In this document: positions 1 through 56,902 of the stretch, one piece after another
Numbering within the stretch: position 1 is the first letter of the stretch
Layout of the letters: each line of letters opens with the position of its first letter
Virus record (IMG/VR): IMGVR_UViG_3300025099_000004
Span: 1-56,902 of that record
Source of the DNA: a virus
Lineage: Duplodnaviria; Caudoviricetes
Length of the DNA stretch: 56,902 nucleotides
Direction: 5' to 3' (one strand)
Notes under the pieces: generated by a model
What the model was told of the DNA's origin: nothing
The model's database searches: none
What the model saw: only the letters and a program-made list of their open reading frames with translations
Position numbers and translations under genes: made by a program

Positions 1-127
1 CATGTCTAACTTTGACGGGTACTTAGAACAAAACCCTGAAGCAAAGAAACAGATGGATATGTACAAGCAACAAGCTGTAAAGATGATGCAAGGTGGTATG
101 GTACGTAAAAACTATCAAGAGGGTGGA
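1..127. repeat. Terminal overlap, left copy (identical to 56776-56902); circular assembly overlap
   Basis: catgtctaac...gagggtgga is identical at both ends. The 127-bp length matches a common assembler k-mer, and the repeat falls inside a CDS. Confidence 0.95.
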
Positions 128-1816
128 ACTGTACCTCAAATTAAAAAAGATACTATTGATCGTATGGCTACAGGTGCTGTACCTGCAGGTGGCGAAGTTA
201 AAGCTGTAGGTACAGAAGCAGATATGATGAATAAAGGTGTGCAACTTGGTCTTTCCCAAGTTACTAGTGATGATCCTCGTGCAAATCAAACACAAGCCGT
301 TGCCAGTACTACAGATATATCTGATGAAGATGAAGTTAGAATCCAAACACCATCTACTGTAGCTACAACTGATCTTGCAAAGGCAGGAGATACTGTAGAT
401 GATGTAGTTGATAAAACTAAAGCACAAACAGGAACTGTAACAAAAAAAGTAGACGCACAAGAAACTAAAAATACTATGGTTAGTGACTTAGAGGCTGCAC
501 AAAGTAAGTCTGTAGAGGTAGCTGAAACTCAAAAACGTGTTATGGATATTAAAGAAGAAGTTAATCCTGTTGCAAATGCAGAAAGTGCCGCTAAGTTTAC
601 TGAAGAAATACAGGCAGCAACGGCTACACCTACAGACAAAGCTACAGTACAAGGACAGCTTGAAGATTTAATGCAGGACTTTGAGGGTGGTGCTACACCG
701 CCTTGGGCTGCAGGAGCAATGAGAAACGTATCTGCACAAATGGCGGCACGTGGTCTTGGTGCAAGTAGCATGGCAGGTATGGCTCTTGTACAGGCAGCTA
801 TGGAGTCTTCACTACCTATTGCGATGGCAGATGCACAAACAGTTGCAGGGTTTGAGATGGCTAACCTTAGTAACAGACAGGCACGTGCAATGCAATCTGC
901 AGAGCAAAGAGCTAAATTTTTAGGACAAGAGTTTGACCAAGCATTTCAAGCACGAGTAATGAACGCAGCTAAAGTTAGTGATATAGCTAATATGAACTTT
1001 ACTGCAGAACAAACTATTGCAATTGAAAATAGTCGTGCCGCTAATACTATGGAGATGTCTAACCTATCTAATAAACAAGGTCTTATTATGGCAGAAGCTG
1101 CAGCACTTTCACAATTAGACATGGCTAATCTTAACAATCGTCAACAAACACAAGTAGAAAATGCTAAATCTTTCTTGGCTATGGACATGGCTAACCTATC
1201 TAACAAACAACAAACAGAATTGTTTAAAGGGCAAGAACGTAGTAAGGCATTATTTAGTGATACTGCAGCAGAAAATGCAGCACTACAGTTTAACGCTACA
1301 TCTGAAAATCAAGCAGATCAATTCTTTGTAAATTTAAAAACTCAAAACAATCAGTTTAATGATGCACAAAAAAATGCCATAGAGCAAGCCAATGCAGGTG
1401 AAGCTAATGCACTATCAAAATTTAATTCTGAAATACAAAACCAACGTGATCAATTTAATGCAAACAATGCTTTAGTAGTTGCTCAATCTAATGCAGGTTG
1501 GAGAAGAGAAATAGCAACTGCTGAAACTGCAGCTATAAATAGAGCTAATGAAATAAATGCAACTAATGTACTTGGTATATCTAATCAAGCGTACTCTAAT
1601 CTTTGGCAAGAACAAGGTGATCTTATGGAGTGGGCATGGGAATCTGCAGAGGGTGAAAGAAACAGACAAAATGCTGTAACACTAAGTCATCTAGCAGCAG
1701 ACTCAGCAAGATCACAAGCTGAAATGGAAGCTGACTTAGCTTCATCGGCACTTATAGGAGACTTTGCTACAAAAGTAACAGTTGCTGCTTTAGGTGGTGG
1801 ATTTTTAGGAGAATAG
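2..1816 (+). CDS. Putative internal virion/ejection protein (Ala/Gln/Asn-rich coiled coil); true start is across the junction at 56705
   Basis: Long ORF with repeated D/E-MANLSNxQQ motifs, lying after the tail genes. The frame is continuous with ATG 56705 (MIQFQGFKPDAQKRIAGKLGYTGD-MSNF). Confidence 0.65.
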   Translation: MSNFDGYLEQNPEAKKQMDMYKQQAVKMMQGGMVRKNYQEGGTVPQIKKDTIDRMATGAVPAGGEVKAVGTEADMMNKGVQLGLSQVTSDDPRANQTQAVASTTDISDEDEVRIQTPSTVATTDLAKAGDTVDDVVDKTKAQTGTVTKKVDAQETKNTMVSDLEAAQSKSVEVAETQKRVMDIKEEVNPVANAESAAKFTEEIQAATATPTDKATVQGQLEDLMQDFEGGATPPWAAGAMRNVSAQMAARGLGASSMAGMALVQAAMESSLPIAMADAQTVAGFEMANLSNRQARAMQSAEQRAKFLGQEFDQAFQARVMNAAKVSDIANMNFTAEQTIAIENSRAANTMEMSNLSNKQGLIMAEAAALSQLDMANLNNRQQTQVENAKSFLAMDMANLSNKQQTELFKGQERSKALFSDTAAENAALQFNATSENQADQFFVNLKTQNNQFNDAQKNAIEQANAGEANALSKFNSEIQNQRDQFNANNALVVAQSNAGWRREIATAETAAINRANEINATNVLGISNQAYSNLWQEQGDLMEWAWESAEGERNRQNAVTLSHLAADSARSQAEMEADLASSALIGDFATKVTVAALGGGFLGE

Positions 1817-1817
1817 T

Positions 1818-2027
1818 ATGGCATTAAATGGACAAGCAATAGTAGCGTACAAACATTTTTTAAATAAGAGTATGTCAGGTACACCTGAAGTAGAAGAACC
1901 TACGTCTGGTGGTTTAATGAATAGAAATAGACCCGTTACAAAATCAGATAATGAAGATGCTTCACCTGATTTTCTTATGGATCAATTTAAACAGTTACAA
2001 AAACTGAGAGCAGGTTTAAAAAAATGA
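1818..2027 (+). CDS. Hypothetical late protein
   Basis: Coupled ORF with AGGAG RBS; ATGA overlap with the next gene. Confidence 0.7.
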   Translation: MALNGQAIVAYKHFLNKSMSGTPEVEEPTSGGLMNRNRPVTKSDNEDASPDFLMDQFKQLQKLRAGLKK

Positions 2028-2530
2028 TTGAAGATAATAGTATTTTTGATGCACCTATACCGGGCCAATCTTTAACTGCAGAGGTAGGTGCAAGACCGTG
2101 GCAACAACCAGCGCAGTTTCCTACTGTTGAAGGTGCATTTGAGTTTTATGTAAAGAAAATTACAAATCCAGAAATTAATAATTCGTTACTAGATGCTCTT
2201 GAAATGGGTACACCTGTAACATCTATTACAGAAATTCTTGTACAAAGTGGGGCAATGGAAGGTGTACATACTATAGATGTATCTATACAATTACTTCCTG
2301 TTCTTATGGAGCTTATAGCCTACATTGCTGAAGATGCAGGTGTTGAATATAATATGGGAATACAGAAAAAAATAGATCAAGACGTAATATCTGATAGTGA
2401 ACTGTCTGTTGCCCTGCATAAAGTAACGTCAAAAAAATCTAAAGAAAATAAAGAAATGCCTATGGTTGAACCTGAAGCTATGCCAGAAGAAAGACCACAG
2501 ACAAGTGGCATAATGTCAAGGAGAATGTAA
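2024..2530 (+). CDS. Hypothetical virion-associated protein (DAPIPGQSLT N-terminus)
   Basis: Coupled ORF in the late operon. Confidence 0.7.
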   Translation: MIEDNSIFDAPIPGQSLTAEVGARPWQQPAQFPTVEGAFEFYVKKITNPEINNSLLDALEMGTPVTSITEILVQSGAMEGVHTIDVSIQLLPVLMELIAYIAEDAGVEYNMGIQKKIDQDVISDSELSVALHKVTSKKSKENKEMPMVEPEAMPEERPQTSGIMSRRM

Positions 2531-3696
2531 TGGCTTTTAGTTTATTATCTTTTTTAGGTGGTGCTGCAGGTGCAGGTAGCCAGATACTAGATGAACGTAG
2601 AGAACAGAAAAGACGAGATGCTGAGTATGATAGGAAAACTACTGAACAACAGCAGTGGCAAATTGCTACTGAAACTAGGGCAGAAAATCGACAGAAAAGA
2701 AAAGAAAAAAGAGATAGAGCAGCGGAAATAGAAGAGTTACTTGAACAGGCTTCTTTATACTTTGACCCAAAGCACATACCTTTAATTTCAAGTAAGGGTA
2801 AATCAGGATTGGTAGCAGCTATTGATCATGCTAAAGCAATGGCCCCATTTAATATTCGTGGTAGTGACTTACTTAATTTAAATGGTGTAAATAATACAGA
2901 AGACTTTCCTACAGAAGATGAGTTGTCACAACTACCAAAAAAAGATAGTCCCTTTACAACAAATATGTTTTCTTCTATACCTACTGAACCCGAAAAATTT
3001 ACAGGTTCAAGTATACCAGCTAGATTAGAATTTTTTACAGATCTAGCAAGACGTGCTAAAACACAAAAAAAGAAAGACTACTATAATAATCTTGCAGTAC
3101 AAGCTCAAAAAGAAATTGATGCATCTAAGGAACCTACCCCTACTCAAAAAAGTAATACTGCTAGACAATTAATTGAATCATTTATTGATGATCAATTTAC
3201 TAATGACGGATTAATGGAAGTTGATCTTACAAAACAATATAAAAGAAGGACAGAAAATAATACACTAAGAGCAACTAAATTAATGACAAAGGCATATAGC
3301 ACAATACGTAATGATCCTAACTTTGTTGCGGATGGTAGTTTAGACTATCAATTAAAAATAAAAGAGGCTGAAGCGGCAGCAGTAATAAATGGTTTTAGAT
3401 CTGAAACATTAGCTAACTACAATAATTTTTTACAAGCCGAACAAGATTTACAAAATTTTACTCAAGGTTCTGATGAGTATGAACAACAACAAGCCGAAAT
3501 AGAGAACTTAAAATTTGACGTAAATAAAACTTTTATACCTCTTGATACATTAAAGCCTCTTACTTTAGAACAAGTAAATAAGGGAGCGTGGAATACGTTA
3601 GAAGAAAATAAATTAGTAGAGGTATTAAAACCTGATGGTACACGTGGGTACGTAATTAATACAGGCAGTGGACCCATAAGATTAGGACTTAAATAA
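2530..3696 (+). CDS. Putative internal virion protein
   Basis: N-terminal FLGGAAGAG followed by a charged coiled coil, typical of podovirus ejection proteins; position in the late arm. Confidence 0.55.
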   Translation: MAFSLLSFLGGAAGAGSQILDERREQKRRDAEYDRKTTEQQQWQIATETRAENRQKRKEKRDRAAEIEELLEQASLYFDPKHIPLISSKGKSGLVAAIDHAKAMAPFNIRGSDLLNLNGVNNTEDFPTEDELSQLPKKDSPFTTNMFSSIPTEPEKFTGSSIPARLEFFTDLARRAKTQKKKDYYNNLAVQAQKEIDASKEPTPTQKSNTARQLIESFIDDQFTNDGLMEVDLTKQYKRRTENNTLRATKLMTKAYSTIRNDPNFVADGSLDYQLKIKEAEAAAVINGFRSETLANYNNFLQAEQDLQNFTQGSDEYEQQQAEIENLKFDVNKTFIPLDTLKPLTLEQVNKGAWNTLEENKLVEVLKPDGTRGYVINTGSGPIRLGLK

Positions 3697-3697
3697 T

Positions 3698-6600
3698 ATG
3701 AGTGATCTTGATATAGATTTTTCTGACATAGAAGATTCTACTAATACATCTTTGCAAACTATTGAGCCTGTAAGTTCAAGTGCTTTGTCTGTAGATTTTT
3801 CAGATACTAAACTTGACACTTTTGCTACTGCAGAAAAGAAAAAAGAAATAACTCCTGTTTCTACATCTGTACGTTTTTCAGATAAAGAAATGAAAGATAT
3901 TTTTTATAGTGCCGATGAACCTGATCAATATAGTATGTCATCTATGGGTATGGGTCCATATGAAATAGATAGTAGAATTGAAGATGCCTTTAATAAAAAA
4001 GTTCTTAGTATTGATGAACAAGATAGAAAGTACAAAGAAGAAAAAGCTAGAGATGATGAAGCTATTAGAAGTGCTGAAGTTGCATTTGCTGAAGGTGATC
4101 AGTCTGCAGGTTACGCACTAGAGGCTGCAAAGAAAGCATCTAAAGAAAGAACATCTTTTAAGCCAAAGTCTAAAGAAGAATTAGAGCAATTACGTAACGA
4201 TATTTACTACATGTCTACAGAAGATGATAATGTAGGTAGAAGAGCGATTACAAATGCTATGTTAGATAAGGGCTTTGATTTAGAAACAATAAGCTGGACT
4301 GTACTTGGGACTGAGATAGCACCTATTACTGGTGGAGTAATGGCTGCACTAGAAATTCCTGAAACTGCTAAGATTGTAAGGGAATTGTACAACCAAGGTG
4401 ACTATATATCTATGGCTCCGATACTTGGTATGCAGCTATTTGATATTGGGGCTGGGGTATTAGGTGTAAAGGCTGCAAGTAAAGGTGCAAGGTCTATACT
4501 AGGCACAAAAGATATTAAAAAACGAGTAAGAAACAAAGACAGAATAGTTGCAATAAAAGCAGTAGAAGCTGAGATGAAAGCTAAAGCATTAGCAGAAGCA
4601 AAAAAAGTTGCCAAAGCAAACTCAAAACTTAAACAAGATTTAATAAAAGAGTTTGAAGAAAACACTGGTAAAATTATATCGGATACAAAGACGAATAAAA
4701 AAGGTGTTGAAACTAAAACAATAAATCAAGACAAGGCTCGTATAGCAGGTAATGAAATTAATGAAGAGCTATATGCTTGGCAAGAGGCACGTAAAAAAGA
4801 ATGGACACGTACCAAGGGAGATGACGCTGCACGAAAAGCATTAAACAAAAAGTTCAAAGATGAAGGAGACTTTGCAGGTACTTCTGATGAACAGATATAC
4901 AGAGACTACGTAAAAGAAAATGATATGGTAGTCAATCCTGTACTTAATCCAGACAAGCTAGATTCTCTTATTGCTGTAGCTGCATACTTAGGAGAAAAGA
5001 AACCAAAAATATTTAAGCGTCAGGCTTTGATGTCTCCTAGTGGAAAAATAGTAAAAGAGAAAGGAAAGATAAAGAAAGAATCTTTCTCTGATATGATATT
5101 TAGACTTGCCGTTAACAATGAGTTTGGTGACGATGATGCTCTAGCAGAGGCTTTAGTTAAGTATGGTCTATCTTATGATGACTTTATGCTAGCTGCAGTT
5201 GGGTCATCTACTAAAGCTGGACAAATACTAAATAGATTTTCACAAGCATCACGTGCAGTATCTCCAAGTGTAACATCTGCAGCTAAAGATGTAGTTGAGG
5301 CAGGTGAGCGTAATCCTTTTGTACAAGGCTTTCTAAGATTTGAAAACATTCGTAGGGGTTCTATGACTTCTATGGTCAAAACTGCTATGCGTAATGCTCA
5401 ATCAGGTATGTTGTTAATGCCAGCAGAGGTACTAACAAAAGGTTTTGATAACACTTTGTTAAGTATGACAGATGCCTTTAGAGAAAAAGGTATTGGTTCT
5501 GCACTTGCTGCGGGTGCAAAGACAGTTACGCCTTTTACAAAAGCAGGTAGAGACAACTGGTCAGGGGCAACTCGCTCAGTACAAAGGTTGTTTGGTGATC
5601 CTAGATTTTCAAAACAATTAGCAGAGGTTATATTAGATAGACCTGAGTTTGAAAAAGATTTCTTACGTATACGAGATAACATAAATGAATACAGAAAATA
5701 TTCTGGAAGAGGAAAAGGTGGAGTAGCAGACGCAACGTTTTCTAAATTAGAAGACGTAGTAGATGTACTGCAAATACCTAACAAGATTCAAGAATATATG
5801 ATACGTCATGCTGCATTTAATGGTGAGCTAGAACGTTTACTTAAACGTGAGTATAAAGTAGAATTATTGGATGTACTTGAGGAAGGTGGAATACAAGATT
5901 TAATTAGTAACACATCTAAGTATAGACCAAAAGGTGCAAGAACATTTGAAGAGATAGTCTCAGATAGTACAGACCACGCATTAGAAATGACATACGCAAG
6001 TATGCCTGATAACGCTATGCTTGCAAATGCTACACGTTTTATAACTAATAATGGTCTTACTGTCTTCGTACCTTTCCCAAGGTTTATGTTTAAGTCACTT
6101 GAAATGATGGCTCAATTTTCTGTAGGTGCAGGTAATCCTTTGTTAAAAAGAGTTGCAGCCTTTGACATGAAGAAGCCTTTAACTAAAAACGAACGAAAGT
6201 ATATATCACGTAATATTGTAGGGGCAATGGCAATTACTGCAGCCGCTGGATACAGATCGGGTTTATTTAATTCAGATGATGTACCTGCAGACTACAAAAA
6301 GATGAACGCACCTGACGGTACGGTAATAGATACCACTGCACAGTTTCCTTTGAGACAATTTTTATGGTTTGGAGAAGCTGCAAGACGAATAAAGAATGAT
6401 ACTTTTAATGATTGGTTTAATAAAAAAGAAGCTACAGAAACTTTTTTTGGTCAAAGCTTTAGAACAGGTACAGGTAATATATTTATTCAAGAAATGGCAG
6501 ACATTCTTTCTGGTGCAGAAGATCCAGCAGGGCAGAGCAAGGCAGGTAAAGCGTTAGGAAGAATAGCAGGAGATTATATAAGTAGTGTTATAGTTCCTCT

Positions 6601-7318
6601 TACACAAGTAGTAGATGCACAAAGAGCAACAGGATATAGAACTACTGAATATGCAGACTATGCTGAAGATACTACAGACCAAGGATTTTTTGAAGGTGTA
6701 GGTACACAGGTAAAAAGATCTCTTGGCTCACGTGGATTTTTAAATATTACTGATCCATCATCTGATAAAGACAGACCACGTAGAGAATCTATATTTTCTT
6801 CAGATAGAAAGCGTGAAAACGTAGCTCTAAACTTAGGACTAGGTATATCTACTGTAACTAGAGACGATGAGTATGCGGAGTATATACAGGGAATGGGTTT
6901 CACAGAGTTTGAATTATCAAGTAAGTCTAGGACACCATCCATTAGAAACAGAGAAAATAAACTTATACGAGATAGGCTACCTATTTTAGCACAGGCCGCT
7001 AAACAATTAGAGCTTCAATTAAGAGTTGATTATTTTAAATTACCTGATAGTATTAAGAAAAGATATAAACAAGATGCTTGGGTTAACATGGAGTTAAAAG
7101 ATTTTGTAAAAGAAGAAATGAAAGGTATACGATCTAGCATTAGAGAATTAAGAACGCTAGGAACAAGTGATGCAGTAGTTTTAAGTGAAAAGTTTGGAAG
7201 ACTAGGAAAGAATAAAAGAAAGGTTGCAATTTCTAGGTTTTATTCTAACTTTAATGAACCGCCTAACTTATCAGATGCAGCGGATTTAGAAACGCTTATA
7301 GAATTATCTAAGCAATAA
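3698..7318 (+). CDS. Large putative internal virion (ejectosome) protein, 1206 aa
   Basis: Largest ORF, helical, last gene of the structural arm (T7 gp16-like position). Confidence 0.6.
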   Translation: MSDLDIDFSDIEDSTNTSLQTIEPVSSSALSVDFSDTKLDTFATAEKKKEITPVSTSVRFSDKEMKDIFYSADEPDQYSMSSMGMGPYEIDSRIEDAFNKKVLSIDEQDRKYKEEKARDDEAIRSAEVAFAEGDQSAGYALEAAKKASKERTSFKPKSKEELEQLRNDIYYMSTEDDNVGRRAITNAMLDKGFDLETISWTVLGTEIAPITGGVMAALEIPETAKIVRELYNQGDYISMAPILGMQLFDIGAGVLGVKAASKGARSILGTKDIKKRVRNKDRIVAIKAVEAEMKAKALAEAKKVAKANSKLKQDLIKEFEENTGKIISDTKTNKKGVETKTINQDKARIAGNEINEELYAWQEARKKEWTRTKGDDAARKALNKKFKDEGDFAGTSDEQIYRDYVKENDMVVNPVLNPDKLDSLIAVAAYLGEKKPKIFKRQALMSPSGKIVKEKGKIKKESFSDMIFRLAVNNEFGDDDALAEALVKYGLSYDDFMLAAVGSSTKAGQILNRFSQASRAVSPSVTSAAKDVVEAGERNPFVQGFLRFENIRRGSMTSMVKTAMRNAQSGMLLMPAEVLTKGFDNTLLSMTDAFREKGIGSALAAGAKTVTPFTKAGRDNWSGATRSVQRLFGDPRFSKQLAEVILDRPEFEKDFLRIRDNINEYRKYSGRGKGGVADATFSKLEDVVDVLQIPNKIQEYMIRHAAFNGELERLLKREYKVELLDVLEEGGIQDLISNTSKYRPKGARTFEEIVSDSTDHALEMTYASMPDNAMLANATRFITNNGLTVFVPFPRFMFKSLEMMAQFSVGAGNPLLKRVAAFDMKKPLTKNERKYISRNIVGAMAITAAAGYRSGLFNSDDVPADYKKMNAPDGTVIDTTAQFPLRQFLWFGEAARRIKNDTFNDWFNKKEATETFFGQSFRTGTGNIFIQEMADILSGAEDPAGQSKAGKALGRIAGDYISSVIVPLTQVVDAQRATGYRTTEYADYAEDTTDQGFFEGVGTQVKRSLGSRGFLNITDPSSDKDRPRRESIFSSDRKRENVALNLGLGISTVTRDDEYAEYIQGMGFTEFELSSKSRTPSIRNRENKLIRDRLPILAQAAKQLELQLRVDYFKLPDSIKKRYKQDAWVNMELKDFVKEEMKGIRSSIRELRTLGTSDAVVLSEKFGRLGKNKRKVAISRFYSNFNEPPNLSDAADLETLIELSKQ

Positions 7319-7319
7319 C

Positions 7320-7352
7320 AAAAGGGGGCAATTAAGCCCCCTATTTTTTTTT
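7320..7352. terminator. Bidirectional rho-independent terminator between the convergent arms
   Basis: AAAAGGGGGC-AATTAA-GCCCCCT followed by a T9 tract, with an A-tract on the other side; lies between stops at 7318(+) and 7355(-). Confidence 0.9.
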
Positions 7353-7354
7353 GT

Positions 7355-7732
7355 TTATCGTTTGTCTCCATCACCGCCTATTGTACCTGCATCTTTTCTT
7401 GCTGACAGTTTTACCTCATTCTGTGCAGCTATCATACCTAATGTAAGATTAAGATCAGTAGCAAGTGCGGCACAGTACCATAGTACATCACCTATCTCAC
7501 TGGCTATTTGTTCTCGCCAATCTTCTGGCCTGTTTTCTATGCCATCACGTACAAGTTTCTTTACTTTGTTTGCTACCTCACCTGCCTCACCTGCCAAGCC
7601 TAGTGCTGGATAGAGTATACGGTGTTCGTCTGGATAGATTGCAGTCCTAGATGCACTACGTTGATATGCATTAAAGTCTGACATACTATACTTCTCCTTT
7701 AGAAATTGCTCTGCTTCTTGCTTTAGCCTCAT
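7355..7732 (-). CDS. mazG: MazG-like nucleotide pyrophosphohydrolase (start may be 7684)
   Basis: LGLAGEAGEVANKVKK...EIGDVLWY motif. Confidence 0.9.
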   Translation of the reverse strand: MRLKQEAEQFLKEKYSMSDFNAYQRSASRTAIYPDEHRILYPALGLAGEAGEVANKVKKLVRDGIENRPEDWREQIASEIGDVLWYCAALATDLNLTLGMIAAQNEVKLSARKDAGTIGGDGDKR

Positions 7733-7928
7733 TTTCTTTTACCCGTTTCAAGTTATCAAAGTAGGCTTTGTTAAAGCCCCTATTCCATTCACGATACTGC
7801 ATAGTATCTTGGTGAAAAGGATTAGCCTGACGGTTATATTTAAATCCATCAAAGCCCATACTGTACTGTACACGTAATGGTGCATCGTACTTACCTAAAC
7901 CACGTGCGGCTCTACTCTTCTTTATCAT
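7686..7928 (-). CDS. Small protein with RMF/CrpP-fold-like motif
   Basis: YSMGFDGF...NPF......EWNRGF resembles the RMF pattern GYxAG...CPY...W.GGW. Confidence 0.45.
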   Translation of the reverse strand: MIKKSRAARGLGKYDAPLRVQYSMGFDGFKYNRQANPFHQDTMQYREWNRGFNKAYFDNLKRVKENEAKARSRAISKGEV

Positions 7929-7940
7929 AGGGTTATCTCC

Positions 7941-8381
7941 TTATGCTACGTTAATTAACTGTGCTTCTTTGTAGGGTACATGATAGAACTGTTCCCCATT
8001 GTAGATGTTTCTTCCCTTTGCTTCCTTGAGTTTATCGTCTGTAAGTTGTGTACTATCAATACACCATGCCTTAGATAAGTCACCACTAAAAATGTAGAAC
8101 TTTAGATTGCCACTGTGCTTAGACAACAAACGTTTCTTGCGTTCTGGTATACGTATTTCTTCCCAATGAGTAGGCCAATCGCCTCTCCATGCAGTCTTTA
8201 CTTCTGCCTCATTGTGATATTGTACACCGTCTTTACTTGTTATTACGTCTGCATTGTAGGACTCCGTTGTATCTACAATGTCATGTCCCTCACCCTTGAG
8301 GTGAGAGATCAATGTCTGTTTAGCTACGCCATCATACTTACCATATAGGCCACGTGAAAAAGGTTTTCTGTATGCAGTCAT
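7941..8381 (-). CDS. Putative PD-(D/E)xK nuclease-fold protein
   Basis: AD...EAEVK motif. Confidence 0.5.
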   Translation of the reverse strand: MTAYRKPFSRGLYGKYDGVAKQTLISHLKGEGHDIVDTTESYNADVITSKDGVQYHNEAEVKTAWRGDWPTHWEEIRIPERKKRLLSKHSGNLKFYIFSGDLSKAWCIDSTQLTDDKLKEAKGRNIYNGEQFYHVPYKEAQLINVA

Positions 8382-8386
8382 GTGTA

Positions 8387-8602
8387 CTACTCCGATTCTG
8401 GTTTTGTTTCTTCTGGTTTGTTTGTTAGTTCATCCTTCAGTTTTCCTACTAGAATATTTGCAGTAGTTCTTACACTCTGCAACTGATAGTTCAATTGCGT
8501 TTGAACATTGTTATTGTAGTTAATCTCTGACAACAGATTATTCTGTAGGTCATTAAAGTTTTCTGATTCGTATTCAACTTCGTCTAACGTTATCTTAGTC
8601 AT
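8387..8602 (-). CDS. Hypothetical coiled-coil protein
   Basis: ORF with AGGAG RBS. Confidence 0.7.
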   Translation of the reverse strand: MTKITLDEVEYESENFNDLQNNLLSEINYNNNVQTQLNYQLQSVRTTANILVGKLKDELTNKPEETKPESE

Positions 8603-8628
8603 GCTATAGTTCTCCTTTTCTACACTAT

Positions 8629-10533
8629 CTATGAGATGTCTACTATCTCACATGAGTCACCACTGCAAGCTAGTGTCTGCATTGCATTGGTGTTATCGTC
8701 TTTCTCGTACTCAGACAGCCCAGCCCAATCAATTTTCTTAGGCATAGACTTTAATACCACATTATATATGTCCTTGTCTACCTCTTGATAAGGTGCTTGC
8801 TGATAACTATGATCAGAGTGTGGTAAAAATGACACACCTGACATCTCATCAAAGTGTTCATATACAAATGCACCTACCGCCATCCACTCACTGTCTCTTA
8901 CTGTACATGTTATGCTTGGTTTGTGTTCACACCAATGTCTCTGGTACATAAGCCATGTCTCTAACTGTTGAATAGCGGTCATGTCATTACGTGTAATAGA
9001 GTTTCTAGGTGCAACAATAGGAAAGCTAAACACTGTGGTAGTGTCAGGCTTCATTGCACATGGCTCTGATGGTACGCCTTGATCTTTCATAAACTTTGTA
9101 AGGCCATCTTTATTGTCACCACGTACAGTCCTGATGTAATGTTTACTGTGTCTTGCATGTATGCCTGATGCACTGTCTACTAATTGTGATACGGTTCCTG
9201 ATGGTTTAACACAGGAGATAGCAGTAGATACAGGTATGTTAAGTAACTCTGCCCACTCTTCGTTTGTACTAACTGCAACTTGTTTAAGATGCTCAAGTGT
9301 TTTGTCGAGTCCTTTGTTCTTCAAGGTCATCAATGGATTGTCCATCAACCCTGTAAGGGACACACCAAGTAAACGTTCCTCATCCGTATTGTTCTGCCAT
9401 ACCTTACGTAGATAAGGAAACTTAGTTAGGCTAGACTGTATTGTTCCAAGGATGGTAGCCATACGTACCTTTTCTTCTAATGACTCAATGTTATCTGTTG
9501 CTCGTACTACTACTTCCGTTAGGTTACAAAATTGATACGGCCTTAATATTATCTCACTGCATGGGTTAGTACCAAACTCATAATCAGGATTACGTCTACC
9601 ATTCTTTGCTGCCTGTTTCTTAGATGCTATACGATTAAAGATGCCACGTTCACCTGACTTGCTTTCTACAAGAGAGATCCACTCACGCATGAATGTCTCC
9701 ATGTCAGGTTTCTCTGTATAACATACTGAGTTGTTAGCCAATGCCCTATGTGCTGCAGTCTCCCACCACTGTCCTGACTTAGCGTGACGCATACGATCAT
9801 CACTCAAGTTAGATAGAGAAATCATGGCACTACGTCTTACGCCACCTACAACTACAATCTGACCAATAAAGCACATAAGATCGTGACACTCCATACTAGA
9901 TAGCTTACGTCCTTGTGCAGCTTTGAATGTAGATACTGCAAAGTTAAACAACTCTACCAATGGAGCAGGTCCACTAGCCCTACCACCAAATGTCTTGAGC
10001 CTTGCACCTGCAGGACGTACTTGACTTATATCCCACTTAGGTATCTCACCTGCCCATAGTAGTGCAAGTACTTGACGTAATGCTTTAGCCCAACCTTCCT
10101 TACTGTCCTTAACTACAACGGTAGTCTCACTGTCGTACAACTCAGGTACTTCTGGTAGCTTCTGTATTGACTGACGCTCTACACTAAAACCTACCCCTGT
10201 GCCACACAGTAAGATGTACATAGCTTCATCAAAAGATTTAGGATCATCTACTGGTAGATAGCTACAGTTAAATCCTGCAGTGTTATCTCTGTCTAGTGCA
10301 GGTCCAGCAGACATCATTGCCCTCATAGATGGCATAACATCTAATGATAGTATGGCCTCTTCAATGTCATTGAATTGTTTGTACGGTATCTGTGTAGATT
10401 TACGAACTACATTATTCATGTAACGTGTAACTGTCTCAGGCCATGTCTCTCTGCGTCCTTCATCGTCAAGCCAACGGGCATATCGTGACGTATGTATAAA
10501 TGCTTGGTAATCTGTTGGTAAGTAATTGTTCAT
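8629..10533 (-). CDS. nrdJ: Class II (adenosylcobalamin-dependent) ribonucleotide reductase
   Basis: PSMRAM, FNCSY, TNPCSEI and CVKPSGT motifs; C-terminal CSGDSC; no beta-subunit gene in the genome. Confidence 0.93.
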   Translation of the reverse strand: MNNYLPTDYQAFIHTSRYARWLDDEGRRETWPETVTRYMNNVVRKSTQIPYKQFNDIEEAILSLDVMPSMRAMMSAGPALDRDNTAGFNCSYLPVDDPKSFDEAMYILLCGTGVGFSVERQSIQKLPEVPELYDSETTVVVKDSKEGWAKALRQVLALLWAGEIPKWDISQVRPAGARLKTFGGRASGPAPLVELFNFAVSTFKAAQGRKLSSMECHDLMCFIGQIVVVGGVRRSAMISLSNLSDDRMRHAKSGQWWETAAHRALANNSVCYTEKPDMETFMREWISLVESKSGERGIFNRIASKKQAAKNGRRNPDYEFGTNPCSEIILRPYQFCNLTEVVVRATDNIESLEEKVRMATILGTIQSSLTKFPYLRKVWQNNTDEERLLGVSLTGLMDNPLMTLKNKGLDKTLEHLKQVAVSTNEEWAELLNIPVSTAISCVKPSGTVSQLVDSASGIHARHSKHYIRTVRGDNKDGLTKFMKDQGVPSEPCAMKPDTTTVFSFPIVAPRNSITRNDMTAIQQLETWLMYQRHWCEHKPSITCTVRDSEWMAVGAFVYEHFDEMSGVSFLPHSDHSYQQAPYQEVDKDIYNVVLKSMPKKIDWAGLSEYEKDDNTNAMQTLACSGDSCEIVDIS

Positions 10534-10539
10534 ATCTAT

Positions 10540-10698
10540 CTACTCCGCTATTGTTCTAATTGATTTAATTGTCATACCATCTACATCGTAGATAAATTCT
10601 TGTAATGCCTCTCGTACCTCGTCATTGATGAAGTTGTCAACAGGCATCTGATATTCTTCCTCATCTATGTCAAGAACTAGAAAGACTTTAACTATCAT
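10540..10698 (-). CDS. Small acidic hypothetical protein (52 aa, MIVKVFLVLDIDEEEY...), not in ORF track
   Basis: Hand-translated; fills the gap between DUF3310 and nrdJ; GAGGA RBS. Confidence 0.7.
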   Translation of the reverse strand: MIVKVFLVLDIDEEEYQMPVDNFINDEVREALQEFIYDVDGMTIKSIRTIAE

Positions 10699-10963
10699 CT
10701 TGATCCTCAATGAGTACGTTAAGATACCACTGAGCCTTTCTCAGATCCTCTACACCATTCTTGTACTTAAAACGCCATAGATACTTCATTACATTTCCTT
10801 GTAAGTAGAAAGAGAAACCTTCCTCACCTGTAGCTGCACGTATTGCATCAATACATTCTACACCTGCAAAGTTGTAATGGGCAGGAGAGTTTACCATGTC
10901 CTCTTCTTCTTCTAATGCACTATCTAATATACTTGCTGCCTCTGCAAACTTAGTTACATTCAT
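10688..10963 (-). CDS. DUF3310 / T7 gp1.7-like nucleotide kinase family protein
   Basis: DMVNSPAHY...ECIDAI...GNVMKYLWR...KNGVEDLRKAQWY. Confidence 0.88.
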   Translation of the reverse strand: MNVTKFAEAASILDSALEEEEDMVNSPAHYNFAGVECIDAIRAATGEEGFSFYLQGNVMKYLWRFKYKNGVEDLRKAQWYLNVLIEDQDDS

Positions 10964-10976
10964 TGCCTATTCTCCT

Positions 10977-11312
10977 TCAATTAAAGTTAACACTGATAAC
11001 ATTTTCTTTTACTTCTTTTACCTTTGATGTAGGTTTCTTAGTTTCTTCTTCTGCTTCGACACGTTCAGCTATACTAATTAATGTCTCACGTACACTCTTA
11101 TCTTCTTCTATCGCTGGCACTGCAGCGCATACCATCTTTGTAATCTGCATAAGATTGTAGTGATCGTCATCTGACATTTCATTCTCATCTGTAGTTACAG
11201 TACCTACAAGTAGTTCTCCTGTCCATGCACCATTCTTATCTAAGAAAGGAGTTAGTCGTACAACGTAATCATTTGGATCAAACTCAATAAATATTCTATC
11301 GTCTATTATCAT
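10977..11312 (-). CDS. Hypothetical protein
   Basis: ORF in the replication operon. Confidence 0.7.
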   Translation of the reverse strand: MIIDDRIFIEFDPNDYVVRLTPFLDKNGAWTGELLVGTVTTDENEMSDDDHYNLMQITKMVCAAVPAIEEDKSVRETLISIAERVEAEEETKKPTSKVKEVKENVISVNFN

Positions 11313-11313
11313 A

Positions 11314-11766
11314 CTATCTCCTTTTTACTTTCTTGTATGGACAGTGTATCATCTTAGGATGCATGTCCTTTCCTTTTTCTTTTAACCATTCTTCAGGAAT
11401 GATCCTGTCACAGAAAGGTATATCATGTTTCGTACACCATTGTCCATAGGTAGTTTTAGCACCCTTACTTAATTTTCTTCTACTGCTAGTAAATACAAAG
11501 CGTATGTCTAGCTTGGGATGCTGTACCTTAACAGCCAGATGTTTACGTCTATCGTCTGCAGTAAACAATCCTTTTGTTTCAATTATTATACCATTACCTA
11601 ATACAAAATCAGGAGTATAGGTGCGGTACATAAGATCTTCCCATTCAATTTTGACTTCCTCATACTTGAACTTCATCTTGTGTTCAACGAGATAGTCTTT
11701 GGTTCTAATCTCTAGTCCACTCCTATACCCATGTTTCATGGCGGCAGAGAACTGCTTGCCATTCAT
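11314..11766 (-). CDS. T7 gp3-like endonuclease I (Holliday junction resolvase)
   Basis: YRSGLE...YTPDF...IIETKG...DIRFVF. Confidence 0.92.
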   Translation of the reverse strand: MNGKQFSAAMKHGYRSGLEIRTKDYLVEHKMKFKYEEVKIEWEDLMYRTYTPDFVLGNGIIIETKGLFTADDRRKHLAVKVQHPKLDIRFVFTSSRRKLSKGAKTTYGQWCTKHDIPFCDRIIPEEWLKEKGKDMHPKMIHCPYKKVKRR

Positions 11767-11767
11767 G

Positions 11768-12556
11768 TTATGCTACGTCCTCTATTTTTAAAGTGGAGTG
11801 TTCACCCCAACCAGTATCAAATACACCTTTAGCATTTGCTTCCGCTATAGATTCAAGTGTTTCTTTTACTGTCTTTATTGATGCCTTTAGTAGCTCAGGA
11901 CTTACCTTGTGCAAGTGTGCAATGTAAGGTGTAGACTTTTCCACTGCAATGAAGCTAAAGTTCTTAGCCTTTAACCCTGCCATATTACAAGTATATATGT
12001 AGAACGCAGCCTGTATGTGGTACGCATACTTTTTTACCTGTGCCGCAAAGCCTGTAGGCGATGCATCTACTGTAGTCTTGATGTCAAATATCTCACCTGT
12101 CTCTGGAATGTACAGGTCAGGTCTGGTCTTTAAATTTAAACCAGTATCTTTATCCACTACAAAGATGCTACTCTCTGTAACTCTACGCTTATCTTTTAGT
12201 ATCTTACTACACGTAGTATTGTCTAGTGCAGACTGACACATCTTGTTATGTACATAGTATTCTACTTCTGTCAGAACAACTTCATCATCCTTTCTATTCT
12301 TATACAAGTCCTTAAACATCTTAGATGTCCTTGTCTTTGGACCTTTTATAACTAAGTCACGATCTGGTTCTAACAACGTAGCATGTACGGCAGAGCCAAG
12401 CGCAAATGCTGGGCTATCGCCTAATGGTTTCTGTGCCATGTAGTGCGCAAGCGATTGCTTGCACACCGTTTTAATGGCAGACGAGGAGTACCCTACACGT
12501 TTGTGATACTCCTCATTTGACATGTCATAGACAATGCCTGACAGCGGCATGTCCAT
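11768..12556 (-). CDS. PD-(D/E)xK exonuclease (exonuclease VIII/RecE-like, DUF3799)
   Basis: SNEEYH, SSSAIK, GSAVHA.LLEP, RPD, DIKTT and YHIQAAFY motifs. Confidence 0.85.
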   Translation of the reverse strand: MDMPLSGIVYDMSNEEYHKRVGYSSSAIKTVCKQSLAHYMAQKPLGDSPAFALGSAVHATLLEPDRDLVIKGPKTRTSKMFKDLYKNRKDDEVVLTEVEYYVHNKMCQSALDNTTCSKILKDKRRVTESSIFVVDKDTGLNLKTRPDLYIPETGEIFDIKTTVDASPTGFAAQVKKYAYHIQAAFYIYTCNMAGLKAKNFSFIAVEKSTPYIAHLHKVSPELLKASIKTVKETLESIAEANAKGVFDTGWGEHSTLKIEDVA

Positions 12557-13449
12557 TACACAAAGTCTTCTTCGTTAATGTCCACAAACTCTTCAACTGT
12601 GTTTGTGTCTACGTCCTCATTCTTATGCATGTTGTCATTCCATGCGTTAAGGATGTATGTATTGTAGTTCTCAATCCATGCCATGAAGTTAGCAAATACT
12701 TCTTGAGTACTATTGTCCATGTCAATTGTCGTACCTAAGTCCAGTTCTATCTCTGGTACATAGAAGCTGCTACCGTTTGGTAGTGGTACTTCTTTTGTCT
12801 TACATGACATGTTATGTTGAGGTGGAAGTCGTTGCATCTTAGACAACTTGTTGAACTGATCACCCATAGTCTTAAAGGCATCACGGTTATCAATCTCCCA
12901 GATAAACGGTGTAGCCTCTACGTCTACTGCATTACCATTCTCATCCGTTGGATTAACCAACTCAACGACACCAAACAATGCACGAACACGTTTGATAGAC
13001 TTGATTAGTTCCTTCATGGTATCAGGCAATGCCGCCCAATCCTTGATGAACCCTGCAGGTTTACCACAGTTGAAGCCACCTTCGTTGTCCTTCATGTCAC
13101 TGTTAAGATCATTAGCCATAACAGTCTTGAGAAAACGATTCGGTGTATGGTCATTACCCTTGATAAACTTCTTGTACATAAACCTCTGAAGGAATGGACG
13201 TATAGTCGCACCCTCTGCATAGTATGTAGGACCATCTGGTATCTCTAGTTTGTATGTACCCCCTGAGATAACCTCTACGTTCTTCATCTTACCCTTGACT
13301 TCTTGCTGGCCCATGAGTGGTGTGTGATGAATACGTAAACGTGCAAGTGTACTTGCCTTGCTTGTACTCTGTGGTGCTTCTGCGTTCATGCCCATTGCTT
13401 GAGCCATAGCTGCGAAGTTGTTTGTGTCTATTGTTGTAACTTGATTCAT
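12556..13449 (-). CDS. Putative single-stranded DNA-binding protein
   Basis: Position after the polymerase; acidic tail ending EEDFV. Confidence 0.55.
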   Translation of the reverse strand: MNQVTTIDTNNFAAMAQAMGMNAEAPQSTSKASTLARLRIHHTPLMGQQEVKGKMKNVEVISGGTYKLEIPDGPTYYAEGATIRPFLQRFMYKKFIKGNDHTPNRFLKTVMANDLNSDMKDNEGGFNCGKPAGFIKDWAALPDTMKELIKSIKRVRALFGVVELVNPTDENGNAVDVEATPFIWEIDNRDAFKTMGDQFNKLSKMQRLPPQHNMSCKTKEVPLPNGSSFYVPEIELDLGTTIDMDNSTQEVFANFMAWIENYNTYILNAWNDNMHKNEDVDTNTVEEFVDINEEDFV

Positions 13450-13486
13450 GTATAAAGTCTCCTTGTTTTTGATCAGGTGAGTGATA

Positions 13487-13515
13487 GTTATATCACGCTA
13501 CGTCTTTTGTGTCAA
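13487..13515 (-). promoter_or_regulatory. Sigma70-type promoter upstream of the SSB-like gene
   Basis: TTGACA-N17-TATAAC(TAT) on the minus strand. Confidence 0.7.
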
Positions 13516-15541
13516 GCCAGTTTGGACCTATTTTTGCCTCTAATAGTAGAGGGATGTTAAAGTCTATGTCCCACTTGCGATTGACGATTGCTATTAGTTT
13601 GTCATTTGCTGCTTCTATTACTCGTAATACTTTCCTTTCTTCTTCTGGGTGTACGTCAATTACTATTGAGTCATGCACCGTGTTGACTACGCAACTGCGT
13701 AACTTGTTTGCTGTTAGTAGCTTATCTATGTATATCAGAGATATGGGTACAATGTCAGCAGTTGCAAACGATTGAACAGGATAATTTTTAATCTGTGTGA
13801 AATATGTCACACCCCCGAACCTTCGCCTTGCTACATCAGGGAACGCAAACTCACGCCCCGATGGTGTAGTTATCTTACCAGTGTTCAATGCTTCACTGGC
13901 TAATGCCTTGTGCCAGTTAGCTACACCAGAATACTTTGTCGTAAACTGTTGGTAGTATGCCGCTTCTGCAGGACTACGGCCAAACCCTGACGCTCCATAC
14001 AAAGGGGCAAAGGTATGCGCCTTGGCATCTTGTCGTGACATAGGCTGACCTGCATCAGATATAACCTTTGCAGTATAACTATGCACATCAAATCCTGTGG
14101 TTACTTCATCAATGGCAGTCATGTCCTGTGATAGGAACGCAGCGACACGAAACTCAAGCTGTGCAAAGTCAGCTTCCATAATTTTGCCACCCTTCCATCG
14201 TGATACGAACACCTTTTTGACAGGAAACGTACCGCCACGTGGCATGTTCTGCATATTGGGGTCTGCGCCTGACAGACGCCCTGTTCCAGTACGATGTTGA
14301 AGTAATCTTACGTGCAGCATACCGTCAGGTTTTACATGCGTTGAGATGCCCTCTACGAAGCTGCTGAGGTATGTCTCAACGGCAGACAATCTACGTACAT
14401 TTTGTAGAAATACAACTGCATCTCTCATGCCCTTGGAACGTGCTACACCTTCAAGGAATACAAGGTTGTCTTTACCCGTACCAAAACCATTGGCACTAAT
14501 CCATTTAGAATTAGGCGGTGTAAACTTTAGTCCCGCAAGGCTAGTAGATATATTCCTATAAGTAAAGCCTGTAGAATTACATGTGCTGCATCTATTTGAT
14601 CTGGCATATCGTGTTCCATCCTTCTTTTGTTTCCATATCTGTCCAGTACCATTACACTCACGGCATTGATACGCTTTTTGTTTGTACAACTTCTCGCTGT
14701 ATTTACTTACGTTACGTCTGTACTCTGCATCAGGCATACGTTCATCAAACATATCTGCCCATATCTTTTTGTCATGTGGCTTACGACTGTAGATAACCCA
14801 TGACAATTGCTCTGGGCTGTTGAGGTTGATAGGTCTGTCACCCATAAGATCACTGGCCTGTTCCTCAAGTGCCATCGTCAAAGCATTACGTTCATGTTCA
14901 AACTCAGTACGCACTTGAGACAGTGCATCCATGTCAACCTTAAACCCACGCTGGTATATACGTGCAAGGTGTACGGCTAACTGGTTGGTCAACTGTATCG
15001 TTGGTACTAGTGAACTGCATCCCTCGTACGATGTCTGCAAAACATTATACAACTGCTGAGTAGCATGGAGATCGTGTGATAGATACTCTGATAGTTCAGC
15101 ATGAGGTATATCACGTGTGGAATATCCATCTTTAAAGTACTCCTTTAATGTGTCCTGTTTCTTTGTGTCTAACTCGTACCGTTCAGCACATGCCTCAAGG
15201 GATAGTGGCTGCTTCTGTCCACGCTGCAGTACGTACTCACCCAACAAGGTATCAAATACCTCACCGTCATACTCAAAGCCTGACTCCCATAGCCATAGCA
15301 AGTCATGCGGTGCGTTGTGTGCAATAAGTAGAGGGGCAGCATCCAATGCGTCTTGCACTATTTGCCGACCCTCTGTGGTAGGTTGTTGCTCTGCGTGATC
15401 GAAAGTTATAATGTTTTCGTTCCCAAGATCATCTAGCATCCCCACCATAACCAAGGTATTCTCTGGCTCAAACGGATCAAGATGTAACTTGCCATTGCGT
15501 TTGACCACTGTGTTCTCTACGTCTAGGGTTAGGTGTTTCAT
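13493..15541 (-). CDS. polA: Family A DNA polymerase with 3'-5' exonuclease and inserted DnaJ-type zinc finger
   Basis: LDVE exo I motif; RLSGADPNMQN; DFAQLEFR; AKAHTFAPLYG; NYPVQS; VHDS. CRECNGTG/CSTCNSTG insert at 14567-14665. Start moved to MKHLTLDVE, which has a GGGGAG RBS. Confidence 0.95.
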   Translation of the reverse strand: MKHLTLDVENTVVKRNGKLHLDPFEPENTLVMVGMLDDLGNENIITFDHAEQQPTTEGRQIVQDALDAAPLLIAHNAPHDLLWLWESGFEYDGEVFDTLLGEYVLQRGQKQPLSLEACAERYELDTKKQDTLKEYFKDGYSTRDIPHAELSEYLSHDLHATQQLYNVLQTSYEGCSSLVPTIQLTNQLAVHLARIYQRGFKVDMDALSQVRTEFEHERNALTMALEEQASDLMGDRPINLNSPEQLSWVIYSRKPHDKKIWADMFDERMPDAEYRRNVSKYSEKLYKQKAYQCRECNGTGQIWKQKKDGTRYARSNRCSTCNSTGFTYRNISTSLAGLKFTPPNSKWISANGFGTGKDNLVFLEGVARSKGMRDAVVFLQNVRRLSAVETYLSSFVEGISTHVKPDGMLHVRLLQHRTGTGRLSGADPNMQNMPRGGTFPVKKVFVSRWKGGKIMEADFAQLEFRVAAFLSQDMTAIDEVTTGFDVHSYTAKVISDAGQPMSRQDAKAHTFAPLYGASGFGRSPAEAAYYQQFTTKYSGVANWHKALASEALNTGKITTPSGREFAFPDVARRRFGGVTYFTQIKNYPVQSFATADIVPISLIYIDKLLTANKLRSCVVNTVHDSIVIDVHPEEERKVLRVIEAANDKLIAIVNRKWDIDFNIPLLLEAKIGPNWLDTKDVA

Positions 15542-15557
15542 GTTGGTATTACTCCCC

Positions 15558-15773
15558 TTAGTCGGTCCATCTGTCCCAATCATCTAGTATTGTGAAGTCG
15601 TTATCGTATATCTTGACACGATTGTCAACCCCTTCATTGTGTACTTCAAGACTTTCTGTGTTTAAGTTATCTCTAAATAGTTCCATTGCGATGATTGCCT
15701 CGTCAATTGTAAGGTTGTTATCTATCATTGCCCTGTGTAGTCTTATCTCTGCGCTTGATGTAGTGTGTGTCAT
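15558..15773 (-). CDS. Hypothetical protein
   Basis: ATGA-coupled ORF. Confidence 0.6.
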   Translation of the reverse strand: MTHTTSSAEIRLHRAMIDNNLTIDEAIIAMELFRDNLNTESLEVHNEGVDNRVKIYDNDFTILDDWDRWTD

Positions 15774-15985
15774 AGGTATCCCCTTCTCTGTATAGAACGT
15801 TTGCGTTCATCATCTGTCATTGGTTTAATGTACGGTACTACTACGCCAGTGTTCCACTTGTCTGCACGTTTCTGTGCTTCCTTTTTGTCGGTAAAGTATA
15901 TAGCAGGATCATTTGTTGTAAAGCAATCCTTACCTGTATCATATACAAACTCATACTCTTCTATCTCAAACATTACTGCCCACAT
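15770..15985 (-). CDS. Hypothetical protein
   Basis: ORF with GGAG RBS. Confidence 0.65.
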   Translation of the reverse strand: MWAVMFEIEEYEFVYDTGKDCFTTNDPAIYFTDKKEAQKRADKWNTGVVVPYIKPMTDDERKRSIQRRGYL

Positions 15986-15986
15986 A

Positions 15987-16694
15987 TTATTTCTCCAATC
16001 TTAATGCCAACCATGACACAGGAAACAATCCTTTCATGTTATTGCATATTCTATTTGCTACTAGTCTAGTTTCGTATTGTGTATCACCTGCACATCTAAG
16101 ATTGCACATGTCAGCAAAGGCGTCAAGGCTACCTGACCAGTACCATTCAGTCATGGTGCTTTGTGGCAGTACCATGCGTGCTTGCTCTGGTGCTACTCCA
16201 TTACGCACAAGAGTTTTATATGTCTCAAGTAACCATTCAGATATTTCTATAACATGACCATCCATGTTCCCAGAACCAAGTATGGCAGTATTGTACGGTG
16301 AGTCTTCTATAGTAGACAAGTCTATAACACCTTCGCTACCCTGCTTCTTGTCAATACTACGGCCTCTCCATTTATCAGGGTAGTAGTAAGTTGGTTTATC
16401 GTCTACATACCTACGGCTTATCTCATTCCAACGTAGGAACTTATGCTTCACTAACTGTCGAGCTACAAAGATAGGAGCCTTTACATGAAAGGATGCAAAG
16501 CAATGACCAAAGGGTGAGGTGTGTTTGTGTTCTGCTAAGTAGTGGATTAACTTACTATCCTTATCCTTCAAGATATACTGATCTGTTTCACTGTCATGGT
16601 CATGCCATGTAGATACTTTACCAAAGGATACACGTGCCGCATTAACTACAGACAGGTCACTACCCATGTGATCTATATATGTTACTTTAATCAT
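15987..16694 (-). CDS. thyX: Flavin-dependent thymidylate synthase
   Basis: VVNAARVS, H.SPF, ARQLVKH...WNEISRRY, EQARMVLP. Confidence 0.95.
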   Translation of the reverse strand: MIKVTYIDHMGSDLSVVNAARVSFGKVSTWHDHDSETDQYILKDKDSKLIHYLAEHKHTSPFGHCFASFHVKAPIFVARQLVKHKFLRWNEISRRYVDDKPTYYYPDKWRGRSIDKKQGSEGVIDLSTIEDSPYNTAILGSGNMDGHVIEISEWLLETYKTLVRNGVAPEQARMVLPQSTMTEWYWSGSLDAFADMCNLRCAGDTQYETRLVANRICNNMKGLFPVSWLALRLEK

Positions 16695-17241
16695 CTGTAA
16701 TCTCCTTTAGTATTTCTATTGCCTGTTCTTCTGTCAGTTTAAACCACTCACCATTGTCATGCTTGTTCCAAGGGTGTGCAGTTTTAAGTGCTGCCATTAT
16801 GTGTGCTTTCTTTTCTGCTACGTTACGATCATCAAAGTGTACTGAGTACACCAGCTTATAATCTCGCATAGGTGAACTTGTCTGGTATCCACTGAGCCTG
16901 TCCTCTGCGTCAAGTGCCTTACCTATCTTGACCCACTCAGGCCATGCGCTATTTACAATAGCATATACATATCCTTCTTTTATTATGTCATAGTTTTTTA
17001 AAGAACCAAACGCTAGATCACCAAAAGACTTATACGTTCCAGACTTATGAAGTGGATGTGACTTTGGTATGTACTTACCATTGACATACATCCTTTGTGG
17101 ATTTCTTTTTTGCTGAGTGGTTCTGTTGTTTTCACGATGACACGTAATACATCTGTACACATACATTTCCTTGTGATATTTACGCCAGTTTTCACCTACT
17201 GTTAATTCAGTGTCACAACTTATACAACTATGTGTTGTCAT
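16687..17241 (-). CDS. GIY-YIG-superfamily (T5orf172/MUG113-like) protein with N-terminal zinc finger
   Basis: CISC...CITC; GYVY...WVKIG...RL..YQT..P...E...H...GEWF. Confidence 0.75.
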   Translation of the reverse strand: MTTHSCISCDTELTVGENWRKYHKEMYVYRCITCHRENNRTTQQKRNPQRMYVNGKYIPKSHPLHKSGTYKSFGDLAFGSLKNYDIIKEGYVYAIVNSAWPEWVKIGKALDAEDRLSGYQTSSPMRDYKLVYSVHFDDRNVAEKKAHIMAALKTAHPWNKHDNGEWFKLTEEQAIEILKEITDD

Positions 17242-18467
17242 GCTACGTACCTCGCTATCTTGTACTCAAGATCTGTAAGAACAATACCATGCCAACCCGA
17301 CAGTTTGTTTTTAACAATGTTAATGTGTCGTTGTGTATCTTCTGACTCATGGTCAGTAGTTTCTACTGGTGGGTTCTTAGAAATCATAATCATCAAGTCA
17401 GCCTCTGCCGCCTTACCTGTACGACTACCTTCCATCATGGCTTGGTTCAATACAATCTTACCTTCTGCATCTGCAGATAGCTGTGACATGTAGAACATAG
17501 CACAGTTCTGTTGCTTAGCTATCTGTCTAGCTTGTATTGCATTAGCCTTCAGTGCCTCATCAGGTCTTGCAAACCCTGCAGTACGTGCAAACTTGTCACC
17601 CATGTCTAGTATAACTATATCAGGTTTGTATGACTTACATACGGACTCAACCCAGTTCATGTCACGACCTGTGGCATCCTTGAACATAATCTTATCACGT
17701 ATCTTATTGAACGTAGCCATAGCACTTGCCTTGTTTCTAACAATCTCATGCTTGTCCATACCTGTGGCGGCTGTAATGTATCGGTGTGCTACACGATGAT
17801 AGCCCTCTTCATTGCACAGTACAATTACTTTAGCACCCTGCCAAGCAAATCCTTTTGGTCCAGCTACAAGGCTGGCGTGAAAGGATGTCTTACCTGTGTT
17901 AGGTCTAGCACCTACCTCAATCAAGTGACCAGCATTAACGCCCTCAATCTTGCGTGTCAACGTAGGTATGTTGAATGTCCACTGTGACTCAAGGTCAGTC
18001 ATGGCAAGAATAGTATCAAGGTCTATGTCTTCCCACTCAACCTTTAGGTTAGGTGTAAAGTCATCTGAGTATTGCTCAAGCATCTGACGTAACGGATCAA
18101 GACTTGTTTTGCTACCATTGACATAATCAAATCCAAGGTTAGCAATGTCCTCACCTATCACCTGTTGAAATAGTTTCGACAATACATCTTGTGCTATGTC
18201 GCTGCCCATTACATCTTGCTTGTTTACCTGCCCAAACAGTGCGCTGTATGCTTGGCGTTGGGCGGTAGTGAGTGTGGCGTTCTCTGCCATGAACAGTGCC
18301 TCAATCTCTGCAGGTGTAACGGTACGTTCATACCGTGTCATAGCTGAGTCAATGGCCTGTTTTATCTTACGTACATCCTTACTGAACAAACGGTCAGGAC
18401 ATCTAGCCCCTTTGTGATCGTTATAAAAGTCCTTGTCCATAAGGCTACGGATAAGTGATAGTTCCAT
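17238..18467 (-). CDS. Replicative DnaB/T7 gp4-like helicase
   Basis: Walker A GARPNTGKT, IVILD, SQL, KNK motifs. Confidence 0.9.
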   Translation of the reverse strand: MELSLIRSLMDKDFYNDHKGARCPDRLFSKDVRKIKQAIDSAMTRYERTVTPAEIEALFMAENATLTTAQRQAYSALFGQVNKQDVMGSDIAQDVLSKLFQQVIGEDIANLGFDYVNGSKTSLDPLRQMLEQYSDDFTPNLKVEWEDIDLDTILAMTDLESQWTFNIPTLTRKIEGVNAGHLIEVGARPNTGKTSFHASLVAGPKGFAWQGAKVIVLCNEEGYHRVAHRYITAATGMDKHEIVRNKASAMATFNKIRDKIMFKDATGRDMNWVESVCKSYKPDIVILDMGDKFARTAGFARPDEALKANAIQARQIAKQQNCAMFYMSQLSADAEGKIVLNQAMMEGSRTGKAAEADLMIMISKNPPVETTDHESEDTQRHINIVKNKLSGWHGIVLTDLEYKIARYVA

Positions 18468-18470
18468 TTG

Positions 18471-19235
18471 TTAATCTCCTAGTGTTAAAAGGTTATGTAT
18501 GTCGGTAGGCTCTTGGTATTTTAGATCGTCAGTTAGTCGTAGCACTTTAACGTTGTCAACGTAGCCACGTAGTTCTTTGGCAAATTGCAGGGTCTTGGGT
18601 AGTGCGTCAGGATCTAGTGCAATTACTGCCGTTGAGAACTGCGATAAGTATTCCTTATGTGCATTTGATAGTGACGTACCCAACACTGCGACCCCGACAC
18701 ATCCATCACTATCACCTACAACTGCAGCACTTATGCAGTCCTCAACAACTACAGCAGTTTTACCACAGCCTGACACGTATGGCAAGTAACTTTTTCCATA
18801 ACGTTTCCACTTAGGTATTCTTTTACCCAAGGATCTGCCAGTGGCGTCCACTGTAACTCCACCATGTACAACAGGGAACACCACACGATGTTCCTTCACA
18901 TCATACAATAGCCCTAAGTGTTGTGCATCTAGCCGCCACTCCTCACAGAATGACTCAATCTTTTGATAGTCTCTTACAAACCAATCAGGTTTTGAGAAAG
19001 TTGAAACATGTGTCTCTTCTGCAACAGGTCCAATAGACTTACGTATATCGTCTGCAGTCAGTGATGTACGTGTACCACCTGACATTGAACAACTAGCTTT
19101 GTAACAATTCCATACGATAGAACCCATATTATTTGTGATAGTAAAAGTGTTCTTAGTATTACATGAAGGACAAGTCATACGTTTTGTCTCACCATTTACT
19201 AGTGATAGATCACTTATAATATTATTTATATTCAT
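18471..19235 (-). CDS. DNA primase (zinc finger + TOPRIM)
   Basis: CPSC...CYKASC; VVVED..SA; ALDPDA. Confidence 0.88.
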   Translation of the reverse strand: MNINNIISDLSLVNGETKRMTCPSCNTKNTFTITNNMGSIVWNCYKASCSMSGGTRTSLTADDIRKSIGPVAEETHVSTFSKPDWFVRDYQKIESFCEEWRLDAQHLGLLYDVKEHRVVFPVVHGGVTVDATGRSLGKRIPKWKRYGKSYLPYVSGCGKTAVVVEDCISAAVVGDSDGCVGVAVLGTSLSNAHKEYLSQFSTAVIALDPDALPKTLQFAKELRGYVDNVKVLRLTDDLKYQEPTDIHNLLTLGD

Positions 19236-19255
19236 ATGTTATATCACTTTCTATG

Positions 19256-20359
19256 TTACTCGTTACCACTCGATTGTACACGAACGTTTCTCTGTGTCAA
19301 GGCATTATTTGCAGCATAGTACGTATGTTTCATGTATGGTTTCACAGAAGACACATGATTGTGTCCTGTCACTGACATAAGTTGACCTATTGGTACACCC
19401 TTATCAATCATCTGTGTTACCCCTGTCCTACGTAAGTCCATAAGTCGTAGTTCCTCTGGCAGTTTAGCCAGCCTCATTACCCTACGTCCTACCTTTGACA
19501 GACGTTCCATTGCATACGGTTGGTACTCACCCATCACTGGCCTTGGATGAGGTGCTACGTAAGGTTGGAATCCAAACTGTTCCTTCTGATCAGACAACAT
19601 GTCAGTTAGTTCTTCTGATATAGGAAGCTCTATGGTAGCCCTACGTTTGCTTTGTTCTAATTTGAGTACCCTACCAGCCAAATCAAGGTTACCCCACTGT
19701 AACGTCCTCATATCGCCCAGACGCTGACACCACTCGTATGCCATCTGTACTATCAAGCCAATACTTCTGTACTCATAGTCGCTGTACGAATAATCAAGAA
19801 ACCTGACAACATCTTCATGTCTCCACACTATCTTACGTTGCGGTGTGCTATACCTTTCGATCTTAGACCAAGGGTTCTGATATGTATGCTCCATCTTAAT
19901 CGCATAGTTGTACACCCTGCTGGCACAGGTAGCTGCATGGTTAGCAAAGCTGATGCCACGCTTGACCCACTCCTCATACGTAGCCTTTGCCATCTTTGAT
20001 GTCACCAACTCGTACTTACGTGTGCCTAAACTTTGGTGGAGAACCGTAAGGAAATATCTGTAATCCACTTTAGTATTAGGACGTAACATATTGAAATCAT
20101 TAGATTGATAGTACAAGTTAATGAGATCAGTAACCCTGCTGCTTGACTTTATTTGTACAACCTTTGCCAACTCATCACGATACGCATCAATGGCATCGTT
20201 ATGTACCTTGACAATTTGTCGCACCTGTTTGAGATCAGAACCACATTCTTCTCGTACAACTACTTCCTCATCTACAAGAAACTGTGGTGGGTTGAAGCGG
20301 TAGGAGATGTCACCCTTAGATGACACCCTTTCCTGCACATATCTAGGTAACTTTGGCAT
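19256..20359 (-). CDS. int: Tyrosine recombinase / integrase
   Basis: QRLGD (R), DLRRT (R), GH and PY catalytic residues; N-terminal LPRYV arm-binding-like region. Confidence 0.88.
   Translation of the reverse strand: MPKLPRYVQERVSSKGDISYRFNPPQFLVDEEVVVREECGSDLKQVRQIVKVHNDAIDAYRDELAKVVQIKSSSRVTDLINLYYQSNDFNMLRPNTKVDYRYFLTVLHQSLGTRKYELVTSKMAKATYEEWVKRGISFANHAATCASRVYNYAIKMEHTYQNPWSKIERYSTPQRKIVWRHEDVVRFLDYSYSDYEYRSIGLIVQMAYEWCQRLGDMRTLQWGNLDLAGRVLKLEQSKRRATIELPISEELTDMLSDQKEQFGFQPYVAPHPRPVMGEYQPYAMERLSKVGRRVMRLAKLPEELRLMDLRRTGVTQMIDKGVPIGQLMSVTGHNHVSSVKPYMKHTYYAANNALTQRNVRVQSSGNE
19273..19300 (-). promoter_or_regulatory. Sigma70-type promoter for primase/helicase, inside the 3' end of int
   Basis: TTGACA-N16-TACAAT. 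Confidence 0.6.
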
Positions 20360-20546
20360 TTGACACCTCACGATTACACCATTGTTTTAGACGATTTACT
20401 GCATCTAATCTTCGATGAACACTTCTGTCTGAAGGATGTTCAATGTGAAGGTCTGCTAGATGCTCGACCATATGATCGATAGCTACTTGAAGTACATTCA
20501 TCTCTTCCGATGAAAGGTCTAAAGAATAAGCATTTAAATCTGTCAT
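20343..20546 (-). CDS. Hypothetical protein
   Basis: ORF abuts the DUF932 stop and overlaps the int start. Confidence 0.6.
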   Translation of the reverse strand: MTDLNAYSLDLSSEEMNVLQVAIDHMVEHLADLHIEHPSDRSVHRRLDAVNRLKQWCNREVSNAKVT

Positions 20547-21377
20547 CTATGCAGCTTCCAACATACGAAACCTGTCATCACTGACCCACTTAGATACCTC
20601 TTGCTCACGTGACCACATGGACGTAGCCTGTGTATCGTTGCCAGTGTTCTTGAGGTTAAACCCATTACGTTCATCTGCATACGTGGCATAGTTAGTCATG
20701 GCACTATACAATGCGAACTTGTTATGTCCACGAGTCGATGCCTCTTGCATATACAAGCTGTACATCTTCTCAGACTTGCGCTTAGACCCTAACATATCAT
20801 CAAGCAAAGAACTTACATCTACGTATTTGAGATCTGTGTATGCCCACACCTGCATCTGTTCTGCATGAGTATAGAAATCAGTCCTTGCACGATTTAACTC
20901 ATAGATAAAGTTAGCCATTGTAAAGTTAGATGTATTCTTCTTACGTACTTTGTCGTGATCACCACTGATCATACCATTCGTGCAGAAGTCATCAATAGCA
21001 CCAAAGAATACTTGGTTGCTGCATGATCCATCAAGTCCATGAAGACTGATGATCCTGTTCTTAACTGAGGTTTCAAACTTATCTGTGTGAATAGTCTTTG
21101 TGACGTTAGGTAACGTGATGTCGAGCATAGCCCATGCACCATTACGTGCAGTCCTAAAGCTATACTTTGCATCTTCTAGGTCATTTGCATTTAGTGTTTC
21201 ACTTGCAGTGTCAACGACACCACGAAAGAAATCTCCATGTGATGCACACTGAAATGAATTACCTACAATACCAATTGGTTCTGCTGTATCTTGATTGATA
21301 ACATACTTCTTTTCCTTAAACCTAGTAGGTTCAAAGGCTACATCGAAGTCTAAAAATTCTGGAATATCAAACGGCAT
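20547..21377 (-). CDS. DUF932-family protein
   Basis: IGIVG..FQ...H, SLHGLDGS and FCTNGMI motifs; AAGGAG RBS before MPFDIPE. Confidence 0.75.
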   Translation of the reverse strand: MPFDIPEFLDFDVAFEPTRFKEKKYVINQDTAEPIGIVGNSFQCASHGDFFRGVVDTASETLNANDLEDAKYSFRTARNGAWAMLDITLPNVTKTIHTDKFETSVKNRIISLHGLDGSCSNQVFFGAIDDFCTNGMISGDHDKVRKKNTSNFTMANFIYELNRARTDFYTHAEQMQVWAYTDLKYVDVSSLLDDMLGSKRKSEKMYSLYMQEASTRGHNKFALYSAMTNYATYADERNGFNLKNTGNDTQATSMWSREQEVSKWVSDDRFRMLEAA

Positions 21378-21456
21378 ATTGTTCTCCTTATGTTTGTGTG
21401 TACGGCAACTGTGCCATAGTTGTAGTGGGATGTCCACCTATACTAGTAACGGTAAG

Positions 21457-21849
21457 CTACTTATAAAATTTATGTGACCCATAAGCCACAGTCTTCAGTA
21501 ATTTCTTAGACCAGTACGGCCTAACGTATCGTGCATGGTAGTGCGTAGCACCATAAGTTATATCAAGTATCCTACCTGACAGTACATTGTCAGCTACTAT
21601 CAATGACTTAGCCCATGCAAGTTCTTCATAGGGTTTGTCGGACTTACCGTCACAGTACCAGCTAAACTGACACCTGTGGCGTCCTTTGCGGTAGCCCTGC
21701 TTCACGACTTTGCATACATCGTTGGGCCACCTGTTACTTTGTACCCTATTTATTGTGACATGTGCCACTGCATACTGCCCCACCACTGGCTCACTACGAG
21801 CCTCATGGTATACATTAAGGGCAAGGCACATCAATGCTGCACTAAGCAT
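21457..21849 (-). CDS. SleB-like cell wall hydrolase (Hydrolase_2)
   Basis: CLALNVYHEARSE, NRV, CQFSW, GATHYH, H.FY. Confidence 0.92.
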   Translation of the reverse strand: MLSAALMCLALNVYHEARSEPVVGQYAVAHVTINRVQSNRWPNDVCKVVKQGYRKGRHRCQFSWYCDGKSDKPYEELAWAKSLIVADNVLSGRILDITYGATHYHARYVRPYWSKKLLKTVAYGSHKFYK

Positions 21850-22351
21850 ACTGCTTCTCTCTTACAAACCAATCAGGAACAGGACGTTTAGTCCACACCA
21901 TCTTGAACTTGTGTTGTTTAGTCATATAAAATTTACGGTAGCTTTCAATGGGCCACTTCTCTCCTGTCTTTAGGTCGGTGTGTTCACTGAAACACTCAGG
22001 ATGGAATGTCGTGCGTCCCTCTGGTACATACTTAGCTGCCTCTTTGAGTGTAGCATAGTGTCGCATAGAGGCATGGACCTTGCCGTACCTGTGTGTGTAT
22101 TCATCTGACATATGTTTGAACATAAGCAGTGAGTACATGTAGTTGTCTCGTGTCCTTCCAGCCCACAAAGTACATGGGTGCTTCTGGTGTACTGCACGAT
22201 ACAGTCCTGCCTCTTCTGCAAACTCAGGTGCATGTAGTCTGACTGTCGTACATAACATCTGTGCCTCTTCAAGTGGCATCTTGACTACATGTTTGTCACA
22301 CATGTCACGAGCGCACCACTCAGGAGTGTAGTTGATTATGAATCTGTTCAT
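21842..22351 (-). CDS. Pyrimidine-dimer DNA glycosylase (DenV/Pyr_excise-like)
   Basis: MNRF...CDKHVVKMPLE.AQML...HPC..W...EY..RYGK.H. Confidence 0.8.
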   Translation of the reverse strand: MNRFIINYTPEWCARDMCDKHVVKMPLEEAQMLCTTVRLHAPEFAEEAGLYRAVHQKHPCTLWAGRTRDNYMYSLLMFKHMSDEYTHRYGKVHASMRHYATLKEAAKYVPEGRTTFHPECFSEHTDLKTGEKWPIESYRKFYMTKQHKFKMVWTKRPVPDWFVREKQYA

Positions 22352-22691
22352 TTGTTGTCATCCTTTGGTTAATTCATTTTGTATTGTTAAACCTTTTCTG
22401 AGCATAGCTTCAGCCTCTCTTGTATCACCTCGTTTCAATGTGTCAAGTGACCACGCTACCCAGCTTGCAGCTTGAGGTGATAGTAGTTCAGACGTAAGCT
22501 CAGGCTCAGACTGTACTTCTACAGCACCTACCTTGCGATTATTAAGAAACGCCATAAGGCAAGTCTTATCTACTGGTACTTCAACTGTATGCCAGCAACC
22601 TCTACCTAACTGTTTATTTGCATCAGCCTGAGTACCAGCCCATTGCCCTTTGTCATTAGTGTATAGCTTCATTTGTTGTCATCCTTTGGTT
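22347..22691. repeat. Perfect 24-bp direct repeat (22347-22370 and 22668-22691) flanking ORF 22358-22672
   Basis: TTCATTTGTTGTCATCCTTTGGTT occurs twice; on the minus strand it contains RBS + ATG. Confidence 0.9.
22358..22672 (-). CDS. Hypothetical protein between direct repeats
   Basis: ORF with AAGGA RBS; WAGTQADA and VEVPVDK motifs. Confidence 0.7.
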   Translation of the reverse strand: MKLYTNDKGQWAGTQADANKQLGRGCWHTVEVPVDKTCLMAFLNNRKVGAVEVQSEPELTSELLSPQAASWVAWSLDTLKRGDTREAEAMLRKGLTIQNELTKG

Positions 22692-22773
22692 TAGGTATTG
22701 GATTGTGTGACCAATCATCACACGGGTCATCTTCTTTGCCATCATCATCATTGTAATGTGAGTGGTGCTTCAT
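22669..22773 (-). CDS. Tiny acidic protein (34 aa, MKHHSHYNDDDGKEDDPCDDWS...), not in ORF track
   Basis: Hand-translated; GGGGA RBS; ATGA overlap with the next gene. Confidence 0.45.
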   Translation of the reverse strand: MKHHSHYNDDDGKEDDPCDDWSHNPIPKPKDDNK

Positions 22774-22984
22774 GTATGTATCCCCACTTTGTATACTCTT
22801 CATGCTCATACTCAGCACAATCTACAAAGTCTACTATTGCATCGGGATGGTCATGCAAAGCCAGATGAATGGCAAACTCTGTAGCTGTCTTCCAATCACG
22901 CACCGCAGGGTACGTATCGTCTAACGTGACGATAGAGTTAGTGCCATCTATTTCTAATGTTACTTCGTATGCCATTACAGCCAT
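22748..22984 (-). CDS. Hypothetical acidic protein (likely start MAVMAYEV)
   Basis: GAGGA RBS upstream of 22984. Confidence 0.6.
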   Translation of the reverse strand: MAVMAYEVTLEIDGTNSIVTLDDTYPAVRDWKTATEFAIHLALHDHPDAIVDFVDCAEYEHEEYTKWGYIHEAPLTLQ

Positions 22985-22988
22985 GAGA

Positions 22989-23264
22989 TTAATCCTCGCA
23001 ATTACATTCCATTTCATCTGAAATTTCTTGATACAACTGAGGAAAGGCTGCACGTAACTGCCACTCAGCACCATCAATAAGCTTCATGCTATACACACTA
23101 AGGTCATAAGACTCATGTAGTTCAAAGTCACATGTCCTAATAGTTTTTATAACTTTCTTTAAGTGGGCAACTTGCATTGGCAGTAGATTGTTTGCCGCTT
23201 CATTGCGTGCTGCGTCACGTTCATCACGTGCAATCTCCCACGGCTGTCTGGTATCTTTAGTCAT
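22989..23264 (-). CDS. Hypothetical protein (likely start MTKDTRQ)
   Basis: AAGGAG RBS upstream of 23264. Confidence 0.6.
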   Translation of the reverse strand: MTKDTRQPWEIARDERDAARNEAANNLLPMQVAHLKKVIKTIRTCDFELHESYDLSVYSMKLIDGAEWQLRAAFPQLYQEISDEMECNCED

Positions 23265-23385
23265 GTGTTGGTACTCCTTTTGATTTAGCATATGCAATAC
23301 ATATACTTTTGTTGTGTGATATGATGACAACTTTACCATTGCCATCATACACTGTGTACTTGCTTTTATTCTGCATCAGTACCAT
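23257..23385 (-). CDS. Small hypothetical protein (42 aa, ...YTVYDGNGKVVIISHNK...), not in ORF track
   Basis: Hand-translated; overlaps both neighbours in operon fashion. Confidence 0.45.
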   Translation of the reverse strand: MVLMQNKSKYTVYDGNGKVVIISHNKSICIAYAKSKGVPTHD

Positions 23386-23587
23386 AACTTTGTATTTTTT
23401 CCCTTAGTTCTACGCTACTGTGCAGTAACTTAGTTACGTCTACAAGATAAGTTGTATCACTAGATGATAATTTGTCAACCCCTTCATCGTCAGAGACATA
23501 AAAGTAATCACCGTATTCAAGGTTAAGTTTACATTCCGAAATGATAAAGTCTACCTGTGCTTTATTTACTCTGAGTATATACTCCAT
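23366..23587 (-). CDS. Hypothetical protein
   Basis: ORF with AGGAG RBS. Confidence 0.6.
   Translation of the reverse strand: MEYILRVNKAQVDFIISECKLNLEYGDYFYVSDDEGVDKLSSSDTTYLVDVTKLLHSSVELREKIQSYGTDAE
23451..23478 (-). promoter_or_regulatory. Candidate sigma70-type promoter
   Basis: TTGACA-N16-TACAAC(T). Confidence 0.45.
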
Positions 23588-23591
23588 GTAT

Positions 23592-23930
23592 TTAAGCTCC
23601 TAACTTTTTCTCAAGTTCTTTAACTTGTGTCATTAATACTTTGTATTGCTTAATTAATTTACCACGTGTTCCGCTTCTCTTAGCTGGTATAAGCCCCTTG
23701 TTTATTAGGACTGCTCTACGATAAGATACACGATGCACATACTCATTCAAGTCAGAAGCAATTTGCTCCATAGTTTTATTGGCATCGTTCTCGACAATGT
23801 AATCGTCCAACACTGCATAGTTATAGGTAAACTTATCTGCCATCTTCATGTGGAAGGTATGGTTGACATACAACTCAGGGTGAGTTGACTTAACTACAGG
23901 GCGATTAGTGATTTTGATTTTGATAGTCAT
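23592..23930 (-). CDS. Hypothetical protein, possible HTH
   Basis: KTMEQIASDLNEYVHRVSYR helix pattern; AAGGAG RBS. Confidence 0.6.
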   Translation of the reverse strand: MTIKIKITNRPVVKSTHPELYVNHTFHMKMADKFTYNYAVLDDYIVENDANKTMEQIASDLNEYVHRVSYRRAVLINKGLIPAKRSGTRGKLIKQYKVLMTQVKELEKKLGA

Positions 23931-23955
23931 AGCGTGGGTTCTCCTTTGTGCTATA

Positions 23956-24378
23956 TTAAACGTTAAGTTCTAGGGTCGTGTCTTCAAGTTCGTGCCAGCC
24001 AGTAGGCATACACACAAATGCTATGTTGTCTAGTAGATTAACAACAATGTCACCAACTGACAGGCTAGGGTGCTTCATCAGATGGGTAGTTTTAATAGGG
24101 TTGTCTTGCTCTATGCCATTGCCCTCAGCAAATATAGCCTCAAGTCTGGTACTCTCAAGACTTTTCTCACTACCTGCATACTGCATAAACATAGTAGGTT
24201 GATACAAACTGTACACCATTCCTGTATGTACAATTTTTTCTGGTGTAGCATTGTCTTTACCCATCATTATACTCAGGCTAAAGTATGCATCTGCCATAGG
24301 TTTATTACGTCCTGTGTTTATTATCTCTATCAGTTCATCATCAAGAGGACGTTGATATATTAAATATGAATGTAACAT
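23956..24378 (-). CDS. YodL-like domain protein
   Basis: Y.IYQ near the N-terminus; HPSLSVGDIVV...FVCMPTGW at the C-terminus. Confidence 0.6.
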   Translation of the reverse strand: MLHSYLIYQRPLDDELIEIINTGRNKPMADAYFSLSIMMGKDNATPEKIVHTGMVYSLYQPTMFMQYAGSEKSLESTRLEAIFAEGNGIEQDNPIKTTHLMKHPSLSVGDIVVNLLDNIAFVCMPTGWHELEDTTLELNV

Positions 24379-24515
24379 TAGGCTACCTTTCTACGTAGAC
24401 TGTGTTTCGTTTTACGTGCAAGCTTTCGCTCACGTTTCCAATCATCTTTCTTAGGTCCAACGTTGGACTTAGGTTTCTTCGTAATCTTAACGAAGTTAGT
24501 CATCTCGTAGCGCAT
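24378..24515 (-). CDS. Small basic protein (45 aa, MRYEMTNFVKITKKPKSNVGPKK...), not in ORF track
   Basis: Hand-translated; AGGAG RBS; TAATG coupling. Confidence 0.65.
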   Translation of the reverse strand: MRYEMTNFVKITKKPKSNVGPKKDDWKRERKLARKTKHSLRRKVA

Positions 24516-24648
24516 TGTACTTCTCCTGCTTACGGTTACGTTTGGCTTTGTTACCCTTCTTAGGGGGTACTACCTGTGGCGATTTGCGTAGTTGTAGCAT
24601 AGCCTTTGCCACAGGATTTACAATACCTATTGTTGGTTTGATTTTCAT
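24496..24648 (-). CDS. Small basic NPVAK-type protein (50 aa), ArfA-like pattern, not in ORF track
   Basis: MKIKPTIGIVNPVAKAMLQLRKSPQVVPPKKGNKAKRNRKQEKYNALRDD; ATGA-coupled to the upstream ORF. Confidence 0.65.
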   Translation of the reverse strand: MKIKPTIGIVNPVAKAMLQLRKSPQVVPPKKGNKAKRNRKQEKYNALRDD

Positions 24649-24779
24649 TTCTGCACCTTAATATATTCACGAGTTATCTTATGCTTAAAGAAAAGCGTCT
24701 CACTGTCCTCATACATAAACATGTAAGAGTTTTTTATAGCTTCAAAAGCTTCTTCAAATTTCTGTTTCACATTCATCAT
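24645..24779 (-). CDS. Small hypothetical protein (44 aa, ...YMFMYEDSETLFFKHKITREYI), not in ORF track
   Basis: Hand-translated; AAGGAG RBS. Confidence 0.6.
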   Translation of the reverse strand: MMNVKQKFEEAFEAIKNSYMFMYEDSETLFFKHKITREYIKVQK

Positions 24780-25023
24780 GCCACAAATCTCCTTTGTATA
24801 CTTTATAGTCTATCCTACTTTGTGCCTCTTGTAAGGCATCAATAAGTTCTGTCAAGGTTGAGCCATATCTTATGATAGGCATGAAAGCATTTGGCTCACC
24901 TATACCTACCTCTTGAAACTTAGTTGCTAGTGGGTCAGGGTCTCTGTGTTGTGCAATTGATACCTTAACCCCATTGTGAGTTACATAAATGTAATTAAAA
25001 TCTATCTCAATTAAATTATCCAT
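24754..25023 (-). CDS. Hypothetical early protein
   Basis: Overlapping ORF in the early operon; start uncertain (25035 or 25023). Confidence 0.6.
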   Translation of the reverse strand: MDNLIEIDFNYIYVTHNGVKVSIAQHRDPDPLATKFQEVGIGEPNAFMPIIRYGSTLTELIDALQEAQSRIDYKVYKGDLWHDECETEI

Positions 25024-25669
25024 GTTCAAATCCATATGTTATACATTCTACGTGAAACCTAGACACTACGTCACCAGTATCTAAGGCACGATTGGCACGA
25101 TTGCCAGCGACATATTCACACCAGCTATTCCACCAGTATTCTGCCGTATTTGTTTGTTCCATTGGATCTGTAACCATCTTGTGACAGAGGGTCACATATC
25201 CTGCTATCTTTCTACGGATAGTACCTTCGGATGCCTTTAAGTTTATCTTCACTACACTGTCAGATATATCCAACCTCTTGAGGTTATGACTGTCCAGACA
25301 GGCTGTATTAAAGCCAAGGCATTGAGCAAAGAAACCAGCCTTGACCATGCCCATGTTGGGAACATTGACAAACAGTCGTATGATTTCTGAACAACCCATA
25401 GGTGTATCATATCCAAACTTGTCCACTATGTCGTACACTTTGCCATACAAGTAATCGGCATTGTCTACTAGGTACTTGTACCCATCAGACTTTTTGCCCC
25501 ACAAACAGTCGGCATCGTAGCCATCGTTCTGCACCTTGACCATGCTACCTCGTACAGTAGACAGGCCAGCTTGTATCGTAAGCAGTACGAACAGGCCAGT
25601 GTTTACCAAGGCATCTGGACCACGCCATCTGACAAAGGCTTTGATTTCACTTACATCACGTTGATACAT
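25016..25669 (-). CDS. HhH-GPD superfamily DNA glycosylase-like protein (Ogg-like)
   Basis: VPNMGMVKAGFFAQCLGFNTACLDSHNLKRL matches the HhH + DxH pattern of Ogg-type enzymes. Confidence 0.6.
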   Translation of the reverse strand: MYQRDVSEIKAFVRWRGPDALVNTGLFVLLTIQAGLSTVRGSMVKVQNDGYDADCLWGKKSDGYKYLVDNADYLYGKVYDIVDKFGYDTPMGCSEIIRLFVNVPNMGMVKAGFFAQCLGFNTACLDSHNLKRLDISDSVVKINLKASEGTIRRKIAGYVTLCHKMVTDPMEQTNTAEYWWNSWCEYVAGNRANRALDTGDVVSRFHVECITYGFEHG

Positions 25670-25727
25670 TTTTTGTTCCCTCTTGTAGCCATTTTATAAC
25701 TCCGTTATAGTTAGGTCCAATGTTGGA

Positions 25728-25919
25728 CTAAGCAAATGCCTCGTCCCATTCGGCAGGTGTAATACCTGTCTTTAAGAACTCACGTTCATCTGCAGTCAGG
25801 TTAGGCATCACCTCTTGTATTGATGCACCTTCCATCCACAATGTAATCTGCTTTTCAGATACATCAATTTCCATTTCATGTGACTTACCACTCAACATTG
25901 ATTTTTTACCAACTAACAT
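25728..25919 (-). CDS. Conserved-looking small phage protein (PNLTADEREFLKTGITPAEW)
   Basis: ORF with AAGGA RBS. Confidence 0.75.
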   Translation of the reverse strand: MLVGKKSMLSGKSHEMEIDVSEKQITLWMEGASIQEVMPNLTADEREFLKTGITPAEWDEAFA

Positions 25920-25940
25920 TCTGTATGTTTCCTTGTTTGT

Positions 25941-26010
25941 TACTGTCTATACATGTTATATAAACACTTTCACTAAAGTATCAAGTGTTTATATAACTGT
26001 AAGACAAGTA
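25941..26010. other. Long imperfect hairpin with TCACTAAAG apex
   Basis: 15-bp perfect arms GTTATATAAACACTT (25955-25969) and AAGTGTTTATATAAC (25983-25997), with further outer pairing. Confidence 0.8.
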
Positions 26011-26012
26011 GT

Positions 26013-26228
26013 TTAATTTACGTCACGCCATCCTGTGTCTTGACGCCATTCAATTAAGTTACCGACTTGATCATAAACTTCGTTTACTTTAGGTCCAACG
26101 TTGGACTTGGCTTGTTGCTGTTTAGCAAGGTCAAGTCGAGCTTTCAGCTCAATACGTCTGTCTGCTTTCGGCGTAGCATAGACTTGTCGTAGTCTAGCAG
26201 AGCTAGAATTATGTAAATAATATTTCAT
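26013..26228 (-). CDS. Hypothetical early protein (contains KSNVGP)
   Basis: GGAG RBS before MKYYLH. Confidence 0.6.
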   Translation of the reverse strand: MKYYLHNSSSARLRQVYATPKADRRIELKARLDLAKQQQAKSNVGPKVNEVYDQVGNLIEWRQDTGWRDVN

Positions 26229-26229
26229 A

Positions 26230-26373
26230 TTATACTCCAAATACATAGCAAAGTTTTGCTATTGAGAAACCAATAATTGCTACATCAATTATAATAATTG
26301 ACCATGCAACAAAGCGAATTAAATCATGGTAAGTACCATCAGCTTGGCACAAGTATTTAACTACGTTAAACAT
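26230..26373 (-). CDS. Small membrane protein (47 aa), not in ORF track
   Basis: MFNVVKYLCQADGTYHDLIRFVAWSIIIIDVAIIGFSIAKLCYVFGV; one hydrophobic span. Confidence 0.5.
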   Translation of the reverse strand: MFNVVKYLCQADGTYHDLIRFVAWSIIIIDVAIIGFSIAKLCYVFGV

Positions 26374-26560
26374 CATCATCATCGTCCTCTTCTAGATTTC
26401 CAAAAAGAGTAAGACACTGAAGTGTGTGACCTTCTTTACCTATTTTTGTGAAGTGATCGACAATTCTATCAATACTATCACCTTCTTCCATATCTATGGT
26501 TGTAGGTGACGTATTGCCATAGTGATTAGATGTCAGATACATTGTTAATTTATATTTCAT
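26366..26560 (-). CDS. Hypothetical early protein
   Basis: GGGAG RBS; acidic C-terminus. Confidence 0.6.
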   Translation of the reverse strand: MKYKLTMYLTSNHYGNTSPTTIDMEEGDSIDRIVDHFTKIGKEGHTLQCLTLFGNLEEDDDDDV

Positions 26561-26574
26561 TTTGTAATCTCCCT

Positions 26575-26772
26575 TTACGCCAACGATACCTTAACGACAT
26601 CGCCTTGCGGATTGTACATAACCGACACAGTACGATGCACATTTCTTGCACCCATCCATGTATTCCACCATGCATCTGCATCAGATTTTGTATCACAAAA
26701 TAAACTATTGCAATGTAAATCTGTCGTGCTTTCTTCCGCATAACAAGAATGGGTAGATTTTAATTCCCACAT
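26575..26772 (-). CDS. Hypothetical early protein
   Basis: AAGG RBS; fills the gap between neighbours. Confidence 0.55.
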   Translation of the reverse strand: MWELKSTHSCYAEESTTDLHCNSLFCDTKSDADAWWNTWMGARNVHRTVSVMYNPQGDVVKVSLA

Positions 26773-26802
26773 GATAATAACCTTTCAGGTTAAAGTGACA
26801 GC

Positions 26803-27384
26803 TTACGCTGCCACCTTTGTTTCTTCTGCTTCAGCTTCGCTGACTGTATCCACTTCCATTAGCATCTCTGCTATGTCGAGTAGGTCTATGTTATTTGCTT
26901 TGCAAACTGCAACCAGCTTGTCAAAGACAAGTTCTTTGGTGACAGTAACCGTAGGTTTCTCAGTAGGTCCAACGTTGGACTTGACTTCAGCTTCGCTGTT
27001 AGTACCTTCGGTATCTTCAGCCTTTGGCTTGCTAGGCTTCATAGCTCTCTGCAAAGCAGTGAGAGAAGTAAATCCTTTCTTGCTTTTAGCAACAAACTTT
27101 CTAGCATCAACTTCGTTGTTGATAAACCATTCAGCTTCGCTGCGGCGTCTCTTGTCCACTAAGTGGAGATGAACTTCACGAAGCCTTTGGCTTGTGATTT
27201 TACCACCATTGACTTCGGCTCTCAATTCTACCATCAGCTTTCCAAGCCGTGTGTCGAATCCATCAGCTTTGGTTGACTTGTTGAAACGTCTCTTATCACC
27301 TTTGGTGATTGTTTCCCATTCCTCTGCTAAGGCTTTGCCTTGATCTTCCAGAGTTGTGATATTTTGAATTTGAAGATTTGCCAT
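26803..27384 (-). CDS. First early-arm protein, function unknown (contains KSNVGP)
   Basis: AAAGGA RBS; 193 aa. Confidence 0.8.
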   Translation of the reverse strand: MANLQIQNITTLEDQGKALAEEWETITKGDKRRFNKSTKADGFDTRLGKLMVELRAEVNGGKITSQRLREVHLHLVDKRRRSEAEWFINNEVDARKFVAKSKKGFTSLTALQRAMKPSKPKAEDTEGTNSEAEVKSNVGPTEKPTVTVTKELVFDKLVAVCKANNIDLLDIAEMLMEVDTVSEAEAEETKVAA

Positions 27385-27401
27385 TTGGTTGGTCCTTTTA
27401 T

Positions 27402-27484
27402 CTATAATCTGTTTTTATATGAGAAACGTATATCTCTCACTAAAGGTGAGATATACTTTATCATTAAAAACTAATAGATTATAG
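27402..27484. other. Long imperfect hairpin with TCACTAAAG apex
   Basis: Nested arms CTATAATCT/AGATTATAG, GTTTTTA/TAAAAAC and GTATATCTC/GAGATATAC. Confidence 0.8.
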
Positions 27485-28181
27485 TATAAGTTTTCGATTT
27501 GGTTCTCACATGTGATCCTCTGCGCCTGTCGTTTCACAGGTGACTGCAAAAATATATTTCATATATATTTTGAAGTTCGTGCGCTAAACTCATGCGAGGC
27601 TTCGATTTGCACAAACATCTGAAAAGTGTGACAAATATGTCATATACTTTGTATATGGGTTAAGTCCAACATTGGACCACCAAATCTGTTTGGCAGAGCT
27701 GTGTACGGCTTGTAGGATCATGCATCTGCCATCAGAGATGGTGGGTATGGTTTTGTGCATCGTCCTTTGAAATACACCCTTGGTGTAAAAAACGGCCTGT
27801 TATCTCACTCTAAAGAGTGGCAACTGATTGCATAACAGTTGTCGTAGACAAGTAAGTGATTGAAAGTAAACATATCTTTGATATGATGGTGGAGTGAAGC
27901 ATGGTTTTTGCTGTCACCGCAGGTATGCAAGGCATAATGTGTAGGCATGCGCAGGGTGAACGCAGCGGTAGGCGAGGGCCACACGCCCCCACGTGGATAG
28001 TATATACATACAAGCACACAGATCTGGAAAATAGGGTGTTAACTACTTTACACATATGCATAAACGTGGTCACACAGGACACATAACGTGATCACAAACG
28101 GTTTGGCAAATGTGTACAGTGAATACTAGTAACTTTATGTTACAGTATAGTAACATTTAGTGTAACAATTGAAATTAACAC

Positions 28182-28210
28182 TTGACATGGGGTATTATGT
28201 GTGTAAAACT
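28182..28210 (+). promoter_or_regulatory. Candidate late-arm sigma70-type promoter
   Basis: TTGACA-N16-TAAAACT. Confidence 0.55.
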
Positions 28211-28400
28211 ATGTATATAGTATATAGCAATAACCATATAAGTGTTACATGTACAGTGATACACTAACATATATTAATACTTACTTATAATTATACTTAA
28301 ATATCCTTAACATATAAGTAAAACACGTACAGTGATACATGTATATGGAGTAATCCGTAGATAAATATTGCCGTTAGGCAAGAATTTGTACAAATAAGTA

Positions 28401-28429
28401 TTGACAATGGCAAAGAAATCAGTAAAACT
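28401..28429 (+). promoter_or_regulatory. Candidate sigma70-type promoter
   Basis: TTGACA-N16-TAAAACT(AT), same architecture as 28182 and 42366. Confidence 0.5.
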
Positions 28430-28610
28430 ATACACAGACAATGTTCTTGAAGAGTTCTATAAGCATTTAATAGACAATAATCTAAAGAACTTACATATTC
28501 CCCATAGTGATGTCTTCTATGTAAAGGCTGCAGTGGATGCCCACTACGGTAAATCATTTACTTTAAAGCATGTAGAGTGGGCTATGCGTAAAGAAGGGTG
28601 GACAGATTGA
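28407..28610 (+). CDS. Hypothetical protein, first ORF of the late arm
   Basis: ORF MAKKSVKLY...; weak RBS. Confidence 0.55.
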   Translation: MAKKSVKLYTDNVLEEFYKHLIDNNLKNLHIPHSDVFYVKAAVDAHYGKSFTLKHVEWAMRKEGWTD

Positions 28611-28885
28611 GTATTACGTACCGTGGAGAAACGTTTAGTGGATATAACAAACCCAAGCGTACTCCCAAGCACCCTACAAAGTCTCACGTAGTTCTTGCCA
28701 AAGAGGGCAGTACAATAAAAATGATACGCTTTGGTGAACAAGGCGCAAAGACTGCAGGTAAGCCTAAGTCAGGCGAATCAGATAAAATGAAAAAGAAACG
28801 TGCAAGTTTTAAAGCTCGTCATCGTAAGAATATTAAGCGTGGTAAGTTAAGTGCAGCTTATTGGGCAGATAAAGTTAAATGGTAA
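28598..28885 (+). CDS. Conserved basic viral protein (RFG...RASFKARH...SAAYWA.K.KW)
   Basis: Motif typical of a widespread small phage protein family; may start at TTG 28607. Confidence 0.7.
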   Translation: MDRLSITYRGETFSGYNKPKRTPKHPTKSHVVLAKEGSTIKMIRFGEQGAKTAGKPKSGESDKMKKKRASFKARHRKNIKRGKLSAAYWADKVKW

Positions 28886-28897
28886 AAGGATAGACCA

Positions 28898-29989
28898 ATG
28901 GGAATAGCAACTAAAGCAGCAAAGAAAACACTTAAAGAAAATTTAATGAAAAGAATTAAAGCTGCGCAGAAAAATCTAGGAAAAAATCCTGATAGTAAAG
29001 CTGCAAAAGATAAACTAAAAGATTTAAGAGTAGAGGCAGAAGCAGAACTTGCACCTACACCTAAGTTTAAAGCAGATCGTAAGGTTGATCCTGCTATTAT
29101 GGCTGCAATAAAGAAACAAGAAGAAAAAGGTGCAAATATAAAAGCAACAGGAGATAAACCTACTGCACAAAAAGCTAGAGAAGCTCTTGGTGTAGATAAA
29201 GCTAGAAAAGCTACAAAAAGCACAACACGTGTATCTAATGCAAAAGGTAATCTTACTGCAGCACAAATGAAAACTATTGATGATGCCCCAACTCCAACTT
29301 CATTAACAAGTATTCAAGCAAGAATGATTGAGGATATTAATAAATTAAAAAAACTTACACCTGCAGAACGTAAGACACGTATAGCAAATGTAAGAAAGCG
29401 TGTAGCAGATCGTAAAGATAAATTACGTGCAGCAGCAAAAGTTAAACCTAAAAAAGAAGATACTCGTAGGAAGTCAGAAAAACCACAAAGCTCTGAAGAA
29501 AGACAAAGAGCATCAAGTGGTAGAGTTTCAAGCACTACTACTACACAAAAAAATAAAAAAGAAGGTGTAGGTTCTATGGTTGCTTATACTAGTTTATCAC
29601 GTGGTAAAGCTATTACTAAAGCAGGTATAGATTTACGTGCTGGTAAAATTACCAAAGCACAGCACGATAAAATTGTAAAAGAAATAAATCGTTTAAATGC
29701 TAAAGAAGCACCAAGACGAGCAGGAGATGGACCTAAAAGAAAAAAACAACCATACAAACCAAAAAGCCCTTTCAATAAAGGCGGTATGCCAATGGTAATG
29801 AAGGACGGTAAAAAAGTACCTGCCTTTGCCGCAGATGGTATAGGCAAAATGATGCAAGGTGGAATGGCTAAGAAAAATAAAAAAGCTACACCGGGGTATG
29901 CATATGGTGGAATGACTACATCTAAACCACGTACAGGAAATACAGACTATCGTATGGGTGGTATGTTTATGAAAAGTGGTAAAAAGTAA
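28898..29989 (+). CDS. Lys/Ala/Arg-rich protein, possible DNA-condensing/core protein with C-terminal xxGG repeats
   Basis: Very basic composition; FNKGG, MMQGG, YAYGG, YRMGG. Confidence 0.6.
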   Translation: MGIATKAAKKTLKENLMKRIKAAQKNLGKNPDSKAAKDKLKDLRVEAEAELAPTPKFKADRKVDPAIMAAIKKQEEKGANIKATGDKPTAQKAREALGVDKARKATKSTTRVSNAKGNLTAAQMKTIDDAPTPTSLTSIQARMIEDINKLKKLTPAERKTRIANVRKRVADRKDKLRAAAKVKPKKEDTRRKSEKPQSSEERQRASSGRVSSTTTTQKNKKEGVGSMVAYTSLSRGKAITKAGIDLRAGKITKAQHDKIVKEINRLNAKEAPRRAGDGPKRKKQPYKPKSPFNKGGMPMVMKDGKKVPAFAADGIGKMMQGGMAKKNKKATPGYAYGGMTTSKPRTGNTDYRMGGMFMKSGKK

Positions 29990-30114
29990 TGGCACGTACA
30001 TCAATTAAAAGTGATCTTAAAAACATGACTGAATCACAATTCCGTACAGCCTATAAGAAAACTAAAGCTCAAATGCGTAGACAGCAAGCCGCTGCTGCAA
30101 AGAAAACAACATAA
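29989..30114 (+). CDS. Small basic protein (41 aa, MARTSIKSDLK...), not in ORF track
   Basis: TAATG coupling to the upstream gene. Confidence 0.55.
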   Translation: MARTSIKSDLKNMTESQFRTAYKKTKAQMRRQQAAAAKKTT

Positions 30115-30128
30115 GGAAATAACATACA

Positions 30129-30497
30129 ATGAAAACATTAGCTATTGCACTTGGCCTTGCAGGTCTTGTAACCACTGCATCTACGGCTGCAGACTTTTAT
30201 GTGATGGGTCAGACAGTATCCGTTGGCGCACAGTCAGACAGTAACTACACAACAGGCGTAGAAACATGGGCATGGGATCTGACTCCCTATGCAGGTGTAA
30301 ACGTAATGGGTGTAAGCCTACTTGCAGAAACAAAGATTGACCTACTAAAGCTAGACGAAGATAATATCTTTACTGGTGTAGATCTTACGTTTGGATATGC
30401 AGTACCTAAAGTAAATGTAAATCTATACACAGAAGTATCATCAGATAAAGACTTTACGTTTGGTGATATTACAATGGGTGCAAAGATTAAATTTTAA
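30129..30497 (+). CDS. Putative small outer-membrane beta-barrel protein
   Basis: Signal peptide (MKTLAIALGLAGLVTTASTA), amphipathic beta strands, C-terminal Phe (GAKIKF). Confidence 0.65.
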   Translation: MKTLAIALGLAGLVTTASTAADFYVMGQTVSVGAQSDSNYTTGVETWAWDLTPYAGVNVMGVSLLAETKIDLLKLDEDNIFTGVDLTFGYAVPKVNVNLYTEVSSDKDFTFGDITMGAKIKF

Positions 30498-30506
30498 GGA
30501 ACTAAG

Positions 30507-30875
30507 ATGCCCGATCTAAGTAAGTCTAAGTTTCATACAAAAGGATATACCATTGCCTCTACGTCTGCCTCTGCAGATGCTACAGTTGTATACACATGCC
30601 CTGCTAACTTTAGTGCCATTACAAGGTACTTGCACATAAGTAATAACAATGCAGCAGCTAAGAAGGTATACGTGCAATTTTATCATGCAGGTGATACGGC
30701 ATATCACTATGTAGCTAATGCTCTTAGTCTAGCTGCAAACTCTGTAACTAACTTAGTTGATGGCAATTACTTTAACTTACACTCAGGAGATAAGATTGTA
30801 GTATACGGAGAAACTGCAAATACAATGGAAGTACTCGTATCATTAGAAGAGTACTATGACCCTAATCGAAGTTAA
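30507..30875 (+). CDS. Beta-rich putative virion protein, paralog of 48676-49029
   Basis: TVVYT.P...LHISN...L.SGDKI.V pattern shared with 48676-49029. Confidence 0.6.
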   Translation: MPDLSKSKFHTKGYTIASTSASADATVVYTCPANFSAITRYLHISNNNAAAKKVYVQFYHAGDTAYHYVANALSLAANSVTNLVDGNYFNLHSGDKIVVYGETANTMEVLVSLEEYYDPNRS

Positions 30876-30961
30876 TGCATAACGGGATTGCAATCTTGTA
30901 TGTAGTACTTTAACATAAAGCATGGTATAACTGTCCTTGGTAATATAAAAGGAGTTATACC

Positions 30962-31102
30962 ATGTTTAAAAGATTTATTAAAAGACTACAAGAAAATCAA
31001 CAGCGCAGAGTAGACTACTGGTTGTTGCAAAATATGACAGACAGAGAACTAAAAGACATAGGAGTATCACGTTTTGAAATCCAAAAAAGGTTCTACAGTT
31101 AA
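30962..31102 (+). CDS. DUF1127 (YjiS-like) small protein, 46 aa, not in ORF track
   Basis: LQNMTDRELKDIGVSRFEI matches the DUF1127 core; AAGGAG RBS. Confidence 0.8.
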   Translation: MFKRFIKRLQENQQRRVDYWLLQNMTDRELKDIGVSRFEIQKRFYS

Positions 31103-31256
31103 TGCGGCTGGTAATTATACTAAGCCTTCTATGCGTAAGCGTCTTGTGGCATCCGTTAAGGCTGGTGGCAAAGGTGGACGCCCCGGACAGTGGAGCGCAC
31201 GTAAAGCTCAAATGGTTGCAAAACAATACAAAGCTAAAGGTGGAGGATATAAATAA
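31074..31256 (+). CDS. DUF5872-like protein, N-terminal half (TTG start)
   Basis: YTKP..R...KAGGKGG.PGQWSARKAQ....YK..GGGY. Confidence 0.7.
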   Translation: MKSKKGSTVNAAGNYTKPSMRKRLVASVKAGGKGGRPGQWSARKAQMVAKQYKAKGGGYK

Positions 31257-31447
31257 TGAAGGGCGTAAAACATTATAAGCAAGATGGTACAGAACATAAA
31301 GGCGGCACTCATAAGATGCCTAATGGTTCTTTACACACAGGTAAGACTCACAGTAAAACAAGTGTAAAGTTATTTCATTATAAAGATTTAAGCAAAAAAG
31401 CAAAGGCTAAAGTTGATGGCAAAAGCAAAAAGTCAAAAAAGTCTTAG
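31256..31447 (+). CDS. His/Lys-rich small protein
   Basis: TAATG coupling; HKMPNGSLHTGKTH. Confidence 0.65.
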   Translation: MKGVKHYKQDGTEHKGGTHKMPNGSLHTGKTHSKTSVKLFHYKDLSKKAKAKVDGKSKKSKKS

Positions 31448-31673
31448 CCAGTGGACTAAGCAAGATTGGAGAACTAAAAGTGGAAAACCTTCGACTCAAG
31501 GTGCTGGTGCTACTGGCGAAAGGTATTTACCTGCTAGGGCTATCAAAGCTATGGATGCAAAAACTTATTCAGCGTCTAGCGCAAAGAAAAGAAAAGATAC
31601 GGCTGCTGGTAAACAATTTTCAAAACAGCCTAAGAGGGCCGCTGCTACGTCTAAAAAATTTAGGAAGACGTGA
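31416..31673 (+). CDS. DUF5872-like protein, C-terminal half
   Basis: SQKSL..WTKQDWRT...ERYLP..A. Confidence 0.65.
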   Translation: MAKAKSQKSLSQWTKQDWRTKSGKPSTQGAGATGERYLPARAIKAMDAKTYSASSAKKRKDTAAGKQFSKQPKRAAATSKKFRKT

Positions 31674-31993
31674 TGGCTACTTTTGAAGAAGTCGATAAAG
31701 ATAAAGATGGTTCCATAGACAAACCAGAATGGGATGCATTACTGTTAGACGACAAGCGGAGACAGATAGAAGATGAAGACGCCCACAGAGATCAAACTAG
31801 AAAAATGGCTTGGTTCGCTCTTTGGGGTATGTTACTCTACCCTTTTGCTGTGGTTTTTACAAGTGCGCTTGGGCTTGATAATGCTTCTTCAATCATCGGG
31901 AGCATGGCTAGTATTTATTTCGTATCTGTTGCTGGTGTGGTATCTGTATTTATGGGTGTAACAAACCTAGCTAAAAAGGCACAACTTAAATGA
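31673..31993 (+). CDS. EF-hand plus two-TM membrane protein (holin/antiholin candidate)
   Basis: DKDKDGSIDKPE is a canonical EF loop; two hydrophobic spans; lies in the lysis cluster. Confidence 0.65.
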   Translation: MATFEEVDKDKDGSIDKPEWDALLLDDKRRQIEDEDAHRDQTRKMAWFALWGMLLYPFAVVFTSALGLDNASSIIGSMASIYFVSVAGVVSVFMGVTNLAKKAQLK

Positions 31994-32346
31994 TACTAGG
32001 ACAAATCTTTGGTGCAGTAGGTGGACTTGCTACAACTTACCTAGATGGTAAGGTAGCCGTACAGAAAGCCAATGCAGAAATAAAAGTTAAACAAGCTACT
32101 GGTGAAATTGATTGGGACATAGAGGCAATCAAGGCTACACAGAATAGCTGGAAAGATGAGTGGATAACTTTGCTTTTTTCAATTCCATTAATCTTAGCCT
32201 TCTGTGGTGATTGGGGAAATGAAATTGTACAGCGTGGATTCCTAGCATTAGAGGTTATGCCAGCATGGTATCAGTACTCATTAGGTGGAATTGTAAGTGC
32301 CAGCATAGGAATAAGGTCAGTATCTAAGTTCTTTGGTAAAAAGTAA
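31990..32346 (+). CDS. Putative holin (3-TM type)
   Basis: SWKDEW followed by TM spans and a basic C-terminus; near the endolysin. Confidence 0.65.
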   Translation: MILGQIFGAVGGLATTYLDGKVAVQKANAEIKVKQATGEIDWDIEAIKATQNSWKDEWITLLFSIPLILAFCGDWGNEIVQRGFLALEVMPAWYQYSLGGIVSASIGIRSVSKFFGKK

Positions 32347-32522
32347 TGTGGGTACTAGTTTGGCTGCAACTTACTTCTGGTATGCCACTTGATTATTTTC
32401 AACTAGGCGTGTATGATACTAGAAAGATGTGTGAGTTACAAAAGGAAAAAGCACAAGTTATGATTATACATAACGGTATATCTGTGCAATGTATAGGAAT
32501 AGACAATGGCGAAACTGAATGA
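32346..32522 (+). CDS. Small protein with hydrophobic N-terminus and two Cys (58 aa), not in ORF track
   Basis: MWVLVWLQLTSG...C...C; TAATG coupling. Confidence 0.55.
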   Translation: MWVLVWLQLTSGMPLDYFQLGVYDTRKMCELQKEKAQVMIIHNGISVQCIGIDNGETE

Positions 32523-32802
32523 AAGTTCTGAGTTTACTATACCATTAAAAAACTTGTTAGCTTTAGTTGCAGCTACAGCTATATCTGTATGGGCTTACTT
32601 TGGTATTATGGAACGTCTTGCATTTATAGAGCATGACATATCTATGATGCAAATAGAAGTAGAAGAGAACGATAACTGGATAGATGAGTTTGAACCACCC
32701 CCTACCGTAATGGACAGTGTGGAGAGAGTAAGACAATTAGAAATAAAAATAAAAGAACTGGAACTTAAAATGCAGTTTCTTGTAGCTTCAAGGAGAGGAT
32801 AA
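32506..32802 (+). CDS. TM + coiled-coil protein (possible spanin component)
   Basis: One N-terminal TM, then heptad-like repeats; adjacent to the endolysin. Confidence 0.5.
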   Translation: MAKLNESSEFTIPLKNLLALVAATAISVWAYFGIMERLAFIEHDISMMQIEVEENDNWIDEFEPPPTVMDSVERVRQLEIKIKELELKMQFLVASRRG

Positions 32803-32804
32803 CA

Positions 32805-33257
32805 ATGGCATTTAAACTATCACAACGCAGCCTTGATAAACTAGAAGGTGTAGACAGTGACTTAGTTGCAGTTGTAAAACGTGCAATTGAATTAACTAAA
32901 GTAGACTTTGGTGTAATCTATGGTATGCGTACAGAAGAAGAACAAAAGAAACTTGTAGCGGCAGGTAAATCACAGACTATGAAATCCAATCACCTTATTG
33001 GTAAAGCAGTAGACCTTATGGCATATGTAGATGGTAAAGGTGTATGGGAACTAAACGTATATGATGATCTGTGTGACGCAATGAAAGCGGCAGCGGAAGA
33101 ACTAGGCACATCCGTTAAGTGGGGTGCAGCATGGTCAGAGGGTGACATTCGTACATACCCCGGAACTGCAGAAGATGCAATGATGAAGTACATTGATATT
33201 AGACGTAGCCAAGGACGTAGACCCTTTATTGACGGTCCACATTTTGAGTTAATGTAA
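32805..33257 (+). CDS. Endolysin, peptidase M15 family (L-Ala-D-Glu peptidase-like)
   Basis: G.RT.EEQ, S.HL.G.AVD, WG..W and D.PHFEL motifs. Confidence 0.9.
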   Translation: MAFKLSQRSLDKLEGVDSDLVAVVKRAIELTKVDFGVIYGMRTEEEQKKLVAAGKSQTMKSNHLIGKAVDLMAYVDGKGVWELNVYDDLCDAMKAAAEELGTSVKWGAAWSEGDIRTYPGTAEDAMMKYIDIRRSQGRRPFIDGPHFELM

Positions 33258-33268
33258 AAGGAAGTAAT

Positions 33269-33682
33269 ATGGCACGTGAGTTAACTGAACGGCAACAAAA
33301 GTTTTTAGCGGTCCTTATGGACGAGGCAGGTGGGGACATTACTACCGCTAAGAAGATGGCTGGATACTCACCCAATACTACAAACACAGAGATTACTAAT
33401 AGTCTTAAAGAAGAGATACTTGATGTAACTCACAGCTATCTGGCACGTAATGTACCTAAAGCTGCAATGGCTATGGTAAGTGCATTGTATGATCCTACTG
33501 AGTTAGGCATACGTGATAAAATGGCTGCAGCAAAAGAACTTTTAGATCGTACAGGTCTTGTTAAGACAGAGAAGATGCAGGTAGAAGCAAAGGGTGGTGT
33601 CATGTTAATGCCAGCCAAAGCAGTAGAAGAAGAAATGTGTGCGTGTGGTAACAGTTTAGATACTTGTGATTGCAACAACTAG
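33269..33682 (+). CDS. terS: Terminase small subunit
   Basis: LTERQQKFL...A.KMAGYS HTH; AAKELLDR.G; upstream of terL. Confidence 0.75.
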   Translation: MARELTERQQKFLAVLMDEAGGDITTAKKMAGYSPNTTNTEITNSLKEEILDVTHSYLARNVPKAAMAMVSALYDPTELGIRDKMAAAKELLDRTGLVKTEKMQVEAKGGVMLMPAKAVEEEMCACGNSLDTCDCNN

Positions 33683-33693
33683 AGGAAAAAATA

Positions 33694-34014
33694 ATGGTTA
33701 GTAGCGTAATTAAAAAAAATTTAAAAAATAAAATTAAATCTATAGCAAAAGATAAACTAAAAAAACGTATTAAAACAAAACCACAAAAAAAAGTTGAAAA
33801 AACTTTTGCATCAGAAATGCGTGAATTAAATAAAAAGGCAATGACAGATGCTGCACGCCAAGCTGCAGCAATAAGAATTGCTAAAAAGTATGGTATGCCT
33901 ATTAAAATAGCAGGAAAAACTTTTGGACCAAAAAAAGGATCTTATACTAGTGAACGTATTCCCGGTGTTAAAAGAAATAAACAAGGAAGAATTATAGATA
34001 AAAGTGGTTCATAA
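33694..34014 (+). CDS. Lys-rich hypothetical protein
   Basis: GAGGA RBS before MVSSVIKK. Confidence 0.55.
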   Translation: MVSSVIKKNLKNKIKSIAKDKLKKRIKTKPQKKVEKTFASEMRELNKKAMTDAARQAAAIRIAKKYGMPIKIAGKTFGPKKGSYTSERIPGVKRNKQGRIIDKSGS

Positions 34015-34026
34015 TAAAGGAATACA

Positions 34027-34455
34027 ATGACTAAACCAGTAGGTAAATGGAAACTACCCCAACCGACAGACCTAAAAGAAAATAATGAATGGGTTTCAAT
34101 TCCACGTGTAGCAAGAACAATTCCATTTGGATATGAAATAGATCCAGAAGATAACAGAATACTCTTGCCAATAGACTACGAACTTGATATGCTAGAGAAA
34201 GCAAAGAAATACGTAAAGCAGTATTCGTATCGGGAAGTAGCAAACTGGCTTACCAGAAATACAGGTAGGTCACTTTCTCACGTAGGATTAAAGAAACGGT
34301 TGGATAATGAGCGACAAAGAAAGAACAAAGCTGGAAGCCTACGCAGATGGGCAGACTATGCAAAAAAGGCAATCGCCAAAGCGGAAGAAATCGAAGCCAA
34401 AAGAGTCGGTGCAAAAGAAGAAACAAGTAACAAAGGTCAAGAAAGAGCAGCCTAG
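34027..34455 (+). CDS. Putative DNA-binding protein (recombinase-domain-like HTH)
   Basis: IPFGY...YSYREVANWL...SHVGLKK. Confidence 0.6.
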   Translation: MTKPVGKWKLPQPTDLKENNEWVSIPRVARTIPFGYEIDPEDNRILLPIDYELDMLEKAKKYVKQYSYREVANWLTRNTGRSLSHVGLKKRLDNERQRKNKAGSLRRWADYAKKAIAKAEEIEAKRVGAKEETSNKGQERAA

Positions 34456-35896
34456 TGCAGCAGTAATACTAGAAAAGTTTACCGATAAGGTTGAAGAAGA
34501 ATATAATGTAATCTTTAAACCTAACGTTGGGCCACAGACAGACTTTCTTGCTGCAAGTGAACGTGAAGTATTATATGGCGGAAGTGCAGGTGGGGGCAAG
34601 AGCTACGCAATGCTTGCAGATCCATTACGCTACATGGGCAACCCTGCATTTTCAGGCTTACTACTAAGACATACTACAGAAGAACTAAGAGAACTTATTA
34701 CTAAATCACAGGAAATGTATCCAAAGATTTGGCCCGGAATTAAATGGTCAGAACGTAAAATGCAGTGGACTGCACCCTCTGGTGCTAAACTGTGGTTAAG
34801 TTACTTAGATAAAGACCAAGACGTTACAAGATACCAAGGTCTAGCGTTTAGTTGGATTGGCTTTGACGAACTTACACAATGGGCTACACCTTTTGCTTGG
34901 TCTTATATGCGCAGTCGCTTGAGATCTGCAGACCCTACCCTTCCTCTTTCTATGAGGGCAACTACTAACCCCGGTGGCAGAGGACATCACTGGGTAAAGA
35001 AAATGTTTATTGATCCTGCACCTGCAGGTAAATCATATATAGCTACAGACATTGAAACAGGAGAGCAGTTAAAGTATCCTGCAGGACATGAAAAGGCAGG
35101 AAGACCTTTATTTAAACGTAGGTTTATACCTGCAAGATTAAAGGATAATCCTTACTTAGCACAACAAGGTGACTACGAAGCAATGCTTCTATCGTTACCA
35201 GAACAACAAAGAAGACAGTTACTAGATGGTGATTGGGATATTAAAGAAGGTGCAGCCTTTACAGAGTTTAACAGAAGTATACATGTAGTTGAACCGTTTG
35301 ATATTCCTAGTAACTGGGTAAAGTTTAGAGCCTGTGACTATGGGTATGGAAGTTATACAGGTGTTCTTTGGTTTGCGGTTAGCCCTGACGAACAGTTGAT
35401 AGTATACAGAGAGTTATATGTATCTAAAGTTCTTGCGGTTGACTTAGCCGACATGGTACTAGAGGAAGAAGCTGGCGATGGAAATATTCGTTACGGGGTT
35501 CTTGATAGCTCTTTGTGGCATAAACGTGGTGATACTGGTCCTTCTTTGGCAGAACAAATGATAATGAGAGGATGTCGTTGGCGTCCCTCAGACAGAAGCA
35601 AAGGCTCACGTGTAGCAGGAAAGAATGAAATACACAGACGTTTACAGGTAGATGATTTTACAGAGGAACCAAGACTCGTATTCTTTGATACTTGTAGAGA
35701 AACAATATCACAGTTACCTGCAATACCTCTGGACAAAAAGAATCCAGAAGATGTAGATACACACGCAGAAGACCACTTGTATGATGCTCTAAGGTATGGT
35801 ATCATGTCAAGACCAAGATTTAGTATATGGGATTATGATGTTCGTGGCACTCCTACAAACAGTATGCCAGTAGCAGATTCTAAATTCGGATATTAA
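34307..35896 (+). CDS. terL: Terminase large subunit
   Basis: YGGSAGGGKS Walker A; FDELT Walker B; TTNPGG; DYG nuclease motif; DH.YDALRY. Start uncertain. Confidence 0.95.
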   Translation: MSDKERTKLEAYADGQTMQKRQSPKRKKSKPKESVQKKKQVTKVKKEQPSAAVILEKFTDKVEEEYNVIFKPNVGPQTDFLAASEREVLYGGSAGGGKSYAMLADPLRYMGNPAFSGLLLRHTTEELRELITKSQEMYPKIWPGIKWSERKMQWTAPSGAKLWLSYLDKDQDVTRYQGLAFSWIGFDELTQWATPFAWSYMRSRLRSADPTLPLSMRATTNPGGRGHHWVKKMFIDPAPAGKSYIATDIETGEQLKYPAGHEKAGRPLFKRRFIPARLKDNPYLAQQGDYEAMLLSLPEQQRRQLLDGDWDIKEGAAFTEFNRSIHVVEPFDIPSNWVKFRACDYGYGSYTGVLWFAVSPDEQLIVYRELYVSKVLAVDLADMVLEEEAGDGNIRYGVLDSSLWHKRGDTGPSLAEQMIMRGCRWRPSDRSKGSRVAGKNEIHRRLQVDDFTEEPRLVFFDTCRETISQLPAIPLDKKNPEDVDTHAEDHLYDALRYGIMSRPRFSIWDYDVRGTPTNSMPVADSKFGY

Positions 35897-35906
35897 GGAA
35901 ACCTAG

Positions 35907-38039
35907 ATGGAAGAAGATAACACATTTATTGAAGACGAGTCTATTGTACTAGAAGATACAGATGAGTCTACTGTAGACGATTATAATACTAATAACATTA
36001 TTCCTTATATTCAAGGTAGATATAAACGTGCGGAAGACTATCGCCAGCAAGATGAGACTCGTTGGTTAGATGCCTACAGAAACTATCGTGGTATATACGG
36101 ACCAGACGTACAGTTTACAGAAGTAGAAAAATCTAGGGTATTTATTAAAGTAACTAAAACAAAAACTCTTGCGGCGTATCAACAGCTAGAGTCCGTAATG
36201 TTTGCAAATAATAAGTTTCCTCTTACAGTTGACCCTACTGAATTACCAGAAGGTGTAGTTGCAGATGTACACTTTGATCCTAAAGAACCCGATCAGATTA
36301 AAACATCTGATGTAGACAAAGAAGTAAGTCCTTATGGTTATAAGGGTGACGGTAAAGAGTTACCTAAAGGTGCAACAGCCAAAACTCTTGGTGAAATGTT
36401 AGGTCCACTTTCAGAAAAGCTACAAGACATTGATGGTTTAAAAGAAGGTGTAGGTCTTACACCTACTGCAGTTACATTTAGTCCTGCAATGGTAGCTGCA
36501 AAGAAAATGCAAAAGAAAATACAAGACCAACTAGAAGAGTCTAATGCAAGTAAGCACCTTCGCAATACTGCATTTGAAATGGCTCTGTTTGGTACAGGTG
36601 TAATGAAGGGACCATTTGCCGTAGACAAAGAGTATCCACAGTGGGATGAAGACGGTAACTATAATCCTATAATTAAAACAGTGCCACAGGTATCGCATGT
36701 ATCTGTGTGGAACTTTTATCCTGACCCTGACGCAAACAATATGGATGAGGCACAGTATGTAATTGAACGTCACAAGATGTCAAGATCACAGCTTAGACAA
36801 CTTAAACAACGTCCATTCTTTCGTAACTCAGTAATTGATGAAGCAATTGAACTAGGTGAAAACTATACTAAAGAGTCTTGGGAAGATGATCTTTCTGATT
36901 ATGCAACTGAACATGGTGTAGAAAGATATGAAGTACTAGAGTATTGGGGTACAGTAGATGTATCTATGCTTGAGGAACAGGGTGTAGATATACCATCTGA
37001 ACTTAGCGATGTAGATGAATTACAGGCTAATGTGTGGATTTGTAACAATAAGTTACTTCGTATGGTAATTAATCCGTTTAAACCTGCACGTATTCCGTAT
37101 CATGCAGCACCCTATGAGTTAAACCCTTACTCCTTCTTTGGTGTAGGTATAGCTGAAAACATGGATGACACTCAGACTTTAATGAATGGTTTTATGCGTA
37201 TGGCAGTAGACAATGCCGTACTATCAGGTAATTTATTGATCGAGGTTGATGAGACTAACTTAGTGCCGGGGCAGGATCTATCTGTATATCCCGGCAAAGT
37301 GTTTAGGCGTCAAGGTGGCGCACCGGGTCAGGCTATCTTTGGTACAAAGTTTCCAAATGTATCAGGAGAGAACTTACAACTGTTTGACAAGGCACGTGTA
37401 CTTGCAGACGAAAGCACTGGCTTTCCTAGCTTTGCACATGGACAAACAGGTGTTACAGGAGTAGGGCGTACAGCATCAGGTATCTCAATGCTTATGGGTG
37501 CGGCACAGGGTAGTATTAAGTCTGTTGTCAAGAACATTGACGATTACTTACTACGGCCTTTAGGGGAGGGTCTATTTCGATTTAATATGCAGTTTGATTT
37601 TGATCCTGATATTAAAGGTGACTTAGAAGTTAAAGCACGTGGTACTGAAAGTCTTATGGCTAATGAAGTACGTAGCCAACGCCTTACACAATTTATGCAA
37701 ATTGCTTCAAGCCCAGCACTTGCACCGTTTACTAAATTTCCATATATCATTCGTGAGATTGCAAAGTCTCTTGAACTTGATCCAGACAAAGTTACTAACA
37801 ACATGGATGAAGCTGCAATACAGGCAGAGATAATGAAAGGTTTCCAACAAGAAGAACCTACCCCCGAACAAGGACAACCACAGGTAGACCCATCAGGATC
37901 TGGTGGAGCTACTATAGGAACAGGTGGAGTACCTGCACCGGGACAGGAAGGATTTACAGGAAATGCGCAACAACAACAAGCTACTCAACAACCTCAAGCC
38001 GCTGGTGGTCAACCAGCAGGAGTGGGACCAGTTCAATAA
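35907..38039 (+). CDS. Portal protein
   Basis: Follows terL; FGTGVMKGP, FYPDP and RTASGISML, typical of P22-like portals. Confidence 0.88.
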   Translation: MEEDNTFIEDESIVLEDTDESTVDDYNTNNIIPYIQGRYKRAEDYRQQDETRWLDAYRNYRGIYGPDVQFTEVEKSRVFIKVTKTKTLAAYQQLESVMFANNKFPLTVDPTELPEGVVADVHFDPKEPDQIKTSDVDKEVSPYGYKGDGKELPKGATAKTLGEMLGPLSEKLQDIDGLKEGVGLTPTAVTFSPAMVAAKKMQKKIQDQLEESNASKHLRNTAFEMALFGTGVMKGPFAVDKEYPQWDEDGNYNPIIKTVPQVSHVSVWNFYPDPDANNMDEAQYVIERHKMSRSQLRQLKQRPFFRNSVIDEAIELGENYTKESWEDDLSDYATEHGVERYEVLEYWGTVDVSMLEEQGVDIPSELSDVDELQANVWICNNKLLRMVINPFKPARIPYHAAPYELNPYSFFGVGIAENMDDTQTLMNGFMRMAVDNAVLSGNLLIEVDETNLVPGQDLSVYPGKVFRRQGGAPGQAIFGTKFPNVSGENLQLFDKARVLADESTGFPSFAHGQTGVTGVGRTASGISMLMGAAQGSIKSVVKNIDDYLLRPLGEGLFRFNMQFDFDPDIKGDLEVKARGTESLMANEVRSQRLTQFMQIASSPALAPFTKFPYIIREIAKSLELDPDKVTNNMDEAAIQAEIMKGFQQEEPTPEQGQPQVDPSGSGGATIGTGGVPAPGQEGFTGNAQQQQATQQPQAAGGQPAGVGPVQ

Positions 38040-38181
38040 CTATATAGAAGATTTAATTAAACAACAACACAAAACTATAGAACAGGCAGATGATAGTACT
38101 GTAGTTTTTCGGGCGCAGGGTTCTATACACACTTTGCGTAGATTACTTTTACTTAGGGAAGAAGTTCTAAAGAATGGCTGA
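37963..38181 (+). CDS. Small conserved post-portal protein
   Basis: FRAQG.I..LRRL..L motif; overlaps the portal C-terminus. Confidence 0.65.
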   Translation: MRNNNKLLNNLKPLVVNQQEWDQFNNYIEDLIKQQHKTIEQADDSTVVFRAQGSIHTLRRLLLLREEVLKNG

Positions 38182-41100
38182 TAACAAACCTATAGATACA
38201 GGTAATAAAACAGTTACTGGTAGAACTATTTGGAATGATCCAGAAACAGGAGAAGACTACTCTGAACGTTCTACAACATTTGAAATAGATGGTAAATTTT
38301 ATACTATGCCAACTGTAGCAGAAAATGGTAGCCAATATACAGAAGACCAAATAAGAACCTATGTCAAAGAAAATGGACCTGTAGATTACCTTACAGGTGA
38401 AAAACTCCCAGAGTTTAGGTATATGGAAGATGCTATAGAATACGCTATAAGCAGATCAAGTACAAGAAAACAAACAGATATGGCACAAGGTGGAGCAATA
38501 CCAATGAACAATCAAATGGAACTATTCGGTGAAGGTGGCCTTAAAGATGAAGGTGGTATGGTAGATGAAGTTTCTGGTAACGAAGTACCTGTAGGCGGCA
38601 CTAAAGAAGGTGTACGTGATGACATACCTGCCAACGTAAGTGAAGGTGAGTTTATATTTCCTGAAGATGTAGTTCGTTTTGTAGGGCTTGACAAACTCAT
38701 GCAAATACGTCAAGATGCTAAAATGGGTTTAAAGAAAATGGAAGCTATGGGTCAGATGGGTAATTCTGACGAAGCAACTATGGATGATGATATGCCATTT
38801 GGTATGGCTGATTTAATAGTAGTAGGTGGTAAAGGTGAACCTATGGAGTTTGCAGATGGTGGATTTGTACCTGTGCAAAACTTTCAAGAAGGTGGTCAAG
38901 TAACATTACCTACAGCACCTGTACCTACATTTAATCCTGATGATGTAGCTGATTATGATGCTTACTTGAGTAGTGTAGAAGTAACGGCACAAGAGTATAG
39001 AAACGCAGATGGCGAATCTATGATTATTACATTTATTAATGGTATTCCTATTGTACCTGTTCAGCCCGGATATACTTTATATGTTCCACCAGAAGAAGGT
39101 GGAGAAGCAACAGAAGCTACAGAAGTAGTAAACACTGTTAATAATAATAACAATGAAAAGTTTGGTAAAGGTAGAAACGTTAATGCTAATAACCAAGAGC
39201 CTACAGGTATTAATTATGCTGGTATGTCAGATGAAGAATTTCTTAAAAGAATAGAGTATGAAAATACTAAAGGATATAAAATACAACGTGCGGTAGCTTT
39301 AGGTGTTACTTCGTTGGTTCCTTTTGGTGGTGCATTAGCCTATGCCTCTATGCGAGGTACAGCACTTTCAAATGAAGCTCGTTTAAAAAATTTAATAGCA
39401 AGTGAATCTAATCCTGCAGAACAAGCTAAGTTAAATACTTTACTTGAAGAATTTTATAAATCTAATATTATGCAAGACTCCTCTGATGCAGGTGCATTTA
39501 CAAAATGGGTAGATGGAGTACTTGTTAAGTTAGGATTTTCTCCTGATCAAACAAAAAAAGCTGCAGAGGCTGCAGTTGTACTTAGTCAAAACAATCTTGG
39601 AAATACTGAGTTTGATGATGCCGTGGATGCCTTTCTTAAAGATAAAGAAAATAAAACTTTAGGTAGAGGTAATGCTGTAGGTGGACCTGCTACAAAAGAA
39701 CAGTTAGAAACTAGAAAAAAAGAAACAGCAGAACCATTCTTACGTTCTCAAGATCAGATAGATGAAACAAATAGAATGTTAAAAATGGAACCATTTGCAC
39801 CTACAACTAAATCTACACAACTCGCACCCGGTGATGTTGTAAACATAAATTTAAGTGGTGGCATAGATCTAAATGATAATTTTAAAGTACTTAGAGATGG
39901 ATTGCTTATACTACCTAAACTACCACCTATTGACGCAGCGGGTAAAACAGCCTCAGAAGTGGAACAAATAGTTTCAGGTCTACTTAAACTAGGAGATGAT
40001 AAACGAGGCACTACGTCTTCAGCTTCTGTTTCTATGGGGTACAAATCTACACAAACAGGTGATCCAAATATAGTTACAGATACAAACAGTGTAGGTCAAA
40101 GACCTTCTACTTATGATCCTGCTCAATTTGGTAGCGGAGAACCTGCACCTGCTGTTGAACCTGTAGCTGCACCACCATTAGCACAAACAAGCATAGATGA
40201 TAAATTTGCAGTTAAAACACCTTATGCATTAGGTTATCCTGAAGGTATGAAAAATCTTTCTGGTATAGGTTCTGTACCACCAGAACAAACTTTGCTAGAA
40301 CAATATTCCAATAATCCATTTAAACAAAAAGACATTGGAGATTTTTTAACTGCAGGTAGAAACGCTATATCTAGTATATTTCAACCTAAACAAGGTTTTG
40401 GATCTACTGTAAAAAAAGAAACAAATGTTACAGATCAACAATTACCAGAGTCAGTTCCTCAACAACAAAGCGCATTTAGTGGACCTACATTTGATACAGC
40501 GCAACAAACAGCGGAAGCATTTGATCAAGGTGTATCACGTTCTCCTGTAGTTGCTACTGAACCATTAGGTCCAAGTGTACTTGGTGGTAGAGGTACTATA
40601 AATCCAGCTAGTGGTACTATTGTAGATCCAAGAACACAACAAGAACAAAGAAATGCAGAAAGAATAAGACTTACAGGATATGATCCTATTGAACCTACAG
40701 TTAATCCTACTGCACCTCCTACATTAAGGCCACAGACAAGACCTAAAAAAGTTGCACCTAAAAAAGAAGTTGCACCACAACAACCTACAATAGAAAAATT
40801 GCAATTTAGTAATTTTAAAGGTAATGTTATTACTACAGCTTCTGACAATTTTGTTAATACTAAAGGTGTTTCTATAGATGTTAATCCAGAAGGTACACCC
40901 GGTAAAAATTCTGTTGGTGCATTTAGACAAGGTTTATATGCAGGTGATGGTTTTGAATGGAGAGAAGATGGCACTAGAATATACACGGGTGTAAATCAAG
41001 GTGTTACAGGTACTACTGATCCATCTGTTGCGTCTAAACCTTTGACACAAGAACTAATTAATCTTGACTTTATAAAAGATCTTTTTGGTACAGATAAAAA

Positions 41101-41413
41101 AGATAAAACAAGTAAAGATAAGCCTATTGTAAAAACAGGTGATGGTGGTGTTGCGGAAGCTCAAGCTATTAAAGAAAAACAAGCTAGACAGTCAGACGAT
41201 GAAAGACAGGCTGAAAGAGAAGCTGCAAGAGCCGCTACTAAAACTACAAAAGCATCAACTAAAGAATATAAAACAAAAAAAGAAGCAAGGGCTGCAACAG
41301 ATAAAGCAGTAGAAAAATTCGGTAGAGCTACTGGTGGTAGAGCTAAAGGTGGTTTGATTGACAGACCTATAAAAACAAAAAAGACTAAGAAGCGTGGTTT
41401 AGCGGCACGTTAG
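38174..41413 (+). CDS. Large modular virion-associated protein (DDIPA-GEF domain, xxGG repeats, Poly_export-like domain)
   Basis: 1079 aa between portal and scaffold; motifs described in findings. Confidence 0.7.
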   Translation: MADNKPIDTGNKTVTGRTIWNDPETGEDYSERSTTFEIDGKFYTMPTVAENGSQYTEDQIRTYVKENGPVDYLTGEKLPEFRYMEDAIEYAISRSSTRKQTDMAQGGAIPMNNQMELFGEGGLKDEGGMVDEVSGNEVPVGGTKEGVRDDIPANVSEGEFIFPEDVVRFVGLDKLMQIRQDAKMGLKKMEAMGQMGNSDEATMDDDMPFGMADLIVVGGKGEPMEFADGGFVPVQNFQEGGQVTLPTAPVPTFNPDDVADYDAYLSSVEVTAQEYRNADGESMIITFINGIPIVPVQPGYTLYVPPEEGGEATEATEVVNTVNNNNNEKFGKGRNVNANNQEPTGINYAGMSDEEFLKRIEYENTKGYKIQRAVALGVTSLVPFGGALAYASMRGTALSNEARLKNLIASESNPAEQAKLNTLLEEFYKSNIMQDSSDAGAFTKWVDGVLVKLGFSPDQTKKAAEAAVVLSQNNLGNTEFDDAVDAFLKDKENKTLGRGNAVGGPATKEQLETRKKETAEPFLRSQDQIDETNRMLKMEPFAPTTKSTQLAPGDVVNINLSGGIDLNDNFKVLRDGLLILPKLPPIDAAGKTASEVEQIVSGLLKLGDDKRGTTSSASVSMGYKSTQTGDPNIVTDTNSVGQRPSTYDPAQFGSGEPAPAVEPVAAPPLAQTSIDDKFAVKTPYALGYPEGMKNLSGIGSVPPEQTLLEQYSNNPFKQKDIGDFLTAGRNAISSIFQPKQGFGSTVKKETNVTDQQLPESVPQQQSAFSGPTFDTAQQTAEAFDQGVSRSPVVATEPLGPSVLGGRGTINPASGTIVDPRTQQEQRNAERIRLTGYDPIEPTVNPTAPPTLRPQTRPKKVAPKKEVAPQQPTIEKLQFSNFKGNVITTASDNFVNTKGVSIDVNPEGTPGKNSVGAFRQGLYAGDGFEWREDGTRIYTGVNQGVTGTTDPSVASKPLTQELINLDFIKDLFGTDKKDKTSKDKPIVKTGDGGVAEAQAIKEKQARQSDDERQAEREAARAATKTTKASTKEYKTKKEARAATDKAVEKFGRATGGRAKGGLIDRPIKTKKTKKRGLAAR

Positions 41414-41490
41414 TAATCCGTTAAATATGAACTGGCTACTCACCCCCCTTACAACACATAGGCTACGGTGGCCCCAGAACAGGAACTAAA

Positions 41491-42360
41491 ATGGAAAATC
41501 AAATAGTAGAAGCACAAGAAGCACCAAAGAGTATGATGATGCAGCGTAAAAGTAGAGTACGTGAACGTGCAGATAAAGATGAAGAAGAACTAAAAGAGTT
41601 ATTAGCAGAACAAAATAATACAAAAGAAGAGGCAGAAGTAAAGGCTAAAGAAGAAGCAGAGCCTGATACTGCAGAAGAAAGAAGCTACAAGAAACGATAT
41701 GCAGATCTACGTAGAGGATCACAAAAAGCTAAAGAAGAATTAGAAACTCGTATTGCTGCATTAGAAACACAACTTAAACAAAGCGCAGCACAAGAAATTA
41801 AACTGCCTAAGTCAGATGAAGACATTGATAGTTGGGCAAAAGAATATCCAGATGTAGCAGCCATTGTAGAAACTATTGCAATTAAAAAGGCACGTGAACA
41901 ACAGGCTGGCTTAGAGGATAAAGTAAAAGAGATAGACGCCATGCGTGAGACTGCCTCACGTGAACGTGCAGAAGTAGAGTTATTAAAAGCTCACCCTGAC
42001 TTTGGCGAAATACGTGACAGTGATGAGTTTCACGATTGGGCAGAACAACAGCCTAAGTGGGTACAAGAAGCTCTGTATGAGAATGATAACGATGCAAGGT
42101 CTGCATCACGTGCGATTGATCTGTATAAAGCAGACATGAACATATCAACAAAGAAACCTAGCAACAACAAAGATGCTGCTAAGTCTGTAAGTACTCGTAA
42201 TACTAGAAGTCAACCAGACGCTGAATCAAACAATAATAAATTGTCAGAGTCAAAAGTAAACAAAATGTCTAGTAAAGAGTACGAAAAACATCAAGACGAA
42301 ATCATGGAAGCTATACGAAGTGGTAATTTTATTTACGATATTTCGGGTAGCGCACGATAA
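41491..42360 (+). CDS. Capsid scaffolding protein
   Basis: Acidic coiled coil, KKRY.DL, HPDF; immediately before the MCP. Confidence 0.8.
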   Translation: MENQIVEAQEAPKSMMMQRKSRVRERADKDEEELKELLAEQNNTKEEAEVKAKEEAEPDTAEERSYKKRYADLRRGSQKAKEELETRIAALETQLKQSAAQEIKLPKSDEDIDSWAKEYPDVAAIVETIAIKKAREQQAGLEDKVKEIDAMRETASRERAEVELLKAHPDFGEIRDSDEFHDWAEQQPKWVQEALYENDNDARSASRAIDLYKADMNISTKKPSNNKDAAKSVSTRNTRSQPDAESNNNKLSESKVNKMSSKEYEKHQDEIMEAIRSGNFIYDISGSAR

Positions 42361-42365
42361 AAGAC

Positions 42366-42394
42366 TTGACAATACGAGTATAAAGAATATAACT
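42366..42394 (+). promoter_or_regulatory. Sigma70-type promoter for the capsid operon
   Basis: TTGACA-N16-TATAACT. Confidence 0.7.
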
Positions 42395-42402
42395 ATATAC
42401 AT

Positions 42403-42602
42403 CGGGTTTAATGCGGCCCCATTTATGGATTACCCGCATTAGCCTATCTTCACAAACATAAATAGTTCTAGCGATTACCTAATATCTTTGGCCCGTTATA
42501 TAGAAGGTCGGCCAACTTTCTACAATAATGTTACCCAACAGAGTTAGCCTCATTAAAAACGATTTTAGTTTGTATCTGTGTCTCAATGCAAAGGATATTA
42601 CA
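42403..42602 (+). ncRNA. Candidate structured 5' leader of the major capsid gene
   Basis: ~200 nt non-coding with three stem-loops sharing a GCC/TTACC internal loop. Confidence 0.45.
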
Positions 42603-43676
42603 ATGGCATTTACGACAGCTACGGGTTATGGAAATCTACCTAATGGTAATTTTAGCCCGGTCATTTACAGCAAACAGGTACAGCTTGCGTTCCGCAAAGC
42701 TACTGTCTGTGGTGACATTACTAACTCCGATTATTTCGGAGAGATAAGTGGTCAAGGCGATACCGTCAAGATCATTAAGGAACCAGAAATTTCTGTTTCG
42801 CAGTATGCACGTGGCACGAATGTCACAGCACAAGATTTACAAGACGAAGACTTCTCATTAGTCATTGACAAAGCTAACTATTTTGCTTTTAAAATGGACG
42901 ATATTGAAGAAGCTCATAGTCATGTAAACTTTATGGATCTTGCATCTAATCGTGCTGCATACCGTTTGGCAGATCAACATGACCAAGAAGTTCTTGGATA
43001 CATGGCTGGTTATGCACAGTCTTCATTGCACTCGCAAGCTGATGGACTGAACTCAACTGTAAACGGTACTAAAGCAGTATCAACTGCAGGATCGAATGAG
43101 TTGCTATCTTCTATGCAACTTCATAAGGGTGACTTTGGGAATATTACTACTGGTTCCGCAGGAACACACTCTATTCCTTTAGCTGCACGTTTACCGGGTG
43201 CAACTGCACTTCCAACGGCAACTGCTTCACCAGCAATGGTTGTAGCACGTATGGCTCGTTTACTTGATCAACAGCAAGTAGATAAGCAAGGTCGCTGGTT
43301 AGTGGTAGATCCAGTATTCATGGAAATCTTAGCTGATGAAGATTCACGCTTCATGAACGCAGACTTCGGTGAATCAGGTGGATTGCGTAATGGTCTTTCC
43401 ATTAACAACTTCCACGGCTTCCGTGTATACTCCTCGTCTAACCTGCCATCAGTAGGTACTGGACCGGGAACTACAGGTTCTGCAAACCAACTGACTAACT
43501 TCGGCGTTGTCGTAGCTGGTCATGATTCTGCTGTAGCAACTGCAGAGCAGATCAATAAGACAGAAACATATCGTGACCCTGACAGCTTTGCTGACATTGT
43601 TCGTGGTATGCATCTATACGGCAGGAAGATTCTTCGTCCAGAAGCAATCGTAACTGCTCGTTATAACGCAGCGTAA
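42603..43676 (+). CDS. Major capsid protein (HK97 fold, P22 coat-like)
   Basis: NFSPVIYS, GDTVKI, F.D..RG.HLYG.KILRPEA; AAGGA RBS before MAFTT. Confidence 0.92.
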   Translation: MAFTTATGYGNLPNGNFSPVIYSKQVQLAFRKATVCGDITNSDYFGEISGQGDTVKIIKEPEISVSQYARGTNVTAQDLQDEDFSLVIDKANYFAFKMDDIEEAHSHVNFMDLASNRAAYRLADQHDQEVLGYMAGYAQSSLHSQADGLNSTVNGTKAVSTAGSNELLSSMQLHKGDFGNITTGSAGTHSIPLAARLPGATALPTATASPAMVVARMARLLDQQQVDKQGRWLVVDPVFMEILADEDSRFMNADFGESGGLRNGLSINNFHGFRVYSSSNLPSVGTGPGTTGSANQLTNFGVVVAGHDSAVATAEQINKTETYRDPDSFADIVRGMHLYGRKILRPEAIVTARYNAA

Positions 43677-43688
43677 GGGAGATATAAC

Positions 43689-44222
43689 ATGGCTACTTAT
43701 GATATGACTTCCAGTGATACCGCTGGTGTTGGAGCAAACGTTTTAGCTGTTCCAACTAACGTTGGTAATACTGTACGAACCATTGAAGCAATACTAGATA
43801 TTGATGCAATGGTAACTGCTGGTTACTCTGGTGCAGATGGGGATGTATTTCAACTTCTTGAAATCCCTGCTGAATCCGTAGTAGTTGCTGCTGGTGCAGA
43901 GATTATGAAATCTTTCACAGCTTCTTGTACTGCCGATATTGACTTCGCTGGTGGCGATGACATTATTGATGGTGCAGATATAACTGCTGCTGCTGGTACG
44001 TATCTTGCAAAAGGTACTAATGGCGAAGCTAACGTTGTAAATACAGGAGCAGCTTCTACTTTTGCTGCCGCTGCACTTGCATGTGTTGGTGCTGCAGATA
44101 CCATTGATGTGACAATAGCTGGTGCTGCACCTGCTACTGGACGTCTACGGGTATACGCAGTAATTGCTGACGTTTCTGCCGCAATGACAGAAGCTGCAGT
44201 CGCCCAGCGTGATCTGGTATAA
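43689..44222 (+). CDS. Putative capsid decoration/minor head protein
   Basis: Ala/Gly/Thr-rich beta protein directly after the MCP. Confidence 0.6.
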   Translation: MATYDMTSSDTAGVGANVLAVPTNVGNTVRTIEAILDIDAMVTAGYSGADGDVFQLLEIPAESVVVAAGAEIMKSFTASCTADIDFAGGDDIIDGADITAAAGTYLAKGTNGEANVVNTGAASTFAAAALACVGAADTIDVTIAGAAPATGRLRVYAVIADVSAAMTEAAVAQRDLV

Positions 44223-44237
44223 TACTAAACACTACTT

Positions 44238-44262
44238 TGGGGCTGGCATGTCGCTGGCCCCA
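44238..44262 (+). terminator. GC-rich hairpin after the capsid genes (weak terminator or stabiliser)
   Basis: TGGGGCTGGC-ATGTC-GCTGGCCCCA; short U-tract only. Confidence 0.5.
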
Positions 44263-44285
44263 TTGACGCATCCAAAGGAAACTTA

Positions 44286-44996
44286 ATGGCATATACATAC
44301 TTAGATATTACAAATGAAGTTATTGCTCGTTTTAATGAGGTTGCTCTTACATCTTCTAACTTTACTGCAGCTAGAGGGTTTCAGATACAATGTAAAAATG
44401 CAGTAAACGATTCTATTGATTATATTAATACCAGTGCATACAGTTGGCCCTTTAACCATTCTACTCAAACAGATACACTTGTTGCTGGTACTACCCGATA
44501 TAGCATACCTACTACGGCTAAACACGTAGACTACGATACCTTTAGACTTGTAAAAGATGATTCATTAAGTGTAGGTGGTGGAAGTTTAAACGTTTTAGAT
44601 TACAAAGATTACCTAGATAGTTTTATTACACAGGAAGATCAAACAGATGTAGGTAGTGTACCTCGTAGTGTTTTTAGAACTCCTGATAATAACTATGGTT
44701 TATATCCTTATCCTGATAAAGCATACTCTTTAAAGTACGAATTGTATTCATATACAACTGCTTTGTCTGCAGCTACAGATGTTCCTGTAATACCAGAGCA
44801 ATATAGAGCCGTTATAGTAGATGGTGCAACTGCATATGGGTATCAGTACAGGGGTGAAGCAAATCAGTTTCAATTAAACTTTCAGAGATTTGAAGCTGGT
44901 ATAAAAAATATGAGAAGTCTTTTATCTAATAGGGTAGATTATATAAGATCTAAAATGATTACACGATCATCTAAATCTGTAAGTATGTTTGGTTAA
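44286..44996 (+). CDS. Head-tail adaptor / tail tubular protein A
   Basis: YLDITNEV...WPF...LYPYPD...IPEQY..VIVDGA; position. Confidence 0.75.
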   Translation: MAYTYLDITNEVIARFNEVALTSSNFTAARGFQIQCKNAVNDSIDYINTSAYSWPFNHSTQTDTLVAGTTRYSIPTTAKHVDYDTFRLVKDDSLSVGGGSLNVLDYKDYLDSFITQEDQTDVGSVPRSVFRTPDNNYGLYPYPDKAYSLKYELYSYTTALSAATDVPVIPEQYRAVIVDGATAYGYQYRGEANQFQLNFQRFEAGIKNMRSLLSNRVDYIRSKMITRSSKSVSMFG

Positions 44997-45005
44997 GGTT
45001 TAAAT

Positions 45006-46721
45006 ATGGCAGACGAATCAGGTCTTAATCCATTTATCTTTCCATGTAAAGGTGGTTTGGTACTCAACAGTTCTACTTTTACTATGGACCCCGGACAAGC
45101 ATTTGAGTTGCAAAACTTTGAGCCTGACATTAAAGGTGGATACCGTAGGATAAATGGATATACTAAATGGAACGCTAACTTAGTTCCTCATACCTCTGCT
45201 ACTTCTGAAAAGGTACTTATGTCTGCGTACCACAAAGGAGAAGTAATAGCAGCTAGAGGTACTAAAGTATTTAGATCTACAGGTGCAAGTAATGCACTAA
45301 ATGGTGCAATTAATAATTCAGCTACTACACTTACACTGGATAGCACTGCAGACTTTAGTACAACGGGTACTATACTTGTAGGTACAGAACAGATTACTTA
45401 CACAGGTAAAAGTACTACACAGCTTACTGGTTGTACAAGAGGAGCAAATAGTACGAGTGCTGCAGCACATGCAGATGATGCAACACTTACACAGTACTGG
45501 ACACAGATAGATACGGGTCGTACAAGTGCAGGTAAGTATACTTTTTACAGACAGAACTTATCTGGCACTGACATAATAGTATTTGCAGATGGGGCTAACA
45601 ATGCAGCATACTTTGCCTCTGGTAACTCTGTAACTGACATAAATGGAACTGGCGCACCTGCTAACCCTAAGTTTGTAACAGGACACAAGAACACTTTATT
45701 CTTTGCTGGTATGTCTAGTAATCCACAGGAGATAGTTTTTACTGCACCATACTCAGCTACAGACTTTACGGCAGCTAACGGTGCAGGATCAATTGTAGTA
45801 GAAAGTCCTATCACAGGATTGTTTCCATTTCGTGATGATCTGATTATATTCTGTGAAGAACGTATATTTAAATTGTCAGGTAATAGCGTAGCTGACTTTC
45901 AGTTAGTTCCTATATCTCGTAACATAGGATGTATGAATGGGTTTACAATACAAGAATTTGCAGGTGACATTGTATTCTTAGGTAGAGATGGGCTTAGAAC
46001 TGTAGCTGGAACTGAACGTATCGGTGACGTAGAACTTGGAAGTATTAGTACACCAGTACATCAGTTGTTTAATGTATACAGTACGATAGATGAATTTGAT
46101 TCTTTAATTGTACCTGACAAGACACAGTATAGAATATTCTTTGTGAACTCTTCTACTACTGCAAAAAAAACAACAAAGGGTGTTATTGCTCATAGATCAA
46201 GAGATGGGTATGAGTTTTCTGAAACGTTTGGATTACAACCTTCTTGTACTGACTCTATAAATGAAGATGGTAAAGTATATGTATTACATGGTGGATATGA
46301 TGGATATGTGTACAGACAAGAACAAGGCAATACTTTTGATGGAGACAATATAATCGGTAGATACAGATCACCTGATTTAACTATGGGTGATGCAGGTATT
46401 CGTAAAAACTTCCAAAGGGTTATTATTAACTATGCTCCTGAAGGTGTAGTAAACTCTGACTTGTTCTTACGATATGACTATGAAGACCCTGATGCTCCAA
46501 GACCTGCAGCTTATCCATTTGATAGTAGCTCTATCGTTGCTATATATGGAGCAGGAGCATATGGTACTGTTACTTACGGTGGGCAGTCTCAGCCTTTGGT
46601 AAGACAGGCAGTAGAAGGTAGTGGCTTTGCAATAGCACTAAGGGTTGTTGACAATGGTACATCAGAGCCTTACTCACTTAAAGGCTTTCAGTTAGAATTT
46701 GATGCAGCCGCAAGGCGTTAA
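45006..46721 (+). CDS. Tail tubular protein B / nozzle (beta-propeller)
   Basis: GGL...GGYRRI.G, IGC....IQE...D.VFL..DG. Confidence 0.75.
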   Translation: MADESGLNPFIFPCKGGLVLNSSTFTMDPGQAFELQNFEPDIKGGYRRINGYTKWNANLVPHTSATSEKVLMSAYHKGEVIAARGTKVFRSTGASNALNGAINNSATTLTLDSTADFSTTGTILVGTEQITYTGKSTTQLTGCTRGANSTSAAAHADDATLTQYWTQIDTGRTSAGKYTFYRQNLSGTDIIVFADGANNAAYFASGNSVTDINGTGAPANPKFVTGHKNTLFFAGMSSNPQEIVFTAPYSATDFTAANGAGSIVVESPITGLFPFRDDLIIFCEERIFKLSGNSVADFQLVPISRNIGCMNGFTIQEFAGDIVFLGRDGLRTVAGTERIGDVELGSISTPVHQLFNVYSTIDEFDSLIVPDKTQYRIFFVNSSTTAKKTTKGVIAHRSRDGYEFSETFGLQPSCTDSINEDGKVYVLHGGYDGYVYRQEQGNTFDGDNIIGRYRSPDLTMGDAGIRKNFQRVIINYAPEGVVNSDLFLRYDYEDPDAPRPAAYPFDSSSIVAIYGAGAYGTVTYGGQSQPLVRQAVEGSGFAIALRVVDNGTSEPYSLKGFQLEFDAAARR

Positions 46722-46732
46722 AGGAGAAATAA

Positions 46733-48661
46733 ATGGCTGGTTATACACGGCAGTCCACATATACAGACGGTGACATTATTGATGCAGCAGACTCTAATGA
46801 CGAGTTTGACCAACTTCTAGCTGCCTTTAATGCTTCTTCTGGACACACACACGATGGTACTGCTGCAGAGGGTGCAGCAATTACTAAGCTACTAAGTAAC
46901 ACACTTACCTTTGGTGCAGCTACTTCAGGTACAGATATTACAATTACCTTTGACGGTGAGACTAATGACGGTGTACTAAAGTGGATGGAAGACGAAGACT
47001 ACTTTGAGTTTTCTGATGACATACTTGTAGCCTCTACTGAAAAGATACAGTTTCGTGATACAGCTATTTATATTAACTCATCTGCTGATGGTCAACTTGA
47101 TCTCGTAGCTGATACAGAAATACAAATCGCAGCTACTACTATTGACATGAATGGTGCTGCAGACATCTCAGGTAACTTAGCTGTAGGTGGTAATCTTACA
47201 GTTGCAGGTAATGCTACAGTAACAGGTACTACAACGTTTAACGGTGGTACACTCACATTAGGTGACTCAGCCAGTGACAACGTAGTATTTGGTGCAGATG
47301 TTGACTCACACATTATACCTGACGATGATGACACATACGACTTAGGTAGCTCAAGTCAACAGTGGCGTAATTTATTTATTGATGGTACAGCAAATATTGA
47401 TACAGCCTCTATAGATAATATATCTGATGATACACTTGTGGCTACAGATAAAAAGATACAGTTTCGTGACACTGGCCTGTATATTAACTCTAGTACAGAT
47501 GGACAGTTAGATATTGTAGCTGACACTGAAGTACAGATAGCTGCAACTACAGTGGACATTAATGGTGCAGTAGATGTATCAGGTAATCTATCTGTAGGTG
47601 GTAACTTAGACGTTACAGGTACATTTGATCTAAGTGACTCTAACTTTACTAATGCAGGTGACATACAGCTAGATAGTATTACAGGTGACTCAGATACAAA
47701 CACTAGCATTACCTTTAGTGGCTCAGATGTAATTACGGTTACTACTGGTGGTGAGACACAAGTTACATTTAACAATGGTTCTATTCTACCTACAACTGAC
47801 AATGACGTAGACTTAGGATCTAGCTCACTAGAGTTTAAAGACTTGTACATTGATGGTACTGCCTATGTAGATGCCATAAACTTTAATGGTACTGCAATAT
47901 CTGCTACTGCAGCAGAACTTAATATTATGGATGGTGTAACAAGTACTGCAGCAGAGCTTAACATTCTTGATGGCGTTACGTCAACTGCAGCAGAACTAAA
48001 CATACTTGACGGTGTAACATCTACTGCCGCTGAGTTAAACATCCTTGATGGTGTTACAGCTACAACTGCAGAGATAAACCTTATTGATGGTGATACTTCA
48101 AGAGGTACTACGGCAGTAGCAAGTGGTGACGGTATTCTCATCAATGATGCTGGAACTATGCGTATGACTAATGTAGATACAGTGTCTACATACTTTGCAA
48201 GTCACAACGTAGGTGGAGGTAACATTGTTACTACTGGTGCATTAAACTCAGGTAGTATTACTTCTGGCTTTGGTGCTATAGATAATGGTTCGTCTAACAT
48301 TACTACGACAGGTGTAGGTTCCTTTGGCTCACTAGATATTAGTGGTGCTATAGATGTAGATGGCACTAGCAACTTAGATGCAGTAGATATAGACGGTGCT
48401 GTAGACATGGCAAGTACTCTGCAAGTTACAGGAGTAGCTACACTTACAGCTACTGCAATAGCTAACGCAGGTGTATCTGTAAAGAACGGAGCTACATCTG
48501 CTGGCTTTGTAGAGTTCTTTGAGGACTCAGATAACGGCTCAAATAAAGTAACACTAATAGGACCAGCATCTACTGCAGATGTGACCTTGACTTTACCTGC
48601 TGCTGCTGGTACAGTTGCAACAACAGATGATGCCACAGCCCTAGCCATTGCGCTTGGTTGA
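46733..48661 (+). CDS. Tail fibre protein 1 (internal duplication and 13-aa repeats)
   Basis: MAGYTRQ...GHTHDG anchor; duplicated KIQFRDT module. Confidence 0.8.
   Translation: MAGYTRQSTYTDGDIIDAADSNDEFDQLLAAFNASSGHTHDGTAAEGAAITKLLSNTLTFGAATSGTDITITFDGETNDGVLKWMEDEDYFEFSDDILVASTEKIQFRDTAIYINSSADGQLDLVADTEIQIAATTIDMNGAADISGNLAVGGNLTVAGNATVTGTTTFNGGTLTLGDSASDNVVFGADVDSHIIPDDDDTYDLGSSSQQWRNLFIDGTANIDTASIDNISDDTLVATDKKIQFRDTGLYINSSTDGQLDIVADTEVQIAATTVDINGAVDVSGNLSVGGNLDVTGTFDLSDSNFTNAGDIQLDSITGDSDTNTSITFSGSDVITVTTGGETQVTFNNGSILPTTDNDVDLGSSSLEFKDLYIDGTAYVDAINFNGTAISATAAELNIMDGVTSTAAELNILDGVTSTAAELNILDGVTSTAAELNILDGVTATTAEINLIDGDTSRGTTAVASGDGILINDAGTMRMTNVDTVSTYFASHNVGGGNIVTTGALNSGSITSGFGAIDNGSSNITTTGVGSFGSLDISGAIDVDGTSNLDAVDIDGAVDMASTLQVTGVATLTATAIANAGVSVKNGATSAGFVEFFEDSDNGSNKVTLIGPASTADVTLTLPAAAGTVATTDDATALAIALG
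47906..48100 (+). repeat. Five tandem 39-bp units encoding TAAELNILDGVTS
   Basis: Read directly; codons have diverged synonymously. Confidence 0.9.
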
Positions 48662-48675
48662 TATAGGAGAAAACA

Positions 48676-49029
48676 ATGGCTAATACTTTTAAAACAATTA
48701 CACGGGATGTAGCACCAGCAAGTTCTGGTACACCTGAAACAATATACACAGTACAGTCTGGTAGTACTGTTATCATACTTGGACTATTCTTATGTAACGT
48801 ACACAGTTCACAGGTTACTGCTTCAGTAGACTTTGTGAGTACAACAACTCAAACAAGTCAGACACAAAACACTACGGCACAACTTGTTAAAGATGTAGCT
48901 ATACCTGTAGGATCATCTTTGTCTGTACTTGACGGTAAGATTGTAGCTAACGTAGGTGACATAATTAAAGTAGACTGTTCTGTAGCTGACAAAGTTTCAG
49001 TAATAATGAGTTACATGGAGATAACCTAA
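48676..49029 (+). CDS. Beta-rich tail-associated protein, paralog of 30507-30875
   Basis: MANTFK...IYTV...GL.LCN...LVKDV.IP.GSSL. Confidence 0.7.
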   Translation: MANTFKTITRDVAPASSGTPETIYTVQSGSTVIILGLFLCNVHSSQVTASVDFVSTTTQTSQTQNTTAQLVKDVAIPVGSSLSVLDGKIVANVGDIIKVDCSVADKVSVIMSYMEIT

Positions 49030-50531
49030 TGGCAGGATATATTGGCTCTAGGGCTGTAAGTGTAAACACTACATCAGCTACCATCACTGATGACCTAACG
49101 ATAGGTGACGATCTTACTGTTACTGATGACATGACCGTTGGTGGTACTCTTGGAGTTACAGGTGTCTTAACTGCGACTTCATTAGACATCTCTGGTGACA
49201 TAGACGTAGACGGTACAACTAACCTAGACGTAGTTGATATTGATGGTGCTGTTGACATGGCATCTACTCTAGATGTAAGCGGAAATTTGGGGATTGGAAC
49301 TACCGCAACTACCGCAGCTAGTAGTACTAAAAATATATTCTTAGGTGGGACAGGTAACATTTATGCTGATGCAGCAGCAAGTGCAGATGCTTCATTATCC
49401 ATTAGTCAAAACGCAAAAGTAGATGCGGATAACTCATGGGAATATATTGTTACTGACGAAGCTAGTAACTATTATCAGAACGCTGGTTATCACGTATGGC
49501 GTTACGCTGCAAGCGGCAGTGCAGGGGCAGATATTTCTTGGTCAGAGGCCATGCGCATCGACAGCGGTCGGTTACTAATAGGCACAACTTCTACATATTT
49601 TGCAGATGCAGATGACCTTGTTGTAGCAGGTAGTGGGAACCAAGGAATAACGATAGCCTCTGGTACTTCTAATGCTGGAAACATTTTCTTTGCTGATGGC
49701 ACTTCTGGTGATGATCGATTTAGGGGAATTGTCAGATACGACCACTCTGGGAATAATATGTTATTTTATACTAATGGTGCAAATGAACGTATGCGCATCG
49801 ACAGCAGCGGCAACGTGCTGGTGGGTAAATCAAGTGTGTCATTTGGCACAGCGGGTGCGGAGCTAAACCCTAGCGGCTCTCATAACATGACAAGAAGTGG
49901 TGGCGCATCACTTTCTTTGAATCGCCTTTCGAGTGATGGGAATATTTTAGATTTCTACAAAGACGGCACGGGTGTAGGGAGTATTAATTCACGAGCAGGG
50001 GTTGTAACAACTATAATTTTAGACCCTCGCTCTGGTGGCGGTGGCCTCTCTGGAGGAGGACAAACTATTTTTCCGACAGATAATGGTGGCACTTTAGCAG
50101 ATGACCGTATTAGTTTTGGTAGTAGCAGTTTAAGGTTTGACGACATCTTTGCCACCAACGGCACAATTCAAACCTCTGACCAAAACGAAAAACAAGACAT
50201 AGCTGCACTTACTTCAGCCGAAATGTTGGTAGCAAAACGTATATCTGCGTTGTTCAAGACATTCCGCTGGAAATCCAAGGTTGCAGCTAAGGGTGACGAT
50301 GCAAGAACTCACTCAGGTATTGTAGCTCAAGATGTGCAAGCAGCTTTTGCAGCCGAAAGTCTGGACGCTGGTGATTATGGAATGTTTATAAGCACAACTT
50401 GGACAAATGATGATGGTGATGAACAAACTAGAATGGGTATTCGTTACCCTGAGTTGTTGTCATTCTTAGCGGCATACAATGAACAACGCTTTGCAGCTAT
50501 TGAGACACGCTTAACGGCATTAGAAGGATAA
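49029..50531 (+). CDS. Tail fibre 2 with C-terminal peptidase S74 intramolecular chaperone
   Basis: MAGYIG start; ERMRIDSSG repeats; TSDQNEKQDI...HSGIVAQDV...RY.EL. Confidence 0.85.
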   Translation: MAGYIGSRAVSVNTTSATITDDLTIGDDLTVTDDMTVGGTLGVTGVLTATSLDISGDIDVDGTTNLDVVDIDGAVDMASTLDVSGNLGIGTTATTAASSTKNIFLGGTGNIYADAAASADASLSISQNAKVDADNSWEYIVTDEASNYYQNAGYHVWRYAASGSAGADISWSEAMRIDSGRLLIGTTSTYFADADDLVVAGSGNQGITIASGTSNAGNIFFADGTSGDDRFRGIVRYDHSGNNMLFYTNGANERMRIDSSGNVLVGKSSVSFGTAGAELNPSGSHNMTRSGGASLSLNRLSSDGNILDFYKDGTGVGSINSRAGVVTTIILDPRSGGGGLSGGGQTIFPTDNGGTLADDRISFGSSSLRFDDIFATNGTIQTSDQNEKQDIAALTSAEMLVAKRISALFKTFRWKSKVAAKGDDARTHSGIVAQDVQAAFAAESLDAGDYGMFISTTWTNDDGDEQTRMGIRYPELLSFLAAYNEQRFAAIETRLTALEG

Positions 50532-50535
50532 ACAA

Positions 50536-50838
50536 ATGGCAATAACATATACTTGGACTATTCCAACTGTTAAAAGAACAATCGCAACTGGTGGTATCAA
50601 CACGATACATTGGCGTTGCAATGCAGTAGACGGTGATCACTCAGTCGGCAACTACGGCTCATTTGGCTGTGCGCCTGACCCATCGGCATCTGACTTTATT
50701 GCTTATGCCGATGTAACAGAAGCTAACTGCATAGCGTGGGCGCAAGCTCATGTTGGCAAAGACGACACTGAGGCGGAACTTGCTGCCCAGATAGCGGTGC
50801 TGAAAGCACCAACCCAAGCTGCAGGAACACCTTGGTAA
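50536..50838 (+). CDS. Tail-fibre-associated small protein, paralog 1
   Basis: MAITxTW...DFIAY.D.TE...PW. Confidence 0.75.
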   Translation: MAITYTWTIPTVKRTIATGGINTIHWRCNAVDGDHSVGNYGSFGCAPDPSASDFIAYADVTEANCIAWAQAHVGKDDTEAELAAQIAVLKAPTQAAGTPW

Positions 50839-50857
50839 AAAATAAGGATAAACAAAC

Positions 50858-53110
50858 ATGACCAGAGCAAGAGATTTAGCCGATAGTGCAGACAAGGACA
50901 TTGCTGGCACACTCACTTTAGATGCCGTTAATGCAAGCGGTGTAATCACAGGTTTGACTGTAGAAGCTACAGGCGATACTGCTGCTGGTGATAATGCAGC
51001 TATGGGATATACTGCTGCTGAAGGTTTGATCCTAACAGGTCAAGGTAGTACAGGTGACGTAACGATTAAGAATGATGCCGATGCAGTGGTTCTGCAAGTG
51101 CCTACTGGTACGACAAATGTTAATGTTATTGGCTCTCTAGATGTCGCTACCAACGCTGTAATTGATGGCACTGCCCTCGTAACAGGTGTCCTGACCACCA
51201 CGGCTGCGACTGTGTTTAATGGTGGATTTGTTAGTAATGCTAACTCTACAGTAAATCCTACTGGAGGTGTAATTACTCTAGGAGCAAATGGACATATTAT
51301 TTCTAAGCAATCTCTTGATGTTGCTACTGCTGGTGGTCGTTTTATTGGTCAAAGTAACCGTGGAGAACTAGGTAATATTGGTATTGAACAAACTGCCAAC
51401 AGTACAGACGGTGGTTACATAAGGTTTTCTACTGCACCTTCTGGATCAACAACTTCAGCAGAGGCCATGCGCATCCAAAGCAACGGCAGTGTCGGCATTG
51501 GCGTAACTAATCCTTCCTCTTTTAATTCTGGGGCGTATAATTTAGTAGTAGGCGATCCAAGTATTAACAGTCAGGGCATGACTATAGCCGCTGATACAAG
51601 TTCAATTTTATATTTCGCTGATGGAACAAGTGGTGCTGAAACATTTGCGGGGAGTATTATTTACAATCACTCCGATAACAATATGACGTTTAGAACGAAT
51701 GGATTTAATTCAGCTTTAGTAATAGCTTCAGATCAGTCAGTATCCACACCCACAGCAGGTACATCTAACGTAAAGCTTGGTGTCAACGCAGGTAACTCAA
51801 TAGCTTCTGGCGGTAACTACAACGTCTGTATAGGAGATGAAGCAGGAACGGCTATAAGCACAGGTGATAAAAACATTGCTGTTGGTTTTACTGCTTTGAA
51901 CGGTGAGGTACTTGGTTCTCAGGCAACGGCTGTAGGATACCAAGCTCTATTTTCACAAAACATGGGATCGTCTGTAAACAGTGACAATACTGCTGTTGGT
52001 TATAATGCAGGTAGTTCAATTAGCACAGGTAAAAGAAATACCATTTTGGGTGCGTCAGCAGGATTACAAGGACAGACCATAGATGACAGCGTAATTATTG
52101 GTTACAATGCTGGTGGCGGTGCTGTTATGACAGGCCATGATAATGTCTTAATTGGTAAAGATTCTGGTCAATCTATGACCTCTGGGCAAGCCAATGTAAT
52201 GGTAGGACGTGATACTGGACAAGCTACAAACACAGGTCAATGGAATATTGCTATCGGGGATCAAGCCTTACAAGCAAACCAAGATGGTGACGGTGCAGTA
52301 GCTATTGGACGTGATGCCTTGGCAGTCTTTGAACCTGCTGACGGTCTAAGTTACAACGTGGTGATTGGTTATCAGGCAGGTGCTGTGGTGACTACTGGTC
52401 TAAACAATACTCTTGTTGGAGGTGTTGCAGGAGATGCTCTTCAAGGTGGACATAATAATACAGCGGTGGGTATGGGCGCAGCAGGGGCACTTATTTCTGG
52501 CGGTCTCAACACGGCAATAGGAGAATCAGCAGCTAAAACCTTAACAACTGGGGGTTCCAATGTTTGTATTGGAGAAGATGCAGATGTTAGTGCTAGTGGT
52601 AATAGTAATTCAATATGTCTTGGCGTAGGAATAGCTGCTGCTGCGAATGACTTTTCGTTTGGTAAATCAGGAAATGTTGTAACAAATGATTTTGATACAG
52701 ATGCTAACTGGTCACGATCCTCTGATGAGCGTTTAAAGAAAAACATTACAAATCAGACATTAGGTTTAGATTTTATAAATGATTTAAGAACTGTTAAATA
52801 TAAATGGAAAGCCAATGGTGAGCTTGATGCTTCAGACAGTCAATTAGCACATTTGCGTAAGACTGATGATGACGGTAACATTATTAACTATATGAACACA
52901 GATGCAACAATGCACAACTTTATCGCACAAGAAGTTAAAGCTGCATTAGACACGGCAGGTGTATCTGACTTTGCTGGTTGGAAAGAAGATCATTATGGGG
53001 TGCAACAAGTATCTCGTGAGATGTTTGTCATACCACTTGTAAAGGCAGTACAAGAACTGTCAACCAAACTAGATGCAGCACTCGCTCGTATAGCAACACT
53101 GGAAGGATAA
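50858..53110 (+). CDS. Tail fibre 3 with NxAxG repeats and S74 chaperone
   Basis: MTRARDLAD start; repeated N(T/V)A(V/I)G; SSDERLKKNI...FIAQEV...LVKAVQEL. Confidence 0.85.
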   Translation: MTRARDLADSADKDIAGTLTLDAVNASGVITGLTVEATGDTAAGDNAAMGYTAAEGLILTGQGSTGDVTIKNDADAVVLQVPTGTTNVNVIGSLDVATNAVIDGTALVTGVLTTTAATVFNGGFVSNANSTVNPTGGVITLGANGHIISKQSLDVATAGGRFIGQSNRGELGNIGIEQTANSTDGGYIRFSTAPSGSTTSAEAMRIQSNGSVGIGVTNPSSFNSGAYNLVVGDPSINSQGMTIAADTSSILYFADGTSGAETFAGSIIYNHSDNNMTFRTNGFNSALVIASDQSVSTPTAGTSNVKLGVNAGNSIASGGNYNVCIGDEAGTAISTGDKNIAVGFTALNGEVLGSQATAVGYQALFSQNMGSSVNSDNTAVGYNAGSSISTGKRNTILGASAGLQGQTIDDSVIIGYNAGGGAVMTGHDNVLIGKDSGQSMTSGQANVMVGRDTGQATNTGQWNIAIGDQALQANQDGDGAVAIGRDALAVFEPADGLSYNVVIGYQAGAVVTTGLNNTLVGGVAGDALQGGHNNTAVGMGAAGALISGGLNTAIGESAAKTLTTGGSNVCIGEDADVSASGNSNSICLGVGIAAAANDFSFGKSGNVVTNDFDTDANWSRSSDERLKKNITNQTLGLDFINDLRTVKYKWKANGELDASDSQLAHLRKTDDDGNIINYMNTDATMHNFIAQEVKAALDTAGVSDFAGWKEDHYGVQQVSREMFVIPLVKAVQELSTKLDAALARIATLEG

Positions 53111-53113
53111 GAC

Positions 53114-53530
53114 ATGGCAATTACATTCACATGGTCTGTTAGTGATATGCACAAAGTCACTGAAACAGGTGCAGTATATAAAGTTGATTGGTCTTGCAGT
53201 GGCGTAGATGCTGATACTAAAATAAGTCACAGTCGGTCAGGGTCATACTTGCATACAGAATCTGTTAATGTACCAGAAGTTACAGAAACAGTTAAAGACG
53301 ATGATGGTAATGATGTTACAAGAGAGGTAACCTCTGCATATACAAAGATTGTACAGGCTACACCTGACCACACAGCATCAGACTTTAAGGCATACACAGA
53401 CTTAACTGAGGCAGACGTATTAGCTTGGTGTAAAGCTGACGGTGTAGGCGCATCTAATGAAGCTCTTATAACGTCTAACATTACTAATAAGATAGCTAAC
53501 AGTGCTAACTCCACAGGACTACCTTGGTAG
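53114..53530 (+). CDS. Tail-fibre-associated small protein, paralog 2 (with insertion)
   Basis: MAITFTW...DFKAY.DLTE.DVL.W...PW. Confidence 0.75.
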   Translation: MAITFTWSVSDMHKVTETGAVYKVDWSCSGVDADTKISHSRSGSYLHTESVNVPEVTETVKDDDGNDVTREVTSAYTKIVQATPDHTASDFKAYTDLTEADVLAWCKADGVGASNEALITSNITNKIANSANSTGLPW

Positions 53531-53550
53531 AAAGATAAGGATAAACAGAC

Positions 53551-55569
53551 ATGGCAGGATATTTAGGATCAGTACCAGTACCACAGGCTACCCAACACAG
53601 GGAAACCTTTACTGCTACTGCTGGTCAGACTACGTTTAACACGGCAGGTTATACACCTCTGTTTATAGATGTGTACCTCAATGGTGTCCATCTAAGTCCT
53701 GCCGATATTACAGCTACTAATGGGAGTGACGTTGTACTAGGTGCATGTGTAGTCAATGACATTGTAGACATTGTAAGCTATACACCATTTGAGGTAGCAA
53801 GTCAAACGTTTACTGGTACGACTACAATGACAGACGTTGTAGCAGCGTCCTTAGACATCTCTGGTAACATAGATATTGATGGAACAACTAACTTAGATGT
53901 TGTAGATATTGATGGTGCTGTTGATATGGCATCTACATTGGGAGTAGCTGGTGTAGTCACAGCTAATGCTGGTGTAGTTGTAGATAACTTCACGCTTGAT
54001 GGAACTACTCTGGCTTTAAGCTCTGGTAACTTCACGCTTGATGTAGCTGGAACAATATCTCTTGATGCTGATGGTGCTGACATTATGTTTAAAGATGGTG
54101 GTACAGAGTTTGGTAGAGTGTACAACTCATCAAATGATTTTGCCCTGTATTCAGCAATTTCAGACCAAGATATGAAATTTCAAGGCAACGATGGTGGTTC
54201 TCTTGTTACAGCATTAACCCTTGATATGTCTGACGCTGGTGCGGCTACGTTTAATTCTAATGTTGGGATTGGTGTAGCACCAGCAACAGCTTATGGAAGT
54301 GCTTTACAAATCCACGACAGTGGTACAAGCGGTGCTAACTTACGTTTGACAGATAGTAACACTGGATCTGGAACTGGCAACGGTATGGAGCTTCTTGCTA
54401 TTAACGCTGATAACTATTGGATAAATCGTGAAAATGGCCCAATCTTTAAAATTATAAATGGTCAATCAGTTCAAAAGATTACTACCACTGCCACTGAGAT
54501 TCAAAGCGGAAATTTGGGGATTGGAGTTACACCTGATACATTTAGTTCAGGTTATACAGCCTTGCAAATAAACGGATACGCTTACAACATTGCCCATAGT
54601 GGTGGTGATCACTACATAACAAACAATGCTTACTATAATAGTAGCTGGAAATATGGTCAAACATCAACTGCTCAAAAAATAGAAATGAGCAGTGGTCTAG
54701 CACGAATATTCACAGCGGCTTCGGGTTCAGCAGACGCAGATATTACTTGGGTTGAAGGGCTTAGAGTTGGTGTAAGTGAGTCTGTTTTTAACGAAGCCAG
54801 TGACAACATAGATTTCCGTATTGAGAGTGATGGCATTGCAAATATGCTTAATGTTGATGGTCAACATAATTCTGTTTGTATTGGTAATAATACTACATCT
54901 CATAGATTTATTGTACACTCAGAAGTCTCTGGTGATCATGTTGCAGCAATTAGAAATGATGGAAACAACACCAACAAACTTGGTCTAGTTATTCTTGCTG
55001 GTACAGATGATAACTCTGGCACTAATACTATGATTCAATTTAGAGATGGTGATAATACAGATGTTGGAGCGATAACAGCTTCTGGTGGTACAGTTACTTA
55101 TGCTGCATTTACGGCTGTACACCCTGCTATTTTACCAGATGAAGACAATGCTAACGGTTATGCTTATGGAACATTAGTAGAGACAACTAGCGTATCTTAT
55201 GAAAAAAATTCATCAGGAAATGATTTTGAACGTGGTATAATTTATAACGTAACTAAATCAACCAGTGCCAATTCAAGATCAGTTTTAGGAGCTTATTCTG
55301 GTAAACTTACTGATTGGATTCCATCAAGTAATAAACATAATATAAATGTATTAGGTGATGGACACATTCTTTGTAACAATTCTGGCGGTAACATAGCTGT
55401 AGGTGATGGCATATGTACTTCTGCTACAGCAGGGATTGGACAAAAGGCTACAGCGTCACCCTCTATGATTATTGGAATAGCTCAAGAAGCAGTAACATTT
55501 TCTAGCGGTACAGAAACTAAACTTGTGCCAGTTCAATATGGACTACAACAATTTACACCGTGGTCTTAA
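53551..55569 (+). CDS. Tail fibre 4
   Basis: MAGYLG; ATAGQTTF...VYLNGV; C-terminal GDGI.TS...G...IIG.A.E domain. Confidence 0.8.
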   Translation: MAGYLGSVPVPQATQHRETFTATAGQTTFNTAGYTPLFIDVYLNGVHLSPADITATNGSDVVLGACVVNDIVDIVSYTPFEVASQTFTGTTTMTDVVAASLDISGNIDIDGTTNLDVVDIDGAVDMASTLGVAGVVTANAGVVVDNFTLDGTTLALSSGNFTLDVAGTISLDADGADIMFKDGGTEFGRVYNSSNDFALYSAISDQDMKFQGNDGGSLVTALTLDMSDAGAATFNSNVGIGVAPATAYGSALQIHDSGTSGANLRLTDSNTGSGTGNGMELLAINADNYWINRENGPIFKIINGQSVQKITTTATEIQSGNLGIGVTPDTFSSGYTALQINGYAYNIAHSGGDHYITNNAYYNSSWKYGQTSTAQKIEMSSGLARIFTAASGSADADITWVEGLRVGVSESVFNEASDNIDFRIESDGIANMLNVDGQHNSVCIGNNTTSHRFIVHSEVSGDHVAAIRNDGNNTNKLGLVILAGTDDNSGTNTMIQFRDGDNTDVGAITASGGTVTYAAFTAVHPAILPDEDNANGYAYGTLVETTSVSYEKNSSGNDFERGIIYNVTKSTSANSRSVLGAYSGKLTDWIPSSNKHNINVLGDGHILCNNSGGNIAVGDGICTSATAGIGQKATASPSMIIGIAQEAVTFSSGTETKLVPVQYGLQQFTPWS

Positions 55570-55596
55570 CTTACTGTCATAAAGGAGAAACTAAAC

Positions 55597-55932
55597 ATGG
55601 CAATAACAACAACGTGGAGTGTCAAAGACATGACGCATAAAGACTCAGATGGAGGTGTGTCTCTTGTCTATTGGTCGCTAACCGCAACTGACGGTACATA
55701 CTCAGCACAAGAAGGTGGCAAGCTACGATGCACTGCTGATCCTTCTGCATCAGACTACATTGCATACGCAGACCTAAAAGAGAGCGATGTTCTTGGGTGG
55801 GTATATGACAGCCTTAAAACAGGTGATGAAACAGCCGCTGAAGCTAAGAAGCGTATTGAAGATGAACGTACAGCAAAGGTGCAGGGTCAAATAGATCGTG
55901 CCGCTGCCAACTCTAATGGAGTGCCTTGGTAA
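55597..55932 (+). CDS. Tail-fibre-associated small protein, paralog 3
   Basis: MAITTTW...DYIAY.DL.E.DVL.W...PW. Confidence 0.75.
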   Translation: MAITTTWSVKDMTHKDSDGGVSLVYWSLTATDGTYSAQEGGKLRCTADPSASDYIAYADLKESDVLGWVYDSLKTGDETAAEAKKRIEDERTAKVQGQIDRAAANSNGVPW

Positions 55933-56201
55933 TGGCGCAAGAATGGCATCTCTCTAAGTCTATACCTCTTACATTTGTACTTGCTATCGTTGTACAAACT
56001 ATAGGTCTTGTGTGGTATATGTCATCATTAGACGCAAACGTAACAAGCAATGCCCGTGAAATAGCTAGGCATGAGATACGAATAAATGAAATAGAAAAGA
56101 CATCACAACTACAAGCTGTAATGTTAGGACGAATTGATGAAAACATAAAGGCAATACGGGATGCAGTAGATAAGATGCAAGCCGCAAATTCTGCTAGATA
56201 A
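55932..56201 (+). CDS. TM + coiled-coil small protein
   Basis: WHLSKSIPLTFVLAIVVQT TM; TAATG coupling. Confidence 0.65.
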   Translation: MAQEWHLSKSIPLTFVLAIVVQTIGLVWYMSSLDANVTSNAREIARHEIRINEIEKTSQLQAVMLGRIDENIKAIRDAVDKMQAANSAR

Positions 56202-56215
56202 TAAGGTAGTTTACT

Positions 56216-56686
56216 ATGGACCCTTTTACAGCAATGGCTGCAGCTACGGCTGCTTTTAAAGGAATAAAGAAAGCTGTTGATGTAGGAAAAGACATCTCAT
56301 CTATGGGCCAAACATTATCTCAATGGTCTAAGGCGGTAAGTGACCTAGACTTCTTAGAGAAAAAAGCTCAGAAGCCGCCAATGTATAAGATGTTTAGTGA
56401 CACTCAGGCTACTGCCTTAGAGATCTGGACACAAAAGCAGAAGCTTAAAGAGATGAGAGAAGAGCTAAAGGAATACATCTCTTTTGTTTATGGACCGTCA
56501 GCTTGGAAAGAGATAGTAAGAATAGAAGGTGAACAACGTAAGGCACAAAGGGATGCAGTGTATGCACAAAAAGAGTTTATAGATAACTGTATTAATGGTG
56601 TTATAATAACTCTTATGGTACTGGCAGGTGTAGGTGCATTAATAGCTGTTCTGTATTTAGTAGGTGCTAAACAAGGCAAGTGGTAA
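56216..56686 (+). CDS. Hypothetical protein with C-terminal TM
   Basis: MDP.TA.A.A..AF..IK N-terminus; hydrophobic C-terminus. Confidence 0.7.
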   Translation: MDPFTAMAAATAAFKGIKKAVDVGKDISSMGQTLSQWSKAVSDLDFLEKKAQKPPMYKMFSDTQATALEIWTQKQKLKEMREELKEYISFVYGPSAWKEIVRIEGEQRKAQRDAVYAQKEFIDNCINGVIITLMVLAGVGALIAVLYLVGAKQGKW

Positions 56687-56704
56687 CAAAAGAAAGATAA
56701 ACGA

Positions 56705-56902
56705 ATGATTCAGTTTCAAGGATTCAAACCAGACGCACAAAAGCGTATTGCAGGTAAGCTAGGTTACACTGGTGACATGTCTAACTTTGACGGGTACTTA
56801 GAACAAAACCCTGAAGCAAAGAAACAGATGGATATGTACAAGCAACAAGCTGTAAAGATGATGCAAGGTGGTATGGTACGTAAAAACTATCAAGAGGGTG
56901 GA
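56705..56902 (+). CDS. N-terminus of the 2-1816 gene, continuing across the circular junction
   Basis: ATG 56705 is in frame with the ATG at 56777 (= position 2). Confidence 0.85.
   Translation, partial: MIQFQGFKPDAQKRIAGKLGYTGDMSNFDGYLEQNPEAKKQMDMYKQQAVKMMQGGMVRKNYQEGG
56776..56902. repeat. Terminal overlap, right copy
   Basis: Identical to 1-127. Confidence 0.95.

Follow-up and report, generated by a model that had tools for sequence, protein, structure and literature searches.

According to our analysis, the first early protein of the phage analyzed here is a candidate regulator whose operators, double-stranded DNA, are five copies of the 14-base palindrome GTCCAAYRTTGGAC, a reading to which we assign a probability of about 0.6. 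We infer that the protein binds the sites directly, that its target is DNA and not RNA, and that the effect is repression and not activation. The window, i.e., the whole stretch of 56,902 nucleotides, is the entire virus record and includes terminal repeats; it represents a complete marine phage genome of the HMO-2011 type, 56.9 kb in size. The five copies, against 0 expected, span positions 24455 to 27677, with exact GTCCAACGTTGGAC copies starting at 24455, 26093, and 26967 and the near-copies GTCCAATGTTGGAC at 25715 and GTCCAACATTGGAC at 27664. In shuffled sequence, 0.00 exact matches and 0.10 matches with up to two mismatches are expected, while allowing three mismatches adds two unrelated-looking matches (16426 and 19486) versus 1.52 expected. 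The first-pass annotation had described the palindrome as limited to the early region and four of its copies as having TAG...T plus-strand flanks in common; we find both to be the case, as the rest of the virus record holds no further copy.

Site i (GTCCAACATTGGAC, 27664 to 27677) precedes the first early gene (26803 to 27384, minus strand, 193 aa) by about 280 nt and belongs to a conserved non-coding stretch of about 1 kb that separates the divergent operons (27385 to 28400). Site ii, a perfect palindrome (26967 to 26980), falls within the codons for K135 to P140, residues of the first early protein's disordered linker, and site iii, also perfect (26093 to 26106), is found within the 77-aa ORF 26013 to 26246. 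Site iv (GTCCAATGTTGGAC, 25715 to 25728) overlaps the stop codon of a 63-aa minus-strand gene (phrog_20898; 25728 to 25919) and is located 46 nt before the ATG of the gene directly downstream, a conserved minus-strand early gene of 217 aa (25016 to 25669), whereas the perfect site v (24455 to 24468) falls within the minus-strand gene of a 45-aa basic protein (24378 to 24515). As previously annotated, three copies are read as AAG TCC AAC GTT GGA CCT (KSNVGP); we place these in the ORFs 24378 to 24515, 26013 to 26246, and 26803 to 27384. The copy at 25715, in the same register, provides TAG, the stop codon of 25728 to 25919. The description of the fifth copy (27664) as non-coding needs qualification, since this copy sits in a 56-aa ORF (27590 to 27760), but it is reasonable because this frame is not preserved in relatives. 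The inverted flanks reported for the same copy did not hold up as a conserved trait: the ortholog in L158 is oriented like the other copies, and on this ground we rejected the idea that flank orientation tracks transcription, in which case the fifth copy would face the rightward operon.

The 217-aa gene served as an anchor for fetching relatives. In relatives, the 14-mer is retained at orthologous positions while the adjacent codons differ (KSNVGP, VSNVGQ, ESNVGQ, and KSDVGP), and selection therefore acts on the nucleotides and not on the KSNVGP peptide. This agrees with the DNA-level selection originally proposed: rather than keeping the peptide and losing the palindrome, homologs show the reverse, keeping the palindrome while codons nearby, or even the entire peptide, change. 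More distant lineages have different palindromes in these positions. In L211, GTCGCA-CT-TGCGAC replaces the palindrome at the same places and yields the peptide TSQVRQ; in L267 the sites, again at the same places as the standard palindrome, read CCCCAACGTTGGGG; and other palindromes are carried by L232, L233, L234, L239, and HMO-2011. Homologs of the first early protein have SNVG, SDVG, or PNVG at site ii, matching each one's own site type, and 77 of the 89 homologs of the site v gene hold the standard site, three more holding the variant of their own lineage. An ortholog of site i precedes the first gene in 65 distinct upstream sequences (51 without near-duplicates), this being the number of upstream sequences in which such a site was found, and is flanked by hairpins whose pairing is kept via compensatory changes.

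The evidence that connects the sites to the first early protein is the covariation of its residue 109, encoded on the minus strand at 27058 to 27060 and located at the start of helix 108-115, with base pair 5/10 of the site. T109 goes with A:T and S109 with G:C in 103 of 107 first early proteins (73 T with A:T, 30 S with G:C-containing sites, and four exceptions, at loci L168, L255, L284, and L291); 80 loci were fetched by a pattern whose key column admits T and S alone, which prevented other residues from appearing there. The same rule is seen in 29 proteins from loci fetched via a different gene: all 22 with T109 have A:T sites, and all 7 with S109 have G:C or mixed ones. When the helix columns were left out of tree building, seven independent switch pairs fell on supported branches, 6.8 of them in the same direction and 0 in the opposite one (sign test, p ~0.016). 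In the first early protein, the best column makes 5 errors in 113, and none of the other early proteins tested on at least 38 loci tracks the site nearly as well: the best columns make 14 errors in 73 for the 217-aa protein, 11 in 65 for the 63-aa protein, 12 in 71 for a 50-aa protein, and 11 in 75 for a 112-aa protein, the one of the 77-aa protein (5 in 38) catches just 4 of 9 switched loci, and the one of the 45-aa protein (11 in 86) is a residue encoded by the site itself. Among the binders suggested in the first-pass annotation, 23592 to 23930 is conserved, yet no column tracks the site type (11 errors in 75 at best); the best candidate is instead 26803 to 27384, which had been treated merely as an ORF hosting a copy. 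Additionally, the KRRR stretch at the start of helix 78-89 (K78 to R81; codons at 27142 to 27153, minus strand) is changed to DQRR in the single lineage, represented by two near-identical loci, whose sites read CCCCAACGTTGGGG, a concurrence that is no more than suggestive.

Structure models of the 193-aa protein display one helical domain, a linker with pLDDT below 50 (residues 119-147 in one model and 123-142 in the other), and two C-terminal helices; the KRRR stretch belongs to the confidently folded domain (pLDDT >90). Homodimer prediction gave a score of 0.79 versus 0.00 for the best control, a value attained by 20 of 30 proteins whose solved structures are one-chain pairs and by 1 of 23 solved as single chains. 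The runs have at least 77% of contacts in common, with a partner pLDDT of at least 73, and the predicted interface comprises residues 12-26, 43-54, 70-80, and 148-179, leaving 81-118 free. Together with the covariation at residue 109, the predicted homodimer supports the earlier suggestion that a dimeric protein binds an array of early-gene operators. A fold search of 48,161 chains placed the DNA-binding domain of KorB on its operator (1r71_A) at the top for both models, as a weak match (Z 5.4, rmsd 3.3, 87 aligned; Z 4.9, rmsd 3.4, 87 aligned), given that Z values below 8 can reflect a common helical arrangement. Foldseek against the PDB returned no match at an E value of ≤0.001, a profile search of PDB chain sequences none at ≤10, and Pfam no family at ≤0.001; Pfam KorB was weakly matched by 1 of 15 family members (E 0.12), and a ParB-type N-terminal domain was not detected, nor was such a family among the weak Pfam matches of these 15 members. 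The distant lineages bearing other palindromes had no homolog detectable with the regulator HMM (hhalign against the first ORF of L239, 7% probability). Public metagenomes contain at least 3000 sequence clusters of the family, of which the best 120 matches are unnamed or "hypothetical protein" and devoid of Pfam domains, and a protein atlas search found unnamed viral clusters only. There is no prophage or host lead, since a pattern scan of 185,579 prokaryote species genomes gave no relative of the protein.

The nature of the target deserves closer consideration, as the palindrome could also act as a short hairpin (5-bp stem and 4-nt loop) in early mRNA, bound by the arginine-rich helix of the first early protein and controlling antitermination, processing, or translation of the downstream genes, similar to lambda N acting on boxB or to a translational repressor. 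This reading, which we regard as unlikely, draws on the position of every copy in or just ahead of one transcription unit, on the intergenic copies, i.e., most copies in relatives, being placed 6 to 25 nt ahead of Shine-Dalgarno sequences (6 to 10 nt before that of the 217-aa gene for the orthologs of site iv), on the nutL-like location of site i, which follows a promoter-like block and precedes the first gene, and on the KRRRSEA.WF stretch of the protein. However, among 412 unique sites, arm positions 1 to 4 are broken in three, and positions 5 and 6 tolerate A.A (9 sites), C.T (5), and T.T (2), which would leave just a 4-bp stem, while the center is CG, TG, or CA, appears in both orientations on the sense strand, and is inverted in one of the five copies in L211 and likewise in HMO-2011. 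RNA hairpins are usually recognized in the opposite way to a fixed stem with a variable loop. Fixed arms and a variable, invertible center therefore favor double-stranded DNA, and the predicted symmetric dimer suits a two-fold DNA site. Half-changed sites on the sense strand comprise 15 G.T versus 3 A.C, a skew expected of a wobble-tolerant RNA hairpin, yet not decisive, since many of the cases are common to close relatives and other non-pairing changes occur.

An improbable alternative is that the reader of the sites is not a phage protein but a host protein or host defense system, the sites acting as a decoy, an entry or stop signal, or a restriction-related element. Many lineages have AATGTT or AACATT in place of the center AACGTT, and none has AATATT, a pattern that might stem from pressure on a host target containing CG, but the repeated switches of site type among close relatives, together with the phage residue, and the wholly different palindromes of related phages speak against such a reader. 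The DNA-entry, packaging, and decoy roles proposed in the first-pass annotation gain no support from these results. Least probable of all, the repeats could be gene-cassette boundaries favoring the recombination and reshuffling of small early genes and kept alike by gene conversion with no dedicated binder, as many relatives have copies at gene borders with a varying number of small ORFs in between, all copies within one genome change in concert, and a strain variant is missing 540 nt within the array, but this variant (26235 to 26776) ends away from the palindromes (the nearest copies being at 26093 and 26967), the in-protein copies are held at orthologous codons across wide divergence, and the observed link to residue 109 is not predicted.

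If the palindromes are operators of the first early protein, this would bind as a symmetric homodimer with one GTCCAA half-site per subunit, helix 108-115 (T109) lying close to base pair 5/10, and the outer bases would probably be approached by the basic start of helix 78-89. One site precedes the early operon, beside a promoter-like extended -10 block, and the other four lie in the transcribed early block, either between genes or in stretches encoding disordered or basic protein parts, including the regulator's own linker. The accumulating protein would fill the array, and the most likely result would be closure of the early block via promoter occlusion and elongation block, i.e., an autoregulated timer. 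Early-gene shut-off is the outcome of binding that we infer and favor; the center of site i is about 41 bp before the putative start point, a placement compatible with activators as well. It is also possible, albeit doubtful, that the protein and its palindromes constitute a fast-evolving recognition code defining immunity groups among coinfecting HMO-2011-type phages. A resident or first-arriving phage would then silence the early genes of incoming relatives having the same sites, and this pressure would drive the switches from T109/A:T to S109/G:C (at least seven) and the new palindromes elsewhere, while the need to keep the sites would explain their placement in coding sequence, including the regulator's own gene.

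Other readings of the region were also considered. The right half-site TTGGAC as a -35 element and an N4-type hairpin promoter were both rejected; a -35/-10 pair would not fit into the fixed distance to the Shine-Dalgarno sequences, and no RNA polymerase gene was found in the genome. A consensus promoter scan gave 27 promoter-like matches versus 16.4 expected, none of them decisive, and two "terminators" called by scanning correspond to the palindromes read on the non-coding strand. Scans of 23000 to 29000 and of the whole window for Rfam families and tRNAs returned one chance-level match and no tRNA. Four metatranscriptome runs from one sample yielded only short contigs 90 to 99% like the region, which are not informative on transcription or processing because they do not show starts, ends, or strand and because DNA was possibly present in the libraries. 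The likeness of the 50-aa ORF 24496 to 24648 to ArfA was dropped, as Pfam provided no support.

HMO-2011-type phages, among the most abundant phage types of the ocean, infect cultured SAR116 and Roseobacter hosts. In the literature searched, we found no paper describing such an array, no match to the 14-mer string itself, and nothing on early-gene control in these phages. The array and a gp01 homolog occur together in cultured isolates, the same site being present in Roseobacter phages CRP-1 and CRP-345 and a related one in Puniceispirillum phage HMO-2011, and the prediction is therefore open to bench testing. A rule relating one residue to one base pair, with many natural switches, would represent a direct test case for protein-DNA recognition and would open a way to study the timing of early genes and possibly how related phages compete; it concerns a candidate regulator from an unstudied and very abundant family.

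Among known systems, the PeSL cassettes of T4-type phages likewise feature short repeated elements between small variable early genes; these are promoter-plus-hairpin units thought to mediate shuffling, and we know of no binding protein that co-varies with them. The layout resembles that of lambda N and nut in that the first gene of the early operon encodes an arginine-rich protein and an inverted repeat of 14 to 15 nt lies between promoter and first gene and recurs in the early transcript. However, boxB is read via its loop by a small disordered protein, whereas here the arms are fixed, the center varies and inverts, the protein is folded and predicted to be dimeric, and KRRR is not an N-terminal disordered motif. 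The 14- to 17-bp operators of the Cro/cI type, e.g., those of phage 434, are symmetric sites of similar size read by a helical dimer via the start of a helix, but they are arranged in threes at two promoters and are not spread through an operon or inside coding sequence.

KorB of RK2, which binds OB operators (PDB 1r71), is a member of the ParB CTPase family that slides on DNA (PMC11790492). The phage protein differs from KorB in its size of 193 aa, in that no ParB/sulfiredoxin-like CTPase domain was detected, and in the weakness of the fold match (Z 5.4 and 4.9); it resembles KorB in having a palindromic candidate operator in multiple copies on one replicon and an all-helical domain, here the candidate DNA-binding one, followed by a linker and a C-terminal part predicted to dimerize. 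In Cluster A mycobacteriophages (PMC9283540), L5 gp71 and the TipsytheTRex repressor are two-domain monomers that bind asymmetric, orientation-dependent 13-mers, with more than 20 such stoperators across the whole genome; once bound, the repressor halts both the initiation and the elongation of transcription. The array analyzed here consists instead of 14-bp palindromes with the center in both orientations and a predicted homodimer as their binder, its five sites lie within 3.2 kb and several of them in coding sequence, and a gp71-type repressor is not among the fold matches listed for the first early protein. What the two systems share is one short site repeated at the promoter and in short intergenic gaps within transcription units, with specificities that diverge between related phages, the sites being bound by the phage's own regulator in Cluster A and by a candidate regulator here.

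According to Pfam, the genome is of the HMO-2011 type. Its leftward, early operon (27384 down to about 7355, minus strand) opens with about 20 small genes of no known function, followed by later genes for integrase, DnaB-like helicase, ThyX, family A DNA polymerase, endonuclease I, ribonucleotide reductase and MazG, while the rightward operon (from about 28400, plus strand) encodes terminase, SU10-like portal, capsid and tail proteins; Pfam detected no RNA polymerase gene among the window genes. Also observed (16687-17241 and 19256-20371) were a T5orf172-domain gene, placed between those for helicase and ThyX, and a tyrosine integrase within the replication block. A scan of the whole window at up to two mismatches located GTCCAAYRTTGGAC at 24455, 25715, 26093, 26967 and 27664 and nowhere else; dinucleotide-preserving shuffles put the chance level at 0.00 when the match must be exact and at 0.10 when up to two mismatches are allowed. 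At three mismatches, two extra, unrelated-looking matches appeared versus 1.52 expected. Since the 56,902-base record is a complete virus with terminal repeats (127 bases), five is the whole-genome count. The copies span 3.2 kb and, given the operon layout, lie where the early operon begins, in its first 3.2 kb and in the non-coding DNA that precedes it, so that the confinement to the early region claimed by the first-pass annotation holds. Its description of the flanks, of the peptide KSNVGP shared by three open reading frames and of the TAG stop at 25715 was likewise confirmed.

Several further features surround the array. The non-coding stretch of about 1 kb between the divergent operons (27385-28400) is strongly conserved among relatives and contains several hairpins whose pairing is preserved via compensatory changes; it matches no Rfam family and no tRNA, and could contain an early promoter, an origin, the genome ends or a structured RNA. 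Before the 63-aa gene, at about 25950-25990 on the minus strand, stands a conserved element resembling a promoter (TTGATA, 18 nt, TATAAC; core GAAAGTGTTTATATAAC); many relatives have a palindrome copy about 30 nt downstream of it. In one seawater sample, metatranscriptome contigs run from 26235 directly to 26776 and lack the 540 nt with three small ORFs; this is variation in gene content between strains, located inside the array, and its break points do not coincide with palindromes.

The exact 14-base element GTCCAACGTTGGAC is present in many IMG/VR contigs, clustered at 2 to 5 copies per cluster, and five records scanned end to end carry 5 to 8 copies apiece, every time inside 3 to 4 kb. Among 80 relative loci collected via the conserved 217-aa early protein (25016-25669, minus strand), 45 contain 1 to 7 copies of GTCC[AG]AYRT[CT]GGAC and the other 35 contain none; all 42 loci whose 217-aa protein shares 59% identity or more with that of the window are among the 45. 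The sites occupy orthologous places, namely ahead of the first gene, inside the linker of its product or directly after it, past the stop of the 63-aa gene (25728-25919, minus strand) and 6 to 10 nt ahead of the 217-aa gene's Shine-Dalgarno sequence, and within the gene for the 45-aa basic protein (24378-24515, minus strand), where 77 of 89 homologs harbor a palindrome copy and 3 more harbor their lineage's own variant. That gene and the overlapping 24496-24648 are small ORFs (45 and 50 aa), very basic and conserved across lineages. The first-pass annotation had proposed that homologs keeping the peptide while losing the palindrome would speak against selection at the DNA level; we found the reverse, since the 14 bases are constant while adjacent codons vary (KSNVGP, VSNVGQ, ESNVGQ, KSDVGP), which favors selection on DNA. 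The centre is CG, TG or CA, and TA in 0 of 218 sites. Whole lineages have lost the central CG (AACGTT to AATGTT or AACATT); either pressure against a target containing CG or deamination may be the cause. One relative record of 80,374 bases carries the same 14-mer variant at 24688 and 79902, 55,214 bases apart, and may exceed a single genome length of a 55-kb phage.

More distant relatives carry different palindromes at equivalent places. Lineage L211 has five copies of GTCGCA-CT-TGCGAC, the fifth inside the 45-aa gene with inverted centre and read as TSQVRQ, and L267/L268 have five copies of CCCCAACGTTGGGG, with every orthologous place occupied. TGTCAC-N3-GTGACA (L233, 5 copies), TGTAAC-N3-GTTACA (L234, 6), GTAATC-N3-GATTAC (L239, 9) and GTCTGAA-C-TTCAGAC (L232, 6) share A-rich flanks and mostly stand before Shine-Dalgarno sequences, and phage HMO-2011 itself has five copies of GTCCG-ACAG-CGGAC, one with the centre inverted. 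Copies in one genome have the same arms but vary freely in the centre, as one would expect if a dimer that co-evolves with the sites reads each as two half-sites. The cultured phages CRP-1 and CRP-345 carry GTCCAAYGTTGGAC in three copies within the first 6 kb searched. Since these two phages share the site and HMO-2011 has its own variant, the predictions of the array are directly testable.

Our candidate for the protein that reads the site is the 193-aa product of the first early gene (26803-27384, minus strand). Its residue T109, within ..GFTSL[T/S]ALQ.., aligns with T in all 22 genomes with A:T at site positions 5/10 and with S in all seven with G:C or mixed sites there, the 29 first-gene products having come from loci fetched via a different gene; gp01 of CRP-1 and CRP-345 also has T. 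With 80 more loci, fetched by a pattern that admits only T or S at this column, the 107 proteins comprise 73 with T and AT, 30 with S and GC-containing sites, 2 with S and AT, and 2 with T and non-AT. On a tree from which the helix columns were left out, 11 residue changes and 13 site-type changes are required, with 11 independent pairs on all branches; of the seven on supported branches, 6.8 go in the same direction and 0 in the opposite one (sign test, p ~0.016). When all columns of eight conserved early proteins were scored against site type in an unbiased way, the T109 column ranked first (5 errors in 113). The next best columns in other early proteins gave 11 to 14 errors among 65 to 86 loci, and one of them is a residue encoded by the site itself. 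Smaller, less informative sets were those of the 77-aa protein (5 errors in 38, but only 4 of 9 switched loci caught) and the 140-aa protein (1 error, found in only 24 loci, 4 switched); the 169-aa protein gave 0 errors in only 10 loci, 3 switched, and three further proteins had too few loci for the scan. The binder suggested earlier at 23592-23930 gained no support, its best column making 11 errors in 75 and none tracking site type; this 112-aa protein just past the array has no family match, is conserved in 52 of the 56 relatives that offer sufficient sequence and may regulate the next gene block. A chemically sensible reading would set the threonine methyl against the thymine methyl, lost in serine when T becomes C. 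In the only lineage with CCCC..GGGG outer bases, IPDQRRSEA replaces VDKRRRSEA; as a single lineage, it is only suggestive of a tie between the KRRR/DQRR swap and the outer bases.

Two AlphaFold models of this protein (one from 15 sequences with mean pLDDT 73, the other from 47 with 78) agree on a confident helical domain at about 9-118, a disordered linker with the KSNVGP copy and two C-terminal helices. Homodimer prediction scored 0.79 versus 0.00 for the best of three controls, a mark that 20 of 30 known homodimers attained, against 1 of 23 proteins solved as single chains; at least 77% of contacts recur between runs and pLDDT is at least 73, with a predicted interface at 12-26, 43-54, 70-80 and 148-179 that leaves helices 81-118 free. 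Foldseek returned no PDB match at E <= 0.001. VIA-align against 48,161 chains placed the operator-bound KorB DNA-binding domain top for both (Z 5.4 and 4.9, 87 residues aligned), at such Z a lead, not a finding; Pfam KorB matched 1 of 15 family members (E 0.12), and a profile search of PDB sequences gave no match at E <= 10. The family comprises at least 3000 clusters; the 120 best hits listed are either nameless or called 'hypothetical protein', and none has a Pfam domain. No relatives appeared across 185,579 prokaryote genomes scanned, so this gene provides no evidence of lysogeny.

The site could instead be read as RNA in the early transcript, since all copies lie in, or directly before, one transcription unit and many immediately precede ribosome-binding sites. 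Half-changed sites also show 15 G.T versus 3 A.C on the sense strand, but the G.T cases cluster among close relatives. Only 3 of 412 unique sites have a break in arm positions 1-4, and positions 5-6 accept A.A, C.T and T.T, which would leave an RNA stem of only 4 bp. Because of this, of a centre that varies and occurs in both orientations, and of the predicted two-fold dimer, we favor duplex DNA as the target by roughly four to one.

As to the effect of binding, a TG-n-A/T-rich block resembling an extended -10 element follows the non-coding copy at 27664 at a nearly constant 21 to 25 nt, which would centre this site near -41, where promoter occlusion and an activator role would be equally conceivable. 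The operon itself contains four of the five sites, one of them in the regulator's own gene, positions that would fit roadblocks and negative feedback better and are analogous to those of the stoperators of Cluster A mycobacteriophages (PMC9283540). For this reason we favor, at about even odds given binding, that the bound regulator would shut off the early block including its own gene.

A literature search on the motif string and on HMO-2011-type phages with palindromes found no description of such an array. We propose, from sequence comparison and structure prediction, an operator array whose palindromic sites are read by a dimer, are restricted to the early block, lie partly within coding sequence and are served by an uncharacterised regulator family. 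The conserved part of the site is unlike N/boxB. The likeness to KorB and its operator OB lies in site symmetry and perhaps fold, although no ParB-type CTPase domain was detected in the first early protein. The array would work like the stoperators of Cluster A; however, these are asymmetric, monomer-bound and orientation-dependent (PMC9283540), and the palindromes depart from both defining features.

Follow-up and report, generated by a model that had tools for sequence, protein, structure and literature searches.

Amino acids 541-626 of a 1079-aa protein encoded in the window, as we call the whole stretch of 56,902 nt analysed here, almost certainly form a single complete and stand-alone Poly_export fold (OPX/Wza domain 1, D1), which was acquired through an insertion, precise to the domain, in the mosaic centre of a protein family encoded right after the portal by every HMO-2011-type podophage. 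Among cellular sequences, the phage domain is closest to the N-terminal domains of long multi-SLBB OPX proteins, a kind of protein that also occurs in a marine alphaproteobacterium. The carrier gene and the parts of its domain are located as follows.

38174 to 41413, plus strand: carrier gene 'X' (1079 aa), the portal-adjacent hypervariable large protein of HMO-2011-type phages, from the ORF and its homologs
39794 to 40051, plus strand: inserted unit, aa 541-626 (86 aa), one complete Poly_export/D1 domain, from flank comparison and junction-bridging contigs
39800 to 39985, plus strand: PF02563 Poly_export match, aa 543-604, corresponding to profile positions 2-63 of 77, from Pfam-A and a six-frame search
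39800 to 40039, plus strand: folded domain with strands at aa 555-561, 566-571 and 616-622 and a helix at aa 593-608, from the AlphaFold2 model
39995 to 40018, plus strand: helix-to-last-strand loop DDKRGTTS, aa 608-615, with a 4-residue insertion including K-R relative to the nearest relatives, from the alignment

An earlier note, made from the sequence alone, had described positions 39818-39988 (+), encoding QLAPGDVVNINLSGGIDLNDNFKVLRDGLLILPKLPPIDAAGKTASEVEQIVSGLLK in frame within the 1079-aa ORF, as a Wza/Poly_export-like segment. Comparison with Pfam-A confirmed this assignment, as PF02563 scored 36.6 bits (E 5.2e-9) on the whole carrier, above the curated gathering cut-off of 28 bits; a 107-aa piece reached 41.5 bits and a six-frame search of the record 41.6 bits at 39800-39985. 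When the domain piece was compared by phmmer to 1.84 billion representatives, 62 matches at E≤1e-3 were obtained (best true ones E 1.5e-11), and the resemblance is therefore far above chance. Pfam identified 15 out of 24 scanned phmmer matches as Poly_export+SLBB proteins, and the phage domain retains all invariant and nearly invariant columns of the family alignment (G553, D554, G576, G590 and T592). An Atlas feature search led to bacterial Poly_export fragments at 0.83-0.85, which serve as leads only. Some top phmmer matches were rejected as relatives of the domain, namely the MBG_2 repeat proteins P0005, P0006, P0008 and P0017, matched via summed weak repeats including the upstream linker, and the SpaA_4 repeat protein P0014; with the query trimmed to aa 536-625 they vanished or became marginal in E-value.

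Modelling of the domain by AlphaFold2 with a 24-row alignment (OPX relatives and P0009, a second phage protein described below) led to a pLDDT of 84.2 and a pTM of 0.69, with the central alpha-helix on antiparallel beta-strands known from Wza and WzaB. The ten best PDB matches of this model in Foldseek were all Wza, WzaB or Wza-Wzc chains (probability 1.00, TM 0.56-0.62), and the eleventh had a probability of only 0.21. The comparisons with PF02563 and with Wza D1 thus both bore out the earlier note. Regarding the extent of the domain, 39818-39988 indeed lies inside it, but the fold continues to about aa 622 (nt 40039, the last strand), so that the interval proposed was too short. It is exceedingly improbable that the match is an artefact, either a motif matched by chance or a chimeric assembly. 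Wza was absent from the matches when the piece was compared to PDB sequences by phmmer, and AlphaFold2 from the single sequence (aa 513-639) gave a pLDDT of 45, which would fit an artefact; nevertheless, this explanation is effectively refuted by the Pfam score above the curated cut-off, the phmmer E-value, the fold match to Wza and contigs of independent runs bridging both junctions.

Domain 1 of E. coli Wza (PDB 2J58, 2W8H, 9R60/9R64) and of Myxococcus WzaB (9N9A) belongs to the same Pfam family and has the same fold, with an rmsd of 2.2 Å over 79 columns between the phage domain and WzaB 9N9A, 18-20% identity to the solved Wza chains, and the conserved G-D, D-G and G-x-T columns of OPX D1 kept. 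Unlike D1 of Wza and other OPX proteins, the phage domain stands alone amid a protein of 1079 aa that lacks SLBB, Wza_C and any signal peptide or lipobox. OPX proteins are defined by an N-terminal Poly_export domain followed by at least one SLBB domain, according to PMC9603273. In the carrier, Pfam detected neither SLBB nor SLBB_2 even at E≤10, and the domain is found at aa 543-622 of 1079 instead of N-terminally. No hydrophobic leader was recognized by eye in the N-terminus (MADNKPIDTGNKTVTGRT...), and the NCBIfam OPX equivalogs (EpsY, pepcterm_export, EpsE) scored 16.8-22.2 bits against cut-offs of 180-320. Judged by its domain content (neither SLBB nor Wza_C nor signal peptide), the carrier is not an OPX protein. 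The low-complexity surroundings mentioned in the earlier note were also found, with aa 632-860 rich in P, T and Q (12, 10 and 9%) and aa 961-1079 rich in K and A (19 and 15%).

The window comprises the complete genome of a marine podophage of the HMO-2011 type, and phages of this type are among the most abundant groups of the surface ocean according to a preprint (10.1101/2019.12.14.876532). Its genes and segments relevant to the carrier are the following.

35907 to 38039, plus strand: portal protein gene, immediately upstream of the carrier (phrog_332, phrog_1216)
38513 to 38812, plus strand: N-terminal motif (aa 114-213), near-invariant across the X family, from the invariant columns of a 41-sequence alignment
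39290 to 39352, plus strand: conserved hydrophobic segment containing Gly and Pro, aa 373-393 (Kyte-Doolittle)
41491 to 42360, plus strand: 289-aa gene, putative scaffold by position only (phrog_13678, function unknown)
42528 to 43676, plus strand: major head protein gene (phrog_267)
49029 to 50531 and 50858 to 53110: tail-fibre and tail-spike genes, separate from the carrier

Members of the X family share the N-terminal motif and are encoded right behind the portal; both features were found for the window's carrier. In the 41-sequence alignment of the family 48 of the 51 invariant columns fall inside aa 114-213. Homologs with the same motif follow the portal also in the isolates CRP-345, HMO-2011, CRP-1 and CRP-207, as gp62 in CRP-345 and gene 49 in HMO-2011, and these four homologs have no Poly_export or any other Pfam domain. 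Altogether 347 relatives of the carrier were found on viral contigs, and among the best 80 of these the portal gene precedes the carrier in 76 loci, the remaining 4 being without upstream sequence. The length of the carrier varies from 814 to 1311 aa among phages with portals 96-99% identical, and by sequence the protein is composed of an invariant N-terminal motif and a mosaic, freely reshuffled middle.

The earlier note placed the carrier among virion or ejected proteins, for which our searches gave no direct backing. All 14 matching phage records label it 'hypothetical protein', and the only PHROG on it was phrog_10219 (unknown function, E 0.0089). It matched no structural PHROG or Pfam family, including the ejection and internal virion families (T7 gp14-16 and P22 gp7/20/16 types), and Pfam gave no Phage_Mu_F domain at E≤10. 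A profile of the carrier family against the PDB yielded low-complexity noise only, and no virion proteomics for HMO-2011-type phages was found in the literature. Co-folding of the portal with carrier aa 100-310 (score 0.00) speaks neither for nor against a contact of the two. Phage head or ejected proteins with accessory domains include the transglycosylase T7 gp16, MuF/SPP1 gp7-type proteins with toxin domains and crAss cargo proteins, and the genes of SPP1 gp7 and Mu F also lie directly after the portal gene. By analogy, the carrier would combine conserved targeting and swappable cargo parts in one large, variable protein associated with the capsid; its sequence matches none of these families, and the likeness to MuF/SPP1 gp7 is one of gene position alone. 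An Atlas feature score of 0.78 was obtained for the carrier against the crAss_CARG1 cluster, a level rated as often due to chance.

The left flank of the insertion (...NRMLKMEP) is common to the carrier and the metagenomic relative P0004, which diverges right after it, and the right flank (QTGDPNIVTDT...) is common to the carrier, the metagenomic relative P0003 and L009/L010. P0004 has nearly identical flanks (74% over the whole alignment) and other sequence where the domain sits, P0003 is also without the domain, and unrelated repeats occupy the site in both of these close relatives. Poly_export was detected by Pfam in none of six relatives scanned (the four isolates and two metagenomic proteins) and in only one of the 41 family members, which is the window's own protein, while 40 others are without it; in 80 viral loci (best 80 of 347 relatives) tblastn with the segment did not match the domain once. 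This distribution, together with cellular OPX proteins as nearest relatives, corroborates the earlier idea of a captured domain, acquired in a lineage-specific manner. As the closest relatives lack it, the domain would be an accessory, host-specific module and not the core function of the carrier. The identical protein is encoded on 6 contigs, and the domain is also unchanged in a variant of 1080 aa. Contigs of independent marine runs bridge the left (X6, X10) and the right junction (X6, X8, X9) with 0 differences, and the domain-plus variant was found in several marine samples. There is no compositional sign of a recent transfer, because the insertion, with a GC content of 0.35-0.39, does not stand out from the gene around it (0.33-0.41), and selection on the domain gave no measurable signal because all copies found are identical.

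We regard it as somewhat unlikely that the domain is a passenger or spacer, meaning a mosaic insertion which a hypervariable linker tolerates and which, addressing no target in the host, contributes a small folded or self-associating knot at best. Its rarity (1/41) is compatible with a neutral passenger too, and so are the unrelated repeats at the site in relatives, the reshuffling of the family's middle even between phages with 96-99% identical portals, and the identity of all copies with no measurable selection. Against a passenger stand the insertion of exactly one intact domain, with invariant columns kept and a confident fold, the presence of the variant in several marine samples, and a second, independent insertion of the same domain type into another phage protein family.

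This second carrier, P0009, is a phage-type protein with a domain 49% identical over 77 aa to that of the window. It is a podophage protein of another lineage (relatives on viral contigs L005-L007) and unrelated to the window's carrier. Pfam Poly_export scored 26.4 bits on it, slightly below the cut-off of 28. As in the window's carrier, the Poly_export-like insertion is absent from its own relatives, with 100 aa inserted where a 57%-identical relative on a viral contig has 11 aa. The P0009 relatives sit between phrog_4287 ('DNA ejection protein') and phrog_770 ('DNA transfer protein'), a neighbourhood of the ejection-protein type, whereas the window's carrier adjoins the portal. By these comparisons, the same type of domain entered two unrelated phage protein families in independent events.

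The nearest cellular sequences are P0013 and the fragment P0007, each with 47% identity over 77 aa to the phage domain. Long multi-SLBB OPX proteins (P0013, P0022, P0023 and P0032 type, 967-1195 aa) are the nearest cellular kin and have Poly_export at about aa 128-190, together with SLBB and SLBB_2 repeats that the phage carrier does not have. A loci search with P0013 led to five loci, the best being from the alpha proteobacterium HTCC2255 with a 38%-identical P0013 relative, and HTCC2255's own Poly_export domain is 28% identical to the phage domain; P0007 alone gave no related loci. Since the phage domain was matched in 54 of 401 sampled genomes of HTCC2255's class (E≤1e-3) with merely 46% over 52 aa at best, no donor or target can be named. 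Neither does a FastTree of 31 domains name a donor, because the branching around the two phage domains is unresolved.

The domain is genuine and rare in phages. The earlier note knew of no such domain in podovirus structural proteins, in agreement with our searches: by tblastn neither the segment nor the OPX fragment P0007 matched any of 50,697 phage records, BFVD gave nothing better than E 0.2, an IMG/VR pattern scan with the segment none, and no paper describing this domain in phage proteins was found in the literature. A metagenome scan with the segment led to two distant matches only (30-37% identity).

As for function, D1 is the part of OPX proteins that contacts the PCP Wzc, with the alpha1-beta5 loop of WzaB as the contact, according to PMC12819527. 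This points to a Wzc-type partner as the target, more specific than 'the channel' considered before, and the loop DDKRGTTS is a putative equivalent of the WzaB contact loop, as read from the alignment and not from a superposition. It is possible, though we hold this tentatively, that the carrier reaches the envelope or periplasm, where the domain mimics host OPX D1 and engages a Wzc-type partner. The carrier would exit the capsid with the DNA, or get to the envelope otherwise, and the domain would thereby be delivered to the compartment native to it, the periplasm. As a mimic of the D1 ring element of the host OPX, the domain would then engage either the periplasmic apex of a polysaccharide co-polymerase of the Wzc type or the D1 ring of the OPX. 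The entry apparatus could then be anchored at an existing envelope-spanning export site, or the OPX could be uncoupled from the PCP so that capsule/EPS export stops.

The intact domain, its precise insertion, the recurrence in P0009, the ejection-type neighbourhood of the P0009 relatives, the portal-adjacent position and great variability of the carrier, its conserved hydrophobic segment and the role of D1 as Wzc contact support D1 mimicry. Against it count the lack of a match of the carrier to any ejection-protein, internal-virion-protein or MuF family, further large proteins of this phage that have no assignment and may be its ejection proteins, the 4-residue insertion in the putative contact loop relative to the nearest OPX proteins, and the P0009 loop, whose equivalent is without the basic pair. 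In OPX proteins D1 functions as a ring of eight copies, with SLBB domains after it; a single D1 copy within a disordered linker, unlike this ring, may be unable to bind Wzc.

The hydrophobic segment at aa 373-393 has the highest Kyte-Doolittle 19-aa mean of the carrier (1.59), with a counterpart in 40 of 41 family members, and is possibly membrane-active. It might also serve as an inner-membrane anchor of a non-virion protein made in the infected cell, whose periplasmic C-terminal part including D1 disturbs export, leading to superinfection exclusion or easier release. The conservation of the segment would fit this, as would the extended Pro-rich and Lys/Ala-rich C-terminal part, which may resemble periplasm-spanning proteins such as TolA and TonB. 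Such a protein is distinctly improbable, as the carrier gene is flanked by portal and head genes in all genomes seen and the hydrophobicity is borderline, with Gly and Pro in mid-segment. Quite unlikely as well is a location outside the particle, in a head- or neck-associated fibre, with the domain as an exposed glycan-binding module for adsorption to host capsule/EPS. A long, variable, Pro/Thr/Gln-rich carrier does resemble surface fibres, and proteins in contact with the host typically vary this strongly between near-identical phages; however, SLBB and not Poly_export is the predicted polymer contact in OPX proteins (PMC9603273) and the carrier has no SLBB, the tail-fibre and tail-spike genes listed above are separate, and the P0009 relatives are found among ejection-type and not fibre genes.

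A host exporter domain in the swappable middle is a concrete handle on a portal-adjacent large protein without known role, and it suggests a possible phage route to the capsule/EPS export machine other than polymer degradation. The role of D1 as Wzc contact (PMC12819527) makes binding directly testable. A broader version, which we consider unlikely, is that phages repeatedly graft a decoy D1 onto envelope-travelling proteins, and that such a decoy binds the host's Wzc-type co-polymerase or takes a place in the OPX ring, giving a periplasm route or a shutdown of capsule/EPS export as soon as infection begins. If true, phages and hosts would meet here at an interface of a new class, present in two unrelated carriers.

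The peptide in which the earlier note had recognized the pattern of a polysaccharide-export domain is the exact translation of window 39818-39988 and lies in frame in the gene of a 1079-aa protein (the carrier) of this HMO-2011-type podophage. Comparison with Pfam, which had been proposed as a check, led to a PF02563 (Poly_export) match of 36.6 bits in the carrier against a curated cut-off of 28, covering aa 543-604 and profile positions 2-63 of 77 (E 5.2e-9); the score was 41.5 bits for a 107-aa piece of the carrier and 41.6 bits at 39800-39985 in a six-frame family search of the whole record. No SLBB, Wza_C or any further domain was detected in the carrier with Pfam, even at E<=10. From the single sequence AlphaFold2 reached a pLDDT of only 45 for the domain; with the 24-row domain alignment A2, aa 531-630 were modelled at pLDDT 84.2 and pTM 0.69; since A2 was built from OPX relatives, this model cannot count as independent support for the homology. 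The following elements were predicted:

aa 555-561: strand
aa 566-571: strand
aa 593-608: helix
aa 616-622: strand

When the model was compared with the PDB by Foldseek, the first ten matches were Wza/OPX chains (probability 1.00, TM 0.56-0.62; entries 7XFF, 2W8H, 9R64, 2W8I, 9R60, 9N9A, 2J58 and 9R68 among the top matches), and the match following them had a probability of only 0.21. The rmsd to WzaB (9N9A) was 2.2 Å over 79 columns, and the modelled fold is Wza-like, in line with the suggested relation to domain 1 (D1) of Wza. According to PMC9603273, what defines an OPX protein is Poly_export at the N-terminus with one or more SLBB domains after it, and these proteins are secreted or lipidated. 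Unlike these, the carrier has neither SLBB nor Wza_C nor a leader, and against the NCBIfam OPX equivalogs, for which cut-offs of 180-320 bits apply, it scored only 17-22. Judged by its sequence, it holds an OPX domain yet is no OPX protein.

The virus record that makes up the window is complete and bears direct terminal repeats. By tblastn the carrier matched HMO-2011-type phages only, namely 11 Roseobacter CRP phages, Puniceispirillum phage HMO-2011 (two records) and one uncultured record, and in all of these phage records the gene is called 'hypothetical protein'. Its surroundings are as follows:

5' neighbour of the carrier: portal gene (phrog_332/1216)
38174..41413, plus strand: carrier gene
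3' neighbour of the carrier: 289-aa gene, PHROG function unknown
3' of the 289-aa gene: major head protein gene (phrog_267)

Tail, tail-fibre and tail-spike genes come after the head gene, and the gene order is identical in the isolates CRP-345, HMO-2011, CRP-1 and CRP-207. Relatives of the carrier are encoded by 347 IMG/VR stretches, of which the best 80 were analysed; the portal gene lies directly 5' of the carrier in 76 of these 80, no upstream sequence being available for the other four. One 80,374-bp IMG/VR contig (L071 and L078) holds two differing portal-adjacent gene copies about 55 kb apart; it may have arisen as a concatemer or through the joining of genomes from two related phages.

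An assembly artefact could be ruled out by recurrence on contigs and by bridging of the two junctions across four other runs. The identical carrier protein was recorded from 6 contigs of three sources, and a 1080-aa variant on a further contig is 100% identical in the domain region. At least half of the words of a 901-bp stretch were present in 10 of 24 marine metagenome rows, 5 of these 10 possibly being the source sample. From four metagenome runs not marked as source, contigs spanned the left junction (X6 39500-39898; X10 39688-40063) and the right junction (X6 39966-40400; X8 39920-40400; X9 39857-40173) with zero differences.

Both edges of the domain could be placed with the help of metagenomic relatives. 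P0004 (914 aa, shorter at the N-terminus, both flanks near-identical to ours) has ...QDQIDETNRMLKMEP in common with the carrier, followed by unrelated repeats in place of the domain, and the sequence QTGDPNIVTDT... directly after the domain is common to P0003 and the viral loci L009/L010, all without a preceding domain. This sharing of the left and right flanks marks aa 541-626 as the inserted unit, evidently one whole D1 domain. As for its presence in homologs, which the earlier note had wished to see compared, Poly_export was absent from six of six separately scanned relatives (the four isolates, P0003 and P0004), occurred among the 41 family members in ours alone, and was absent from all of the best 80 of the 347 viral loci (tblastn, 120-aa segment).

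The 41-member alignment comprised our carrier and 40 ORFs from the 80 loci, 3'-truncated frames and same-length duplicates having been dropped. Its invariant columns cluster at aa 114-213 (window 38513-38812), with 48 of them in this block of about 100 aa across 41 diverse members and little else conserved. The block pattern, QMELF..GGL..GG..D..SGN.VP.G.T..VRDD...S.GEF....V.R..GL...M..R..AK.GL..MEAMGQMGN..EAT, had no match in Pfam, PHROG or the PDB. The portals of L008, L009, L011 and L021 are 96-99% identical to ours beside carriers that are very unlike (1311 aa in L009 and 814 aa in L021 at full length; frames incomplete at 473 aa in L008 and 872 aa in L011), with 40-77% identity where alignable. 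The carrier is thus a hypervariable mosaic in which only the N-terminal base is conserved, and its gene is a hotspot of mosaic change adjoining a highly conserved portal gene. In CRP-345 (L001, 9719-10423) a class I SAM-dependent methyltransferase gene separates the portal-adjacent protein from the head genes, a further sign that this spot takes extra genes.

A second phage-type protein, P0009 (659 aa), has no Pfam or PHROG family besides a sub-threshold Poly_export match, and relatives on three viral contigs. Its aa 348-447 (100 aa, including the domain) are replaced by 11 aa in the L006 relative, to which it is 57% identical in the C-terminal block. The L006 gene is flanked by phrog_4287 'DNA ejection protein' (E 1.9e-7) and phrog_770 'DNA transfer protein' (E 3e-16); L007 is 92% identical to the first 120 aa of P0009 before its contig ends, and has L006-like upstream genes (phrog_4287 at E 3e-4). 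D1 of the same subtype has thus been sporadically inserted into two unrelated phage proteins, one of which, P0009, has what by homology is an ejection-protein neighbourhood. That the domain is carried neutrally, as a passenger in a linker subject to reshuffling, seems somewhat unlikely with this second insertion at hand.

Searching 1.84 billion representatives with the 107-aa piece (phmmer) gave 62 matches at E<=1e-3, 24 of which were covered by a Pfam scan. Fifteen of the 24 have the canonical OPX architecture, Poly_export plus SLBB; three lack SLBB but do have Poly_export (four copies in P0010 and three in P0012, whereas P0019 stops directly after its domain); one is P0009 (26.4 bits, slightly below the cut-off of 28); and five are without Poly_export, four of them having MBG_2 repeats and the fifth being a SpaA_4 protein. 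With their tandem domains, P0010 (470 aa) and P0012 (322 aa) fall outside the three published OPX classes. The MBG_2 and SpaA_4 proteins were rejected as domain relatives, as all five vanish or turn marginal with aa 536-625 as query, the MBG_2 matches having arisen from many weak repeats including the linker upstream of the domain. The four with MBG_2 (beta-grasp) repeats (P0005, P0006, P0008, P0017), large surface proteins that also have T9SS sorting domains, lead the phmmer list through weak repeat matches to aa 530-582, which may reflect chance or distant beta-strand similarity. In domain-only alignments over 77 aa, the phage domain shows 49% identity to P0009 and 47% each to P0013, a multi-SLBB OPX protein of 967 aa, and P0007, an OPX fragment. 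The best named relative of P0013 (38%) is a protein of alpha proteobacterium HTCC2255, whose domain is only 28% identical to that of the phage. Domain matches at E<=1e-3 occurred in 54 of 401 sampled genomes of the class to which HTCC2255 belongs (a tally that takes in one unpublished genome, G241), the best with 46% over 52 aa. No donor was found among these 401 genomes, the small domain tree does not resolve the source, and GC content shows no anomaly at the domain. By these matches the source is an OPX lineage of the general P0013/HTCC2255 kind.

What is the domain for? According to PMC12819527, D1 is the most periplasmic part of the OPX octamer, its alpha1-beta5 loop attaches to the apex of the co-polymerase Wzc, in WzaB via a twin-arginine motif, and a cryo-EM preprint cited there has the same contact for E. 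coli. In the domain alignment, the phage loop between helix and last strand is DDKRGTTS and exceeds that of the nearest relatives by four residues; in our reading, by secondary structure without superposition, it may be the equivalent of the alpha1-beta5 loop. We tentatively favour the reading that the carrier gets to the envelope, the simplest route being that it is packaged close to the portal and exits together with the DNA. Its D1 module would then lie in the periplasm and, as a mimic, engage a host Wzc-type protein or the OPX ring, so that the entry apparatus would be docked or export uncoupled. An exposed glycan-binding module appears quite unlikely. A hydrophobic segment containing Gly and Pro, AVALGVTSLVPFGGALAYASM (aa 373-393, window 39290-39352; Kyte-Doolittle mean 1.59), followed by basic residues and with a counterpart of like type in 40 of 41 members, may be membrane-active, and the C-terminal 119 aa carry a net charge of +15. 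Such a segment could also belong to a membrane-anchored, non-virion protein active from inside the infected cell, which for the product of a portal-adjacent gene we consider just as improbable as glycan binding. The accessible literature on HMO-2011-type phages, including PMC4819975, PMC6918029 and the preprint 10.1101/2019.12.14.876532, yielded no virion proteomics.

The earlier note knew of no such domain in podovirus structural proteins. No description of Poly_export in a phage protein was found in the full-text literature as far as accessible, where the 'phage' mentions checked referred to the Mx8 attachment site, and there was no match to the domain by tblastn in 50,697 phage records or, better than E 0.2 for the model, in the viral structure library BFVD. 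On these negatives the architecture is new, whereas the domain itself was known already and so was the phage protein family that holds it, though uncharacterised.

Elsewhere in the window, 45006-46721 encodes a 571-aa protein matching phrog_5107 'amidase' (E 3.5e-81) and also phrog_511 'internal virion protein', a candidate wall-degrading virion protein of the tail module. Five large ORFs, 2-1816, 2530-3696, 3698-7318, 46733-48661 and 53551-55569 (604, 388, 1206, 642 and 672 aa, respectively), matched no PHROG family at E<=1e-3; they may include the phage's true ejection proteins.
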